DNA from: Lytechinus pictus
Lineage: Eukaryota
Assembly: GCF_037042905.1 (NCBI RefSeq)
Contig: NC_087251.1
Span: 6,326,001 to 6,390,000, forward strand
Length of the DNA: 64,000 nucleotides
Direction of reading: 5' to 3'
Part shown: piece after piece, positions 1 to 64,000 of the stretch
Position numbering within the stretch: position 1 is the first letter of the stretch
Layout: the number at the start of each line of letters is the position of its first letter
Translations under genes and position numbers: made by a program
The notes under the pieces: generated by a model
Database searches by the model: none
What the model saw: the letters and a program-made list of their open reading frames with translations, nothing else
Told to the model about the DNA's origin: nothing

Positions 1-766
1 TGGCCCACATTGGTAAGTTAAGCTCTTTTACTTCTACCATTTGTTTAACTTGAAACTGTATAGATAGGCCTAGATAGTGACCAGCTCCATGCTTTCATTT
101 CACCATAATGTGGACCCTTCCCACATGCGAGTGCCTCAGGTGATGGTTTGTGTACACTACACTACATGAACCATCAGGTTGAGTCAATAGAAATTGGACT
201 GTCAATTTACAACTTGTTTACTTGCTATATTGCATTGCGTAATCCAGGCAAGACTACTAGTACCAGAGGCGTCTATTTAAATAATTGTTGAAATTAGTAT
301 GAAAATAAGGGTCTGTCACCAGAATTTAAATTTTGGGGGTCAAAATTGAATTAAATATAGTCTGCAGGTTTCGTTAGGGTCAGTGTTATGGCAAACAAGT
401 AATTGGTTTCTTTTGCTTAAACAAGATTTCTTCTCACTGGAACTTCATTCATTTTGCTAGAACTGTGCATTGACTTTCCCCAATGTTGCATTATCCACCC
501 TGTGTTTTTCCACATGGTTAGAGTATTTTATGGCCAGTAATTTAATATGCCTTCTGGCAATTCCATAAAATGACAAAGTTATAGTAAGCAATGTAATTTC
601 CTGGCAAAAGACCCTTGCCTTGGATTTTGGGCTGGCACAACTTTTTCTTGGACCTAGACCAAATATTTTGTCATTTCGTGTTGAGATTTTGACCATGGTG
701 TAGCCCACTGATAATTTGATTTATTAATCACAAATCATTTTTCTATGGCCTATTGTTTCCCGTCAG

Positions 767-1018
767 GCCAATGGAGAACCAGTATCTGTCTTTATAGTGG
801 ATCTCAAAAGCCATTCAGAATCCATAGCCCAGTTAGCTAAGAGTGCTCACAAGCGACTCAAGACACTTCGACATCCAAATGTACTCCTCTATGTAGATGG
901 GCTAGAGACGGACAATGTCATCTATGTTGTGACTGAGGAAGTGACACCATTGGCTACTTTCTTGAAGACTAATGCACCAAAAGAATCAACAATATCTTGG
1001 GGATTATATCAAGTAGTG
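767..1018 (+). CDS. SCYL1: SCYL1 exon (pseudokinase N-lobe)
   Basis: cag|GCC..GTG|gtaagt; [32 protein letters not shown]. Confidence 0.93.
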
Positions 1019-2407
1019 GTAAGTGTTGCTCCTGGAGAGGGTTTCATCAACATTTTTGCCCGACAAGTTGTCAGATCTGACAAATTTCCTTGAATTTGAT
1101 CGGCTGAGAAACACTGTTACTGTCAGATAAAACGTTAGACAAGTTGTTTTATGAAACACTCCCCTGTATGATGAATTCTTTAAAGTGGATATAGACTCTA
1201 TAGAGTAAGATACCTTGGTATTATGGTTGATAATAATTGGAGCAGATAAAAGTAGCTGCTGCAATTTGTGTTCATGCCAGTTTGTCTACAAACTTTTCAT
1301 TTACATCTCACAAATTTACAGAAAGGACTGAGTTTCTTGCACAATGACTGCAAACTTAAACACAACAATGTAAACCTAAGCTGTGTATTTGTGAATCGGG
1401 CTGGGGAATGGAAGCTTGGTGCAGTGGACTACATCACTCCATCTGAAGGGGAAGGCAGCACCATTCCAGATAAGGGACTGAAGTCTCTAGAAAAATACAA
1501 CCCACCAGAAATGACTGATATGAGAGCTAAAAAGAGGCCATGCCCTTGGTAAGTTTAGCATTTGCCATTTCCAAATCAATGAATTTGAAAATGTTTGTTT
1601 GCTTGAATACACTTTTGTTGTCTCGCCCACCAGAGGTGAAGGCGAGACTTAGGGATCCAAATGTCGTCGGTCCGTCGTCCGTCCGTCACAAACCTTATGA
1701 CACATAACTCCAAAACCGTAAGTCACTTGTCAACCAAACTTGGATGGTAGATGGACTTGGGGGACCTGCATGTTATGCTGCAGTCAGAGGTCACATGGTA
1801 AGGTCAAAGGTCATTTTCGGGTCAACGTTAAAGTTTACATGCAAGACTCTCTTATGACACCTAACTCCGCAGCCGTAAGTCACTTTTCAACCAAACTTGG
1901 ATGGTAGATGGACTTGGGGGACCTTCATGTTATGCTGCAGTCGGGGGTCACATGGTAAGGTCAAAGGTCATTTTCAAAGTCAAAGTTTATGTGCAAGACT
2001 CTTATCACAAGTGTTATTCCATCCCAATCATTTCACAATGATTTGATACAATTCTGTTGCGTGCCCTCGCAAATCATGATATTTCTGGTTATTTTCATTA
2101 GTGGGCGAGACACAAAATCGCTTTTGCCTTGTTTGTTATTATCTGAATTAAGCAGGGATTTTTTTACATCTTAAAATATTGCTGATTTATATTTTTGCGA
2201 AGTAATGATAATGGTTTGATAATTATTGTGTACATATATTCATGTGTTTGAAAAGAAAACCTTTACTCCAATGAAATTGCAGATTAAAAATTAATGGTGA
2301 ATGTGGCTTGCTATTTACACTCACAAATTACTCATGAGTACTATGATACAGAATATTGGGGTTGTAGCTGGTGCATTTAGTCTCATTTTGTCAATTGAGT
2401 AAAAAAA

Positions 2408-2458
<51 letters not shown>

Positions 2459-5400
2459 CATGTAACATGTTCATCAAAAGTGACCATCTAAAATATGTGA
2501 TTCTATTCATAGGGCTGCTGATATGTGGGGTCTTGGTTGCTTGATATGGGAGGTCTTCAATGGAACACTTCCAAGAACATCTTCTCTGAAGGCGCTTGGA
2601 AAGGTAAATGGAACTTTGTACGTACAATAATTTGTCATTTTTCCACAAATGATTTTATTTGAAACTTCTTAGTCCTGTTTCAGGATAATATGTACCGGTA
2701 GTCATTAAATTTACATTGTCATACAGGTTTGTTCTTTGTGGAACAAAGCTGTGTAATAATATCACCATGTGCATTGAAGAAAAGTTTGACAATGTGTACA
2801 GGAGTATATGACGTGTTACCTTGAATATTTTGTTCTAAAAATGTATCATGTTTATGAAAAGAAGAGCTTGAAGCTCGTAACATCTATTTTTCTGTGAATA
2901 TACAGATTTGCATCTTATAAAATAAAATGTAATTGAATCTTGGTACTAAATTTGTCATCTCCAAAATGCTGGTAAAACTTACAATCAATAGGAAGAATAT
3001 ATTTCTTCACGTAATGTTCATCCCTGTGTATATGTTCTGTAGATACCCAAACCTCTTGTACCAAATTACTGTGAGCTGGTTGGAGCAAACCCAGTATCTA
3101 GACCAAACCCAGCAAAGTTCATTGATTCCTGTAGGAATTCAGGTGGCTTTATGAAGAACAGCTTTGTTGATACTAATCTCTTTCTCGAAGAAATACAGGT
3201 AAGATATCCATGTTAGACTTCATTATTCAAGATACATTTCAAAGTGATTTTCATTTGTTGTAGAGTGTGTGCTTTGAATAACCTTCAGTATCATATTTTT
3301 GATTTTATTAAAGGAATCTACAGATGAGTTGTTATTTTTTCATCATCCTTCACTAAATCTTAGCGGCAATAATAGTAGTTAGAAGTATGTGGAGGTAGGA
3401 GAAGATTGTTTATAGTGAATGAACATACCAAATGGATTGTGATAAATGATAAAAAGCACATTCAGTACTTAGGTTAGGTCTTTTGAAGCAGATAATTATT
3501 GTGTACATCGACATATAAAATTTATGCAGTCTCATGGGTCAGAAGTATATGTTTTATGTCGCTTCAAAATACTGTATAAGCTGTTATTTTTGCAGGAGTT
3601 TTATTTTTGCGGATTTTGCGAATTGCCGATCGGCCGCGAAGTTTACAACACACAAAAATATTGACACATTTGGTGCCAATGTCCCCAACAGCAAAGCTTT
3701 GTAATTGCAAACATCCTGTAAAGTAAGAATAAGCACCTATACTTATGTACAAAAATAAGGTTGAAAATGTATGCTTAGTAATTTAAAAAGTTAGTTAGAA
3801 TTTCACTCTTTTATTTCTCAAACAAAATCAGAGTATTTCCTGACATATGTTTATCAATATTTATTCACTCCCTGCAATATTACAATGTATTTTCAATAAA
3901 ATAATTAGATTTTATTGTCATCTGATTGACTCTATACACACGCATTGGCAGCTATTTGCATACTCATTAATATTCATAAATCACTTGACCAGAGGTTTAT
4001 AAGGTGTAAGATTTTGTTTCCAAACTTCAATATTTTTGCACTGAAACCACCTTAAAAAAAATGAATCTAACAAAACACAGCTTCCAAAGATTACTCTTAC
4101 AGATCAAACTGTGACATGATAAATTTTCAGATCTAAAGGTAAAAAAAAAGTGAAATTCACGCCACTTTTTTCACACTTTGTAACTGTTTTTATAGGGACA
4201 TATTTATGTACAAAAGACATGTCAGCATAGGGGTTTTGAGGAGCATATTTTTGCTCATGTTTTTCACTATATTTGCTTTTGAAATGCTGATTGCGAATTC
4301 AACAACCTGTGAAAATGTCGGGACCCCCGCGATTCGCGAAAATAACAGCTTATACAGTAAGCTGTACGAGATTATTACAGTTCTCTGATTAAAAGGTTTT
4401 CATTCTCATCTTTCAGATCAAAGATCAGACAGAAAAGACAAATTTCTTGAGTGGTTTGAGCGCTGCCATTGATGACTTCCCCGAGGAGTTTTGTCGTCAT
4501 CGTATCCTTCCTCTCTTGCTACAAGCCTTTGAGTTTGGAAATGCTGGTTCAGCTATCCTTACTCCACTTCTCAAGGTTTGATACCTATTAATACAGTTTA
4601 TATATCACTGCTGGGATATCAAAACCACGTTATTCAAAAAGTGGAATGTCCCAGGCTTTGCCACCCCCGTAATAATATCTGTCTATGATGTGATCCGAGA
4701 AAATAATTGTATTATAGGAAGCCAAGTAGTGAATGAAATATGTTGATGTTTAAGTACTAGATTTCTGACTTAAACTTCATCTCATTTTGGGGTTGGATAT
4801 CAGGGGGGAAATATGAATATACAGTGATATTGGACAGTGCATGGAAGGTTGTTCCTTTTTTAAAACTGTTTTCCTGGAGGCTGAGATGTTTGAAATCTGT
4901 AAAATTGCATGTATTGCGGTATTGTACACCAGGGCCTGTATTCACTTAAAAGGTTCGATTGACTAATTAAATTACTTAGCATTTTACTTTACATTTTCTG
5001 AGGAGCGAAGACTTGGCTCAGTATTCCTTTTAGCTCATTGTCAATTCGTGGCCTATCTAACATTGTACTACATAATATTTGTTCTCCAAATTGTACAAGA
5101 AAAGATGAATTGAAACGTAAAAGACTATCAGAGAATATTCTTAATCCAAGTTCTATAAGTGTGCTGTTTTTCTGTTTGTAATTTTTTATATTTTTATCTT
5201 TATCATAGTTGGGTAAACTACTAGATGCTGATGAATACCAGAAGAGAATAGTGCCTATTGTAGTCAAACTCTTCTCATCAACAGATAGGAATACAAGAGT
5301 TAAACTATTACAACAGGTAAGATATTCATAACTCTTGTGAATGTTTTATTTGTTTGTTTGTTTGTTTGTTTTTTGCATTTCCTCTATCAATTCAACTCAA

Positions 5401-8400
5401 TTTAATTCTTTGTCATTTGATTGTCCTCAGTGTGGACATTTGTTTTACTCATAATTTACAATAACACTTGTCTACATTGACTTTACATACAGTTGGCAGC
5501 AAAATGATTCAACCCCCATCACATTTTCGACATTTTGGTGAATTAAATGATGTTGAAACTGCAGATTGTTACTAAATCATTTAAGTAGTTAAAAGATAGT
5601 TAATTACAATTGAATACCAGAGAAAAAAGTCCAGATTTAATTCCCAGTCTATTCTAAATTGCAGCTTTCACATAAAAAGCAGGTGGCAAAATTATTCAAC
5701 CCCCTATTTATATACAGGGATAAATACATTAATAATGACAAATGACAAGCCGTGTGCACATGTTTAGAGGTGAATTCAATGCAGCAAAGGAGCTGTAAAA
5801 AGGGCTTGGCTAAAGGCCCGGGCTAAAGGGGGCACTGAGGTTTCTGTGCACACAGTGCACCGCACACTTCATGCTGAAGGCCTGATGGCAAGGGTCCCTA
5901 GACACATATCACTTCTGAAGCCGCATCACAAGAAATGTTGCCTCCAGTTTGCTAGAACCAACCTGACAAAGCTACAGAAGTTCTGGGACAATGTTCTCTG
6001 GACTGATGAAACCAAGCTGGAGCTCTTTGGTCCTATGGATCAACGATACGCGTGGCGCAGGAAGAACGAAGCGTACAAAGAGAAGAACACTCTGGCTACT
6101 GTGAAGCACGGGGGAGGGTCTGTGATGCTGTGGGGGTTCTTTGCTTCTACTGGCGCTGGGAATCTCCAGTTTATTGAAGGCATCATAGATTCTGTCAGGT
6201 ACCAGGATATTCTAGCGAAGAATGTCAACCCATCTTTAAAGAAGTTGAAGCTTGGACATCATTGGACATTCCAGCAGGACAACGACCTCAAGCACAGCTC
6301 CAAATCTACAAAGGCCTGGCTGGAGAAGAAAGAATGTAAGGTCCTTGAATGGCCATCACAGTCTCCAGACCTAAACCCAATCAAGAATTTGTGGTGTGAT
6401 CTGAAGAAAACTGTTGCAGCACGTAGACCTATCAGCATCGCTGACCTTGAGACCATTGTGCAAGAGGAGTGGGCCAAAATCTCCAAGGAGCGTTGTGAGA
6501 AGCTTGTGAGAGGCTATTCATCTTGTGTGCAGGAGGCCATTGCAACCAATGGATGCTGCACAAAGTACTAAAAGACACACCCATCTGGGTTGAATGACGT
6601 TACAACTTGTTTGTTGTGCATATAAGGATTCCAGTTTCATGTGGAGGATAAATGAAATCAACATTCACCTCAAAATATATGCACTAGCTTTAAAATTGTC
6701 ATTATTTGTACATTCCTTTCTTGTGTATAATATAGGGGGTTGAATAATTTTGCAACATGCTTTTTGTGCGCAAATTGCAATTTCAGATGAACTATGAAGT
6801 AAATTTTGATTTTTTTTCTCTGGTATTTTTTAGTAATTAACTGTCTGCTAACTATCTTAATGGTTCAGTAGCAATCTGCAGTTGCAATGTTATTCATTAT
6901 GACGGAATGTCAAAAATGAGAGGGGGGGTTGAATAATTTTGCTTCCAACTGTACATAGATTACATTTGTATACTGTATGTAATTATACAGAATGATATAA
7001 TAACAAAGACAGTGACGAAGAAACGTAACATGCCACTTTTCCTGTGAATTTCAGATACAATTGATGCAAGGCTAAAAAGTGAGCGAATATGGCAAAGAAA
7101 TTTACTTATTGTTGATCATGCAACAATTTGATAGTTTGTTCATAAGTATTAGTGCTTTCATCAGTTGCTAATGCCACTTTGCAAAAAATACAGGGGTTAA
7201 CAGCATCTATATCACATCGATAAAGAAGGGACGTGCTTAATCAGTATTGTTATGCTTACATTGACATGTATGTTTTTTTTTTGTGTGTTTCAAAGGGGAT
7301 TAGGGACAATATGGTGTTAGAGTGAATATGTGAGAAAAAAAAGAAACACAAAAAAGACTATGGGATTATTGTGTGAAAGAGAGAGAGAGTGCGGGGAGGG
7401 TTTCAACATTCATTATTTATACAATCTATGTGTTTTCTTGCAGATGGATCAGTTTATAGAGCATCTCCAACCAGCTGTTGTCAACGATCAAATCTTCCCT
7501 CACATTTGTCATGGTTTCAATGATACAGTGCCTGTTATAAGAGAAAACACAGTTAAGGTAAGACCGTTGATGTCTTTCATGGTTTTAGACCTTTTGTTTT
7601 AGATTGCCCAACATTGATTAGAGTGGCTGTCGGGTGATAGCAACTTTTGTATTTTCTTTGAAGTTTTAGATTTTGATAATTTAGATATTTACATAGCATA
7701 CCTTTCCGTCAAACAAAGTGCATAAGGCGCTCCAACCTTACCAGAGCTGGGGAGTGTTTCATCAACAGTTTTGTCTGACAAGTTGTCAGATCTGATATCT
7801 TTCCTTGATTTTGATTGGCTGAGAGGCACTGTTCCCATGGTAACTGGGTGATCGATAACAATGCTCCCATCATTCAAAGCATTGAGTTCCTTCTGGTACC
7901 CATTTACACCCGAATGTTGAGTGTCAAACCAAGACTCGATACACAAGTGCCAGAGTGGGATTTACCCTGGACCAAATGGCACTTTATCTGAGAACCTATC
8001 TGGGCCAGGTTGGTGTTCCATAAAGCTGTTTGTTAAGTTAAGCATGATTTTATGCTCTACTGGAACGTGATCTGGTGTGAAGTCAGCTACAAAGGGATGT
8101 ATCATATCATATAGCATGAGAAAGGGTTACCAGTCGTGCGTAAAGTCATTCATATCTTTACGAAGAGTTTTATGAAGCACCTACCTGGGGTGGGGTTTGA
8201 ATAGTGTATTCACAAATTATGAAAATGAAGACCCCCCTCCCCCCCAAAAAAAAAAAATTATAAATGCCTATTTGCTTTCTTGACAGTTAATAAACTAACA
8301 CACACACAACTTTTTTTTTAATCGTCTTCTTATTCTCGCTTTATTGATGTTATTCTTTTAGGCTATGCTTCTACTAGCTTGCAAGCTGAACGACAAGAAC

Positions 8401-11400
8401 CTCAATATTGAAGTCCTTAAACACTTTGCAAGATTACAAGCCAAAGATGAGCAGGTAAGACAATGTTAGTTCAGGTTGTAAAGTGGCAGCCTCTATAGGA
8501 GGTCCTTATTCCTTGGTTCATTGCCTTGCAGAGTCACACCAAACACCCAAAAAAGGGTTATTCTGATTTTCAGTTTATAGATGGAAGAGGGGAGAACATG
8601 AAACTGATGGGGGAGGTGGAACAGAAAAAGTTTTCCCTTTTTTGTATTTTTTGAATTGTTTTCCTTGATGTAGATCATTGAAGTGCGACCGTTTTTCTGT
8701 TTAGAGTGATGAAAGTGGAAGCGGTTTTTGAAACAGAAAGACTAATTATCCGAATGTACCTTGATTCCTGTTCCTTCTTACCTGCTCTTTGTCAATCCCT
8801 TAATGCTTGTGTTTTCCTGTCTCACTTTTCCCCTTGACTCCTTATCACCTTGTCTATTTCTCTCCCTTTCCCTGTATTCTCTTTCTGCTTCCTCCCTCTC
8901 CCCCTTTCATCTTCATTCCTCTTCTTTTCTATTTCTTCATCATCATCTCATTCTTTCTATCATCTCCTTCCCTTTTCTTTTCCCCTTCTTCCTTTTCACC
9001 TTGTATCTCTTTTACTAATTATTCCTTCTCATTATCACCTTCTTTTCTTTTCTGTATATTTCTCCTTTTTCCCTCCCTTTCTTGCTTTTCCCTTTCTTTT
9101 TTTTTCAACGCAAACACTATGCACTGTATTTTTTTGACGATGTAATTTGGTACAATACATACAACTTTTATTAAAAATTTTTTTAACCTTCACAGTTTAC
9201 TACGTTGAATTCTAATTATCTATAACTTGAACAGATTTTTTTTTCTAGTAGCCCCGCTACCACGCTCTCTTGTCCTCCTTATTTACGTTGTATCCCCCCA
9301 ATGCACCATTGATCAGTTAGCCCATCTCATTTATTATGCTATAGTTCTTGGGATTTTTTCTTTCGCCTCTAATTCTACTTGCTGTTTCGTTTCTTTATTT
9401 TTTTGTCCTTCTCCTTGCTCTCGTTATTCTGCCTTTAATTTTCTCCTTATCCTACATCTCTTGTGTATCATATATTCAATTTAATCCTTGATTGTACACG
9501 ATCTGGTACTCATTTCGTTTGTTTATTTTGCATAATTTGTATGTCTCATCTTTCTTTTTTCAATCATATTGATTCTATAACTTTGGTATTTTTTTTTTTA
9601 GTTCTGTGATTCTAGTAAGACAGTAATGTCGTATTAAACATATTTTGTCTTGTGATAATATTTGTTTATCTTATGTTATGTACTATTTGTTGTATTATGT
9701 ATTTGTTGTGTTAAATTGAAAATTATGCTATTGCCTTATGATTTCAATCTTTTATATTGTAAAAGCTTTTTGTAATTTGGCTTTATGCTGTGATTGAAGT
9801 TTTTATCTCAATAAACCATTTTGAATTGAAATAAATTGAGATTATTATACTTTCTATCCTGGTATGTATGTACCATATAATGGGGAAACATATTTTTATG
9901 ATTTTGCCATGAGAAAGGAATTCATGAGTGTTATTTGCATGTTTTCTGGTATCACATTTTTTGCATAAATAAAACCACCTTAAATGGTTGAGCATGTGGT
10001 CTTGGTCATGCTGTGTAGAAAGGGTAATGATAACATATGATGTTCTTGTTGGCCTATGAATGGGTAGTTGAAAGTCAAAACGTTTTCCTGAAAAAAATTG
10101 AATAGTATCATTTGCAGAATTTTATTGTATTCTGATTTATTTAACTTGTGCAAATGTTTATTTCCATAGGTTGCCCATTTTTGGAGATGTAACAGAGTTC
10201 AGAGTGATAGAATTGATGATTGTGCTTATATCATTAACATTTTTCTTTTATGTTTCAGGGAGGAATCAGAACAAATACAACAATATGCCTTGGCAAACTT
10301 GCTGGCCATCTCAACCCTGCGGTAAGTCATCATATATCTTATCCCTTATATCTGTAAGATATCAACACAAAAAATGCATTATTTTCATCAAATAATGTAC
10401 TAATTTGACAATTCTATGAAGTGTTTACATCCAACCCCCATATATGAGACCTTCATGTAATGATGGTCTCTGTTTTCTAGTTTATATAACAAGTTGTAAT
10501 GTTCTCAAATTATCAGAGCCTGAGAATGAAGAATGGAGAAAAAAATTGGGGTACGACATGAAGAAAGGTTGATTATTCATGGATCCTACAATCTGACTAA
10601 GAGGTAGTGTATCACCACTCACATATTATGCTGTATTCTGTTCTTTATTCAGACAAGACAGAAGGTACTGTCATCTGCATTTGTAAGAGCGATGAAGGAC
10701 CCCTTCCCACCTGCCAGGACAGCTGGTGTCCTCTCCATGCTTGCCACTCAGAGCTACTATTCTCTCAAAGACTGTGCTCTAAGGGTTCTACCAACCCTCT
10801 GCACACTCACTGTGGATCCTGATCAGGGTGTCAGACAGAATGCCTTCAAGGCCATTAAGATCTTCCTAGACAAACTGGAGAAGGTCTCAGAGAATCCAGA
10901 ACTGCTTGAAGAAATGGGTAAGAAATTGTCTGGATCCCTTTCCCCAAAAAATCCCTCCCCCAGATAAAAACCCCACACATTTTTAGGGGAACGATACATA
11001 CCCTTTTCCTCTTGTTGCCTCGATCCCCCCAACGGCGGTAGCTACACGTTATCCATGGAGCTTATAGCTCCATGCGTTATCTATTGTAGTGGGCGTAAAG
11101 ACAGTGTTCACTGCAGTGTCAGTGCAAATTATAGGCGGTATTTTTATGGAAATGAAATCGAACGATGGCCAAAACTGTTGGATAATTTACCTGCTAAAAT
11201 GATTGAGGTATAAATCGAGCATACATGAACCTCAAAAGAAAGAGAATGAATGACTCGATGAAACTAACTTTTACAATTAGATCATCGTGGCGGGTATCGC
11301 AGCTTCGCAATGTCAGCCATTGTTATACTGAATGTAGGCTCAAACATGATAGATAGTGCTGTCCGTATTGAGGCCTAGCGTTAGCTAGTAAAACATGTGT

Positions 11401-14400
11401 TGTTTTTCCCGGGAAACAAAAAGAGAATGTGATAAAATGTTTGCACTGCACCCCGATTTACTGGAAAATTATCCTGCCTAAGTTCTTTCGGTGATTTGGG
11501 TGAGATATTTTCATGAAAAATAATGTTATTTTAGGTAGAATATATTGGAAAATATATGTAATTAAAGTGAGTTTGTGTATAGGATTGAGTTTAGATTGCA
11601 ATCTCATTTCCTCAAGTACTAGATTGAATTAAAAAAAAAATCTTGGCAAGTGTGCGTCCGGATAATAGAGAGATCCAGATAAGGGGAAGCCGGATAAGAG
11701 AGGTTGGACTGTAAGTCTAAAGTTTAAAAAAAGTACTAAACGTAAAATCATTGACAGCTTTATCACATTTATTATCTATACTAAATCACATGTTCTAATC
11801 ACACAGAGGCTGATGTAAACAAAGCAGGTGTATCATCTCAGAACCCATCAAGTTGGACAGGATGGGCTATGACATCTCTTACATCAAGGTTATATAGGGG
11901 AGCTGGTAGTAAACCATCAACACCAGGAACAGGTGGCCCTCAACAAGGTAAGTGTTCCAGTAATCAGTAAAATTGAAAAAGTGACAATTTTTCTTCTTAT
12001 TTTAACAATCATAACTTCAATGCTATGCATATTTGTAGTAATGAAATAATGCATAGATCATCATTTGAAAGCACATTGGTTATTATTTCACTCTGAGTTC
12101 AAATTATATGAAGTTATAACTTTGTTGATTTTATCTTCACATTCCTCTGAAATTCTGGATTTATTACTGATGATGATGATGGTGCATCCCAACTTTAAAG
12201 GTTGTATCTTTATAAGAAGATGGAATTCTTGATTCTAAGTCTTCCCACATCCATACTGAAATAGGCCACAAGGAAAATCTGAACTTTTACTTGTTCTATT
12301 TGATTTGCAGCCAAGTCAGACACAAGAGCAACCAAACCTGATGAAGGTGAAAGGCCATCGCCAATGACGAGGGTTGATGGTAGCAGAGGTAGAGACTCTG
12401 ATTCAGATTATGGAAATGAAGGAGGCAATGATGATGGATGGAATGACAATAACTGGGGCAATATGGAGGTATGCTGAATTTATTAAAATCAAACATAAAT
12501 TTTGGTTTGATAGGATAGGAGACCAGTTAGAGAGTGTAGTGTGAACATATATACAAAAGATTTATTAAAGTATATGTCAAATCTGACATCTTTGCAATCA
12601 TGATTCCAAGTGTTAGTATCATATAAGGCAATTATTGTTTCATAAGTAGGCTGACCTTTGCATGTCATATATTGATGCATGCATGCTGGTCTGAATTATT
12701 TTGTACTCTCTTCACTAGCTCTCACTGCATGGTTTCTTATTCCCTTTTTCACAAATAATTATTACATAATTTGCTTTGTTCTAAAATAATAAGAAATGTA
12801 AACCTGTATGTAGAAAATGACAGCATGAGTTAGTCAACACCCTAACATTTATTTTGTTGTGTGTTCAGATAATTCACATGCAAGTCCTCTCATACCTTAT
12901 ACAGGGGCCGCGGAACGGTTTTCAAAGTGGGGGGGGGGGGGCTGACCATGCTAAAAATCACAATCATATGGTCATTTTTACGTTTTTGTACACGGTTTTG
13001 GAAAAAAGTGGGGGGCTGAAGCCCCCCGGTTCCGCGGCCCCTGTTATATATGTTGCATGAATCATTTGTAATTTGTTGTAAAATATTTTCCACCTGAACT
13101 TTTTACACTGAATCCTGAATCTCTACAAAATCATGATTATTATAATTTCTGTATGTTTGTGTAATAATTCAAGGATGAAGAGGAGGAAGACACAACTACA
13201 GCTCAAGATACACGGAATACAAATGAATGGGACTCTCAAGGATGGGGTGATGATGATGCTGATGATGATAACAACTGGGACAGTCTTGAAACACCTGCTA
13301 CAAGAACTAGTAAATCATCTCTTGCATCATCATCAACAGCAAAGTCAAAATCATCTGCATTAAAACTAGGAGGAACCAAGAAGACACAAGACATGGACTT
13401 TGGTGATTGGGGTTTAGATGAACCTATGGTAGATATGAAACCCATCAAGACTAGTTCTAAGCTGTCCAAGAGTCGGTCAGGTTCAGGGAAATCTACTCCA
13501 AAGGGTAGTCCAAAGAAGGAAATGAGGAACGATGCTGACCTAGGAGGATGGGATGATGGTGATGATGCTGGTGGATGGGGAAGCATGGATGCAGTAGCAG
13601 ATGATGATGGAGATGGTGATGGTGGAGGAGGATGGGGAGATGATGATGACTGGGGTGCTATGGAAGACTTGTCAGTGTCACCTACCAAACCTGCTCAGAA
13701 ATTAAAGGTATAATTGTAAAGGAATGGTGGATACATGGAATGTTGTTCCATTTGGCATGTTTCAAGTTGACTTCAAGCATAAATACTCAGGTTGTATGTT
13801 CCAGTGCAGATTAAAATTCAGGAATTACTGTTTTTGAAAGTCTTGTCATTTCAAGTTTGCTTTGGTTTTGGATCCTAGATTATTCTAAATCTCTTGAATT
13901 TGACATTGGTAGCAGTTTGACCTTCCTGATATCGACTAATGGCCAAAGTCAAAATAATTTGTAGATCAAATTATACATTTATCACGTTTGAGGTGAAGTT
14001 ACCTGTACTAATTTTCTATTAATATTAGTTAAATAGAGATATGACTGTGATTCATGCTTCATGTATTCCACTTCAGCAGTAGCAACCTGACCTCATGCTC
14101 AGTAGACAATGTTCCGATTGAAGGTAAACGTGTTGACATTGTTGTTGTTTTTCACTTGCAGCCAACCTCCAATCCTCCTCCAGGATGGGGAGATAGCCTA
14201 GACTTTGAAGAGGACAAGAGCCACACTCCAGCAAGCACTTACAACTGGGGACAAGATTCTAATGCACATGAAGACTTCTTTGGTGCAACAACCAAGCCAG
14301 AGGTGAATTATGAATGAATGAAAGAAAGTACATTTATTTCCAACGATAAAAGCATTAATACATGTTTAAGAACTTGAACAAAACAATGGAGGTAGCAACC

Positions 14401-16334
14401 CAGAAAGCACAGCTTGTGATGAGTGCACCGTGACATAGACAATAAATACATAATACATGAAAAAACTTATCTAAACAGGGTACATTACAAAACAATTAAG
14501 GGGAAAACAAAAGGGGGGACGATGTTCTATCCAAATCGGCTTTTTCAGATTAATGTAGAATTCAGCTACAGATCACTATCGAACATAGAAATTTATTTCA
14601 TCACAGATTATCTAGTCATGCCAAGTCTCATAAAATTTTGGATTTTCAAATTACAAATTGATGTGTCAGTTTGACATGAAGAAATGATTAATGCTGAATT
14701 TTTATTTAATATAAATTTGATTCATTTCAGATAGTTAAATGTCATATAAGTCTGCATCCTGTATAAGTCAAAACTTTGTTTCAGCTGAATGAATGGAATC
14801 TTTTCAATCTTTGATTATAACATGTTTTTAATTGGATAGGCCTAAACATTTTAAAGCTGTATGTCAGTTTTGCCAGTCCCAGCAGGGACAACTCAATAGA
14901 GTTAGACTGTATTTAAGAAGTCCTACTTCCTCCATTTATTCAATGAAATTCTGTCTTTCTTGCATATTATTCATAGACCACCACCAATAAGAAATCACTA
15001 CAGACATCCAAGAAGCCATCATCATCTCCCAGCAAACAGAAGACATCATCTGATGCATCAGGTTGGGGTAATCAAGACTCTGGATGGGATGATGATGGAT
15101 GGGGTTCATGTGGTAATGAAGGAGGAGGAGGCAGTGATAGTGGTTAGTATTTTGTTATGGTGTTCTTTTATGACTGTATTTCTCTTGTGGAATTTGGGAA
15201 TGATGTAGTCCGTTATTTTGTTCATGAATTAGAACTTGAACAATAAGAATTTCATCTTCAGATTTTGTGCTCATTAGTGTTAGGCTTGGTCAATAATTTA
15301 TTATCTTCTCCAAATCCTTAATTCTGATCTGTTCCAAGTCCACATCTTTTCATACTTAATGATAATAATTATTAACCGTATCAGACACCTGAGCAGGGCA
15401 ACTTTAATACATTATTGCCTGCGATGACTGTGATCAAGTGGTCAGTCAATAAGTTTCCAATTGTTTATCCACGAACCCAATTTATTGCCCGCTTAGGAAA
15501 GTCAATGAGAAAATGCGTGGAAATGTAGCCGGCAATAAGGCACAGCTAACATCCGCGTATTCTACGCGTCATATTGAACCACGCAGTGCTATACGTCATA
15601 ATGTTGATCAAGTTGAGACAACGCTGGCCTACTGCGTCCTCATGCCACCATGGGCCTACTAGTAGGTCTATGATGCCACGAAGGCGTCACAATGGCAAAG
15701 TTCAAAGGCCCAGTCTCCTCAACATGACAAAATAGATTCCCATTCTTAAACTGTAAAATATGTAAATTTTCATGATTTTTGCTCTAGATGTCTGATTTGG
15801 ATAATAATACAAATGTTGACTGGCTTTTCCTTCGGGGGAACATAAAATATATTGCCCTTAAAAAGAACCATATTGCCCTCGTCTAATGACTCGGGCCAAT
15901 ATGATTCTATTGCGGGCAATATATTTGATGTTCCCCTCAGGCCAGTCAGTATTGTATATTGTCCGCTTTTATATAGCGCATATATATTTTTACAGATTTC
16001 ACTGGGAGTAGTTTGTAAAGAATTGATTTTGCACTTTTTTCACATTTTCATTGTTATACACTACAATTGAGTGAAAACATTAATATTTTTATTGCTTCTT
16101 TTATAGAAGCACTGTTTTATTTTCAAATTTTTTTCTGCCTATTTTTGCCTTTTATTTCAAGTGAATGCAAACATTTTCATTGTAGTTCCATCTTGTCTTT
16201 CAGGACTAAGTAAAGCAGAGCTTGCCAAGAAAAAGAGAGAAGAAAGGAGATTGCAAAGAGAGAAAGAACTTCAAGAGAAGAGAGCAGCTAAGAAAGCATC
16301 AGGACCAACCAGACTAGGTGTAAAAAAAGATTGA
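767..16334 (+). CDS. SCYL1: SCY1-like pseudokinase 1 (N-terminal kinase-like protein); 5'-partial, 16 coding exons in window, 932 aa
   Basis: Exons 767-1018, 1322-1548, 2513-2603, 3043-3198, 4417-4575, 5209-5316, 7444-7557, 8362-8454, 10259-10321, 10653-10917, 11807-11947, 12311-12468, 13174-13707, 14162-14302, 14977-15142, 16204-16334. All are GT-AG and phase-compatible (2799 nt). Motifs recognised as SCYL1: [82 protein letters not shown]. Confidence 0.96.
1035..1163. mobile_element. Small MITE, PIF/Harbinger-like; related copies at ~7748-7860 and ~18295-18455
   Basis: Imperfect TIRs GAGAGGGTTTCAT / ATGAAACACTCCC with CTG on both sides; internal GACAAGTTGTCAGATCTGA shared with the ~7750 copy. 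Confidence 0.6.
1322..1548 (+). CDS. SCYL1: SCYL1 exon
   Basis: cag|AAA..TG|gtaagt; [29 protein letters not shown]. Confidence 0.94.
1613..2133 (+). mobile_element. Helentron-associated (HINE/DINE-1-like) non-autonomous element with 2 x ~157-bp units
   Basis: Subterminal IR GTCTCGCCCAC (1620) / GTGGGCGAGAC (2101); partner GGCGAGAC at 1641; (CCGT)n microsatellite; tandem core; T-rich flanks; ends CTTGTT. Confidence 0.72.
2513..2603 (+). CDS. SCYL1: SCYL1 exon
   Basis: tag|G..AAG|gtaaat; [20 protein letters not shown]. Confidence 0.94.
3043..3198 (+). CDS. SCYL1: SCYL1 exon
   Basis: tag|ATA..CAG|gtaaga; [26 protein letters not shown]. Confidence 0.95.
3572..4357. mobile_element. MITE with 19-bp TIRs and TA flanks (Tc1/mariner/pogo type)
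   Basis: ta|CTGTATAAGCTGTTATTTT ... AAAATAACAGCTTATACAG|ta. Confidence 0.8.
4417..4575 (+). CDS. SCYL1: SCYL1 exon
   Basis: cag|ATC..AAG|gtttga; [26 protein letters not shown]. Confidence 0.95.
5209..5316 (+). CDS. SCYL1: SCYL1 exon (HEAT repeats)
   Basis: tag|TTG..CAG|gtaaga; [27 protein letters not shown]. Confidence 0.95.
5490..6951 (+). mobile_element. Tc1-family DNA transposon (IR/DR type), internally deleted, in an SCYL1 intron
   Basis: ta|CAGTTGGCAGCAAAATGATTCAACCCCC ... GGGGGTTGAATAATTTTGCTTCCAACTG|ta; ~220-bp IRs with inner repeats at ~5684 and ~6735; transposase remnant inside. Confidence 0.95.
5846..6571 (+). pseudogene. Tc1 transposase remnant; N-terminal DNA-binding region missing, DD34E changed to DD34K
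   Basis: Motifs [27 protein letters not shown] and [15 protein letters not shown]; canonical form is PIENLW; no ATG start. Confidence 0.9.
7444..7557 (+). CDS. SCYL1: SCYL1 exon (HEAT repeats)
   Basis: cag|ATG..AAG|gtaaga; [28 protein letters not shown]. Confidence 0.95.
8006..8187. mobile_element. Degenerate small MITE
   Basis: CAGGTTGGTGTTCCATAAAG ... TTTTATGAAGCACCTACCTG, imperfect inverted ends. Confidence 0.5.
8362..8454 (+). CDS. SCYL1: SCYL1 exon
   Basis: tag|GCT..CAG|gtaaga; [21 protein letters not shown]. Confidence 0.95.
8760..9110 (+). repeat. Pyrimidine-rich low-complexity tract
   Basis: C/T-dominated sequence; produces spurious F/L/S/P ORFs in all three + frames. Confidence 0.8.
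10259..10321 (+). CDS. SCYL1: SCYL1 exon
   Basis: cag|GGA..GCG|gtaagt; [21 protein letters not shown]. Confidence 0.94.
10653..10917 (+). CDS. SCYL1: SCYL1 exon
   Basis: cag|ACA..G|gtaaga; [32 protein letters not shown]. Confidence 0.95.
10960..11711. mobile_element. Partial pogo/Tigger-like MITE; right end visible, left boundary approximate
   Basis: Right end CCGGATAAGAGAGGTTGGACTG|ta with repeated CCGGATAA subterminal motifs; no matching left TIR found. Confidence 0.4.
11807..11947 (+). CDS. SCYL1: SCYL1 exon
   Basis: cag|AG..G|gtaagt; [21 protein letters not shown]. Confidence 0.92.
12311..12468 (+). CDS. SCYL1: SCYL1 exon (disordered region)
   Basis: cag|CC..GAG|gtatgc; open, phase-compatible; [13 protein letters not shown]. 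Confidence 0.85.
12902..13043. mobile_element. 142-bp MITE with GC-rich TIRs
   Basis: CAGGGGCCGCGGAAC ... GTTCCGCGGCCCCTG, perfect 15-bp TIR; TTATA on both sides. Confidence 0.8.
13174..13707 (+). CDS. SCYL1: SCYL1 exon (acidic Trp-rich region)
   Basis: aag|GAT..AAG|gtataa; in frame with ORF 13393-13713. Confidence 0.85.
14162..14302 (+). CDS. SCYL1: SCYL1 exon
   Basis: cag|CCA..GAG|gtgaat; [12 protein letters not shown], similar to the ASEYNW segment of vertebrate SCYL1. Confidence 0.87.
14977..15142 (+). CDS. SCYL1: SCYL1 exon
   Basis: tag|ACC..G|gttagt; [16 protein letters not shown]. Confidence 0.85.
15368..15960 (-). mobile_element. Unclassified element: inner inverted-repeat pair plus long terminal hairpin
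   Basis: Imperfect IR 15368-15395 / 15780-15808; hairpin ~15817-15948 centred on GTC-TAAT-GAC (15881-15890). Confidence 0.55.
16204..16334 (+). CDS. SCYL1: SCYL1 terminal coding exon
   Basis: cag|[34 protein letters not shown]. Confidence 0.93.
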
Positions 16335-16517
16335 GATTACTCATAATTCCCATTCCTTTTTTAAAGCGTATCAACATTTTATGATTAAGTGTTGTGACAC
16401 TTAGAAAATAATAATTTACTCTTATAAATTTCAATTATGGAAAGCATGCAGTTCCATAAATTGTTGTCTTGAATATGTATGCCAAAAACACAGAGGAGGA
16501 CCGATTATGGCATTGAC

Positions 16518-17476
16518 TTTTTGTCTCACCTGCATAGCAGAGTGAGACTATAGGCGCCGCTTTTCCGACGGCGGCGGCGACGGCGGCGTCAACACCAAAT
16601 CTTAACCTGAGGTTAAGTTTTTGAAATGACAGCATAACTTAGAAAGTATATGGACCTAGTTCATGAAACTTGGCCATAAGGTTAATCAAGTATTACTGAA
16701 CATCCTGCCTGAGTTTCATGTCACATGACCAAGGTCAAAGGTCATTTAGGGTCAATGAACTTAGACCATGTTGGGGGAATCAACATCAAAATCTTAACCT
16801 AAGGTTAAGTTTTTGAAATGTCATCATAACTTAGAAAATATATGGACCTAGTTCATGAAACTTATACATAAGGTTAATCAAGTATCAATGAACATCCTGC
16901 TTGAGTTTCACATCACATGACCAAGGTCAAAGGTCATTTAGGGTCAAAGACCTTTGGCCGAATTGGGGGTATCTGTTGAATTACCATCATAACTTTGAAA
17001 GTTTATGGATCTGATTCATGAAACTTGGACATAATAGTAATCAAGTATTACTGAACATCCTGTGCAAGTTTCAGGTCACATGATCAAGGTCAAAGGTCAT
17101 TTAGGGTCAATGATCTTTGGCCAAATTGGGGTATTTGTTGAATTACAGCCATAAATTTGAAAGTGTGTTGGTCTAGTTCATAAAACTTGGACATAATAGT
17201 AATCAAGTATCACTGAACATCCTGTGCAAGTTTCAGGTCACATGATCAAGGTCAAAGGTCATGTTAAGGTCAAAGAACTTTGGCCACGTTGGGGGTATTT
17301 GTTGAATTGCCATCATATCTCTATAAGTGTATTGGTCTAGTTCATAAAACGTGGAAATAAGAGTAACCAAGTATCACTGAACATCTTGTGCGAGTTATAG
17401 TAGTTTTCAAAATCAGCACTGCTGCTATATTGAATCGCGTGATGCAGGTGAGACGGCCAGAGGCATTCCACTTGTT
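16518..17476 (+). mobile_element. HINE-like element with 4+ tandem units of ~163 bp, just downstream of the SCYL1 stop
   Basis: Subterminal IR GTCTCACCTGCAT (16523) / ATGCAGGTGAGAC (17442); (CGG)n tract; DR1 cores at 16732, 16924, 17087, 17249; ends CCACTTGTT; same family as 39210 and 52593. Confidence 0.82.
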
Positions 17477-19187
17477 ATAATTGAGGCAGCTTAGAATAGA
17501 TTTTATAAGTTTGGGCTGTGAATGTCTTGCCTTACAGAAAGTTCAAGTGAAACTTTATTATTTCACCCTCATGCTGTCACAGTATCATACCTTACTGTAC
17601 TCTCTTATTGAAAAGTAATTGATAGTATATGTAGCTGTATTTCCCTTACCAATTCTTTCAGTGGCATATAAACTTTTCTTCAAGGTACAGGTGGCAAGAG
17701 TGTGTCTATTGAGTAATAAGAATAAACAAGTACCAAATTCTCCATGTCCATCAAGTTGTAATAAAATAAGAAAGTCAGTTTCTATTGTGGATGTTAGGGA
17801 CTGATTGGTTCTAATTGACAACATTACTGCAATGATTTACAGTAAAGAAGTCTTTCTACATGAAACCATACAAAATTAGGAAACTAAAGTTTACACTCGG
17901 TGAACCTTCTGGTCAGTCATATGATTTCATTATAGTACAAATCTGATCATATTTAACTTGATGTTAATTAATTTTAATGGTAGGAGTTTAGCTTGTTATA
18001 CACCGATGGACTCGGGACAAAGTAATCACATTCTGTTATTGGACCCAATATTGCTGAGCCCAGTTGTACAAACTACATAAGAAGAAAGTGGGAAAATTCT
18101 ATGATATACTGTGCCTGTTTATATTGCGTATTAAAGTACCTTTCAAAAAAAAATGTTATGAGGAAAATATTCACAGAAAATAAATTCTCTAAATCTTTTT
18201 TATTTCTGATACATGAACATCTGAGCTAGGATATTCTAATAGTAAAAGAAAAATACCCATATTACCATTTTACAATTTGAAGAATAAAAGCTGGACAACT
18301 TTTCATGAATTTTTTCATCACTGAGTAAATTGTCGGCTCTGCTTCAGAGAAATCTGAGGTTCTTATTGGCTGAGAAGCATTGCGCTCTATAACTCTGGTA
18401 ACTGTCAAAAAATGATAACTTATCAGTGTTTTAAGCTTCATGAAATAGTGCCCTGATCAACAAGAATTTAAACAATCCATTGTTTCAAATGAGTTAAGGA
18501 GATAATGGATGTCACCACATACAATTATCACCAAAATCGCTCACCCAAGGAAGATTTTACTTATATATCTCTGCAGATGTAGAATATATTTATGAAATTA
18601 GAGTATTGAGATCTCCTTTTGGGCAATTATGGATGTACTTTAATGACAATTTTTATTCAATATGTAATTAGTGGATTGTATTGAATTTAATATATATCAT
18701 TTCCAATTTCTTATATGTGATAATTTTGTATCAATATCAATAACTGTACTATCTACCTAATTACCATTTTATCTTTGGATTCATCTTTACTTTTTTCTTT
18801 AAATATATAGTGCTAATTATAACACATTGTCTAATTAGCCCTTACAATTACAAAACAAAAGCAATTTCAAAGCCATTTATTCATTTAATTTTAGGATCAT
18901 GTTGGTAATATTTGTATGTTTAATCTTTTCAGGGCAAATTTCCAATTTCTTGGGATCGAAACCATGGACGATATAAATTTGTAGTATTGCGGAGCTTCAT
19001 TCAAGCGTGAATTTAGCCCCCTTTGCCAGAAGTGTGCATTTATAATTAAACTTCCTTATTGCTTGTGATGAAATAAGTGTTATTGCGTACATAAAATCTA
19101 CATAGTCCATGGCTTTGTTCCTCAGTACAATTGAAACCACCTTTAGGAATTCTCGCCATTGAGTTACAAAAAAATGAATATTTATAT

Positions 19188-19714
19188 TATATTGGATGGC
19201 TCAGAATGGAATAACAGAAATATTCCAAGAGTTTGGGCAAATATTCCATGAATCACAGATGAGTGGAATACTGGCCATAACAAGTGGAATATTTCTGGTA
19301 TTCCATGAAAGAATGCCATCCAATATACTTATTATCATCTATCCCACATCTAGCAATCAAAAAGAGGGAGAAATTTGATTAAACAAAGTCATATCACTTA
19401 TCACATATTGGCATAATCAAATTCAGTCGTTGACATGCGACTTGCATGTAGTTCAATATGACGTCATCGAGTGTCGTTGTGCCCTTATGATGCGCACCGC
19501 ATTGCTTTCATTGTTGTACGCATTGTATATTTCACGCATTCGCCCATGGGCACTATACTGTTGAATATGCTCTCATATTCAATAGCAAATTTTGTACACG
19601 AGCCTATGGGATATTCTTCAGATTTTGGTCATTTTAGGGATATGCTCTCATACTGCGCAGGCAAAATATGCATGTTTAATGTACGGCTAAAACGCTCTAT
19701 ATAGATGATAATAA
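19188..19714 (+). mobile_element. Unclassified element: long terminal hairpin plus inner inverted-repeat pair
   Basis: Hairpin 19188-19327 (TATATTGGATGGC/GCCATCCAATATA; CAGAAATATTCCA/TGGAATATTTCTG); perfect 14-bp IR TTATTATCATCTAT (19329) / ATAGATGATAATAA (19701). Confidence 0.6.
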
Positions 19715-22343
19715 AGATTCTCTTTAGTTTTGTAAATCCTCCCCCCGCAAAAAAAAAAAGCATGTCAATATTAATTTTCATTACTAGATCATATTAATTC
19801 ATGTGCCCCATAATGGTTGTGGTGTGAACGCTTCAAACAAAAATATTTTTCATTTGATAAATTTTCTTATTTAAATCAGATTTCAATTCAATCAGGTGCC
19901 CTGATCAAAATAGAACATCTGCGTATATTTGTCGTTTATATAAGTCACCTTCCTAAACATAGAATGGGCTGAAAATATCAGGATATAATATTTGTCAGTA
20001 GCTCTCTAATATCCAATTACTGAATATTTAAGGTATGAGCTCAAACAGCCTTTTTAAATTAAAATAACAGAGGGACGCTATTTTTAAATTTAAATCCTAA
20101 TAATCAGAAAAAGGGACATTCTAATGGGTAAAAGATGCATTCAATGACTACTACGCTTTTGTAATATTGTAATGTTCAATGATACTCAAGTATAGTACAT
20201 AATACTGACTCTTTATCAAAGCTAAAGACAGGCTTTAATCCTATTGCTAAAGTATATGTATTACTAGTATACATTTATCAAGATGACTACTTATATTACA
20301 GTATCCATGCTTTTATAGCTGATTGAAATTGAAAACAACATAGCAGAATGACCAATGAGAATATGAATCTGACAAAGCATAATCTTCACCCATGTATTTC
20401 AGATTTTATCATACAATGCAGTATATAAAAAAAGAAAACTTGGCAATGAATTTAGGCTTAATTTGAATTTGCCAACATGTCATGTACATAGTGCATTTTC
20501 AATATTTTTTTTAAGTAATAAATTTACATAAAATGGTGATGTTGCTCTACTATACATCAACATGTATGGACTGATATGGTTAACTGTGGATACCATGTGA
20601 ATGGTGAATATAGTTCCATTTTTCCATATCATTACAGTGATGAATATTGATGAATATGCATGTATTATTAAACAGCTCATATAAAAGATAGGGGTGTGAG
20701 GAGAAATTATATTCATTTATTCAGTACTGAAAGTGTTTCTATTATAAGTATGTGCTTATTAAAGAATGAGGTACATATTATATGATGTTGAAGGTAAGAT
20801 TCTCTTGATCATAATATATGATATAATTTGTATCTAGAAATGTAATATAATAAATTTAATTTTACCACACTCATAGGTATGCAATTTCTTTCTTTACTTT
20901 TGTTTTGACATAAAGTCACTTATTTCTAAAGATTCAGTTTTATGTGTTGTCCTATATGGTATTTCTTTGAAAATACCGTGATATTCAGCTTTTATAATAC
21001 TGCAATATTCTTGTTAAGGTTGGCAGCTCTGATCTAGGGTCCTGATCCATGATTTCTCTGTCATCCAAGGTAACTGCCATAGTAACAATGCTGAAAAAAT
21101 GTTAGAAAATTATCCCACTTCTTGTACACTTAATATCACTTTATCTGTACAGTACATGGGCTTCAGCTGCAGCATATGAACAATACACCTAAAGTATAAA
21201 ATGAAATAAAAATGGCACAACTTTAAATGTTTTGAGCAAACTAAATTGGTGGAAGTGTTCTTAAACTTGACTAACTTTTGTGTAAAAAAAGTGAAATTGA
21301 TCTAATAAGACATGCATGAGTGAACACACAAATGGGTGAATTTCAGAAATTATTATTTATTTCAATGTTAGCTCACTCAATTGTGATACCAAAATTACCC
21401 TTTTGTTTGTACAATTGGCAAAGCATTTCAGTAGCAAAATATGATTTGTCTTTTTTTCTTCTTCAATGATCTGGATGGATGTTTCAGAAGAACTTAGATT
21501 CAGAAATTTTCCTCCAAATCATGTTCATCAAACCAGAAGAATTAGACGAAATGAATAATTTCAATTTCTCATGTAAACTTTGAAAGGCAACAATTTTGAG
21601 TGTGTGCTAACTCGTGGATAATTTGATGAATATTTTATTTTTACGCAGAAGTGTAGCAATACTTTTCTTCTCCCAAGTTATTTTGATAAAACTTTTGTTA
21701 AAAAGTTAGCCAATTCAATTGTTATAACAAAAAAAAATCCTATTTGAAAAGCACTTTTAGGCTAGGATTTTTTATGTGCACTCTTTTTTTTCAGGGGGAA
21801 AGGGGGGGATGGGAGGACTAACTTGAACATGCCTACCCAAATTAAGGATTTTCTGGCTTTTAAAATGTTACAATTGTTCTACTTTTAAGTTAACATGTTG
21901 ATGAATTGGTCTCTCTTGGCATGGGATAAATGGGGGTAATGCTGCCAACATGTAGGTGTGGGGGACTTCTCTTGTGTGAACTGCGAGGTTAGATTCAACA
22001 TATGTGCAAAAAGGTTAAAGGCTAATTCATTATTTACTTCTTCATATGTTGTTGGCTTATTGCAATTTACTAAAACAAAAGCCTAAATCAACACCATTTG
22101 CTAATCTAGTATTTCTTTCAAATGTAGGCAACTCTGCCTACAAAAAAGGTACTCCAGTTTTGCTTCACAATCCTATTTCAATCTCCATTTAGAGGTTGAT
22201 TTTACACTCTAAATTCTTTCAGCCATCGGTAAGTCCAGATGGGCAAAACATACAAAGTCCATATCTTTATCCTTTACTGATCTGTCCTACTCCAAATGTT
22301 GTTCATGTATTCTGGCGAATCCTTAGCTGACCACTGAGGTCTG

Positions 22344-22435
22344 TCAAGTGTCTTTCAGGTCAGCGATCTCTTTGGTTAAAGCTTTGACAGTTTCTTGAAG
22401 GGATGACTCTCTTTGTTTGAGTGCTGCAAAAACAT
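22344..22435 (-). CDS. Small helical gene, exon 3
   Basis: ttaaacag|AT..TGA; heptad-like VFAALKQRESSLQETVKALTKEIADLKDT. Confidence 0.72.
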
Positions 22436-24226
22436 CTGTTTAATGAAGAGAAAATATTGATTACTAATTTTGAAATGAATTGAAAGTTGGCAGATGGTGA
22501 ATTGTATCCAGAAAATCCATGATGTAATTATTGTAGTTTAGTACAAGAGATAATAATAATAAATTAATAACGGCAATTTTACCCAGGGTAGCCACTTCAG
22601 TTCCGAAAACTGTTCTCCCAGCGGGCCCTGCGATTACCCGGCTAAGCTAGGCTACCGATTCAGGTGCACACAGATTTTTGAGGAATTATTTCCTGCCGGT
22701 ACCCATTTACCTCACCTGGGTTGAGTGCAGCACAGTGTGGATAAATTTCTTGCTGAAGGAAAACACACCACGGCTAGGATTCGAACCCACGACCCTCGGT
22801 TTGAAAGGCGAGTCAGAACCACTAGACCATGATGTGCCCACGGTCACCCCCTCCCCCCCCCCCCCCTTCATCACTTTGGAGGAAAAAAAAGAGAATTGAA
22901 GAGAAGTTTTTACAAAAACATAAAGCAAGACTTTCATTTGAAAATCCAATTACCAGGTAAGATGGTAGACAAACCAAAAATGTCTACCATTCACCAATAC
23001 CATCAGCTGTTACAACTAAATTCATGCTGTACATTTTAACATCACAAGTTTTGATGATTAATCATGTCCTTGACAATATACTTCACTGAAGTAAATAAAC
23101 TACAACAGCATTGGTGTATGATCTTTGTGCAACTTTACTTTACAACATACAAATGACTCAAACTAATATGCCAGTGCTTCTCCTAATTTTAATTGAATTG
23201 GGTGTAACTCTTCTCACCTTCAAAGCATTCTGAAGAAGTATTCAGTTCTGTGCATATTGATATTGCATCTTCTATAGGTGACTGGATCCGTTCTTTGCCT
23301 GTTCCTTCATCAACCTTCAACTGAGTTGACCATTTTCTTCTCAAGAGTGCATTTTCTACCTCCTGTAAAATGATGAATGATCAAATTTCCATTTACTTGC
23401 CACACCACAATTTTGTCATAAGTAACAGAGCTACATCATTCATGATTCAAGCCCCAAATAAAGTATTCGAGGTTTCAACATGACACTAAAATCAACTGGA
23501 ATTTACTCAAAATTATATCCTGTCTATAACATATTTCACATCTAAATACATGTGTTGTAAACATTTTCTCATCAGATTTTGTACTAGCAAATTAAAAAGA
23601 TATTTTTCAAATCTGCAAGACAAAGCTCCGCTAGACATGCAGTCTTCTTGGGAGGTTAGTGATACTGCCCTGGCCTGGGACTTTGGACTGTGTTAACTTT
23701 AGATTCCCGGAGCGGAGCTGTGGCGTGGAAACATGTCATGGCATCAACTCGGCTGCCAGAAAATGTGAACATACCGCTAAAAAAAACTAAACGAACCACT
23801 CAAAATATGCAAGAACACTTGGTTGGGGCCAACTCACGCTTTGAGTTTGACTATTAGTATTTGTGCACATGCCCAACAGCACGATCTAGCGCCCATGCTG
23901 GCCAGTGAGTAACCCAGGGAGCTCCGGCCCGCGCAGCCGCTGCGCGGGCGGGAGTTCCCTGGGTTAGCCAGTGAGTAGCTACCTTGCTTGGGCCCTTTTA
24001 GCGCGGGCGCGGCGCGGGAGATGCTCGAGTTTTAACACAAAACATAACACAGTTTTATACGTGTGGGGCAAAGCATTTTCACCTGTGATAAATTGACGAT
24101 GCTTTCACCAAGGACTTTAACATTTGTTCCTGATATATTCAACTGACAACGGAGGATACCATCTTCTTCATTCTCTTCACCGATATGACATTGTGAACTA
24201 GCGTCTTGATCGGAATTTATCGCCAT
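22344..24226 (-). CDS. 126-aa small helical/coiled-coil protein, 3 exons (24226-24083, 23362-23218, 22435-22344); weak TEX12-like resemblance
   Basis: ATG in aaaATGG context; CAG|gtgaaa, ttacag|GAG, G|gtgaga, aaacag|AT; phases 0 and 1 are compatible; 381 nt. Protein: MAINSDQDASSQCHIGEENEEDGILRCQLNISGTNVKVLGESIVNLSQEVENALLRRKWSTQLKVDEGTGKERIQSPIEDAISICTELNTSSECFEDVFAALKQRESSLQETVKALTKEIADLKDT*. Confidence 0.75.
22547..22841 (-). mobile_element. tRNA-derived SINE with (TAT)n tail
   Basis: On the - strand: A box TGGTCTAGTGG (22829-22819), B box GGTTCGAATCC (22787-22777), ~200-bp body including GTAAATGGGTACC, and a TTATTATTA tail. Confidence 0.85.
23218..23362 (-). CDS. Small helical gene, exon 2
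   Basis: ttttacag|GAG..G|gtgaga; open frame EVENALLRRKW..ECFE. Confidence 0.75.
23910..23966. mobile_element. 57-bp fully palindromic micro-element with a 9-bp target-site duplication
   Basis: gccagtgag|TAACCCAGGGAGCTCCGGCCCGCGCAG-CCG-CTGCGCGGGCGGGAGTTCCCTGGGTTA|gccagtgag; 25 of 27 stem positions are Watson-Crick. Confidence 0.85.
24083..24226 (-). CDS. Small helical gene, exon 1
   Basis: ATG at 24226; donor CAG|GTGAAA; lies within ORF 24032-24247. Confidence 0.72.
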
Positions 24227-27200
24227 TTTCCAAAACCAAAATCGCAAATCACCTGCGCAGCAGAATCCTTTCTTTTTGCTAGTCTTTATTCAAGAATTGC
24301 TGTTTTAAAGGAATATAAGTTCACCCAGAAGATTTTTTTTGGACATACCAGAAAAAAATAGTGAAACGTACTGGTGAAGGAAAGCTAGACGGACTTCTAA
24401 CTGATACTATGACGCTATTCAACTGACTCCAACAAAAGGGCACAGACGTATATAACCCAGCCTTTTTTTAATGCATAATCAGGCAATATATGATCCTCTT
24501 TTACATACCATACACATCCCTCTGAGTAAGAATTAGTAAAGTCAAATGGAGGATTTCTTGCTTTCCCTAGGGAGATTAAAAAAAAATCAAGGAAGTAAAA
24601 ATTGAACTGCAGGAAATCTGCACTACGAACAAATAGACAAGACTTGAAGTTACATGCAGTTTAAGTCCATGCACCATAGTCCATAGAGATATACTAAAAA
24701 CGCATTCACCCATAACGTTGATCATATGAATCAATAGACAGAAATTAAACAAGCACAACGCTGGAAATTTCGGGTGTAAATTTCGCTTATTTGTCACAAA
24801 GCAATGCACAGTGATAATATGCAAATGAGAGAGTCGATGATGTCCCTGCATGACCTCACTCACTGCTATTTCTAAACTTTTCTAAGATTTCACAAATATG
24901 ACCAACCTGACGGAACAAAAAAATTGTTAAAACAATGGCAATTCCACGTGCAGGGAGGTATCAAAATTTGTTTCAAATGGCAATGAGGAAAAAAATATAC
25001 ATATTTCATACCGTGAAATACAAAAGAAACTAGTGAAAGTTGCAAACAGATGGCCGGCATTGGGATGCTTCCCCACCAAAAAAAAAAGACAAAAGGTAGG
25101 AGATAATCAGTTCTGAATGTTGGATTTTTGTAATGAAAATTGTAAAAAAATGTTGCTGGCTCGCTTCGCTCGCACTCTTTTTTTAATTATAAATTTTGCC
25201 TCATATATCTCAATTAAGCCCCCTCAAAGTTTTCGGTTCATTATGCCACTGGTGAGTGGGTGATGTCATCAGTCCCCTCATCAGTGCATTACCAACCAGG
25301 ATGTGCATAAACTCTTTGATGACATCAGATTTTGATTACATTTTCATAATTGTTATGCTTGCTGGATTTTTCTTTTTATTCAAATCAACTTTTTATCGGA
25401 GTAGACTTGTCCTGGGGGGACGTCTACCCCAACAGCAGTTGATTTGAATGATTAAAACTAGGAAATACCCCTACCCCAGGCGCGGATCCAAGATTTAGTG
25501 GGGAGGGGGGCCCAAATTTGACCTGATTTTTGGCGCCCATGTGTACTTTTCGAAAAATGGCGCCCCCTCCCTCCCGGCCAGGCTAACTTAAATTTAACTT
25601 AAATGCCTTAAATGTATTTTGAGTTATCTTATTACATAATCACATTAAAAAAAAAGGCAATTAAAGACCATTTTTTTAATGTGTTCTTGAAAAAAAATCC
25701 ATGAATATATAATGTAATATCAATGGGAGCGCGAAGCGCGAGCGATTTTTGGGGGTCTCAATTTGGTTTAACTTCTCACCAGAGTAGGCCCTACTAGAAT
25801 ATTGTGTGAAAGGGAGCTGTAGTTTCTTTACTAGTTGTTTAGAATAGCCTTCAATAATATAAATGATAACCTCTTGGGAATAATGCAATCTCGAAGCAAT
25901 CGACTCAATCTCCTCATCAGTGACGAAGCTGTGATTTATTCAGCAGGGTTGCACGGGGGGGGGGGGGGGGCTTGTTGAACTTTTGTAGAGGGCACCAAGA
26001 TAAAAAAATAAAAATAAAATGGGGGGGGGGGTAAAAGTTAAAGAAATTCCGAAATTTTATTCTTAAAAACACATCGAGGTATCTCACAAGGCCTAAATAA
26101 ATAATGATAACGCGAAGCGCTATATATTTGACATAATATTTGGAAAATAACATTATATTTCACCATAATCCCTTGTTTTTCTCTCTTTTTTTCTTGGTCG
26201 TGATTTTTTTTTTTTTTTTGGGGGGGGGGGCAAAACACCCATGTCCTAACAGTCATTTCCTAACTTAACTTTATAAACAACATTAATGTGCAATAATCTC
26301 ATAAGCCCTATGCGAGACAAAAAAAATTATTAAATTTCATGTATTTTGACCTGAAAATTGAACATTCTGGGCAATGTTTGTGAACCTGAACAAGATGCGT
26401 ATGTAACTATAGATAATTACTACGAGCGCAAAGCGCGAGCAGAAATTTTTAATGTGCGTTCTGGCCTGGTCGAAAAGGGACCTGTTAAGGAAGTTTTGAA
26501 TTAGCCATTAAGACGATTCATATTTCAACGATTAAATAATGCGAGCGCGAAGCGCGAGCTGAAATTTTTTTATATTCCAACCTAAAAAATTGGATTTTAA
26601 ACCCCCAACGGGACACTCGATTCATGTTTTGTCACTCATGAAAAATGATGGGTATTTTTTTGTATCTTCCTACATTAATAATGCGAGCGCAAAGCGCGAG
26701 CAGAAAATTTTTGATATTCTGATCTGAAACTGGATAATTTTAGCACGTTTTTAATAAGATCAAGATGCGTATCTCAATAAACATGCGTGCACGTGTTTTA
26801 GAGTTAGACAGAATCTGGGCATTCTGAATACATTTCGTTTTTCATCATGAAAATCAATAATGCGAGCGCGGATCGCGAGCTGGAAATAATATTTGAAATT
26901 CCGTTATGAAATGGGTCAATTTAAGCAATATTTAAAGCACTGTGTACATAGGGGAATTGTGAAGTGGATGTGGAAAGCACTTAATAAATGATGCGAGCGA
27001 AGCGCGAGCTCATATTTTATTATTATTTTAAACTAGGATCGAGACATTTTAGGCCTAAGGACATTTTGTCATAATATAAGAATGATGCCTATCTTCTATT
27101 CCTCTTCCTAAAACTTGTCGATATATTTTTCTGAAAAAGGGACGATTTAGTTATGAATTCATAAAAAATCTATTTCATATTTATTAATCTAATAAGCCTA

Positions 27201-27381
27201 ATGAGTGCGTGAAATTTGTTGACAGTGCATGAGGCCTGAAAATTGGATATTTTATATATTTTTTAATCATGAACAGCATTCATGGGTTGATACATTTATA
27301 GCAAATAATGCGAGCGCAAATCGCGATCCGAAATTTTTTAATGGGGGGAATTCAAGTAGTTTGTTATAGAATATATAGGTA

Positions 27382-29100
27382 CAGTGGCGTACCGTGGGTC
27401 ACGACATGGGGGGCACCACCACAAATTTGGTGTCACTTAGGGAGCGCGCTCAGTTGCCAGGTATGCTGACCGAATAGAGAAATTTTAAAGACATGCAATG
27501 CCATTAAACGGATAAGTATCTCACTGATTAAATAATGCGAGCGCGAAGCGCGAGCTGAAAATTTTTGATATTCAGACCTAAAAGAGACATTATAAGCAAA
27601 TTTTTTGTAATCGTGATACGTACCTGTCTCGCTAAACAAACAATGCGAGCGCGAAGCGCGAGCTGAAATTTTTGTATATATTGACCCCAAACAGGGACAT
27701 TTTAAGGACTATATTTTAGGTATCCATTTTAGAGTATAAATATCTCAGCATAGTCATCTAATGATAGTGGCATCCTTTGCTGATTTTGTTAGAATTACAT
27801 CTAAACATATGAAGCACTTTTTGTAGTCATTGTAATCATGATTATCATACGCATCTCACTAATCAAATACTGCGAGCGCGAAGCGCGAGCTGAACATTTA
27901 TGAAATTCAGACCTGAAAAGGGGCATTCTAAGGCTTGTTTGTAGGAATTCACTAAGTCCTTACGTATTTCACTAACCAAATGATGCGAGCGCGAAGCGCG
28001 AGCTAAAATTTTGATATTCAGATAAAAAAAATTGACATTTTAAGGAATGATTTTAGGAATTCATGAAGAGCAAACATCTCACCGATCAACTAATGCGAAC
28101 GTTAGCACGAACAGGAAATGTTTTATATTAAGACCTTAAAATTGGGCAATCACTTTAAAGGGGAATGAAACCTTTGGAATAAGTAGGCTTGTGTCGAAAC
28201 AGAAAAATCAAAGAATAAGAACAAAGAAAGTTTGAGAAAAATCGGATAAATAATAAGAAAGTTATGAGCATTTGAATATTGCAATCACTAGTGCTATGGA
28301 GATCCTCCTATTGGCAATGCGACAAGGATGTGTGATGTCACATGTGAACAACTTTCCCTTTGATGGTCTATAGAATACCCTCAAAATGTCTGTTTCTGCT
28401 TTTTCTTGTGGTGATACAAATTTTTAACCATGATGTATTCTTTAAAAATCTGTATTACATGCCCTCCTATAAAAAGAACACATGATCTACTGATAGATGT
28501 GATAAAAGCGGCAATTTAAGTGAAATATATACTAAAGAAATGGGCAGAGTTGTTCACAAGTGACATCACACATCTTTGTCGCATTGCTAATTTGAGGATC
28601 TCCATAGCATTAGTGATCACAATATTCAAATGCTCATAACTTTCTCATTATTTGTCTGATTTTTCTCAAACTTTCGTTAATCTGTTTCTTTGATTTTTCT
28701 ATTTTCACACAAGCTATCTTGTTCCAAAGTTTTCATTCTCCTTTAAGTAATCATGAAAAAAAAAGCAAATGTCACTACATAAAACAATAATAACTCGAAT
28801 TGCGAGGAAATATATTTGGTGTATATTGATTTGAAAACGAGAGGTTTTAGTACAACAGGATTATACATCTCGTTAAACAGTCTATGCGAGCACCAGGAAC
28901 AATGAAGACATAGGCCCTGAGCAAACTGTTTCATAAAGTCAAGAAAAAAAATGCTTCTTATGTATCATAATTATGATATAATATAACATTATAATAAACA
29001 ATAATTTTTCTTTCCCCATTATGTTTCTCTTCTATGTTTCTCAGCCGATTGGGGGGGGGGGGGCACGTGCCCACCATGCCCCCTGGTAGTTACGCCACTG
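27382..29100. mobile_element. 1719-bp hAT-like non-autonomous element nested in 25477-32530
   Basis: tataggta|CAGTGGCGTA ... TACGCCACTG|tataggta: 10-bp TIR and exact 8-bp TSD. Confidence 0.88.
28159..28742. mobile_element. TTAA-target MITE (Kolobok/T2-like) nested in 27382-29100
   Basis: ttaa|AGGGGAATGAAACCTTTGGAA ... TTCCAAAGTTTTCATTCTCCT|ttaa; long inverted arms. Confidence 0.85.
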
Positions 29101-29289
29101 TATAGGTATACAGAACTCACCAATCAAAATGCGAGCGCACAGCGCTAGCTCATAGGCCTTCATTTTTGACAATCGAGACACCTGAAAAGGAATATTTTGA
29201 GAATCTTATATGAAATACACAAAGATAATAGGTAGGCCTACAACATTTTAAAGTTTCGCTTAATTTCACAAACCAGTTATAATCACATC

Positions 29290-29732
29290 CTTGTCGGTAT
29301 GAGGAGACTGATGACATCACTCACTCACTACTTCATTTTGTATTTTAGTATATGAAATATTCCATTTTTCTCCGTTGTCGTGTGAAACAATTATTAATTC
29401 CTCCCTGAACATGAGCAATTAGCATTGTTTAATACTAAATGGTTCAATCAAGTTGGTCCATATTGTAAAATCTGTAAAAAATGAAATATTGTATAATTCT
29501 AACAATAAAAAACAAAGGAATTAGTGAGTGAGGGACATCATCGACTGTCTCATTTGCATGTCACTGAGTTGTGCATATCACTGTTTTTTTTTAAATAAGC
29601 AAAAAATTTTTTTAGAAATGTCATAATTTTTTCATTTTACATCCGGTTTTGATGAAATTTTCAGCATAATGCTTGTTAGATTTTTCTTTATTTATTCAAA
29701 TCAACATTTTTTTGGGGTGGATGGACTTGTCC
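29290..29732. mobile_element. Truncated copy of the 35909-36673 TTAA-MITE family
   Basis: Right end GGGGTGGATGGACTTGTCCT|ttaa; body similar to 35909-36673; left end missing. Confidence 0.6.
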
Positions 29733-30229
29733 TTTAAGAAATGAATGCGAGCGCGAAGCGCTAGTTGAAAACTTTTTTAATGATGAAATGAAAAGGACAT
29801 TTTCAGTTGTTGGATTAGAATATAAAATATTTTCAGCTTGTGCTTCTCGTTCGCATAAAAAAACTGTGAGGTCGGGATGCGTATATAACTAAACAGTGAT
29901 GCGAGCGCGAAGCGCGAGCAATTTTTTTTTATATACTGACTTAAGAAGGACTCTTTTAAGGTATAATTCCTATTTATTTAAACATTTTAAGGACTTATGT
30001 ACGTGTGATCGATGGAGATGATACACACCTCACTAATCAAATATTGCGAACGCGTAGCGCCAGCTGAATTTGATATTAACCCCTTTTCTGACCCTGAACA
30101 GGATAGCTATCTCGCCAAACAAACTTCAAACTCGAGCACATTGATTTTTTTCTATTATCGTAAAAACGGGATATTTTAAATCAGCCGCATTAATGTAACC
30201 TTTTTGGGCAGGAAATAAATTTCACTTTA

Positions 30230-31595
30230 AACAGGCAATACGAGCAATGTTGCGCCCCCGGTCGAACATGAATTTGCATGGAGCCCCCTAAGTTCAAGGT
30301 CAATTTGGCGCCCTCGGTTGAACATGAATTTGGCGCCATGTGAAATATCAATTTGCCCTCGGCCACCTTCTGAAACATGTATATGTCGCCTTATGGTCAA
30401 ACATCAAATTAGCGCTCCCCTAGTTTGAACATCAATTCGGCGCTCCCCTAGTTCGAACATCAATTTGGCGCCCCTCCCAGTTCAAACATCAATTTGGCGC
30501 CCACATCTAGTTCGAAAATTAATTCGCCCCGTCCCCCTTGTTCAAACATCAATTCGGCGCCCCATAGTTCGAACGTCATTTTGGCGCCGCCTAGTTCTAA
30601 CATCAATTTGGCGCCCCCCTCGTTCGAACATCAATTTGGCGCCCCAAGTTCGAATAGCAATTCGGCGCCCCCTAGTTCGAACATCAATTTGGCGCCCCTA
30701 GTTCGAACATTCAATCGGCGCCCCCCGATGTCGAACATATAAGTTTTGCGCCCCTACGTCAAACATCAATTCGGCGCATCCCCCCTACGTCGAACATCTA
30801 TTTGGCCTCCCTAGGTCGAACATAAATTTGGCATCCCTTCGAACTCAATTTGGCTTCCCTAGTTCGAATATCAATTCGGCGCCCCCTAGTTCAAACATCA
30901 ATTCGGCGCCCCCCCCCTAGTTCGAGTATCAATTCGGCGCCCCCCTAGTTTGAGTATCAGTTTGGCGCCCCCTAGCTCGAACATCGATTCGCCTCCCCCC
31001 CCCCCTAGTTCGAATATCAATTTGGCGCCCCCAGTTCGAACATCATTTTAACATCCCTTCGAACATCATTTTGGCGCCCTCCTAGATCGAATATCAATTC
31101 GGCGCCCCTACATATAGGTCCAACATCAATTTGGCGCCCCATAGGTCGAGTATCAATTTGGCGCCCCCTAGTTCCAACATCAATTCTGAGCCCCCCTAGT
31201 TTGAGTATCAATTTGGCGCCCCCTAGCTCGAACATCGATTTCCCCCCCCCCCTAGTTCGAATATCAATTTGGCGCCTCCAGTTCGAACATCATTTTAACA
31301 TCCCTTCGAACATCATTTTGGCGCCCTCCTAGATCGAATATCAATTCGGCGCCCCTACATATAGGTCCAACATCAATTTGGCGCCCCATAGGTCGAGTAT
31401 CAATTTGGCGCCCCCTAGTTCCAACATCAATTCTGAGCCCCCCTAGTTTGAGTATCAATTTGGCGCCCCCCTAGTTCGAACATCGATTCGGCCCCCTCCC
31501 CCCTTGTTCGAGTATCAATCTGGCGCCCCCAGTTCGAACATCATTTTAACATCCCTTCGAACATCATTTCGGCGCCCTTTTGGTTCGAACATCAT
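30230..31595 (+). repeat. Minisatellite of ~30-bp monomers (TAGTTCGAACATCAATTTGGCGCCCCC) with a ~247-251-bp higher-order repeat
   Basis: Roughly 40 monomers with variable C-runs; marker CATCATTTTAACATCCC recurs at 31041, 31288 and 31539. Confidence 0.92.
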
Positions 31596-32477
31596 TTTCT
31601 TTCCTCCTCTTCCTCTTTTTTTCTTCTCGTCCTTCCCCTCTTTCTTTCCCCTTTTCTTTCCCCCCCCCCCGTTCTCTCTCTTTTTTCTTCTCTTCTTTCT
31701 TCCCTCTTCCTCTTTCTCCTTTTTTCTCCTTTTCCTTTTCCCCTCTCTTTTCCCCCTTCTTCTTTCCCCTCTTCCTCTTTTTTCTCCCCCCTCCCCCTGC
31801 CTTTTCTTCTCTTCCTTCCCCCTCTTCTTCTTTTTTTTTTCTTTCTTTCCCCTCTTCTCCTTTTTTTCTTTTATTTCCCCTCTTCTTTTTTCTTCTTTTC
31901 TTTCCCCTCTCTTTTTTTTCCTCTTCTTTCCTCCCTCTTCCTCTCTCTCCTTTTCTTTTCCTCTCTTGTCTTCCCCCTCTCCCTCCCTTTTCTTCTCTTC
32001 CTCTTTTTTTCTCCTTTTCTTTCCTCTTTTTCCTCTCTCTCTTTTTCTTCTCTTCCTCCCCCCCTTCCCCTCTCTCTCTTTTTTCTCCTTTCCTTTTCCC
32101 TCTCTTTTTCCTTCTCTTTCTTTCCCCTTTTCCTCTCCCTTTTCCTTCCCTTCCTTCCCACTCTTCCCTTTTTCTTCTTTTCTTTCCCCCTTTCCTCTCT
32201 CTTTTTTCTCCTCTTCCTCCTTCCCCTCTTCCTCTCTCTTTTCCCCTCTTCTTTTCCCCTTTCTCTCTCTTCTCTTCTTTCGATCCTCCTTCTTCCTCTC
32301 TCTTTTTGTCTCCTTTTCCTTTCCCCTCTCCCTCTCTCGATCTTTCCTCTTTTCTTCCCCCCCCCCTCTTTCTCTCTCTCTTTTCTTCCCTTCTCCCCCC
32401 TCTTCCTTTCTTCTTTTTCTTCTTTTCTTTCCCCTCTTCCCCTCTTTTTTCTCTTTCTTTCCCTCTCTTTTTTTTTT
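31596..32477 (+). repeat. ~880-bp almost pure polypyrimidine tract
   Basis: Almost only C and T on the + strand, aperiodic. Confidence 0.95.
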
Positions 32478-32769
32478 AGCCTAAGGGGGGGGGGCCAAGG
32501 CCCCCTCGGCCCCCCATGGATCCGCGCCTGCCCTACCCCTTCTCCTCCGAGCTCCACCCCCCCCCCCCCTCCTCCTCACAGCGCGCGCTAGGTACCGTAA
32601 ATCCTGCACTTTTTTGTCTTCAATTGAGTAGAGCACCAACTAGCTGCTCTGTGTCAATTTTCTTTCTTATCATTATCATGATGTAAAAGTAAACGTAAAT
32701 AACCATCAAGGCTCATGAAATAGAATGCACAAAAATAGGCAAGTCTTTTAACAAGGCTATAAAAACTTT

Positions 32770-33000
32770 TAACCAATCAAAATGACGCGATGTGACTGCA
32801 CGCAACCGGTGCATATGATCTATGACCCTGGCGCAACAGGCCCGCCGCACCGCCTCGCGCCGCGCCTGGCCTAGCCTGCGGTGCCTGGAGCTGTCGGCGC
32901 GGCTGGCCGCCTGTGTGCGGCGTTAAGTTACGCTCCCTAGCGCCTAGCCTGCGCCCCTTCCCGCCCATTCTCGCTTGCCTCGTTTGAAAGTCATATCGCG
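32770..33000 (+). promoter_or_regulatory. GC/CpG-rich proximal promoter and 5' region of the bHLH-HMG gene
   Basis: CpG-dense patch in an AT-rich background directly before ATG 33001; TTCCCGC at 32958-32964 and TTTGAA at 32983-32988. Confidence 0.55.
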
Positions 33001-33230
33001 ATGCGGAAAATAAAGTCAAGAAGATCAAAATCTACTACCAAGACATCCCCGAAATCTAGTTTAAATGCCAATGGACCTCGCTTGAGGAGTACGAAACGCA
33101 TTGAAAATGTGAAAACAGTGGTGAAAAAGAAAGTGACGAAGTCGAAGAGGAAGAGTCAATCCGTACGGGGACCATCAGTGTCACCCGACGATCATTTGGA
33201 GAAACGGGAGATGCATCGAATCCATGAGAG
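33001..33230 (+). CDS. MEIOSIN: bHLH-HMG gene exon 1 (basic N-terminus and bHLH basic region)
   Basis: ATG 33001; ..HRIHE AG|gttggt (phase 2). Confidence 0.8.
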
Positions 33231-36200
33231 GTTGGTGTGGGGCGGTGTGGGGGTTGGTGATGTTTTGCCCCGGGTTTTCCTCCTGCAAATTACCCGGGGC
33301 AGTAGTAAATTTCAAAGGTGTAACTTTGCTTAAACTGTCAAACTTAACAGGAATATTTAGCAAAGACAGCAAACTTAACAAAGTAAAAAAAGGGGAGAGC
33401 AAAACCAAAATGAACAAATTTAAGCCTCAACAAGGGCAAGGCAAGCCAAATGTTACCGTCATGGCGTTAGACAGGTCTAATGAGTAATGTTACTGATAGA
33501 CTCCAACTTAAGTTAGTTAACTATAGGCCTACAGGCTACAGACTAGAAACTTGTATGTATACGACAACATAGGCCTTAAATTACGTTCGGCCTAACGTAC
33601 TCTGTACATACTACAAGGAACCTAAGACCAAAATATATTATCAGTCTATTTCGGTCATAAAACATTCTTTGCTGAGTTTTGACATTTGTCTGGCTTTGCG
33701 GAACTGAAAAAAAAAAACCAGAAAATAAAAAAAAACTCCTCTGGAAGTACAGCTAATTTTACAGTCTTCTCTAAGCCAGACTAAGGAAACCTATGCCCCC
33801 GAAAATAATTGGGCCTAGATCTAGTATACCCAGTTTTGTGCCCGGACAGGTTGCGTCTTCGGACAATCCATTTTAAACGGCCATTTGGAAAGTTAACAAC
33901 ATGAACAAGCAAACTTTCATCATAGTACAAAGTACAGTATTTGTAGAGAACAAAATTAAGATGGTTACAACAATAATTAAATTCCATGTTTTTTGTAATC
34001 TACACACAAAAAAGGGTGTTTCAAATTTTATATTTTTGATTCAACAATGTCAAAATCTATTTCAATGCATGATTTAAAATATGTCTAAAAGAAAGATCTG
34101 CAGTAAACACTGATTTGATGATAAAGTCTGTAAAATCAAAGTTAATAGTCATAATATCATCAAGGTTGTGTCAACCCTATCTCTGTGGCCTGGGCCATGG
34201 GCGGAAATCCCAAGGGGGGACATGTCCCCCCTACCCAAAATAGTAGGGGGGACACAATATCAAATGTCCCCCTATAATTGAAATAAAACATGTCATTTGG
34301 ACGAGATGACCTAACTTTTGGGGTGATAAGCTTTTTTTTTTTTTTAATTAAATTTATTTTGGTAAAAATAACCTTATATTTGGGGTGATAACCTTTTCTT
34401 TTTGGCTTGTCAAATTTTTCACCCCCTGGTTGGTCCCCCTACCTTTGGGGAGAGATTTCTGCCCTTGTCCTGGGCTATGGGCTATAAAAGGCCTGCTCAT
34501 GCTACTACAGAAAATTTTGGTCAATGTTTGTCTTGATCTAACCTTAACATTAAAAAGTTGGATCTTGGCCTAGAATCAACTTAAGGATCCACGGTTATGT
34601 TTGTGCACATTGTGATCTGCGTATATTTTACACTCCGTGTGCTGACGTCACAATGGATAAACAGGTGATTAATCAGCTGTAGGTATGAGCTGATTTTTTT
34701 CATTATCTGCACTCTAACTGCAGATCCTATGCGTTATTCTATGAGACTGATAAACTGGAATTATTCCATAGACCATTCCATTTTTAAAAATACCTCTACA
34801 ATTTCAAAATACTTTACTCTGCAGTGCTGCAAAGAATGACAGATATGACCCTGAGTTTGATTAAATGGTAGAGTGGTTTAAATTTTTCCTCACATAGATA
34901 TAAAGCATTTGGCACATTTTTTAGAACAAACCACATTTGCTCTAATAAAAGTGCTGATAGTTTGAAAACAAGCACATTAACACCTATTTTTCAATGTTTG
35001 CACTCATACATTCCTCTACAACTTTGCAAAGTTTGGTGAAAACGACATGGGTTTTGAATAAAGTGCAGCATTGATTGTACTTCTCAAGTTTGTTATTGAA
35101 ATATCACATTTTTGAGATTGGGTTTTTGTTATCTCTCACACCATTTAAGAACTGACAGTGCTGTTAGATTTAAGAGAGCAAACAAATAGCAATATAAATA
35201 GATACAATTATTAACTGTATTGCAAAATTTGATGAAATTTTTATGGATTTGAGTAATAGATGATTAAAACTCATTGTAGTGATCTCATGAGGTCTGAAAA
35301 TGTCAAATTCTTTTGAATGCGCAATACTTAACAACATCCATTTGAGGGAACTTTGAAGCTATATAGCAAAAAATCAAGCACATGGACCCATGTTAATTTT
35401 TACACATTTGGAATATTCAGGTGCTAATTATTTATGTGCAATGTTTGGTGAAAATGACATGGATTTCACTTTAACTGTGGAGTGTCCTTAAGACAGTTCT
35501 ATTGATCAAATCAAAATCATTGATTAATAAAGAGACAGTTGTGGGAAAGATGGAAATAGTAATGTACTGGTAATATTATTTCTGTCCACATTTTGGAACA
35601 ATATCATTTGTTGATATAATAATTACTTTTCATTGACTCAGTCACACACAAAAATAATCACAATGAATCGTAAGAGATTTTTGTAGGAAAGTTGTAAATA
35701 GATTTTGGGAATTTTCCATTTCTTTCTATATTTAGGAACAATATGACAGTAAATAATTATCTGTTGCAAAAGATAGCTGTTCAGATGCTTTCTAAACTCA
35801 CATTCATATTAATACCAAAAGTGGCCGAGATGGTCAGGCCCACAAATTGTCCCATAATTCTCTATATACTGGTATAATTATTGCACACTCAGTAAAATTG
35901 ATATTTAAAGGTCAAGCCCACCCCAGAAACATGTTCGAATAAATTGAGAAAAATCAAACTAGCCTAATGCTGAAAATTTCATCAAAATCGGATGTAAAAT
36001 AAGAAAGTTATGACATTTTAAATTATCGCTTATTTTCTCAAGACAGTGATATGCACAACTCATTGACATGCAGATGAGACAGTCATTGGTGTCCCTCACT
36101 TAATGTTTCTTCGTTTTTTATTGTTTGAATTATTCAATATTTCATTTTTTTTTTACAGATTTGACAATAAGGACCAACTTGACTGAACCGCATAGTATTA

Positions 36201-39200
36201 AACAATACTAATTCCACATGTTCAGGAAAGAATTAATCGTATCACTTGACAATGAGGACAAAATTAGAATATTACATATGGGCAATTCCATAAAATTATC
36301 AACCTTTTAGTACATCCGACCCACATTTTTCTCAAGTTTTACTTCACTTCATAAACTGACCAAGCCATGGTCCTTTGATAACATTACAGACTGTCAAAGA
36401 ACAAGAAATCAGAGACAGAAAATTTCATGAAGGTCCCACACATAGGGGGTCGGACGTACATATTTTATGGAATTGTCCATATAATAAAAAAAAAAAGAAA
36501 TAGTGAGTGGATGACATCATGTCTCCTCATTTGCATAACCCTTTTGTGAAATTAAGGAAAATCTAAAATATAACTCTCATTTTACACCCGATTTCGATTA
36601 AATTTTCAGTGTTATGCTTGTTGGATTTTCTCTTTTTATTCTAATCAACTTTTGGTTGGGGTGGACTTGTCCTTTAAGTCAGTCTGATAATAATACTACA
36701 AAAAATAACAATTATCATTACCATAAATAATCTTTTACATTGACCTTAAGTAGAGGTAAAACGCTGTTTGGATAATTTTCTTTTCATTTAGTTAGATCTA
36801 CTTCAATCTAATTATAAACTTACCATGTCTATATAATCCATTGATATCATTATGCAGGCGGAGACATTATAGTCTAAACCAGGCCATCAGGAAAATAATC
36901 AACAAGCTTCCTTCTTGTGAGGCAACTGAACCAGAAACAAAGGTAAATTTGAGAATACAATGGTCTGTAATGTTTATAATGCAAATATAATTATCAATAA
37001 TGACAATAAACATCATTTCCAGTAAGCCTAAATGTGTAAGGCATCCAGTCAGACAGACAAAAAGAATGAAAGAAAGAAAGAAAGACAGACAGAGAGAGAG
37101 AGGGAGACAGAAGAAAAGAAGAAAGAACCGATAATCAAATATCTCTTATTCCAATGTACACTAAAACAATTATGACTTCGGTTTGTTTACTTGCTCTTGA
37201 AAGAACTTGGAGAATACATGTATCCACCCATTGCATAAATATATTGGATTTGTTAATGAGACAATTGATTGCAATAGTGATAATAATAAATTGTTTCTAC
37301 TGCGGGAGTAAAAAAAATATTTGCACTAAAAAAAAATTGTCAATTCAATAAATATAAATCACAGCAAAGAATCCTACATGATTATCCAAGTGTGAATATA
37401 TACCATGTGCCAATGGTATCAAATTATTTTGGGGGAAAGAGGTAGTAGGGACATGTTCATGACAAGGAATTTCATTATAATTGCCAAATCTTTAGTTGCA
37501 AAGTTTTTTACTCACTCGGTATGATGAATGATAGAGTCACTATCTGCCTTCAATACGTAAGTGACGCTGTATAGCATATGATTGTTTATCAAAAGGTTCT
37601 GAATTTCTGATAGAGATATGGTAGACATATCAAATTTATATATTCAGTATGAAATATTGTTGAATAATATGAATGGGTAATATTTATTATCAATTTTTAA
37701 CAATATGAAAACATTGCTGCATTGTTTTTTTAAATGTACATATGCAGCCTACACATACCCCCAAAATAAATTTATGATTATATTAAAGGTAATTTGATAC
37801 AAAATAGTAAAAAAACACTAAAAATTAAAAATGAATTCTCTTGATTGACTGTTGTCTTTCTCTTCCTCCTGAATTCAATTTTACAGCACTATGTGTTGAG
37901 GAAGACAAGTGATTATATTCAGTTCTTAGAAGAAAAGATAAGTGCCCTATGCTTGGATTTGGATATAGAGCAAACAAATAATTGTGGAGATCTTTCATTC
38001 AGTTCTTCATTATATACTTTGATGGGTAAGTAGAAGTAGAAAAGACATGCAAGATCCTGGTGTCACCCAGTTCAAGTATTACACTGTACATATAGCTTCT
38101 CAGTTTAAACTTCAATGAGTATTTACTTTTTTAAACGTCTTTATCAAGTACTGGTACTTTTTAACATAAATTACAAGAAACAAAATTAAAGTTTAGCTTC
38201 TTATTTGACATTTAATAACAGAATAATTGTAACAATTAAAGGAAACCAAAACCCAAGAAGAGAAGCAATCTTATTGGAAAGAGTAAAGTGCGAAGAGCAA
38301 TCTAAAACTTGTTTTATAAAAATCGGTTATAAAATAATTGAGTTATGGAAGTTTGAAAACTCTTGTTGAACTTTCTATGGGGATCCTCAAATTGGCAAAC
38401 GTGCTTCAAAATGGCTGATTTTGTGGACAACTCTCCATTTGTTTTGTACACAAATTTTCTGATTTTCCTCATTATCTTTCAAATAGCATCTTGCCTCTTT
38501 CTGAGCACAACATATGTCATGGGAAAATATAATTCACACCACATATGTCAAGTATAGGAGGAGATAATGTGAAATATGTAAAATAAAGGGGAAACTCCAA
38601 CAAATTGTATACAAAGCAAATGGACAGTTGTCCACAAAATCAGCCATTTTGAAGCACGTTTGCCAATTTGAGGATCCCCATTGTAAGTAGAACAAGACTT
38701 TTTAAATGCCCATAACTTGCTCATTTCATAACCGATTTTGATGAAACTTGTTTTAAATTGTTCCTCTCATTTTACTCTTTCCAATAAGATTGCTTCCCTT
38801 CTTGGGTTTTGGTTTCCTTTAATAGCATTCAGTATTAACTCTTGGCATCAGTTTTCATTAGACATTTGACATCTAGAGTGTATGTACCCTTAACATGTGT
38901 ACCTTTTCAACCCAAGTAGAATCAAGTTTATTGACCAATAGGTGCTATGTAATTGCAGAGTATTTTTTCTCTCCTCACATGGTGAAGTCATTATTTCACT
39001 ACCTTTATTCTGATATTAGCCTTTACAAGTATGGCGATGCCTGCAATTATAGTCAAAAGTACACTTTAATTAGCTGAGCCCCAAAGATTAATTTATATTA
39101 CAGGGATTTATACTGCTTTTTACAAAGTCTGGTGTCTGAAAACTTTAATCTGCTTATGATGAAATCTTAAGAAAGACTGACTTTTTCAGCATTATTAGAC

Positions 39201-42200
39201 TAGGCATCATTTTTGTCTCACCTGCATAGCAGAGTGAGACTAGAGGCGCCGCTTTTCCGACGACGGCGGCGTCAACACCAAATCTTAACCGAAGGTTAAG
39301 TTTTTGAAATGACAGCATAACTTAGAAAGTATATGGACCTAGTTCATGAAACTTGACCATAAAATTAATCAAGTATTACTGAATATCCTGCCAGAGTTTC
39401 ATGTCACATGACCAAGATCAAAGGTCATTTAGGGTCAATGAACTTAGACCATGTTGGGGGAATCAACATCAAAATCTTAACCTAAGGTTAAGTTTTTGAA
39501 ATGTCATCATAACTTAGAAAATATATGGACCTAGTTCATGAAACTTGGACATAAGGTTAATCAAGTATTACTGAACATCCTGCATGAGTTTCCCGTCACA
39601 TGACCAAGGTCAAAGGTCATTTAGGGTCAATGAACTTTGGCAAAATCTGTTGAATTACCATCATAACTTTGAAAGTTTATGGATCTGATTCATGAAACTT
39701 GGACATAATAGTAATCAAGTATCACTAAACATCCTGTGCAAGTTTCAGGTCACATGATTAAGGTCAATGGTCATTTAGGGTCAATGAACTTTGGCCAAAT
39801 TTGGGGTATTTGTTGAATTACCATCATAACTTTGAAAGTATATTGGTCTAGTTCATAAAACTTGGACATAAGAGTAATCAAGTATCACTGAACATCCTGT
39901 GTGCATCTCAGGCCACATGACCAAGGTCAAAGGTTAATGAACTTTGGCCGTAATGGGGGTATCTGTTGAATTACCATCATAACTTTGAAAGTTTATGGAT
40001 CTGACTCATGAAACTTGGACATAAGAGTAATCAAGTATCACTGAACATCCTGTGCCAGTTTCAGGCCACATGACCAAGGTCAAAGGTCAATGGATATTGG
40101 CCATGTTGGGGGTATTTGTTGAATTACCATCATAACTCTAAGTATATTGGTCTAGTTCATAAAACTTGGACATAAGAGTTGTCAAGTATCACTGAACATC
40201 TCATGCGAGTTTCAGGTCACATGACCAAAGTCAAAGGTCATTTAAGGTAATTGAACTTTGGCCATTTTAGGGGTAATTATTAGATTGCTGTCATAACTTT
40301 CAAAGTTTATAGATATAGTGTATAAAATGTGGATATAGGGGTAATCAAGTATCACTGACAAGTTTTAGGTCACATGATCAAGGTCCAATGTCAATGAACG
40401 TAGTATTGTATCATTATATGAATGGTGTTTTTTGTGAATAATTATTTAAATGGTGTTTTTCAAAGTCAGCACTGTTGCTATATTGAATCGCGTGATGCAG
40501 GTGAGACCGCCAGAGGCATTCCACTTGTTTGTAGATACAGTATAAGCAGTTGATGTAAAATAATCATATCAAGGAAAAGTATTTTTCGACAGAGTGTACT
40601 TTTCTATCTGATTAAATTAAATAGTACCCAGTGTAATAAACCACATGAGCTAATGACCATCTTAAAAAAAATCCCATTGACTCTATGGTGATAAAACTTC
40701 TGCATTTTTCTGATTATCAGTTTCATGAAATGTACATTTGCTACACTCCTGAATTTGAGCTATCAATTTCATCGGTTTTCAGTGGCAATAGAATCAGCTT
40801 GAAAATTAATTCATTAATTTTACCTTCCTACCTTCTTTTCCAAAATATGTAGCATTTATTTCAAAAAATTTCATGTAGAGAAAAATAGATAAGTTATTTG
40901 CTTTCAGACAATTCCATGACATTTGCTCCAGTGACATTGCTCTGCTGTAATTTCTACACGCTGATAGAATAACTAACTTCAGCCCCAGATTAAGGACTAT
41001 TCCCTATCCTGAACCTAACATAAAATCATATTGCAACCCTAAGCCTAATGCTACAGCTTAGACCAAATAAACTCCAGAGCAGTTGTTGATGGAGCTAATG
41101 TCGTGTCACCTAAAAGTATCTTCTGTTTGACTCCACACAGTATGCAATCTTAGTCAGCGTTAGTTCAGAAAGACAACTGCTTCCCGATTGACTTAGGAGT
41201 GCATGATTGTTCATCATCTCAACTTCACTAACTTTTTATTCTCTTTCAAATTACAGATGGAATTCAGAAAGAGATTCCTGCTGATACACCAATTTCTTTG
41301 GAATCCATACAAGATTTGTTAACCAGGCTTGACTGTCAAGTTGACAAGTCTTTGACAAGTTTGACAACCAAGAAGAATTCAACCAAGGGTAAACCGAGAT
41401 CCATGAAAGCTACACGTAAGAAGAAAATAAAGCTCATCCATCAAGATGGCCCCAAAGTGACAGAAATTGGCGATGAGTATCTCCAAGAAAATGACATCAA
41501 AGAAGATGATGAAGAGTCCCTCAGTACAGTAAACACTCAGGATAGTCTGCTAGCAAGCAGTTCCATGAGTGGAATGATGTGCTCTGAGAGTTCAATTGAA
41601 ACAGATGTTTCTCAATCAAACCAGATGAACTCTTCTGTCAGCTCTACCTGGGGCACAGGGTCCCTTGATGATGGTTTTAGCAGCAGCAAGACCACTGATC
41701 AGGAATCTTCACAGGGAAGCACTAGTTCCATCTCTAGCCATGATAGGCCACAAAGGGGAGATTCTCTGGCAGATCTCATTAGAAGTGACACAGGAGTGAA
41801 ATATATCCCAACTCTCTCTGAGGTCAATCAAAAGAGCAAACACATTAAATGGAGTCAGAAGACATCTTTGCAACAAGTGGTTCTCCAAGTTCCCACATTC
41901 TCACCTAACCAGCTATCTATTCCTACCAACAGGACCAAGGACAAGCAAGGACCAATTTCATTCATTTGCCACGGAGATGGCAATGAGGTGTACAATCAGG
42001 CTGATTCAACCAATTTCTTGCCACTAAAGAAAAGCAGTTGCATGTCATCTGATAACATTGCTCATACTCCAACTGTTCTCTTTCAACCAAGTTCATGTAG
42101 TCAGTATGGTCACACCCAGCAGAACCCTGTCCCCATGATTTCTCCAATAAAACCTCTTTCAGACAGCACTGTCCCTGTGTCGGCCCAACATAATATCCTC

Positions 42201-45200
42201 AACAGAAACCTTGTCCCTACTGCTGATCCTCACCCAACCATCGGATATATTAACTGTACATTGAGCAATTGCTTAGATGACAAACTCACTGGTCCAAACC
42301 TTGGCATGTCCTGCACCAGTGTCCATCCATTTGAGGTGTATCACAAACAGTCCTCACTGTTTCAACCCTTGAAGCAAACTGTTGAAATTATCTTAGATGT
42401 TGGAGATGATCCATTGGTGATGAAGTCCTTTCTTGGAGAGAAGATTTTTTCTAAGAGGTCTGGGATAGATGGTTTCGAATTATTCATAAAGGTCAATATC
42501 AAGAGATTCCAAGAGTAAGTATTTGAAAATATAATCAAAGTATTAGAAATAGATACAGATAATTCAATTTGTACGAATTGACTGATAAATTGAATAAATA
42601 CAAAGTACTGTAGATTCCAATGTTCATATCTTCAGTAGATCAATACATCTGGTCAATTGGATGATGCATACTAGATTGAAAATAAAAGATGGAATGAAAA
42701 TACCTGTATGGATCACAATCTTGCAGTCAGGAAAACTATTTAAACATTCTTTAAGTATTCGAAATATTTGTATTTTGATTCATTGTATACATGTAAATCA
42801 ACCTAAAAAATGCAATATAGCCAATTTGAAAGCAAAATAGTCAGCTGGTAAGCAATTAAAATGTATAAAACCTGCAACGTACTTGCTAGATTTGAGTCAT
42901 GTGTAGCAGAGATCTCCAAATGGATGGGGCAGAACTACTTGAAAATCAACCAGGCGAAGTCTGAATTCATTTTCTTTGGCTCTTCCCAACAGATCAAAAA
43001 GGTCATCATTCCTAACCTAAAAATTGGTGATGTACATGTTGAGCCTGTTTCTAAAGTTCGCTCGCTAGGTTTGACACTTGATAGTACTATGTCTATGGAA
43101 CCACAAATCTCTAGCTGCATCAGATCATCATTTTATCACATTAGGCAGATTCGTCGGATCCGGGATTACCTGAATCCCCATGCAACGAAGCAGGCAGTTC
43201 ATGCTCTTGTCACATCACGTTTGGATATGTACAACAGTACTTTGGTTGGACTGCCTGATACTCAAATAAAACGACTACAGAAGGTCCAGAATTCTGCCGC
43301 ACGACTTGTAAAGCGTTCAAAGTTGTCGGATCATATCACCCCAGTTCTTAAGGAATTACATTGGCTGCCTGTTAGGCAAAGACTTGCATATAAAGTTCTT
43401 TCCTTGGTCTTTAAACTGAAAACCAACCAGACACCAGTGTACCTATCAGATCTTCTGGAGTTGAAGAGATCGTGTAGACCCGGTCTTCGTTCAGGGAATG
43501 TTCACCAGCTCCAACAAGTTAGAGTGAAAAGGTCCTGGGGTGACAGATCTTTTTCCGTTGCTGGTCCCCGTTTGTGGAATTCAATCCCATCGGACATTAA
43601 GTCGTGCCAGTCAAGAGAGCTATTCCACAGCAAATTGAAGACTTACCTCATGAGGGAAGCATTTCCTTAACTGTTGTGTGATAAGGCCATTTTTTATTTT
43701 TTGACTACCAACTTAACTGATTGTGTATTTTTTCTTCTCAGTTTGTTCATTTTTATGTATTTATTGATTTCTGTTTTATATAAGTAGTTAATTGTGCGCC
43801 TTGAGTGTCATCGACAGATATGTGCGCTATACAAATCTTTAATTATTATTATTATTATTAAGGTATTATTCTGCAACTGCTACTCATATCTTTTAAACAA
43901 TGTATACTGGTAATCGTTTTGACTTCCAATATGGTCTTTACCGTTCTCCTTTTTAACAAACTGCTGCATATATATTTCATTTCATCATAGTGGTTGGCCT
44001 GCACTGACAAGTAAAGAAATCAACAGACTCATTGGACAAGCATGGAATGAAATACCTGACCACTACAAACAGCTCTATGGGTAAGACAGGAATTAACAAA
44101 CATAGAAAAATTATCACATTCATATGCATGTTTATGAAAGAATGCTGCTCTTGCTTTTATTGATAATGTCTCAGTTTTCCCCCAAACATAGATATTCTGA
44201 AAGTAAATCTTCATACGCTTTAGATAGATCTTCTCATTTTGCATTTTTGAATGTGGTACAAGGAAAAAAGAAACTGACCCACACATTTTCCATAATGTGA
44301 AAAGTTTGCACTGTAAAGTCTTGCGCACACCTTTTGAGACCAAATTTGAATCTAACTTGAATCTTGTTGGACCACAGGAATTTGTCCCCCTCCGGCAAAA
44401 TTGACAAGAAGTGACAACACACGAGTAGTATGAGGTCTGAAAAATGTATTTGACTTGGGTGATTATTCAATTTATAGAAGTTTGACTTTTAATATGCGGA
44501 TTTGAACTTTTAGAAGCCATTATACTTCACATATATTCTGATGACTTTTCCATGTATTTGTCTTCCTTTTTCTTGTATCCTAGAAAAAGAGCTTGCGCAT
44601 GGAACCTTCGGCACAAGAAGAGAACAAAGTCAAAGATTACCTTGTAAGTTTTGCATAATGGAACAATTCTTTAAGATCTTTGTTTAATCAAATAAATCAG
44701 GTCAGTGAGCTCAACTCCTTAAGGGATAGGAAAGCAAACCTATCAAACGTATGCAGAAAGGAGGATAATTGACTAAAAAATCATCATGAATTTGCATTTT
44801 ACTTTAGTTTTTTGTAACCATGGTGTTGATAAGATTTATATTTGATTTATTAATCCAACAATACACACTTATTGGTTGTTTTTATATTCATTCTCTTTTA
44901 TAATTCAACTTTTTTTTTTATTGCATTTTGTATTATGAAGATCAAGTTGACAGGATTTCTCATAGAATCATTCTACTTTATAATTGATATTGTTTCATTA
45001 CTTGCATAATCAAAGTTTTAGCAATGACATGTGACATGTAAGCATAGGTCATATGCAAAGCTTGTCTCTGTTAGAAATTTCATATTGAATACAAGTCAAT
45101 GAAAACTGAACATCAACAAGAAAAAAAAACTCTTTAGAAGCAGAATTGTAAATTTTATCTGAAGGTCTCAAAAGATTGTTCTGATCTATGCACATTGTAC

Positions 45201-45496
45201 TTGTCTATTTTGTGCATTTGAGTTGGACGATGGCAGCGCAGAATTAGGTATAATTATATTGCATGCTGGCAAGCAAACATTAATACAAAGTTTTCTGGTA
45301 TCGAAATAGTTGCTTTAAAGTTGAATGTGTAATAATTAAAATCATACGAAAATATTTAGTGCTATCACTTTATCATCAGAATTTTGTATAAAGAGAGGTC
45401 TACATACTGCAAAATAATAAGAGCTTTTTTCGTTTCAGAGGATCTGAGTGTTATTCTAGTCAAAAAGTTAATAAACTTGTTTTGAAGGAGTTATAG
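33001..45496 (+). CDS. MEIOSIN: bHLH plus HMG-box protein, MEIOSIN/BHMG1-like (621 or 639 aa)
   Basis: Exons 33001-33230, 36858-36942, 37887-38025, 41257-42514, 43991-44080, then either 44584-44647 (stop) or 44584-44643 plus 45439-45496; all GT-AG and phase-compatible. bHLH: KREMHRIHERRRHYSLNQAIRKIINKLPSCEATEPETKHYVLRKTSDYIQFLEEKI. HMG: KRSGIDGFELFIKVNIKRFQDGWPALTSKEINRLIGQAWNEIPDHYKQLYGKRACAWNLRH. The symbol rests on domain architecture only. Confidence 0.75.
34196..34467. mobile_element. hAT-like MITE
   Basis: gcctgggc|CATGGGCGGAAATC ... GATTTCTGCCCTTG|tcctgggc; TSD matches at 7 of 8. Confidence 0.75.
34585..35487. mobile_element. TTAA-flanked element; short, array-less version of 54116-56793
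   Basis: ttaa|GGATCCACGGTTATGTTTGTGC ... TAACTGTGGAGTGTCC|ttaa; colinear with 54116-54970. Confidence 0.85.
35909..36673. mobile_element. TTAA-target MITE (Kolobok/T2-like) containing a nested MITE
   Basis: ttaa|AGGTCAAGCCCACCCCA ... TGGGGTGGACTTGTCCT|ttaa. Confidence 0.82.
36280..36478. mobile_element. 199-bp MITE with a 4-bp ATAT TSD (Sola-like)
   Basis: atat|GGGCAATTCCATAAAA ... TTTTATGGAATTGTCC|atat. Confidence 0.75.
36858..36942 (+). CDS. MEIOSIN: bHLH-HMG gene exon 2 (helix 1 and loop)
   Basis: tgcag|G..AAG|gtaaat; RRHYSLNQAIRKIINKLP..ETK. Confidence 0.85.
37887..38025 (+). CDS. MEIOSIN: bHLH-HMG gene exon 3 (helix 2)
   Basis: ttacag|CAC..G|gtaagt; HYVLRKTSDYIQFLEEKI. Confidence 0.85.
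38240..38818. mobile_element. TTAA-target MITE (Kolobok/T2-like)
   Basis: ttaa|AGGAAACCAAAACCCAAGAAG ... CTTCTTGGGTTTTGGTTTCCT|ttaa; ~200-bp inverted arms. Confidence 0.88.
39210..40529 (+). mobile_element. HINE-like element with ~7 tandem units, in intron 3 of the bHLH-HMG gene
   Basis: Same termini as 16518-17476: TTTTTGTCTCACCTGCATAGCAGAGTGAGAC ... ATGCAGGTGAGACCGCCAGAGGCATTCCACTTGTT. Confidence 0.85.
40909..41110. mobile_element. Degenerate small MITE
   Basis: GACATTTGCTCCA ... TGGAGCTAATGTC inverted ends; internal CCTAAC-like repeats. Confidence 0.45.
41257..42514 (+). CDS. MEIOSIN: bHLH-HMG gene exon 4 (long Ser-rich linker and HMG helix 1)
   Basis: ttacag|AT..GA|gtaagt; 1258-bp open frame (ORF 41298-42518). 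Confidence 0.9.
42876..43860 (+). mobile_element. 5'-truncated L2-group LINE: ORF2 C-terminal region, 3' UTR and (TAT)n tail; 5' boundary approximate
   Basis: ORF 42861-43670 with WMGQNYLKINQAKSE, HALVTSRLD, LQKVQNSAARL, HITPVLKELHWLPV and DRSFSVAGPRLWNSIP; ends GCGCTATACAAATC..ATTATTATTATT. Confidence 0.92.
43991..44080 (+). CDS. MEIOSIN: bHLH-HMG gene exon 5 (HMG helices 2-3)
   Basis: catag|T..GG|gtaaga; GWPALTSKEINRLIGQAWNEIPDHYKQLY. Confidence 0.88.
44584..44647 (+). CDS. MEIOSIN: bHLH-HMG gene exon 6 (end of HMG helix 3); stops at 44647 or splices after 44643
   Basis: Polypyrimidine tract then cctag|A; KRACAWNLRHKKRTKSKITL*; TT|GTAAGT overlaps the stop. Confidence 0.8.
45439..45496 (+). 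CDS. Possible terminal exon 7 of the bHLH-HMG gene
   Basis: ttttttcgtttcag|A; phase-compatible with the donor at 44644; GSECYSSQKVNKLVLKEL*. Confidence 0.45.
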
Positions 45497-45611
45497 GTCA
45501 ATTAGTATGCATTTTCTGTCATTGCAGAATTTCAATATTTTTTACAAAGTTAAAGTATATGTTGCAATATCTACTATGCAATGTAATATGATATATGAAG
45601 TTATATATATA

Positions 45612-46424
45612 CAGTGCGTCCCACAAAAAAACGAAACCGAGATGTATCGATGATTTATCATAACTTAATCGCAAATACAATAGACAAATTACCTACCATT
45701 TTAAAGCTTAGAATCTCCTCTTTCATCTGAAATTACTTAGATTATTTCTCATTCACGCATGAATGAGCAAAAACAATTTGAAAAGGGGATACCAAAAAGT
45801 CACTTGGCGGGCCGTATCTGGGTTTTAAAAAGAAAACCACATTTTTAAAAAGTTCAATATCTGCTCTTTAATTTGATACCTCAATTACAGAAAATGGTCA
45901 AGAAATAACAAAGTTCTGGTTATTTGAAATAAGGCTTGAATTTCAATAATTTCATAAAATGAAGAGGTTTTACAGGCTAGCGTTCAAACTCACTCGACAC
46001 TCTGTTTTGTTGACGATCAGCCATGCATTAAGTCTTTTGTTATCGTGCGATAGCTTCTGTGGGAAACCGGTGAAAACATGTTTATTTAATGAAATTATGG
46101 AAATGCAAGCATTGTTTCGAGGGATCATAACTTTTTTACTACTTGACCATTTTCTGTGATTTAGGTATCAAAGAAAAGAGAAGATATTGAACTTTTTAGT
46201 CATGTGATTTTCTTTTTGAAATTCAGATACTCCCCGCCAAATGAGTTTTTGGCATCCTTTCTTCGAATTGTTTTTGCTCAATCATGCGTGAATAAGGAAT
46301 AATCTAAATAATACCAGATGAAAGAGAGATTCTAAGCTTTACATTGGTAGGTCATTTGTCTATTTTATTTATGATATGATAAATCATCGCTAAATCTCGG
46401 TTTCGTTTTTTCTGGGACGCACTG
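45612..46424. mobile_element. Tc1/mariner-type MITE with long inverted arms
   Basis: ta|CAGTGCGTCCCACAAAAAAACGAAACCGAGAT ... ATCTCGGTTTCGTTTTTTCTGGGACGCACTG|ta. Confidence 0.9.
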
Positions 46425-47103
46425 TATATATAAATATTTGAAATGTAAATGTGTTGGCTTTCTCTCTCATTTTTACCTTCACAAAAAGAATTACTGTAAT
46501 AAATATGAAATATGTAAATGTACATATATGAATGTATATAAAACAAAACTTTTCATGTAAGTGTACTTTGACCAGGGAATTGTTAGATACCATGATACAT
46601 TGTTGTTTTCAAGCACTGGGGTAACATGATTACTTATAGTGAACCATTGTATAATAATTACATTATTCTTTATGAAAGCAATATTAATAAACTTGTTCTT
46701 AATAATCTATTCCTCCTGTGAAAAAATGTATATAAAGTAAAATCTAAAATAATTAGAAGTTGACATTTGGACATAAAGAACCATCAAATAAAATTTCCAC
46801 TGTAAATAATAGATATTGAAAACTTATCTTTTAGACCAGTTATGGAAAAACTAAATAATGTAATTGAATTTGATAAGGTAAGTCATCTCTGACATACCAT
46901 ACAATTTCTTTCTAAGTGTTAAAGGTACAAAAAAAAATGTCTGGTTCAAAATTAAGAGAATTATAATAAATAGTTGGGTAAAATGAAGATGATATTTGAG
47001 GTGTATGTATTGTGTGATGTACATTGTATCAAAGCACAGCAAGAAAGCTTAACAAATCATCAATATTTTGTAAAATCAACTAAAATGACTTGCATATCAC
47101 CTG

Positions 47104-47259
47104 GGCACCGTAACACAAAGCTTAGCGATGAATAGCAAACATGAGAGAAAACTTCTGATTTGTTCCTGGTCAGTATTTTGCACCAAATGCGCGTGTAATG
47201 TTGATCATGATTAGTCAGTTCATTTAGCGATTGATCGCTAATCTTTGTGTTACGGAGCC
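47104..47259. mobile_element. PIF/Harbinger-like MITE
   Basis: ctg|GGCACCGTAACACAAAG ... CTTTGTGTTACGGAGCC|ctg. Confidence 0.78.
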
Positions 47260-47666
47260 CTGGTCACCCCCCTGCACACCAATTAATAAACCTGCCAATT
47301 GAAGTCATTTTGAAAGTTTCAATAGTGGAAAATAAGCTTTGAAAAAAAACATACTTATGGCATCACATTCTGTGATTCGCAAAATCTAAATTTGAACCAT
47401 ATGTTGTGTTAGAAGTTGAAGTGTGTAATGCCTTATTAATATTATTAACATATAGCATTGTGATTTATCTCATCATTTCTCAAGTCCAAGTCCAAACACT
47501 GTCAGAAATGTTGCTGGGTTTTGTTGTTTCATCCCTTAAAGTTTATATTCATATTATGTGATGCAAACAAGGGGGATGCAGCAGCTGTATGGTCTTATCA
47601 GATTACATGAAACTTTTGTTTATTTTGAGGATCAAAGCAATGGAATGTATGTTGTTATTCACAGAC

Positions 47667-48126
47667 ACCGTTCTCACTACCGTCCTTAAACTACATGTAG
47701 TTTACTGGAAACTAGTTTGGTGGAAATTAGTTTAATGTGTAATGAGAACCGTCGAAGCGGTCTTGGAAGCGATCTTCCGAACCAGTTTGGAAAACCACCT
47801 TGCGATGTAGTTTTCAAGATCGCTATGCCTCATTAAACTGGTTTTAGCGTAAGTGAAGACACAACTGTTCTTCGGAAGTGATCTTCGCACATTTTGAGCG
47901 TGCTACTCCACACAACAGGTGTATAATGCCAACGCTGCAGTTTCAAATTTTGCGCGAAACGTGTCACCCCACTGAGTGTTTCCATAGCAACAAGATCGCT
48001 TTACGTGAAGTGATTTTTAAAACCACTTTGTGTGATCAAATGGGAACAATAGAAAAGCAATCTTCCAAACTGGTTTCCTGAACCGGTTTCCAGTAAACTA
48101 GTTTTAGAAAGCCTAATGAGAACGGT
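47667..48126. mobile_element. MITE with degenerate TIRs
   Basis: ACCGTTCTCACTA..TAGTTTACTGGAAAC ... GTTTCCAGTAAACTA..TAATGAGAACGGT. Confidence 0.65.
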
Positions 48127-49343
48127 AATATAGATCAATAAAAGATTATATCATGCAGGAAGTTGCACTCATCTTACTGTTCAGTTTCTTTATTCAATAC
48201 AAGCTAATGAGATTTTATGCAATTATGTTGTTATCCATAACATAACAATTCCACATATTTAACTGTACATACAATATTTTATCATATTTTCCAATAAGAT
48301 GCTCCCTTTCATACATATATATCAAAGTTATACAAAAATATAGCATCAGTCTCTTGTTTTTATCTTTTAAGTTTGCAAAGAACAGAGCACTTAGTCAGCA
48401 CCAATATTTTATAAAATAGAAACACACACTTCTGTATGGTACGTAAAATTGATATGTACATTCAAATTGAAGCAAAGTGAATAAACATCACTTTTCAGTA
48501 TTTTGGAAAAAAAAAAACATGTAATTTTTTTTTCATAATTTCATAGCTCTTATCTACACAAGATATACTGGGCGAGTTAAAAAAAAGGAAGTTTGCGATT
48601 TGACGAAAAAGGTACGGCATAAATGCACTGAATGAGTCCAGATGTCCATGTTCGTAATCCTACAGGAGTTGCATTAAGATACATTGTTAGAACATGTTGA
48701 ATAATTGACATGAGAATTGTTAAATAAACACATTTTTTTGTTTTCAGTTTGAATCCTCATTATTAATTTATTGAAAATGTTACTTTCCAATTAAATTTTA
48801 TACTGCAACTTATGTAGGATTATGACTTTATATTCATTTCATTTATTGCAGACATACAATGTACCTTTGGCACAAATCACATTTTACATCACAATAAAGA
48901 ATACATCTGTCCAGATTATCCAAGTATAAAGATATACCACGTAAAAATGGTATCAAATTATATAAGAGAAAATATTCTTTGCGGACATATAATAATAATA
49001 TAATAGCTTTATGTTCATGACAAGGACTCTCATTAAAATTTAAATTGTTAAGTGTAAAGTTTCAGTGGTTTTTTTTTCTCTATTACTCCATATAACAAAC
49101 CAGATGAATTTCATCTAAACCAGTGAACATTTCACCATTAATTGTAAGTACATAATAATCTGAAGCAATTCAACAGTAATATAGCCTTTAGAAAATTACA
49201 CACACTGCAGGACGATTGGTAAGGATGAAAGAATACTGATTTTTTTTAAAGTTTCAATTCATATTATTTGACTATATTGTCAGTGCAGCATTTCAAACCT
49301 GAATGGATTCACATAGAACTTTACATACAAAGGAATACCCTAT

Positions 49344-49742
49344 GGCCGGAATTCACAAAGGTTGTTTTTAAAAACCATCTGTTGAACCCATGGTTTATGC
49401 AGATTTCATGTATAAATTATGCCTAATTTTCTACCTATATAAAAAAAAATGTCCAATGCTGACGCACGCTTTTGTGCGCAAAATTGATGCCTGTTGCCAT
49501 GGTTTAGTATGCTATTTTATTCATGATTCCACTGTTTTAAATTAATGAGTCCACTCTTCAAAACGATGGACTAATGAATAAAATAGCGTATTTAACCAAT
49601 TTTGATTCACTGTGACAAAAGCACGCATCAGCTTTGGACACTTTTCAGTATACGGGGTAAATAAGCAATATTTATACAGGAAATCTGCATAAACCATGGG
49701 TTCAAATGATGGTTTTCAAAACAAACTTTGCGAATTAGGGCC
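49344..49742. mobile_element. Palindromic MITE (Harbinger-like GGCC ends)
   Basis: GGCCGGAATTCACAAAG..TGAACCCATGGTTTATGCAGATTTC ... GAAATCTGCATAAACCATGGGTTCA..CTTTGCGAATTAGGGCC. Confidence 0.78.
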
Positions 49743-52592
49743 TTTCAGGTCGGTCTTCATTTTTATCATGTCCATGTGGAGAACGGTCAGTTGGTTAGAC
49801 TTGGTTAAAATTTAAAGATAATTATGACAAATGCAAACAACATTAATTTGTTTAAAAACTACAAAGGGCCAACATCAATTTCATACATGTATACCAAATA
49901 CAATTAACAAAATTTAGTTACTTGTGATATGTTTCTTCCTTGCTGTAAAAATCTCCTCCCTCCCCTACCCCCCCCCAAAAAAAAAGAGGAACAAGTGAAT
50001 AAAAAAAAAGGATATGTAGCTGTATCTTCCAATAATTCACACATATCAATACCACTTATGATTATGATTGATAAATATGATAGCTGTCACACTGTTTGCA
50101 AACCTAAAACATTTGCAAAAGGTAACAAGGATATATATTTATGGCAAGAAATTATCAATGATTATGAGGTTATGTAACACATGACAGATATCTGTGTAAA
50201 TGCAATAAATTAAGTACTGCTAAATGGGGACGGATATAATGTAATGCTCAGCAAATATTATTTCTTTGGAATTAGTTTAAGTAGCACAAAGTGAAATTCC
50301 ATTGTTAGAGCTAAATATAGGATATTTTTATAAGGAGCTTTGAGAAAAGAGGATACTTGGTGAAGCGAGTGTTGCTTGGAATCTTTTTTTTTGTTTCAAC
50401 TCAGTTGTATTCTGATTAAGATAAGAAATATGTAGTAATTTACAGGATCCCAATGTAAGTTAAAAACATCAAAATTTGTAGAAACATGTAGATTATTTAT
50501 ACTTTATACAAACAATGCAAAATCATCATTTTATAAAAAAAGGAACATGTTTGGAATATAACAATTTCATATCACATTCACATGGAGCCTGTCAAATGAA
50601 TAAGCTAGTATCTTATATCTTAATAGCAATCAATATCAGTTTCAACATTATTTTGTAAAATATGTTTAAAAATTCAGGACTTTTCCAGGTCAAATTCTCT
50701 CTTTTTTGTATTGTTCAGTGCAATCAAAATAATGTCAGGACAAATATAAAATCATTGTGCCTCTGGTGTCTTGGTGACTAATAATTATTTTATTTAAAAC
50801 GATATTAATCTTCTTCATTCTACATGCATATTCAAGTCTATTTTTACAATCTAATTTCACACTTGATTTTGTTTCATCTACTAATCCTCTCTAATTTATT
50901 AATGTATTTTGCTTTTGATACAAATTCAGGCACCATGTGACCACACTTAATATCTCTCATGTAGGCTACTGGTTGATAATCAAGGCAACATGGAAGAACT
51001 ATATATCAAATTGGCCTGTATTTTGAACTCTGGTTTAAAGTTGTGATTTAACTATAGACAGCAAAATGTGACCAGTATCTCTAACAAGTTCTATTTATCA
51101 GCTCATTCGACACTCAAATCATTCATAAGTGACTGAAAATGATAAATTACTGAAATAATTCTCATTAAACACGAGGAAAGAGCCAAGTAATGATAAGAAA
51201 CATAATTCAACTGCAATTTTGAAAGGCTTGGCTTACCATAATTTTAACTAAGAGATCAATACTTCAAATTGAATAAAAAATGATAAAAAAAATTGGACCA
51301 CTGACAAAATTCTACTTCAAAATATCTTGCATTCTTTAAACAAGAACAATGGAACAAACTAACTGTATGCAAGATATGGCATGGCAAGACTACGATTGTC
51401 ACAATACCAGCAACAGAAGATTATATACCTTCTTGTTAATATACCTGTAATTGTTTAGACTCATTCAAATTACAATTTTAAGATGTTTCCATGGAATATG
51501 AATAGATGTTAAAAAGGCTTTTGTTTATATATACAGTTCAACATATTGACAATGTCTGGGCACTTTACAGTATTAAACCAATCCAAATGCCTATTTTGGT
51601 GACTGGACTTCAATTGCCATTATTGCAATATCCCCATCATTGAGTTAAAGATGTGAAGATGTATATTTTGCTGAGCAACATGAGAGTGATGTTTAAAAAA
51701 GGAATGTTAAAGGAAAATGTAGGTCTACTTTGTCAAACAGTTCCCTTCATGGGTGGTCAACGGCAGCGGATTATTTGATATTATTACCGATTTCATCAAA
51801 TTTGAGTTAACCTGTATACAACTTAAGTGTATGCTCAACTTTCTGGCGAGTATTCCAGCCATTTATTGTAAGGATACAATGCTGAGGAAATTATGACTTG
51901 CTTTCTGAAAATATTCTGGTTTTATTTTCACTAATTTTACCAGTCCAATAGTGCCCCCTAAAATTCACTCTGGCCTTTGCTGCACATGAAATTGAAACAA
52001 GAATTGATAAAATATCTGTGCAAAAATATTCAACACTGTATTGGAGACATTTAGAAATTACTTTTCATTTAACAAAGTACATAAAAGTTGTGTAATATTG
52101 TAAACATTGATATTCAGGGCAGTCATGAAAAACAAAAACCCTGTTATGCAATCTCAATCAGAAATGGGATTTTTACTGTACAGATGGAAAAAAAAGAATT
52201 TTATAGTTCCAGAGCCCTTTACTTCGTTCAGACAACAGCTGGAGACAATATTCCAAGATTCTACAAATTTGTTTAGGCATAAAACATTCACTTTTCATCC
52301 ATATACATATCTTACATCAATAATACAAAACCTATTAACATTCACTCAGATAAAAAATAATACTGTAATATCTCATATTCACATGGTCCAATTTTATAGT
52401 ACATTGTGAAGACAAAAACATAGCACCAGTTTGCAAATTAACAAAACATAAATCATACATTGTTATCCAACGGTTTGGAATAATTATTTCCTTTTTTCAT
52501 GAAGTGCTTGTGACAATGTGATTTAATTCTTTTCAAAGTCCTTAAAGTTATTGATAACTCTTAAATGAGTTATCAAGGAAGTTCAGATAATA

Positions 52593-53774
52593 AACAAGTG
52601 GAACGCCTCTGGCAGTCTTGCCTGCATTACGCGATTTAATATAGCAGCAGTGCTAACTTTGAAAACTACAATAAAATAATCATTCACAAAAACACCATTC
52701 ATATAATGACATAATACCACGTTCATTGACCACAAATGACATTTGAACGGTGACTTAAGACTTGTCAACTACACCAATGTCCACATTTCATTCACTCTAT
52801 CCATAAACTTTCAAAGTTATGATGGCAATTCACCAATTACCCCAACATGTCCTAAGTTTATTGACCTTAACTGACCTTTGACCTTGGTTTTGTGACCTGA
52901 AACTCACAGGGGATGTACAGTGATACTTGATTACTCTTATATCCCAAGTTTTATGAACTAGATCTATAAACTTTCAGAGTTAGGATGGTAATTTAACAAA
53001 TACCCCCAACACGGCCAAAGTTCATTGACCTTAAATGACCATTGACCATGGTCATGTGACCTGAAACTCGCACAGGATATTCAGTGGTACTTGATTAACC
53101 TAATGTCCAAGTTTCATGAACTAGATCCATTAATTTTCAAAGTTATGATGGTAATTCAACAAATACCCCCAACTTGGCCAAAGTTCATTGACCCTAAATG
53201 ACCTTTGACCTTGGTCATGTGACCTGAAACTCAGGCAGGATGTTCACTCATACTTGATTAACTTTATGTCCAAGTTTCATGAACTAGATCCATAAATTTT
53301 CAAAGTTATGATAGTAATTCAACAAATACCCCCAACTTGACCAAAGTTCATTGACCCTAAATGACCTTTGACCTTGGTCACGTGACCTGAAACTCGAGCA
53401 GGATGTTCACTGATACTTGATTAACCTTATGCCCAAGTTTCATAAACTAGGTCCATATACTTTCTAAGTTATGATGTCATTTCAAAAACTTAACCTTCGG
53501 TTAAGATTTTGAAAATAATTCTCCCAACATGGTCTAAGTTCATTGACCCTAAATGACCTTTGACCTTGGTCATGTGACCTGAAACTCGAGCAGGATGTTC
53601 ACTAATACTTGATTATCCTTATGGCCAAGTTTCATGAACTAGGTCCATATACTTTCTAAGTTATGATGTCATTTCAAAAACTTAACCTTAGGTTAAGATT
53701 TGATGTTGACGCCGCCGTCGCCGTCGGAAAAGCGGCGCCTATAGTCTCGCTCTGCTATGCAGGCGAGACAAAAA
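52593..53774 (-). mobile_element. HINE-like element with ~5-6 tandem units, reverse orientation
   Basis: Reverse complement of the 16518/39210 family termini: AACAAGTGGAACGCCTCTGGC ... GTCTCGCTCTGCTATGCAGGCGAGACAAAAA. Confidence 0.85.
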
Positions 53775-54115
53775 TGTCTTTACACCAGACTGAGTGCATT
53801 ACATTATAATATTGATTCATCAATTAGCAAGTGTTCATATGATTGCCAAAAGGAGAATAAAAATTGTTTTGATTTATACTACTCATACCAATATTCTTGT
53901 GATTTGATTGGTTTAAAGCCATTAAATATTTGATCCATTTTGTGCTGCATGCAAATTTTATTTTCCATTGCGCGGCGACCGTGCATTTGTTATTTTTCCA
54001 TTGCAAAGTTGAGCATTTTGTATGTGTGTTTGCGTGGATCAAAGTAACAAGGCTGACTGTGCCTGTGCACACTCATATTCATAAATCAAAGGGCGAAAAC
54101 AATTAACTGCTTTAA

Positions 54116-56793
54116 GGACGTTCCACAGTTATGTTTGTGCGCATCATGATCTGCATATTTTACCCTCCGCGCGCTGACGTCACAATGGATGAATCTGCAC
54201 TAACTGCAGATCCGATGTGTTTATGAAGCTAAGAAACTGGAATTATTCCATGGACCATTCTTTTTATTCCTCTACAATTTCAAAATACTTTTCTCTGTAG
54301 TGCTGCAAAGTATGATGAATATGACCCTGAGTTTGAATAAAATAAATGGTAGAGTGGTTCGGAATTTTTCCTCACAGATACAAAGCTTTTGATGGGTGTT
54401 TTAAGAAGCACATTTGCTCTAATAAGAGTGCTGATAGTTAAAAAAAAAAGCACATGAACCCATATTTGTTAATGTTTACACCTCTTATGTATACCTTCCT
54501 CTACAACTTTGCAAAGTTTGGTGAAAATGACATGGGTTTTTAATAAAGTGGAGCATTGCTTTTACTTTTCAAGTTTGTTATTGAAATTCGAAAATTTTGA
54601 GGTTGAGTATTTGTTATCTTTCCCGCAATTTCTAAGAACTGAGAGTGCTGTTAGACTTAAATGAGCAAGCAATTGAAAGCATAGATTATCCATTTTAAGG
54701 ATACAATTATTAATCATATTGCAAAATTTGATAAAGTTTTCATGGATTTTGACTGAGTAATATAGCTTTAAACTCATTGTTGTGATCTCGTGTGGTCTAA
54801 AAATGCCAAATTCTTTTGAATGCGCAATTCTTAAGAACATCTATTTGGGTTAACTTTAAAGCTCTATAGAAAAAAACCAAGCATATGGACCTATAGATGT
54901 TAATTTGTGCATATTTGGAATATTCAGGTGCTAAAGTGTCTATGTGCAAAGTATGATGAAAATGACATGGATTTTCAATGTTTGGGAACAAGACCACGGA
55001 ACCATTCGCATTTTACATGGTATTAACAGACTTTTGCTTGTTTTCGGCGCATTTTGGGCTGTTTCAAGCCAACTTACAACACCTTGGACACGGATCATTT
55101 GAAAACGAGCACATGAACCATGGGGTCCATAGTTTAAATGTCCTAAGTTCTTCAGAATATATTCCTCTACAAATCTAGAGAGTATGATGAAAATGACATG
55201 GATTTTGAATGTTTGGGAGCGAAATACGGGAACCATTCGCATTTTAGACGGTATTATTAGACTTTTTGCATGTTTTCGGCGCATTTAGGCGATTTTCAAG
55301 CCAACTCGCAACAATTTGGACACTGATAACTAAAAAACGAGCACATAGACCCCATATTTTTAATATTTTAACGGCTTCAGAATATATTCCTCTACAACTC
55401 TAGAGAGAATGATGAAAATGACATGGATTTTGAATGTTTGGGAGCGAAATACGGGAACCATTCGCATTTTAGACGGTATTATTAGACTTTTTGCATGTTT
55501 TCGGCGCATTTAGGCGATTTTCAAGCCAACTCGCAACAATTTGGACACTGATAACTAAAAAACGAGCACATAGACCCCATATTTTTAATATTTTAACGGC
55601 TTCAGAATATATTCCTCTACAACTCTAGAGAGAATGATGAAAATGACATGGATTTTGAATGTTTGGGAGCGAAATACGGGAACCATTCGCATTTCAGACG
55701 GTATTACTAGACTTTTTGCATGTTTTCGGCGCATTTAGGCGATTTTCAAGCCAACTCGCAACAATTTCGACACTGATAACTAAATAACGGGCACATAGAC
55801 CCTATATTTTTAATATTTTAACGGCTTCAGAATATATTCCTCTACAACTCTAGAGAGAATGATGAAAATGACATGGATTTTGAATGTTTGGGAGCGAAAT
55901 ACGGGAACCATTCGCATTTTAGACGGTATTATTAGACTTTTGCACGTTTTCAGCGCACTTTAGGAGGATTTCAATATTTTCAAGCCGTCTCGCAACACTT
56001 TGGACCCTGATAGTTTAAAAACGAGCATATGGACCCTATATTTTTATTATTTTAACGGCTTTAGAATATATTCCTCTACAAATCTAGAGAGTATGATGAA
56101 AATGACATCGATTTTGAATGTTTGGGAGCAAAACTACGGAACCATTCCCATTTTAGACGGTGTTATTAGACATTTGCACGTTTTTGGCACATTTTAGGCG
56201 ATTTTCAAGCCAACTCGCAACACTTTGGACACTTATAGTTAAAACACGAGCACATGGACCCTATATTTTTAACTTCCCTACATCTTCCATACACATTTCT
56301 CTACAATTTAGCTGAATTTGATGAAAATGACATGGATTTTGAATAAAGTGCAGCTTAAATTATTATTATTTTTTTTTTTTAGTAGATTCACGTCTTTGAA
56401 GATTTGTTTTTTCCGAGTTTTTGCACCATTCTTGCCAAATGGGGGCACTGCTGACTCCAAATAGATATAGTTTTACCAATTAAAAGACTTTCTACTACTT
56501 TGGTATCTACTTAGTTACACATTCTGAAAGTTTGATGAGTTTGATGCAATATCGAAAGAGTAAAGATAATTCAAACTCATTTGGTGAATTCGTGAGGTCT
56601 AAGAAAGGCATAATTCTCATGATTGCGCAACATTTTATATCATTCAAATACGGCGACTTTGAAGTCCCGTAAAAAAAAAAATAAGCACATGAACCTATAT
56701 TATTTTTAGCATTTTTATAATGCATAGATACCAAAGTAACTCTGCAAAATTTGGTGAAAATGACATGGACTTCATTTTAACTGTGGAACGTCC
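54116..56793. mobile_element. TTAA-flanked TIR element carrying a 225-bp tandem array
   Basis: ttaa|GGACGTTCCACAGTTA ... TAACTGTGGAACGTCC|ttaa, perfect 16-bp TIR. Confidence 0.9.
54955..56340 (+). repeat. Tandem array, ~6 x 225 bp
   Basis: GATGAAAATGACAT at 54955, 55186, 55411, 55636, 55861, 56095 and 56320; central units nearly identical. Confidence 0.93.
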
Positions 56794-57683
56794 TTAACTG
56801 CTTTCATACATGGGGAAAGTTCTCGTGTTTTCAGAGAAAATGAATTTTCGGACAAAGGCAAATACATTTTAATTCCATCTGCTTTTGTTATTTTTTTTCT
56901 TTTATTTTGTCAAATAACACAATCTACAAGAGTTATTGTATAAACCAAATGATGAATGTCTTCATTCATCCATTATGCAACCTATCCACTCTCAATGAGA
57001 CTGTGTTCACCCCATTGTACTCAGCCTAATGGCTTCTTGCAATAGATTGAACAGAACCTCAACTAGAGTGAGGATAGATCGCATAATGAACTCTTGTGCA
57101 TGCATCATTTGTATAGTATATAATTTCTTTAGACTCTTCAATTTTACCACAAATAGTAAGGCAAGTTTTAACATTTATTAATGGTAACTAAACATCACAA
57201 GAATAAATTACACAGTCACAATCACTTCACAAAAAGAGAAAGAGGTAACGATTCCAACTTGTGGACAACAATGAATTCTCCAGCTTCTCTTTCTTTTTTA
57301 TTGAGAAGTACATAGATATGCTAAATGTTACGTGACAGGCATAATAAAAGAAATGAATGATTGTAATTATTACATTCCAAAGTTATCGATAAAAAAATGT
57401 ACTAACTACAAGATTCAATCAATCATGGTTTGAAGTAGGGATCAATAGGCACACATTGCACAGATTGGTAATTCCAAAAGAAGATGTACAACTTAGATAT
57501 AAAGATTCATAATTTATATTACCAAATTTCAAAATAACTGTGACCCCCTTCTGCTTTTTGTCTCTCTTTCATCCCCCCATTCTGTCTCTCTATCTCTCTC
57601 TCTGTCCCTTTCTCAAAAAGAAAAAGAAGCAGGAGAATTATATAAACTATATTTTCTACAAAAAAAAATAATGTAAACTAACG

Positions 57684-57888
57684 TCATCCACAGCCACATG
57701 GGTCTCCACATTGTTTTCTATGATGCCATCTACTTCGGATTTCATCTGGAGTTAATTCTGCAGATACATACATTGAAGATGAACATACATTGTCACAGTG
57801 CCACCTCAGGTCGTCATGGTAATTTGGTTGAAGAGCAGCTAACCATATACCCAAGGATACATCTTCTCCTTGAAACTTGAAAAGATTT
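57684..57888 (-). CDS. B3GALNT2: B3GALNT2 terminal exon
   Basis: ttgcacag|A..TGA; NLFKFQGEDVSLGIWLAA..CGDPCGCG*. Confidence 0.92.
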
Positions 57889-60800
57889 CTGTGCAAGGTT
57901 ATAGGAGAGAAATAAAAATTGACCCTTGTAAAGACAGGTTAAAAAACAAGAAAGTTTTGAACAGAAAAGAAAAGCATCATGCCTGAAGGGTTTTGAAGAG
58001 TTTTCTCACAAAAATGTCACGATCCAATCTCTTAACCATCTTTGGACTGTAGCCTTGCAATCTTTCATGATTACTGTTTTTTGTTTGTTAGATGATTGGA
58101 GGGCGATTGGACCTCATGTGTGTTTGGTGGCCAGTGATGCTTTAGCTTGAAAATTGCAAGCATAGTACCAATAACATTTAACTTCCGTAACAAAATCTTT
58201 TGCAATCTAAATTCATATTAGGATATATCTTGCATGAATTCTGTTATTACAATTGTATCTAACATTCATGATAGATATATTCTCCTTAAATTAAAAACTG
58301 TACTTGATAAACTAATAACCCAAAAGACAGTTTGTTTAGATGTACATATGGAACAGTTATCAGCATCAATACATCTCTCATGAGGCACAGTTTATGGAGA
58401 GTTTTAATAAATATGCCCTTATTTCTCCTTAAAAGTTACTTACATGTATCTGCATTGAAAAAAAATATGAAAGAATCTTAAGGCAAGAATAATCTGCTGC
58501 AGAAATAGAATGCCAAATACCTTGAATTAGTAGCTATCCACTGAAATAGATCCCTTGTCATTAGACTGCCTGATCCACAGGCAAACGATGGGTAAACAGG
58601 TGATTGGTAGTCATGCTCCGCCCACTTCCCATGATGTTCCACTGACCAGCCAAATCTGAACTGACCCCACCAAAGTTTAGATGCTGGATACTCCTCATTT
58701 CCAAAGCTCTTCATACAGAAGATTAAAATTTACAATGTAGCCAATATTGAATGCTGATTGATTTTATAAACATAACTATGCCCAAGTCAAATTTTTTTTC
58801 AAACGACCAATATTTTACTTAACTTTGGAAAATTTAGATTTAGAAGAATTAAATTACATGTAATGAGTTTTGTACATGTGTAATCTGGTCTGAAAATCGC
58901 TTTAAATTGGGCAATTGTTTAAAATAGACTGACTTATGCAAACTCATTGTATTACTCATCTCACTTTTAAATCACCAATTCAACTGACATATACATGAAC
59001 AAATACTACATAATTATGATCAAATGAAACATACAATACATCATCAAAATGTGGACAGTTAAGGGGTATAATCAGTCAGAAGCATAATGATGAGAGTACA
59101 AAGTATCCAACCTCATTGTTTTCAATATTGTGATAGATCACAATACATTTCAATTTATCAACCATCAAATTTTCCATAATTTTTCTTCTTTAGATATCAA
59201 GTACCTAATTGTTTGGTCTTTTCACAGGCAATCATAAGCTAAAATATTTAACTAGTAGCTACACCGGTAACCAAAAAGAATCAATATTGATAAATGGCTA
59301 AAACTGGTTGATAAAATGTCAGTTATCTATACTGATTAGAAGACCAGGTAAGAATAGATACCTACTTGGAGAAAAGTTTGGTATATTTTCCAGTCTGTAA
59401 TTTACAGATTAGAATAAGAATGAAAAATGAAGTGACTCACCTGCATAATATTATCCAGATTCATGTAAACATCATCATCAGTTTTGATTACATATTGGAT
59501 ATTGCTTGATTGCACCACCCTGTAATTAACAAAAAAAAATATATGAGTTACCCACAATGCAACATTTCACACTTTTATATTAGCATTACCAAACATCTTG
59601 TGTGATGACTACAATGAAAACTTAAATTAGCATCCACCTCTCTATAGCAACCACCTGTTGATAAAGGCTGATTTTTTTTTCTCATGGGTGGTCACTATAT
59701 AGAGGATTTGCTGTATGTAAAGCAAGATGCCTTAAAAAATAATACCCTGCAAAATGAAAGGAAAAAAACAAAATGGGTGATTTCATATGTGTCGTACGGG
59801 ACATTAAGAGAACATTTGACAGTTTTTTTACAAGAAAAACAAAAAATATTCCAGTAACTAAAGGTGATCATCGAGTACTACCAGAGTGTTAGAAAAACCA
59901 AGACTTAACATGACTTGAATTCACATCCTGTATAATACAGATTTAAAATAGTAATGTGTCGTACGGACGCAGAAAAAGTGGCTTTTTTAGAAACCTCAAG
60001 TTTGTACTCTAAAGTCTGTGAGTTGGACAGATAATTTTCATAGAAACTGAACTCAAATTGATATTCAATTACCCAAGAACAAACACATCTATGAAAGAAA
60101 GCAAAATAAACATTCAAGAATAAATAAAGCAAATTACAATTTTCAAGAACATTGTGGCGTACGGGACACTCAAAATGTGTCGTACGGGACATCTCTAAAT
60201 TTAAGCCAAACTTTCTTACTTTATGTCTCTTTGACTTCTTCAATCACTTTATTTGGCTGATGATAATGATAATCCTATCAAACTAAAGACATTCATTATG
60301 TTAGAAACCGCTATTGGCTGAATATTTCTGTCAATTATCATAAACAAAATAATGTGTCGTACGGGACACTTGTGTGTTGTACAGGCACTTGCGTGTTGTA
60401 CAGGCACTTGCGTGTTGTACTGGGCAGCCTGAATAAAACAATGAACTTTTTATCAATCAGAAGGGGAGCATTGCCCCTAAATTCTTCCTTATTAATGAAA
60501 AGTCTTTTAATAAGTAGTCATTCAGGACAATATAATTAAGTAACCTCAATATATACAATCAGGAGCAATATGTTATCCTTTTTTTTCATGATGGGAAATG
60601 TACAAGGGTTCACAGCATTTTACGAGCTGAAAAACTTGAGGTTTCGTGTGATGTTATATTTAGTGAATTAATTGATGATTTCCAATACACTATTTAAACA
60701 ATGAATGAATAAAACTGTTTGTGTAAATTATGGGGCTAAAATGTTATATTTTTTCATATAAAATGTATATATACATGATATATGTCACAACTGTCACTTG

Positions 60801-62595
60801 TAATTACACAAAATATTGTTTTTCTAAAGATATGTGGTTCTACTTTTTCAAACCTTTCTGCATTTCATGAAACCATATGGTTTGTCTTATTTTCCAGATT
60901 TTTTTGTGAACAACATGGTTTGTCTTATTTTCCAGATTTTTTTTTACAACTTGAAAAAAGTAAGGAGTTTCAATACTGTATATAAAAAAAATAAGTGATC
61001 ATCAAGGGAAGTCCAAATATGTAGATGATTGATATGTCATTTTTTTACATCTTATAATAATTCCACATTAGCATGCAAGAGGAAGTCATCTTCCATGCTA
61101 GGGTGAATCAATTATAAAGGTTTTCTTCTCATGCTCAATGACAAAGAAATTAACCTGCTCTGACCAGCGAAAATCAACAGTTTAGCTGAAGGGATTCACA
61201 AAAGTATACGCCTACATGAAATCAATAAATTAAAATGGTTAGAATCACCTATTTCATGTTCTATGGAGATAAAAAAGTACTTTTTCAGTTCACTTTATGT
61301 CAAATCAATAACTTGAATTAAAATAGGTCTACTATTTATAGTTTCTGAATCCAAATCCTGCAATTAAATGCATTATATATTGTGTCGTACGGGACAACTA
61401 TTAATAGGACAATTATTGAAAAATGAAGGGCAGTAATTAGATCCTTATGGGATTAATCGATCACCCATGGGTCAAAGATAGAGAAACTGATTTTGTGAAA
61501 TTGCATCATCAAAAATAAGATTGTAGGAAAAACTTGTGCATTTTCATGTGTCGTACGGGACATTGCCAAAAATAGGTTCGGAAAAATCAGGGCTGCCCCT
61601 ATTATGGATCATGAAAATGTTGTAGATATTATTTGGAACCATCAATGATACATTATTCCATTGACCTGCAATATTTTCAATCTTCTCGTGCTTTGCCAAT
61701 AATTGTTTCAGGCAGTGTTTGTACTTGACTATTTAATTAGCAAAATAATTGAAAATTGAAAATTCCATTGTTCCCCCCCAAAAAAACTATATCTGACTTC
61801 ACTTTTGATTAAAACTCATAATTTTCATAAAAAAAGGTATCATAGTAAAATATTACACTACTTATGACTTATTGAAAGCATGTTAAAATTTATGATATTT
61901 TTGAAGTTCTAGTGTGGAATCGCCCAAATACATAAGAAAAAATATTGAAACCACAATATTTTCAAGTAAGTTTGGTAAGAGTACTGCAAATAGTCAGAAT
62001 AAAAATTAGTATATTTGGAGTTTCACTTAGTGATTTAGAACAAAAATATATTAATTCCAGCATATAATCAGCATTAATAAGGATAAAACCTTGTTTAATT
62101 AAAGATAAAATGTGTTGAACTTGTATATGCTTTCTATATTTCTCTTGTTTACTACAAAGTCAAGCCTTGGGTTTAACTTTAAATGACTACTAACCACTCC
62201 TCTATTTTCAATACAGTAGTTGAAGTATCTGAAATTCAAACATCTCCTTATATAAGGTTGTTTCACAATGGGGTGCACATAATTTTCATTTAAACCACAG
62301 TTTAAGCTAAACGCATTGCTATTAGAAAAATCCTTAGTTTAGAATATGGATAAAAGTGTTCAGAAATTCTTGATTACTAAGACTTTTTTTGCACACCAAA
62401 CAACATCTTACCATTCATAGAATTGCAGCATTTTTGCAGGAATATTTCTGTAAGTATCTACAACATCCAGAAGGAGTATATCATTCTGATCCTCAGCCTC
62501 GGCTTGGAGAGCTTTTGTCTCATTGACAATCTTTGAATGCCATTTTGAAGATTGTTCTTCGCTTACATTCATCCAAACAGAGAGTTTATCAGGTT
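57684..62595 (-). CDS. B3GALNT2: UDP-GalNAc:beta-1,3-N-acetylgalactosaminyltransferase 2 (GT31); 5'-partial, last 4 coding exons
   Basis: Exons 62595-62412, 59519-59441, 58708-58521, 57888-57684, phase-compatible. Motifs DVVDTYRNIPAK, KTDDD, WWGQFR..GKWAE..YPSFACGSG, QGEDVSLGIWLAA, and C-terminal CGDPCGC. Confidence 0.93.
58521..58708 (-). CDS. B3GALNT2: B3GALNT2 exon
   Basis: tatgaag|AGC..AG|gtattt; LWWGQFRFGWSVEHHGKWAE..YPSFACGSG; acceptor less certain. Confidence 0.88.
59441..59519 (-). CDS. B3GALNT2: B3GALNT2 exon (DxD motif)
   Basis: ttacag|G..CAG|gtgagt; VVQSSNIQYVIKTDDDVYMNLDNIMQ. Confidence 0.93.
59775..61925. mobile_element. 2.15-kb non-autonomous TIR element with a 4-bp AAAT TSD (Sola-like), in a B3GALNT2 intron
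   Basis: aaat|GGGTGATTTCATA ... TGTGGAATCGCCC|aaat; ~7 dispersed TGTGTCGTACGGGAC motifs. Confidence 0.72.
62412..62595 (-). CDS. B3GALNT2: B3GALNT2 exon
   Basis: ttcttcag|AA..TG|gtaaga; ALQAEAEDQNDILLLDVVDTYRNIPAKMLQFYEW. Confidence 0.92.
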
Positions 62596-63640
62596 CTGAA
62601 GAATGGAAAGAGGGAGGATTTAAAATAATTGTATGTTCTTTTCATTGTGTTGCCAACAACTGACAAGAATTCAGAAAATGTCTGCAAGATTAACAGGGGT
62701 CTTAGGTGATCAAATAACATGCAATAACAAATGAAATAAAATAATTTTTTTAACATGACAGAAAATGTTTACTTCATTTTTTTAAAACTGATCATGGATT
62801 GAAGAATGGTTATTAAAAGGGACCATATAGTTATACTTGAAATGATTTTACTTACCATGAATATTGTAAATAAAGTTGCCTGAAACCAAAGCTTCTGTGC
62901 CTCTATCAAGTTTTTCAACTTTCTCAGGAAATTCTGAATTGTCCTCGCTATATCTGCTATACTGAATTCACAAGAAAACAATATGACAATGTTTGTTTGT
63001 TTAATATTGAAAAGAGGAAAAGAAGAGGTGTTATACAACAGCAAATAATCATTGCTTGGCTTGATATATTCCTCTAACTTGCACAGTTTTATGCATCATA
63101 CCTCTGTATGATATTGAAAATTTGCAAGTTCCTGATTTATTTTTGAAAAATGTAATACAATAATAACATGCTGTTTAATATGCACTTCAATGAAAAATCA
63201 AAAGAAACAGGAGATGCTTTCGAGCTGTCCACAATTATCAGCGAATTATGCAATTCAAATTCTCTACAGTATCGTTTCTATAGTACCCCATTTTTCATGA
63301 CTCAATGAAAGCTACATATTATCCAGATAATTATATACAGACGGATTGACGTGATAGAGCATGATGAATATCCTATGTTCAAGATAGAAAATAACATTTT
63401 TTTCGTTCAGAATAATGTACAAAATACATTCCATTATTCAACTCAATTTCTACAGATGTTTAATTAATGTATCGTATATAACATAAAATAACTCTCTAAG
63501 CAAACAAATACACTTCACAGACCTATGTATCAAGTATGTATTTACGAAATCTGAAATGCTTGATCATTATGAGCAATGAAGAATAAATCAACAGTACAAT
63601 CAATTATCAAGCTTTGTTTTATGGGTCCTTTGCCTTTCCA

Positions 63641-64000
63641 TTTATTAGATAATGTAAGATTCGCCAAGCTTTACCTGTTGTAGTTCTATAACACCCCCTT
63701 TTTATTGGATAATGTAAGATTCGCCAAGCTTTACCTGTTGTAGTTCTATAACACCCCCTTTTTATTGGATAATGTAAGATTCGCCAAGCTTTACCTGTTG
63801 TAGTTCTATAACACCCCCTTTTTATTGGATAATGTATGATTTGCCAAGCTTTACCTGTTGTAGTTCTATAACACCCCCTTTTTATTGGATAATGTATGAT
63901 TTGCCAAGCTTTACCTGTTGTAGTTCTATAACACCCCCTTTTTATTGGATAATGTAAGATTCACCAAGCGTTATCTGTTGAAGTTCTATAACACCCCCTT
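63641..64000 (+). repeat. 60-bp minisatellite, at least 6 copies, running off the window end
   Basis: TTTATTGGATAATGTAAGATTCGCCAAGCTTTACCTGTTGTAGTTCTATAACACCCCCTT repeated in register. Confidence 0.96.

What the first reader, a model, noticed from the sequence alone, without database searches (positions are those of the whole stretch)
24083..33230. Head-to-head pair of putative meiotic genes, split by a 7-kb transposon insertion
Seen: the two ATGs (24226 on -, 33001 on +) diverge and lie 8.8 kb apart. Of that, 7054 bp plus an 8-bp TSD is one insertion. Removing it leaves ~1.7 kb, part of which is further MITE debris (~24760-25400). Inference: an ancestral bidirectional germline promoter linking a meiosis-entry transcription factor to a possible synaptonemal-complex gene. 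The insertion may be polymorphic and may uncouple their regulation.
Basis: partly seen in the sequence, partly recalled or inferred. Interest (0 to 1): 0.72.

Follow-up and report, generated by a model that had tools for sequence, protein, structure and literature searches.

The report
MEIOSIN-like gene pair with nested transposon
In a sea urchin, a likely counterpart of the vertebrate gene that switches germ cells into meiosis sits back to back with a small unnamed gene, and a nest of jumping-DNA pieces has landed between them, probably without much effect because each gene seems to keep its own start region.

Summary
The anatomy is exact: divergent ATGs at 24226 and 33001, and a 7054-bp insertion with a perfect 8-bp target duplication and 14-bp terminal repeats. 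The genome is Lytechinus pictus. The plus gene (621 aa, bHLH plus C-terminal HMG box) is probably the MEIOSIN/BHMG1 orthologue; orthology was not tested by a tree. The minus gene (126 aa, helical) belongs to an unnamed family found in echinoderms and amphioxus; nothing here ties it to the synaptonemal complex. Accession order and shared contigs put the two genes side by side in four echinoid species, so the pairing looks old; orientation elsewhere is untested. A single shared promoter is not shown: each gene has its own CpG-retaining 5' zone, and a spliced contig carries the minus gene's first exon unspliced to at least 24454. A strong splice acceptor at 24566 leaves a more distant first exon possible. 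The insertion is a transposase-free nest of common repeats. Polymorphism and uncoupling could not be tested. The scan has noted the bHLH-HMG gene only in this window and no look-alike of the partner elsewhere. Verdict: new member of a known kind; the gene pair matters more than the insertion.

The parts
22344..22435 (-). Minus gene (LOC129265087) coding exon 3 with stop codon; 3' UTR continues to at least 21641
   Evidence: model equals P0006; X1 record 4 covers 21641-22435
23218..23362 (-). Minus gene coding exon 2
   Evidence: found the L. variegatus orthologue
23838..23870 (-). Alternative first coding exon of RefSeq isoform X2
24083..24454 (-). Minus gene exon 1: coding part 24083-24226, 5' UTR unspliced to at least 24454; CpG-retaining zone 23751-24454
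   Evidence: X1 record 4; CpG o/e 0.78-1.12
24509..24566 (-). Alternative exon of RefSeq isoform X3 (coding 24509-24517), preceded by a strong acceptor-like site at 24566; may be an internal exon
24670..25456 (.). Older MITE debris, with a 221-bp piece (25031-25251) absent from other copies
   Evidence: (loose ends at 25413, joint 25030-25252, high summed depth)
25469..25476 (+). Left copy of the 8-bp target duplication CCCTACCC
25477..32530 (.). 7054-bp non-autonomous DNA transposon with 14-bp terminal inverted repeats; no transposase found
   Evidence: (0 of 30 reading frames hit Pfam)
27382..29100 (.). Nested 1719-bp element with its own 8-bp duplication TATAGGTA and 10-bp terminal repeats
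28155..28746 (.). Foldback MITE inside the nested element (204-bp arms, 87% complementary)
29241..29737 (.). Further MITE copy, same family as the debris at 24670-25456 (ends approximate)
30279..31590 (.). 27-bp tandem array (41.4 copies over 30400-31547) with a higher-order 247-bp repeat
31590..32480 (.). Pyrimidine-rich low-complexity tract
32531..32538 (+). Right copy of the target duplication
32760..33000 (+). GC- and CpG-rich proximal promoter and 5' UTR region of the plus gene: CCAAT match at 32773, CRE half-site match at 32783, GC-box matches at 32841 and 32960
   Evidence: motif patterns recalled, matches are no proof of function; GC 0.62, CpG o/e 1.2
33001..33230 (+). Plus gene (LOC129265086, MEIOSIN-like) exon 1, ends inside the basic region
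36858..36942 (+). Plus gene exon 2 (helix 1 and loop of the bHLH)
37887..38025 (+). Plus gene exon 3 (helix 2 of the bHLH)
41257..42514 (+). Plus gene exon 4 (long serine-rich linker and first HMG helix)
43991..44080 (+). Plus gene exon 5 (HMG box)
44584..44647 (+). Plus gene exon 6 with stop codon

Best explanation
An old head-to-head pair of genes, each with its own proximal start region, has been pushed apart by ordinary non-autonomous transposons. The plus gene is the sea-urchin MEIOSIN/BHMG1 orthologue, a bHLH + HMG transcription factor that probably switches on meiotic genes in germ cells (architecture shown; orthology and function inferred). It is driven from the CCAAT/GC-rich stretch at 32760-33000, wholly to the right of the insertion (motifs shown; function inferred). 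The minus gene encodes a 126-aa helical coiled-coil protein of an unnamed echinoderm-amphioxus family, most likely a subunit of a rod-like protein complex, and its main mRNA starts near 24.45-24.6 kb (exon extent shown; start inferred). A cut-and-paste transposase acting in trans placed the 7054-bp element in the spacer, leaving the 8-bp duplication (shown); smaller elements are nested in it (shown). Because both start regions stay intact, the insertion is probably close to neutral (inferred).
For: Gene models match RefSeq proteins exactly. HLH 25.2 bits against a cut-off of 20.7 and HMG_box E 0.0011 in P0001; 4 of 4 echinoid members hit both. Nearest Atlas clusters by features: a mollusc HMG+HLH cluster (0.84) and chordate 'meiosis initiator protein' (0.77) (leads only). 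One 1317-nt contig of run X1 lies on exon 3 and on 24082-24454 with a 144-letter gap that fits exon 2, and X1 depth is 0 at 24482-24662. CpG o/e is 0.78-1.12 over 23751-24454, 0.15 over 24455-24669 (1 CpG in 215 bases), 0.63 over 32539-32759 and 1.2 over 32760-33230, against 0.12-0.51 in gene bodies. Similar TIR + duplication elements occur elsewhere in the window, and both repeat blocks draw very high summed contig depth in the relative's DNA runs.
Against: A contig end is not a start site, so 24454 is only a lower bound. The X3 exon has a strong acceptor at 24566 of a kind found in only 49 of 637 bins, which suggests an upstream exon, and a donor-like site lies at 32851 on the minus strand (score 7.5, within the 5.8-10.6 range of 9 real donors). 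With both insertions removed the CCAAT box would lie about 470 bp from the contig end, close enough for shared elements. Atlas scores under 0.9 are leads, and the HMG match of P0001 is below the Pfam cut-off (19.7 against 25.4). No vertebrate MEIOSIN sequence was aligned. Neighbourhood in other species rests on accession numbers and contig lengths, not on coordinates.
Confidence: 0.55

Rival explanations
1. One bidirectional CCAAT/GC-box promoter at about 32.6-33.0 kb drives both genes. The minus gene has a short non-coding first exon there that splices to the acceptor at 24566, so the 7-kb element lies in its first intron and uncouples nothing.
For: Strong acceptor at 24566 (49 of 637 bins have one) and donor-like sites at 32851 and inside the duplication at 32537; three RefSeq isoforms with different 5' coding exons; the only CCAAT and GC-box matches lie on the plus side; old neighbourhood.
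Against: The X1 contig runs unspliced to 24454 and no X1 contig covers 24482-24662; the minus gene has its own CpG-retaining zone ending at 24454; the donor matrix is a recalled approximation and several equal or better donor-like sites lie inside the repeats.
Confidence: 0.2
2. One reading: a compact ancestral spacer of 0.5-0.7 kb held germline elements shared by both genes; the MITE and then the 7-kb element separated the minus gene from them, weakening co-regulation in carriers, and the insertion may still segregate.
For: Collapsed distances of 697 bp (contig end to plus ATG) and 470 bp (to the CCAAT match); perfect terminal repeats and duplication suggest a young insertion; two RefSeq versions of the minus protein differ by one residue, and X1 carries the other allele, so other haplotypes exist; old neighbourhood.
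Against: No empty site was seen and no contig decided the question; nested layers may need time; both reading frames are intact, 93% and 96% identical to L. variegatus; the left part of the MITE is also on a contig of organism B (X10 record 12, to 24831), so the spacer was already enlarged there; nothing links the partner to meiosis.
Confidence: 0.15
3. The plus gene is a bHLH + HMG protein that is not the MEIOSIN orthologue or has no meiotic role in sea urchins, and the pairing is incidental local gene order.
For: No direct hit to a vertebrate sequence (one search found 3 proteins, all echinoid); identity to Diadema is only 37-38%; neighbours differ from the human ones (SCYL1-like here; SIX5/DMPK around human BHMG1, abstract of PMC4863877). 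No control was run for how often echinoid neighbours stay together.
Against: The bHLH-linker-HMG order matches mouse MEIOSIN (PMC13637641, section 5); the two nearest Atlas clusters are HMG+HLH clusters, one named meiosis initiator protein; oyster BHMG1 is described as a factor involved in meiosis (PMC8945556, passage).
Confidence: 0.1

Closest known systems
Vertebrate MEIOSIN (BHMG1), Shimada et al. 2026, PMC13637641
   Same: N-terminal bHLH, long poorly conserved linker, C-terminal HMG box; similar length class (Atlas cluster 538 aa against 621 aa).
   Different: Echinoderm; that paper covers vertebrates only and says more distant species were not included. Partner STRA8, expression and function are untested here. 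Neighbouring genes differ from the human locus.
Oyster CgBHMG1 (Yue et al. 2021, Gene 790:145692; title seen in reference lists, one sentence in PMC8945556)
   Same: Invertebrate gene of the same name, studied in gonad and called a factor involved in meiosis; a mollusc HMG+HLH cluster is the top Atlas row (0.84).
   Different: Not aligned here; no neighbour gene or promoter arrangement seen in what I read. It shows that an invertebrate BHMG1 is not new in itself.
Synaptonemal-complex central-element proteins SYCE2, TEX12, SYCE1, SYCE3
   Same: Small, almost wholly helical proteins with coiled-coil ends (model: helices 7-64, 77-90, 92-125).
   Different: No sequence or family match to the minus protein. 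PMC4132317 (passage) notes a SYCE2-like gene annotated for S. purpuratus, whereas the S. purpuratus orthologue of this gene is 'uncharacterized' LOC588384.
Non-autonomous hAT-type DNA transposons and MITEs with 8-bp target duplications (class features recalled)
   Same: 8-bp duplication, short terminal inverted repeats starting CAG, no transposase, subterminal repeats.
   Different: 7 kb because of nested elements and tandem arrays; the host's fifth base does not fit the recalled YARNG end consensus (the nested element does), and no autonomous partner was found, so the superfamily is not assigned.
Bidirectional (head-to-head) promoters, starts under about 1 kb apart (definition recalled)
   Same: Divergent orientation; CpG-rich CCAAT/GC-box stretch; under 1 kb once both insertions are removed.
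   Different: More than 8 kb apart now, about 1.3-1.5 kb without the 7-kb element alone; two separate CpG-retaining zones; start sites and co-expression not measured.

Membership tests
MEIOSIN/BHMG1 | N-terminal bHLH domain | tested here: met
   PF00010 25.2 bits, cut-off 20.7, residues 68-120; 4 of 4 members
MEIOSIN/BHMG1 | C-terminal HMG box | tested here: met
   PF00505 in 4 of 4 members (best E 5.2e-05; P0001 19.7 bits, below the cut-off of 25.4), PF09011 in 2 of 4; profile hits to TFAM HMG boxes
MEIOSIN/BHMG1 | Orthology with vertebrate MEIOSIN by tree or reciprocal best hit | tested here: inconclusive
   No vertebrate sequence retrieved; Atlas feature score 0.77 to 'meiosis initiator protein' is a lead; the alignment figure in the supplement of PMC13637641 is not readable as text
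MEIOSIN/BHMG1 | Expression in germ cells at meiotic entry; required for it | not testable with these tools
   No reads were laid on the plus gene; tissues of the runs are not given
STRA8 | Match to STRA8-type bHLH and HMG-like sequence | tested here: inconclusive
   Only HLH, HMG_box, HMG_box_2 and HMG_WDHD1 matched the four members; no STRA8 cluster among the 3 Atlas feature rows shown
Synaptonemal-complex central element (SYCE1/2/3, TEX12) | Sequence similarity to a central-element family | tested here: inconclusive
   No family above cut-off in Pfam scans of the family members; PDB profile search gave only generic coiled coils. That these libraries hold the SC families is recalled, and they diverge fast.
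Synaptonemal-complex central element (SYCE1/2/3, TEX12) | Small, mainly helical coiled-coil protein | tested here: met
   AlphaFold2 model, mean pLDDT 76.6, pTM 0.31; shared by many unrelated proteins
Synaptonemal-complex central element (SYCE1/2/3, TEX12) | Localises between synapsed chromosomes in prophase I | not testable with these tools
   Needs antibody or tag
hAT-type non-autonomous transposon | 8-bp target duplication and short terminal inverted repeats | tested here: met
   8 of 8 and 14 of 14
hAT-type non-autonomous transposon | YARNG end consensus (recalled; also named in e1-624041) | tested here: not met
   Host begins CAGGC (4 of 5 fit); the nested element begins CAGTG (5 of 5)
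hAT-type non-autonomous transposon | No transposase inside; autonomous partner with the same ends elsewhere | tested here: inconclusive
   0 of 30 frames of 45 aa or more in 25477-30400 hit Pfam; longer frames right of that are low-complexity; no genome held to seek a partner
Bidirectional promoter | Divergent starts under about 1 kb apart | tested here: inconclusive
   From the contig end at 24454 to the plus ATG: 8546 now, 1484 without the element, 697 without the MITE too; true starts unknown, and a distant first exon is not excluded
Bidirectional promoter | One shared CpG-rich core | tested here: not met
   Two CpG-retaining zones separated by a CpG-poor stretch even in the collapsed state; small counts
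Bidirectional promoter | Correlated expression of both genes | not testable with these tools
   No run was laid on both genes

The most novel reading that the evidence does not exclude
The pair has been kept head to head for the whole history of regular sea urchins because it is co-regulated in the germline, and the 126-aa neighbour is an unrecognised deuterostome meiotic protein (an axis, synaptonemal or MEIOSIN-partner subunit) with no detected vertebrate counterpart. Sea-urchin MEIOSIN, which keeps both bHLH and HMG domains, would then show that the two-domain switch predates vertebrates and may work with a partner other than STRA8.
Probability: 0.2. Interest if true: 0.72.

Novelty: new member of a known kind. 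Interest (0 to 1): 0.4.

Why it matters
Shimada et al. 2026 (PMC13637641, discussion passages) leave open whether bHLH-less MEIOSIN in hagfish is primitive or a loss, because they did not look beyond vertebrates. A bHLH + HMG MEIOSIN in four echinoids would favour loss and give a non-chordate model for testing meiotic entry. An oyster BHMG1 is already in print, which lowers the surprise. The unnamed neighbour is conserved from sea urchins to amphioxus and now has a concrete lead (position beside MEIOSIN) for a germline role. The insertion is ordinary for this genome; it would matter only if it segregates and changes expression, in which case it is a natural promoter-spacing experiment.

Tried and rejected
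No whole genome was held, so copy number, empty sites and an autonomous partner could not be sought. Sequencing-run search on 22300-24700: 20 of 23 listed rows hold part of it (8 of organism A, share 0.20-0.28; 12 of organism B, 0.09-0.14); no RNA holder listed. Reads were laid on 20500-25900 only, so the right junction and the plus gene are not covered. There, raw RNA run X21 had depth 0 in the three coding-exon bins, but about 6 in 100 of the run was read and its tissue is unknown, so I draw nothing from it. Empty-site test: X10 record 13 starts at 25475, with only 2 flank bases, and no loose end at 25476 is among the rows shown (2131 not shown): undecided. Metagenome scan with the bHLH-HMG alignment: 349 pattern matches, 0 confirmed. 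Identity of the minus protein: Atlas rows were bacterial hypothetical proteins at chance-like scores; phmmer of PDB gave 3 designed coiled coils; profile search 27 weak hits, best E 0.0075 to a designed peptide; Foldseek 1 match at E 5.7; VIA-align best Z 6.1, none at 8 or more, no synaptonemal chain among the 50 rows shown, which does not exclude a shared fold. The best Pfam hit was ANG-1-like, E 0.0011, 19.6 bits against a cut-off of 28.5, in the S. purpuratus protein: treated as coiled-coil background. The representative search used one sequence, not a profile (5 hits), so relatives outside deuterostomes may be missed. MYB-like and TATA-like matches near 24400-24454 are too short to count. 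The resemblance to SYCE2 is rejected as unsupported rather than disproved. Literature: ten searches showed no paper on an echinoderm MEIOSIN or this gene pair; none of the five LOC ids occurs in the 20 listed of 35 papers. The sea-star ovary atlas (PMC13407887) names no meiosin, bhmg or stra8 in its text or in the supplements searched (4 of 15 files not searched, two cut; an unnamed LOC would be missed). Subscription papers, Yue et al. 2021 among them, could not be read. No complex prediction was run, as I do not claim binding.


Full report
What was checked. The finding describes two divergent genes 8.8 kb apart with a 7054-bp insertion between them, and reads this as an ancestral bidirectional germline promoter joining a meiosis-entry factor to a synaptonemal-complex gene. 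I tested the coordinates, the identity of both genes, the conservation of the pair, the nature of the insertion and the promoter claim.

Observation. All numbers hold. The ATGs are at 24226 (minus) and 33001 (plus), 8774 bases apart; the element spans 25477-32530 between two copies of CCCTACCC, and 1712 bases remain without it. The terminal inverted repeat is perfect over 14 bases; such repeat-plus-duplication pairs occur 10 times in the window (7 of them inverted copies of one family, 3 single elements) against 0 in 18 and 1 in 2 of 20 shuffles. The MITE debris runs from about 24670 to 25456 and has sister copies at 29241-29737 and 35906-36677.

The organism and the genes. The large plus-strand exon matches LOC129265086 of Lytechinus pictus at 100%, and the minus gene is LOC129265087. 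Six exons give the 621-aa protein P0001 and three exons give the 126-aa protein P0006 exactly, with GT-AG introns in the plus gene. Both are annotated 'uncharacterized'.

Plus gene. P0001 has an HLH domain above the Pfam cut-off (residues 68-120) and an HMG box below it (558-614, E 0.0011). All 4 echinoid members hit both families, and the two domains are the best-conserved blocks of an alignment with 38% identity to Diadema. The nearest Atlas clusters by features are a mollusc HMG+HLH cluster (0.84) and the chordate 'meiosis initiator protein' cluster (0.77), leads by the tool's own bar. Mouse MEIOSIN has the same two domains (PMC13637641; I saw the outline, passages, section 5 in full and part 1 of 2 of the supplementary PDF, legends only). 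That paper covers vertebrates only. An oyster BHMG1 is called 'a factor involved in meiosis' in PMC8945556 (passage), citing Yue et al. 2021, of which I saw only the title in reference lists. I put orthology at about 0.85 (inference); no tree was built because no vertebrate sequence was retrieved (3 hits, all echinoid).

Minus gene. A search of 1.84 billion representatives found 5 proteins, from S. purpuratus, Diadema, the brittle star Amphiura, amphioxus and one unnamed source, none with a functional name. The model is a long helix, a loop, and two further helices. No family reached its Pfam cut-off in scans of the members, and the PDB profile search returned generic coiled coils. PMC4132317 (passages) notes a SYCE2-like gene annotated for S. 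purpuratus, whereas the orthologue of this gene there is uncharacterized. The synaptonemal label is therefore unsupported, though not excluded for such fast-evolving proteins.

Is the pair old? Gene ids are consecutive in L. pictus and L. variegatus. In D. antillarum the two proteins are five accession numbers apart and report the same longest contig of 885,660 bases; in D. setosum the accessions are 864 against 875 and 885 (two isoforms, step about 10) with the same 52,426,318-base contig. So the genes are neighbours in 4 of the 4 species where both were retrieved; for S. purpuratus, Amphiura and amphioxus only the minus gene was retrieved. Diadema and Lytechinus split roughly 200 million years ago or more (recalled). 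Orientation and spacing outside L. pictus were not seen, and no background rate of neighbour retention was measured.

The insertion. It is a nest: a 1719-bp element with its own 8-bp duplication (27382-29100), a foldback MITE inside that (28155-28746), another MITE (29241-29737), a 27-bp array of about 41 copies and a 0.9-kb pyrimidine tract. None of 30 reading frames of 45 aa or more in its left 4.9 kb hits Pfam. In two DNA runs of a close relative (organism B), summed contig depth is about 30-130 over unique DNA and 10,000-107,000 over the MITE ends and the element's left end; this marks common repeats but is no copy number. An element of like build lies at 45612-46424. Such insertions are background in this genome. 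Whether this one is polymorphic was not decided: no contig shown bridges or skips the left junction.

The promoter claim. A 1317-nt contig of run X1 lies on 21641-22435 and on 24082-24454, with 144 letters between that fit exon 2, as a spliced mRNA would; X1 depth is 0 at 24482-24662. So exon 1 reaches at least 24454 unspliced, though a contig end is not a start. CpG o/e is 0.78-1.12 over 23751-24454, falls to 0.15 over 24455-24669, and is 1.2 over 32760-33230, against 0.12-0.51 in gene bodies. In sea urchins gene bodies are methylated and 5' ends are not (recalled), so this suggests two separate start regions. The plus side holds the only CCAAT and GC-box matches, all right of the insertion. 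Against this: the X3 exon has a strong acceptor at 24566 (49 of 637 bins have one) and a donor-like site lies at 32851 on the minus strand, so a distant non-coding first exon is possible; in that case the insertion lies in an intron and uncouples nothing. With the element removed the contig end lies 1484 bases from the plus ATG, and 697 with the MITE removed too, so an ancestral compact spacer is plausible.

How it most likely works. The MEIOSIN-like factor is transcribed from its own CCAAT/GC-rich promoter and, by analogy with vertebrates, activates meiotic genes (inferred). The neighbour is transcribed the other way from about 24.5 kb and makes a small coiled-coil subunit (fold predicted, role unknown; a germline role is suggested only by position). 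A transposase in trans placed a non-autonomous element in the spacer, and smaller elements accumulated in it before or after. With both start regions intact the effect is probably small (0.55). Rivals: shared promoter with the insertion in intron 1 (0.2), shared elements split by the insertion (0.15), no meiotic role (0.1).

Novelty. Ten searches showed no paper on an echinoderm MEIOSIN or on this pair. A 2026 review of sea-urchin reproduction (PMC13666137, passages) and a sea-star ovary atlas (PMC13407887, passages and 11 of 15 supplements) do not name it; PMC7290932 and PMC11879061 mention MEIOSIN only for mammals (passages). Most subscription journals are not searched. The scan's own notes hold the bHLH-HMG reading only for this window and no look-alike of the partner. 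Verdict: a new member of a known kind, interest 0.40. The boldest reading left open, an unrecognised meiotic protein co-regulated with MEIOSIN across echinoids, has a probability of about 0.2.

Noticed in passing
window 728-16335 (+): Multi-exon SCYL1-like gene: kinase-like exon (PK_Tyr_Ser-Thr, E 0.005), HEAT repeat, match to yeast Cex1 (E 0.0025). It points towards the 3' end of the minus gene; X1 contigs tile 20500-21667, so one of the two 3' UTRs is long.
   Followed up: partly
window 5774-6571 (+): Tc1-like transposase remnant (HTH_Tnp_Tc3_2 and DDE_3 above cut-off) in an intron of the SCYL1-like gene.
   Followed up: partly
window 23899-24019: GC-rich 57-bp hairpin (23910-23966) between 9-bp direct repeats in intron 1 of the minus gene, next to the X2 alternative exon; in both organism B runs this 121-bp stretch is replaced by 77 other letters.
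   Followed up: partly
window 25469-25476 and 32531-32538 (-): Read on the minus strand, the target duplication contains a donor-like site (score 8.2); probably chance, but it bears on the distant-first-exon model.
   Followed up: partly
window 16570-17460, 39210-40530, 52600-53770: Three copies (two direct, one inverted) of an element built of 150-190-bp tandem units, about 91-96% alike at the ends.
   Followed up: no
window 42852-43670 (+): 272-aa open frame in intron 4 of the plus gene that reads like the C-terminal part of a LINE protein (recalled resemblance); no Pfam hit at E 0.01.
   Followed up: partly
window 38235-38823 and 45612-46424: Two further foldback MITEs; the second has 12-bp perfect ends and an 8-bp TA-repeat duplication.
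   Followed up: partly
window 54113-56796: 2.7-kb element with 19-bp terminal inverted repeats and an internal 225-bp tandem array.
   Followed up: no
window 57680-59520 (-): Exons that read like the C-terminal part of a beta-1,3-glycosyltransferase (recalled resemblance); two frames scanned gave no Pfam hit at E 0.01.
   Followed up: partly
window 22565-22850: Very common repeat in intron 2 of the minus gene, with thousands of reads in RNA run X21 coming from other copies.
   Followed up: no
P0011 (Diadema antillarum): The basic-region segment appears twice at the N-terminus of this model: a tandem exon duplication or an assembly artefact.
   Followed up: no

Follow-up and report, generated by a model that had tools for sequence, protein, structure and literature searches.

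The question raised by this locus is whether a gene of the sea urchin Lytechinus pictus that combines a bHLH with an HMG box is a counterpart of MEIOSIN (BHMG1), which initiates meiosis in vertebrates as the partner of STRA8. MEIOSIN appears transiently in germ cells as they enter meiosis, binds STRA8 through its bHLH and is needed for turning on meiotic genes. MEIOSIN carries bHLH and HMG domains in one protein, with the HMG box as its most consistently conserved feature, and the available text of Shimada et al. (Genes Dev 2026, PMC13637641) proposes that the interaction between the bHLH and STRA8 is a derived trait which enhances an HMG core. STRA8 is described there as having a bHLH and an HMG-like domain and as acting at meiotic entry, and it is treated as a vertebrate gene that is absent even in some fishes. 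Invertebrates, amphioxus, urchins, tunicates and outgroups go unmentioned in that text. The gene considered here, LOC129265086, lies in a stretch of 64,000 nucleotides (the window). An initial annotation of the window had seen a "hidden" gene with both domains in an apparent invertebrate, and the source is indeed a sea urchin.

Gene structure and transcript of LOC129265086

LOC129265086 is a real, spliced and transcribed transcription-factor gene with a bHLH and an HMG box. Its six exons all have AG/GT borders and join in frame into 621 codons and a TAA stop (33001-44647, + strand), the six phase-compatible exons that the initial annotation had recognized. The spliced product matches letter for letter the RefSeq "uncharacterized protein LOC129265086 [Lytechinus pictus]", and the gene therefore cannot be called hidden. 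The features, in window coordinates, are as follows.

32942..33000, + strand: 5′ UTR, minimum extent (X2 contig starts at 32942; ATG at 33001)
33001..33230, + strand: exon 1 CDS; Lys/Ser-rich N-terminus, basic region and start of helix 1 (...EKREMHRIHE-R); donor GT at 33231; X2 piece 32942-33228
33202..37931, + strand: span encoding the Pfam HLH match (residues 68-120), with introns 1 and 2 inside; coordinates from the exon table
36858..36942, + strand: exon 2; remaining helix 1 and loop of the bHLH; X2 piece 36856-36940
37887..38025, + strand: exon 3; helix 2 of the bHLH (AF2 helix 105-129) and start of a conserved post-bHLH stretch; X2 piece 37885-38024
41257..42514, + strand: exon 4; structured post-bHLH stretch, disordered Ser-rich linker and first HMG-box helix; X2 piece 41256-42514
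42474..44623, + strand: span encoding the Pfam HMG_box match (residues 558-614, E = 1.1e-3), with introns 4 and 5 inside
43991..44080, + strand: exon 5; middle of the HMG box (helix 2), which alone matches HMG_box at E = 0.006; joined to exon 4 in X1 and X2 contigs; X2 piece 43992-44077
44584..44647, + strand: exon 6 CDS; helix 3 of the HMG box; TAA stop at 44645-44647; product identical to the RefSeq protein; X2 piece 44582-44859
44648..44859, + strand: 3′ UTR, minimum extent (X2 contig unspliced to 44859; AATAAA at about 44691)
45439..45496, + strand: proposed seventh exon, frame-compatible (639-aa model) and unsupported

A single 2177-nt transcript contig from sequencing run X2 is made up of the six pieces listed above and crosses all five junctions, and a contig from run X1 links 42514 to 43992, that is, exon 4 to exon 5. 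The exon borders and these spliced contigs bear out the junctions initially proposed at 33230/36858, 42514/43991 and 44080/44584. Since one X2 contig spans exons 1-6, the bHLH and the HMG box are on the same transcript and not on two separate ones. The locus is transcribed in three of the four sequencing runs examined; raw RNA run X22 shows zero depth across all exons of the gene. The initial estimate of about 620-640 amino acids holds at its lower end, the 621-aa model, and fails for the longer alternative of 639 aa, in which splicing from a donor after 44643 to an acceptor before 45439 adds a seventh exon and moves the end to 45496. The seventh exon was rejected because the X2 contig passes its donor unspliced, reading through to 44859; furthermore, RefSeq and the S. 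purpuratus orthologue use the earlier stop (...STL versus ...ITL). The introns are long and filled with repeats. A scan for retinoic-acid-type DR5/DR2 elements found two DR5 sites, both far from the gene.

It is also evident that the gene is single copy: only one bHLH+HMG gene is present in the L. pictus genome, in a search of which no paralogue was found. The second-best bHLH match, on chromosome C13, was considered as a paralogue and proved to be a Twist-like ORF.

Domains, predicted structure and relatives

The bHLH, split over exons 1-3, is matched by Pfam HLH at residues 68-120 above the cut-off (E = 1.4e-5, 25.2 bits; cut-off 20.7). The HMG box, split over exons 4-6, is matched at residues 558-614 over profile positions 8-64 of 69, below the cut-off (19.7 bits; cut-off 25.4). 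In the AF2 model, two bHLH helices are predicted at residues 62-93 and 105-129 (pLDDT 70-88) and three HMG helices at 557-572, 578-591 and 594-620 (pLDDT 81-95). The top Foldseek matches in the PDB are the HMG boxes of HBP1, BBX, UBF and SOX17, with TM-scores by target of 0.54-0.76. Because of this predicted fold, the Foldseek matches and the HMG boxes of orthologues, which exceed the Pfam cut-off, the HMG box is well supported despite the sub-threshold score. These placements of the two domains, and the long Ser-rich linker between them, agree with the initial reading: residues 181-545 are 15.9% Ser, and pLDDT is below 50 over residues 177-550, roughly 370 residues that are modelled as disordered. 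In ambulacrarian members of the family, the bHLH is followed by a further structured stretch (residues 131-180, AF2).

We then sought relatives of the protein. A phmmer search against 1.84 billion representatives returned 26 matches at E ≤ 1e-3, and the 24 that carry taxon labels comprise 10 from echinoderms, two from hemichordates, one from a brachiopod, 10 from molluscs and one from an annelid, with the echinoderm members covering all five classes. In 20 of the 26, across five phyla, an HLH is followed by an HMG_box; of the remainder, three are fragments, two have the HLH only and one has four HMG boxes. Two Apostichopus records are halves of a single gene. With its S. purpuratus orthologue the protein shares 69% identity over the full length and 79% within the HMG box, and identity to distant members is 34-47% in the bHLH, 22-42% in the HMG box and 13-21% in the linker. 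The Argonauta member carries its submitters' name, "basic helix-loop-helix and HMG box domain-containing 1-1". These results place the L. pictus protein in an old bilaterian bHLH+HMG family, to which it belongs. In the literature on MEIOSIN/BHMG1/STRA8 phylogeny or invertebrate homologues, we found no description of such an invertebrate family, nor did we find six LOC identifiers of its members in the literature. The gene model was already annotated in RefSeq; the taxonomic range of the family and the macrosynteny described below are shown here.

Could the gene nevertheless be a prediction artefact, in which neighbouring bHLH and HMG genes were wrongly fused, or a decaying pseudogene? The long, repeat-rich introns, the sub-threshold HMG box and the loss of two family-conserved residues from it would fit such an explanation. 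We regard it as highly improbable, given that exons 1-6 lie on one spliced contig, that the frame is open through 621 codons, that 20 matches in five phyla keep the architecture and that the S. purpuratus orthologue is so similar, above all in the HMG box.

Both domains can be set beside known families. For the bHLH, the best PDB matches are group-B factors (USF, MITF/TFE and Max), the USF bHLH being matched by the profile of ambulacrarian proteins at E = 5.7e-6. The invariant columns of the family alignment include H-x3-E-R-x-R-H in the basic region, in which the His and Glu contacts of group B are kept. Where factors of the H-E-R type have Arg, the bHLH-HMG family, when its alignment is held against this rule, has His; it further differs from group B in the fusion of its bHLH to an HMG box. 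For the HMG box, the likeness to SOX, HBP1, BBX and CIC lies in the three-helix fold, their solved boxes being matched by the family profile at about 38-48 bits (SOX18, SOX17, SOX30 and HBP1 at about 48 bits), and the difference lies in their having no bHLH. The family box opens with SW(I/M)NG(Y/F), in contrast to RPMNAF in the Sox-like boxes of the urchin. This opening is replaced by SGIDGF in L. pictus and SGMDGF in S. purpuratus, so that a Trp and an Asn kept almost without exception in the family are lost. In the HMG-box tree, 21 family boxes cluster together (support 94/90), separate from 11 further HMG boxes of L. pictus, Sox-like ones included, in line with the reading of the initial annotation; the L. 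pictus box, with its SGIDGF start, sits in this separate group on a long terminal branch (1.92) and is not of the SOX type.

Relation to vertebrate MEIOSIN

The initial annotation had read the gene as a divergent non-vertebrate orthologue of MEIOSIN. Architecture and macrosynteny agree with this reading, and sequence searches do not add to it, for no chordate or vertebrate is among the 24 taxon-labelled of the 26 phmmer matches at E ≤ 1e-3. Any pairwise likeness between this fast-evolving urchin protein and vertebrate MEIOSIN would be weaker than E = 1e-3. Searches with profiles of the family alignment recovered five proteins with the full-length profile and 21 with the HMG box only, all from invertebrates; both are weak evidence because candidates are first filtered for shared 5-mers. 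Among the 7.7 million clusters of the ESM Atlas, the whole protein has a mollusc HLH+HMG cluster at rank 1 (0.84) and a cluster named "meiosis initiator protein" from Chordata, the nearest chordate cluster, at rank 2 (0.77), both of which we treat as leads only. When the HMG box of Lingula was used alone, the "meiosis initiator" cluster was not among the clusters listed, and an HBP1-like cluster came at rank 2; the second rank of the whole protein may therefore reflect mostly a common domain composition.

These searches bear on the alternative that the two domains came together independently in an ancestral invertebrate, so that the likeness to MEIOSIN would be convergent and the family would serve another developmental programme. 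The lack of any vertebrate among the significant phmmer matches is in its favor, as are the generic or HBP1-like boxes of the HMG-only Atlas search and the roughly equal distance of the profile from the SOX, HBP1, HMGB and CIC boxes in the PDB. We consider this alternative unlikely, as the family and MEIOSIN have their domains in the same order and both possess a long disordered linker, the "meiosis initiator protein" cluster is the nearest chordate one, and we know of no other animal family in which an HLH is followed by an HMG_box. The macrosynteny also stands against it.

In human, FBXO46, SIX5, DMPK, DMWD, RSPH6A, SYMPK and QPCTL are all found no more than 128 kb from BHMG1 (PMC4863877). 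In the urchin genome, SIX1_SD (three genes), Radial_spoke, Symplekin_C, IRF-2BP1_2, OPA3 and VASP_tetra were found only on C7, the chromosome of LOC129265086. We take IRF2BP1, OPA3, VASP and ERCC1 to be genes of human 19q13.32. Thus six of the seven marker families with a match are carried by C7, which makes up 6.1% of the genome (binomial P = 3.5e-7), the exception being the Rad10/ERCC1 marker on C10. As a control, one of 35 HMG_box matches is on C7, and the chance of any one gene sharing this chromosome is about 1 in 16. DMPK_coil had no match in the L. pictus genome, and controls were silent too. No microsynteny with the human BHMG1 locus was found; the adjoining urchin gene is SCYL1-like. 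These results point to the BHMG1 region of human 19q13.32 at the scale of chromosomes only.

Taken with MEIOSIN as described in the available text of PMC13637641, the family shares a bHLH, an HMG box and long disordered regions, and the urchin homologues of the human flanking genes SIX5, RSPH6A and SYMPK are on the same chromosome as LOC129265086; the divergent HMG box of the urchin and the lack of a significant direct sequence match are the differences. LOC129265086 is probably an orthologue or pro-orthologue of MEIOSIN (BHMG1) in ambulacrarians. For the explanation as a whole, a single-copy bHLH-linker-HMG factor that is the counterpart of MEIOSIN and has a meiotic-entry role by homology, we hold a slightly more guarded preference.

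Proposed role and ancestry

If the urchin protein works in this way, its bHLH would form homodimers or pair with a different bHLH protein and contact E-box-like DNA, the HMG box would bind and bend the minor groove nearby, and sites for activation or regulation would lie in the linker. If its homology is a guide, the factor would turn on meiotic genes in germ cells at the entry into meiosis. Dimerisation and DNA binding of the urchin protein are predictions, and we put its meiotic role at somewhat less than an even chance. Ste11 of fission yeast, an HMG-box protein that controls entry into meiosis and has long non-globular regions, is cited as a parallel in the available text of PMC13637641; it has no bHLH, and the likeness, by description only, is one of function and domain type. 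The available text of a sea-anemone preprint names "Meiosin" among meiotic genes (10.1101/2025.09.17.676462), and in that of PMC11879061, PMC7290932, PMC12824366 and PMC4729902, MEIOSIN or STRA8 occurs for vertebrates or in reference lists only.

STRA8, with a bHLH and an HMG-like domain as described in the same part of PMC13637641, resembles the family in its domains, and the urchin gene might be a joint pro-orthologue of MEIOSIN and STRA8. In that case the duplication of such a gene would have given rise to the vertebrate heterodimer, and the urchin gene would act alone, as a homodimer. The single gene in L. pictus, next to which the best bHLH match is Twist-like, is consistent with this, and so is the single gene behind the two Apostichopus records. 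NUP205, represented in the search by Nup192, is presumably a neighbour of human STRA8. This sole STRA8-neighbour marker tried, itself a putative one, maps to urchin C19 and not C7, which argues against a shared pro-orthologue if the human position holds. We judge this explanation quite unlikely and prefer the narrower one, a counterpart of MEIOSIN.

If the family is the invertebrate counterpart of MEIOSIN, its two domains were already joined before the deuterostome-protostome split, and the bHLH therefore cannot have arisen for STRA8. The meiotic-entry switch, as initially proposed, may likewise be older than the vertebrates. More tentatively, and with considerable doubt, the single-copy bHLH-HMG gene may be the ancestral bilaterian meiosis-initiation factor, from which MEIOSIN and possibly STRA8 descend; its bHLH would be original and predate STRA8 rather than having been added in vertebrates to bind it, and the urchin protein would launch the meiotic programme by itself, either as a homodimer or paired with a general bHLH factor. 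Laboratory breeding and gene editing are possible in Lytechinus pictus, and meiotic entry beyond vertebrates is therefore open to direct testing.

Gene model and transcripts

The bHLH-HMG gene of this locus is expressed in a six-exon form. The window covers C7:6326001-6390000. A protein search with the long exon-4 frame retrieved 'uncharacterized protein LOC129265086 [Lytechinus pictus]', a RefSeq entry of 621 aa with 100% identity, and the joined product of all six exons matches this protein exactly. GT-AG is found at all introns, and the exons, joined by coordinates, keep 621 codons open before a TAA.

Exons of the bHLH-HMG gene (window positions)
33001-33230, +, exon 1, GT-AG intron borders, joined by coordinates
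36858-36942, +, exon 2, GT-AG intron borders, joined by coordinates
37887-38025, +, exon 3, GT-AG intron borders, joined by coordinates
41257-42514, +, exon 4, GT-AG intron borders, joined by coordinates
43991-44080, +, exon 5, GT-AG intron borders, joined by coordinates
44584-44647, +, exon 6, GT-AG intron borders, frame closed by the TAA stop

The first intron interrupts the codon that follows ...IHE (phase 2), the second lies in the loop (phase 0) and the third comes after helix 2 (phase 1); in the HMG box the fourth comes after helix 1 and the fifth where helix 3 starts, both in phase 2. Four public sequencing runs were mapped over window 32700-46300. Run X2 gave a single 2177-nt contig (depth 18.7) whose six pieces are the six exons and which continues unspliced beyond 44643, reaching 44859. 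Run X1 gave a contig linking 42514 to 43992, and run X4 gave contigs over exon 4. Because the X2 contig covers the six exons and is unspliced past 44643, one mRNA carries both domains, and the six-exon model is the expressed form. Unlike these three runs, the raw-read RNA run X22 has zero reads across all exons of the gene, and expression is therefore not ubiquitous.

The initial annotation is thus confirmed, its last exon and the term 'hidden' excepted. Its coordinates and the three junctions it named are correct, as the junctions were read and the exons joined in frame; the gene is not hidden, since a RefSeq protein already matches it exactly. An end at 45496 would need an extra splice from 44643 to 45439, which is frame-compatible on paper and yields a seven-exon model of 639 aa; this model is not supported, as the X2 contig runs through 44643 to 44859.

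Domains and taxonomic range of the family

A transcription factor with both domains in one frame is almost certainly real. In the whole protein, Pfam places HLH at residues 68-120 above the cut-off (E 1.4e-5, 25.2 bits), and HMG_box at residues 558-614 below it (E 1.1e-3, 19.7 bits, cut-off 25.4), the latter spanning profile positions 8-64 of 69. Exons taken singly give almost no Pfam signal, with exon 5 alone matching HMG_box (E 0.006). The HMG fold is backed by AlphaFold2 and Foldseek. An AlphaFold2 model built from 13 ambulacrarian sequences has bHLH helices at 62-93 and 105-129, a disordered region at 177-550, and three helices within 557-620 (pLDDT 81-95), and its top PDB matches in Foldseek are the HMG boxes of HBP1, BBX, UBF and SOX17 (E 0.02-0.06, TM by target 0.54-0.76). 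Profiles of the family match the solved HMG boxes of SOX18, SOX17, SOX30 and HBP1 at about 48 bits and the USF bHLH at E 5.7e-6; no MEIOSIN or STRA8 chain is among their PDB matches. The model also has an ordered stretch after the bHLH, with strands at 134-158 and a helix at 166-179 (pLDDT 72-78). The corresponding residues 131-180 (window 37964-38025 and 41257-41343) are conserved in Ambulacraria, are modelled as four short strands and a helix, and match no Pfam family.

When 1.84 billion representatives were searched with the 621-aa protein by phmmer, 26 matched at E <= 1e-3, and names were recovered for 24 of them. They cover all five echinoderm classes (Strongylocentrotus, Diadema, Patiria, Amphiura, Holothuria, Apostichopus, Antedon and Anneissia), two hemichordates (Saccoglossus and Ptychodera) and, among lophotrochozoans, a brachiopod (Lingula), ten mollusc clusters and an annelid (Owenia). 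Further searches found Acanthaster, Asterias, Diadema antillarum, a chiton and Lamellibrachia as well. HLH is followed by HMG_box in 20 of the 26 matches; the other six comprise three fragments (a piece of exon 4 and two Apostichopus records that are halves of a single gene), two proteins with HLH only and one with 4xHMG. Nearly all family records are named 'uncharacterized', and two mollusc members are labelled 'Sex-determining region Y protein' by UniRef. Columns that do not vary in the family alignments include, for the basic region, H-x3-E-R-x-R-H and, for the HMG box, G, P, W and Y; identity to distant members is 34-47% in the bHLH, 22-42% in the HMG box and 13-21% in the linker.

When 32 HMG boxes were placed in a tree, the 21 from the family clustered together (support 94/90), separate from 11 other L. 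pictus boxes, Sox-like included. Grouping with SOX boxes, one of the contrary outcomes that the initial annotation had named, is not seen among the urchin boxes. The tree shows sub-groups of Ambulacraria and Lophotrochozoa, and the L. pictus branch is long. The start of its box (residues 552-558, window about 42456-42476) reads SGIDGF, and that of S. purpuratus SGMDGF; other members have SW(I/M)NG(Y/F), with Apostichopus also lacking the Trp and Asn. Judged from the alignment, the HMG box of camarodont urchins may bind DNA less strongly because it lacks the conserved Trp and Asn. The gene is single-copy in L. pictus, with urchin and Patiria protein queries each finding this locus only; the next-best bHLH match is a Twist-like ORF and not a paralogue.

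Relation to vertebrate MEIOSIN

The link to MEIOSIN drawn here consists of four indirect lines (architecture, Atlas neighbours, the Argonauta annotation and macrosynteny). MEIOSIN is described with both a bHLH and an HMG domain in PMC13637641. The Argonauta hians record is named 'basic helix-loop-helix and HMG box domain-containing 1-1'. Compared by language-model features with 7.7 million ESM Atlas clusters, the whole protein is nearest to a mollusc HLH+HMG cluster (0.84), followed by a chordate 'meiosis initiator protein' (0.77); both are below the 0.9 bar and hence leads only. With the HMG box alone, the 'meiosis initiator protein' signal is gone and an HBP1-like cluster is at rank two. No chordate is found among the 24 named phmmer matches, nor in family-alignment searches of a word-indexed, 5-mer pre-filtered protein collection, which is a weak test.

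In human, BHMG1 shares a 128-kb block with QPCTL, FBXO46, SIX5, DMPK, DMWD, RSPH6A and SYMPK (PMC4863877).

Marker families in the L. pictus genome
C7:6.36 Mb, bHLH-HMG gene
C7:19.6-20.0 Mb, three Six genes
C7:42.9 Mb, radial-spoke gene (second match at 1.9 Mb)
C7:32.0 Mb, Symplekin
C7:17.9 Mb, IRF2BP
C7:13.2 Mb, OPA3
C7:18.7 Mb, Ena/VASP
C10, ERCC1/Rad10, the one matched marker off C7

Six of the seven matched marker families are on C7, a chromosome making up 6.1% of the 812-Mb genome (P = 3.5e-7), including 3/3 of those with a paper-derived human position; DMPK_coil has no match in the genome. Human IRF2BP1, OPA3, VASP and ERCC1 also lie in the BHMG1 region. As controls, HMG_box has 35 matches on 14 contigs, one of these matches being on C7, and NUP205, a neighbour of STRA8 in human, is on C19. 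Because six of seven marker families are on C7, this shows common ancestry of the human BHMG1 region and urchin C7. The bHLH-HMG gene is on C7, as orthology predicts; by chance alone this would happen about once in 16.

The proposal of a MEIOSIN-like meiosis initiator is therefore partly supported: architecture and C7 macrosynteny favour it, and the lack of chordates among the phmmer matches stands against it. We consider the urchin gene probably a MEIOSIN orthologue or pro-orthologue, and a role of its protein in meiotic entry a tentative proposal. The parts present are a bHLH that retains its His, Glu and Arg contacts, a linker that is Ser-rich and disordered, and an HMG fold. Such a protein could act as a dimeric activator through bHLH dimerisation and its DNA-contact module, would read an E-box-like site and bend DNA by the HMG box, and might do so in germ cells at meiotic entry. 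According to Shimada et al. (PMC13637641), more distant species lay outside their analysis, and the bHLH-STRA8 link is regarded as derived; a pre-vertebrate family that has both domains is of direct relevance to that view. Literature searches on MEIOSIN, BHMG1 and STRA8, invertebrates included, gave no published account of the bHLH+HMG family.

Surroundings of the gene

The upstream neighbour (window 728-13713, +) has exons with weak likeness to kinases and HEAT repeats, and its C-terminal exon is acidic and Ser-rich; it looks like a SCYL1-type pseudokinase, a name given by reading peptides and not by search. Its intron holds an open Tc1/mariner-type transposase frame (5774-6571, +; DDE_3 E 3.8e-13, HTH_Tnp_Tc3_2). 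A scan for direct repeats of RGKTCA found two of DR5 type (17256-17272 and 1808-1824, +; 0.10 expected) and none of DR2 type. One DR5, located 15.7 kb upstream of the ATG, is the perfect repeat AGGTCAnnnnnAGGTCA. The two may be retinoic-acid response elements or may belong to a repeat. A CT-rich low-complexity tract of about 1.1 kb (31447-32590), open in several frames, ends about 350 bp before the transcript start, and GC is elevated (0.45-0.48) across 30-34 kb. High-copy repeats occupy 35878-36785 and 38148-40871 (introns 1 and 3) and 45412-46300 (downstream of the gene), where contig depths add up to values between thousands and hundreds of thousands and false joints are numerous. Intron 4 holds an 819-bp open frame (42852-43670, +) with a reverse transcriptase tail (weak RVT_1 match, E 0.12), to which contigs of other transcripts align. 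Near the window's end are a short Galactosyl_T-like frame (62411-62641, -; E 1.4e-4) and an ORF of tandem units of about 19 residues each (63619-63960, -).
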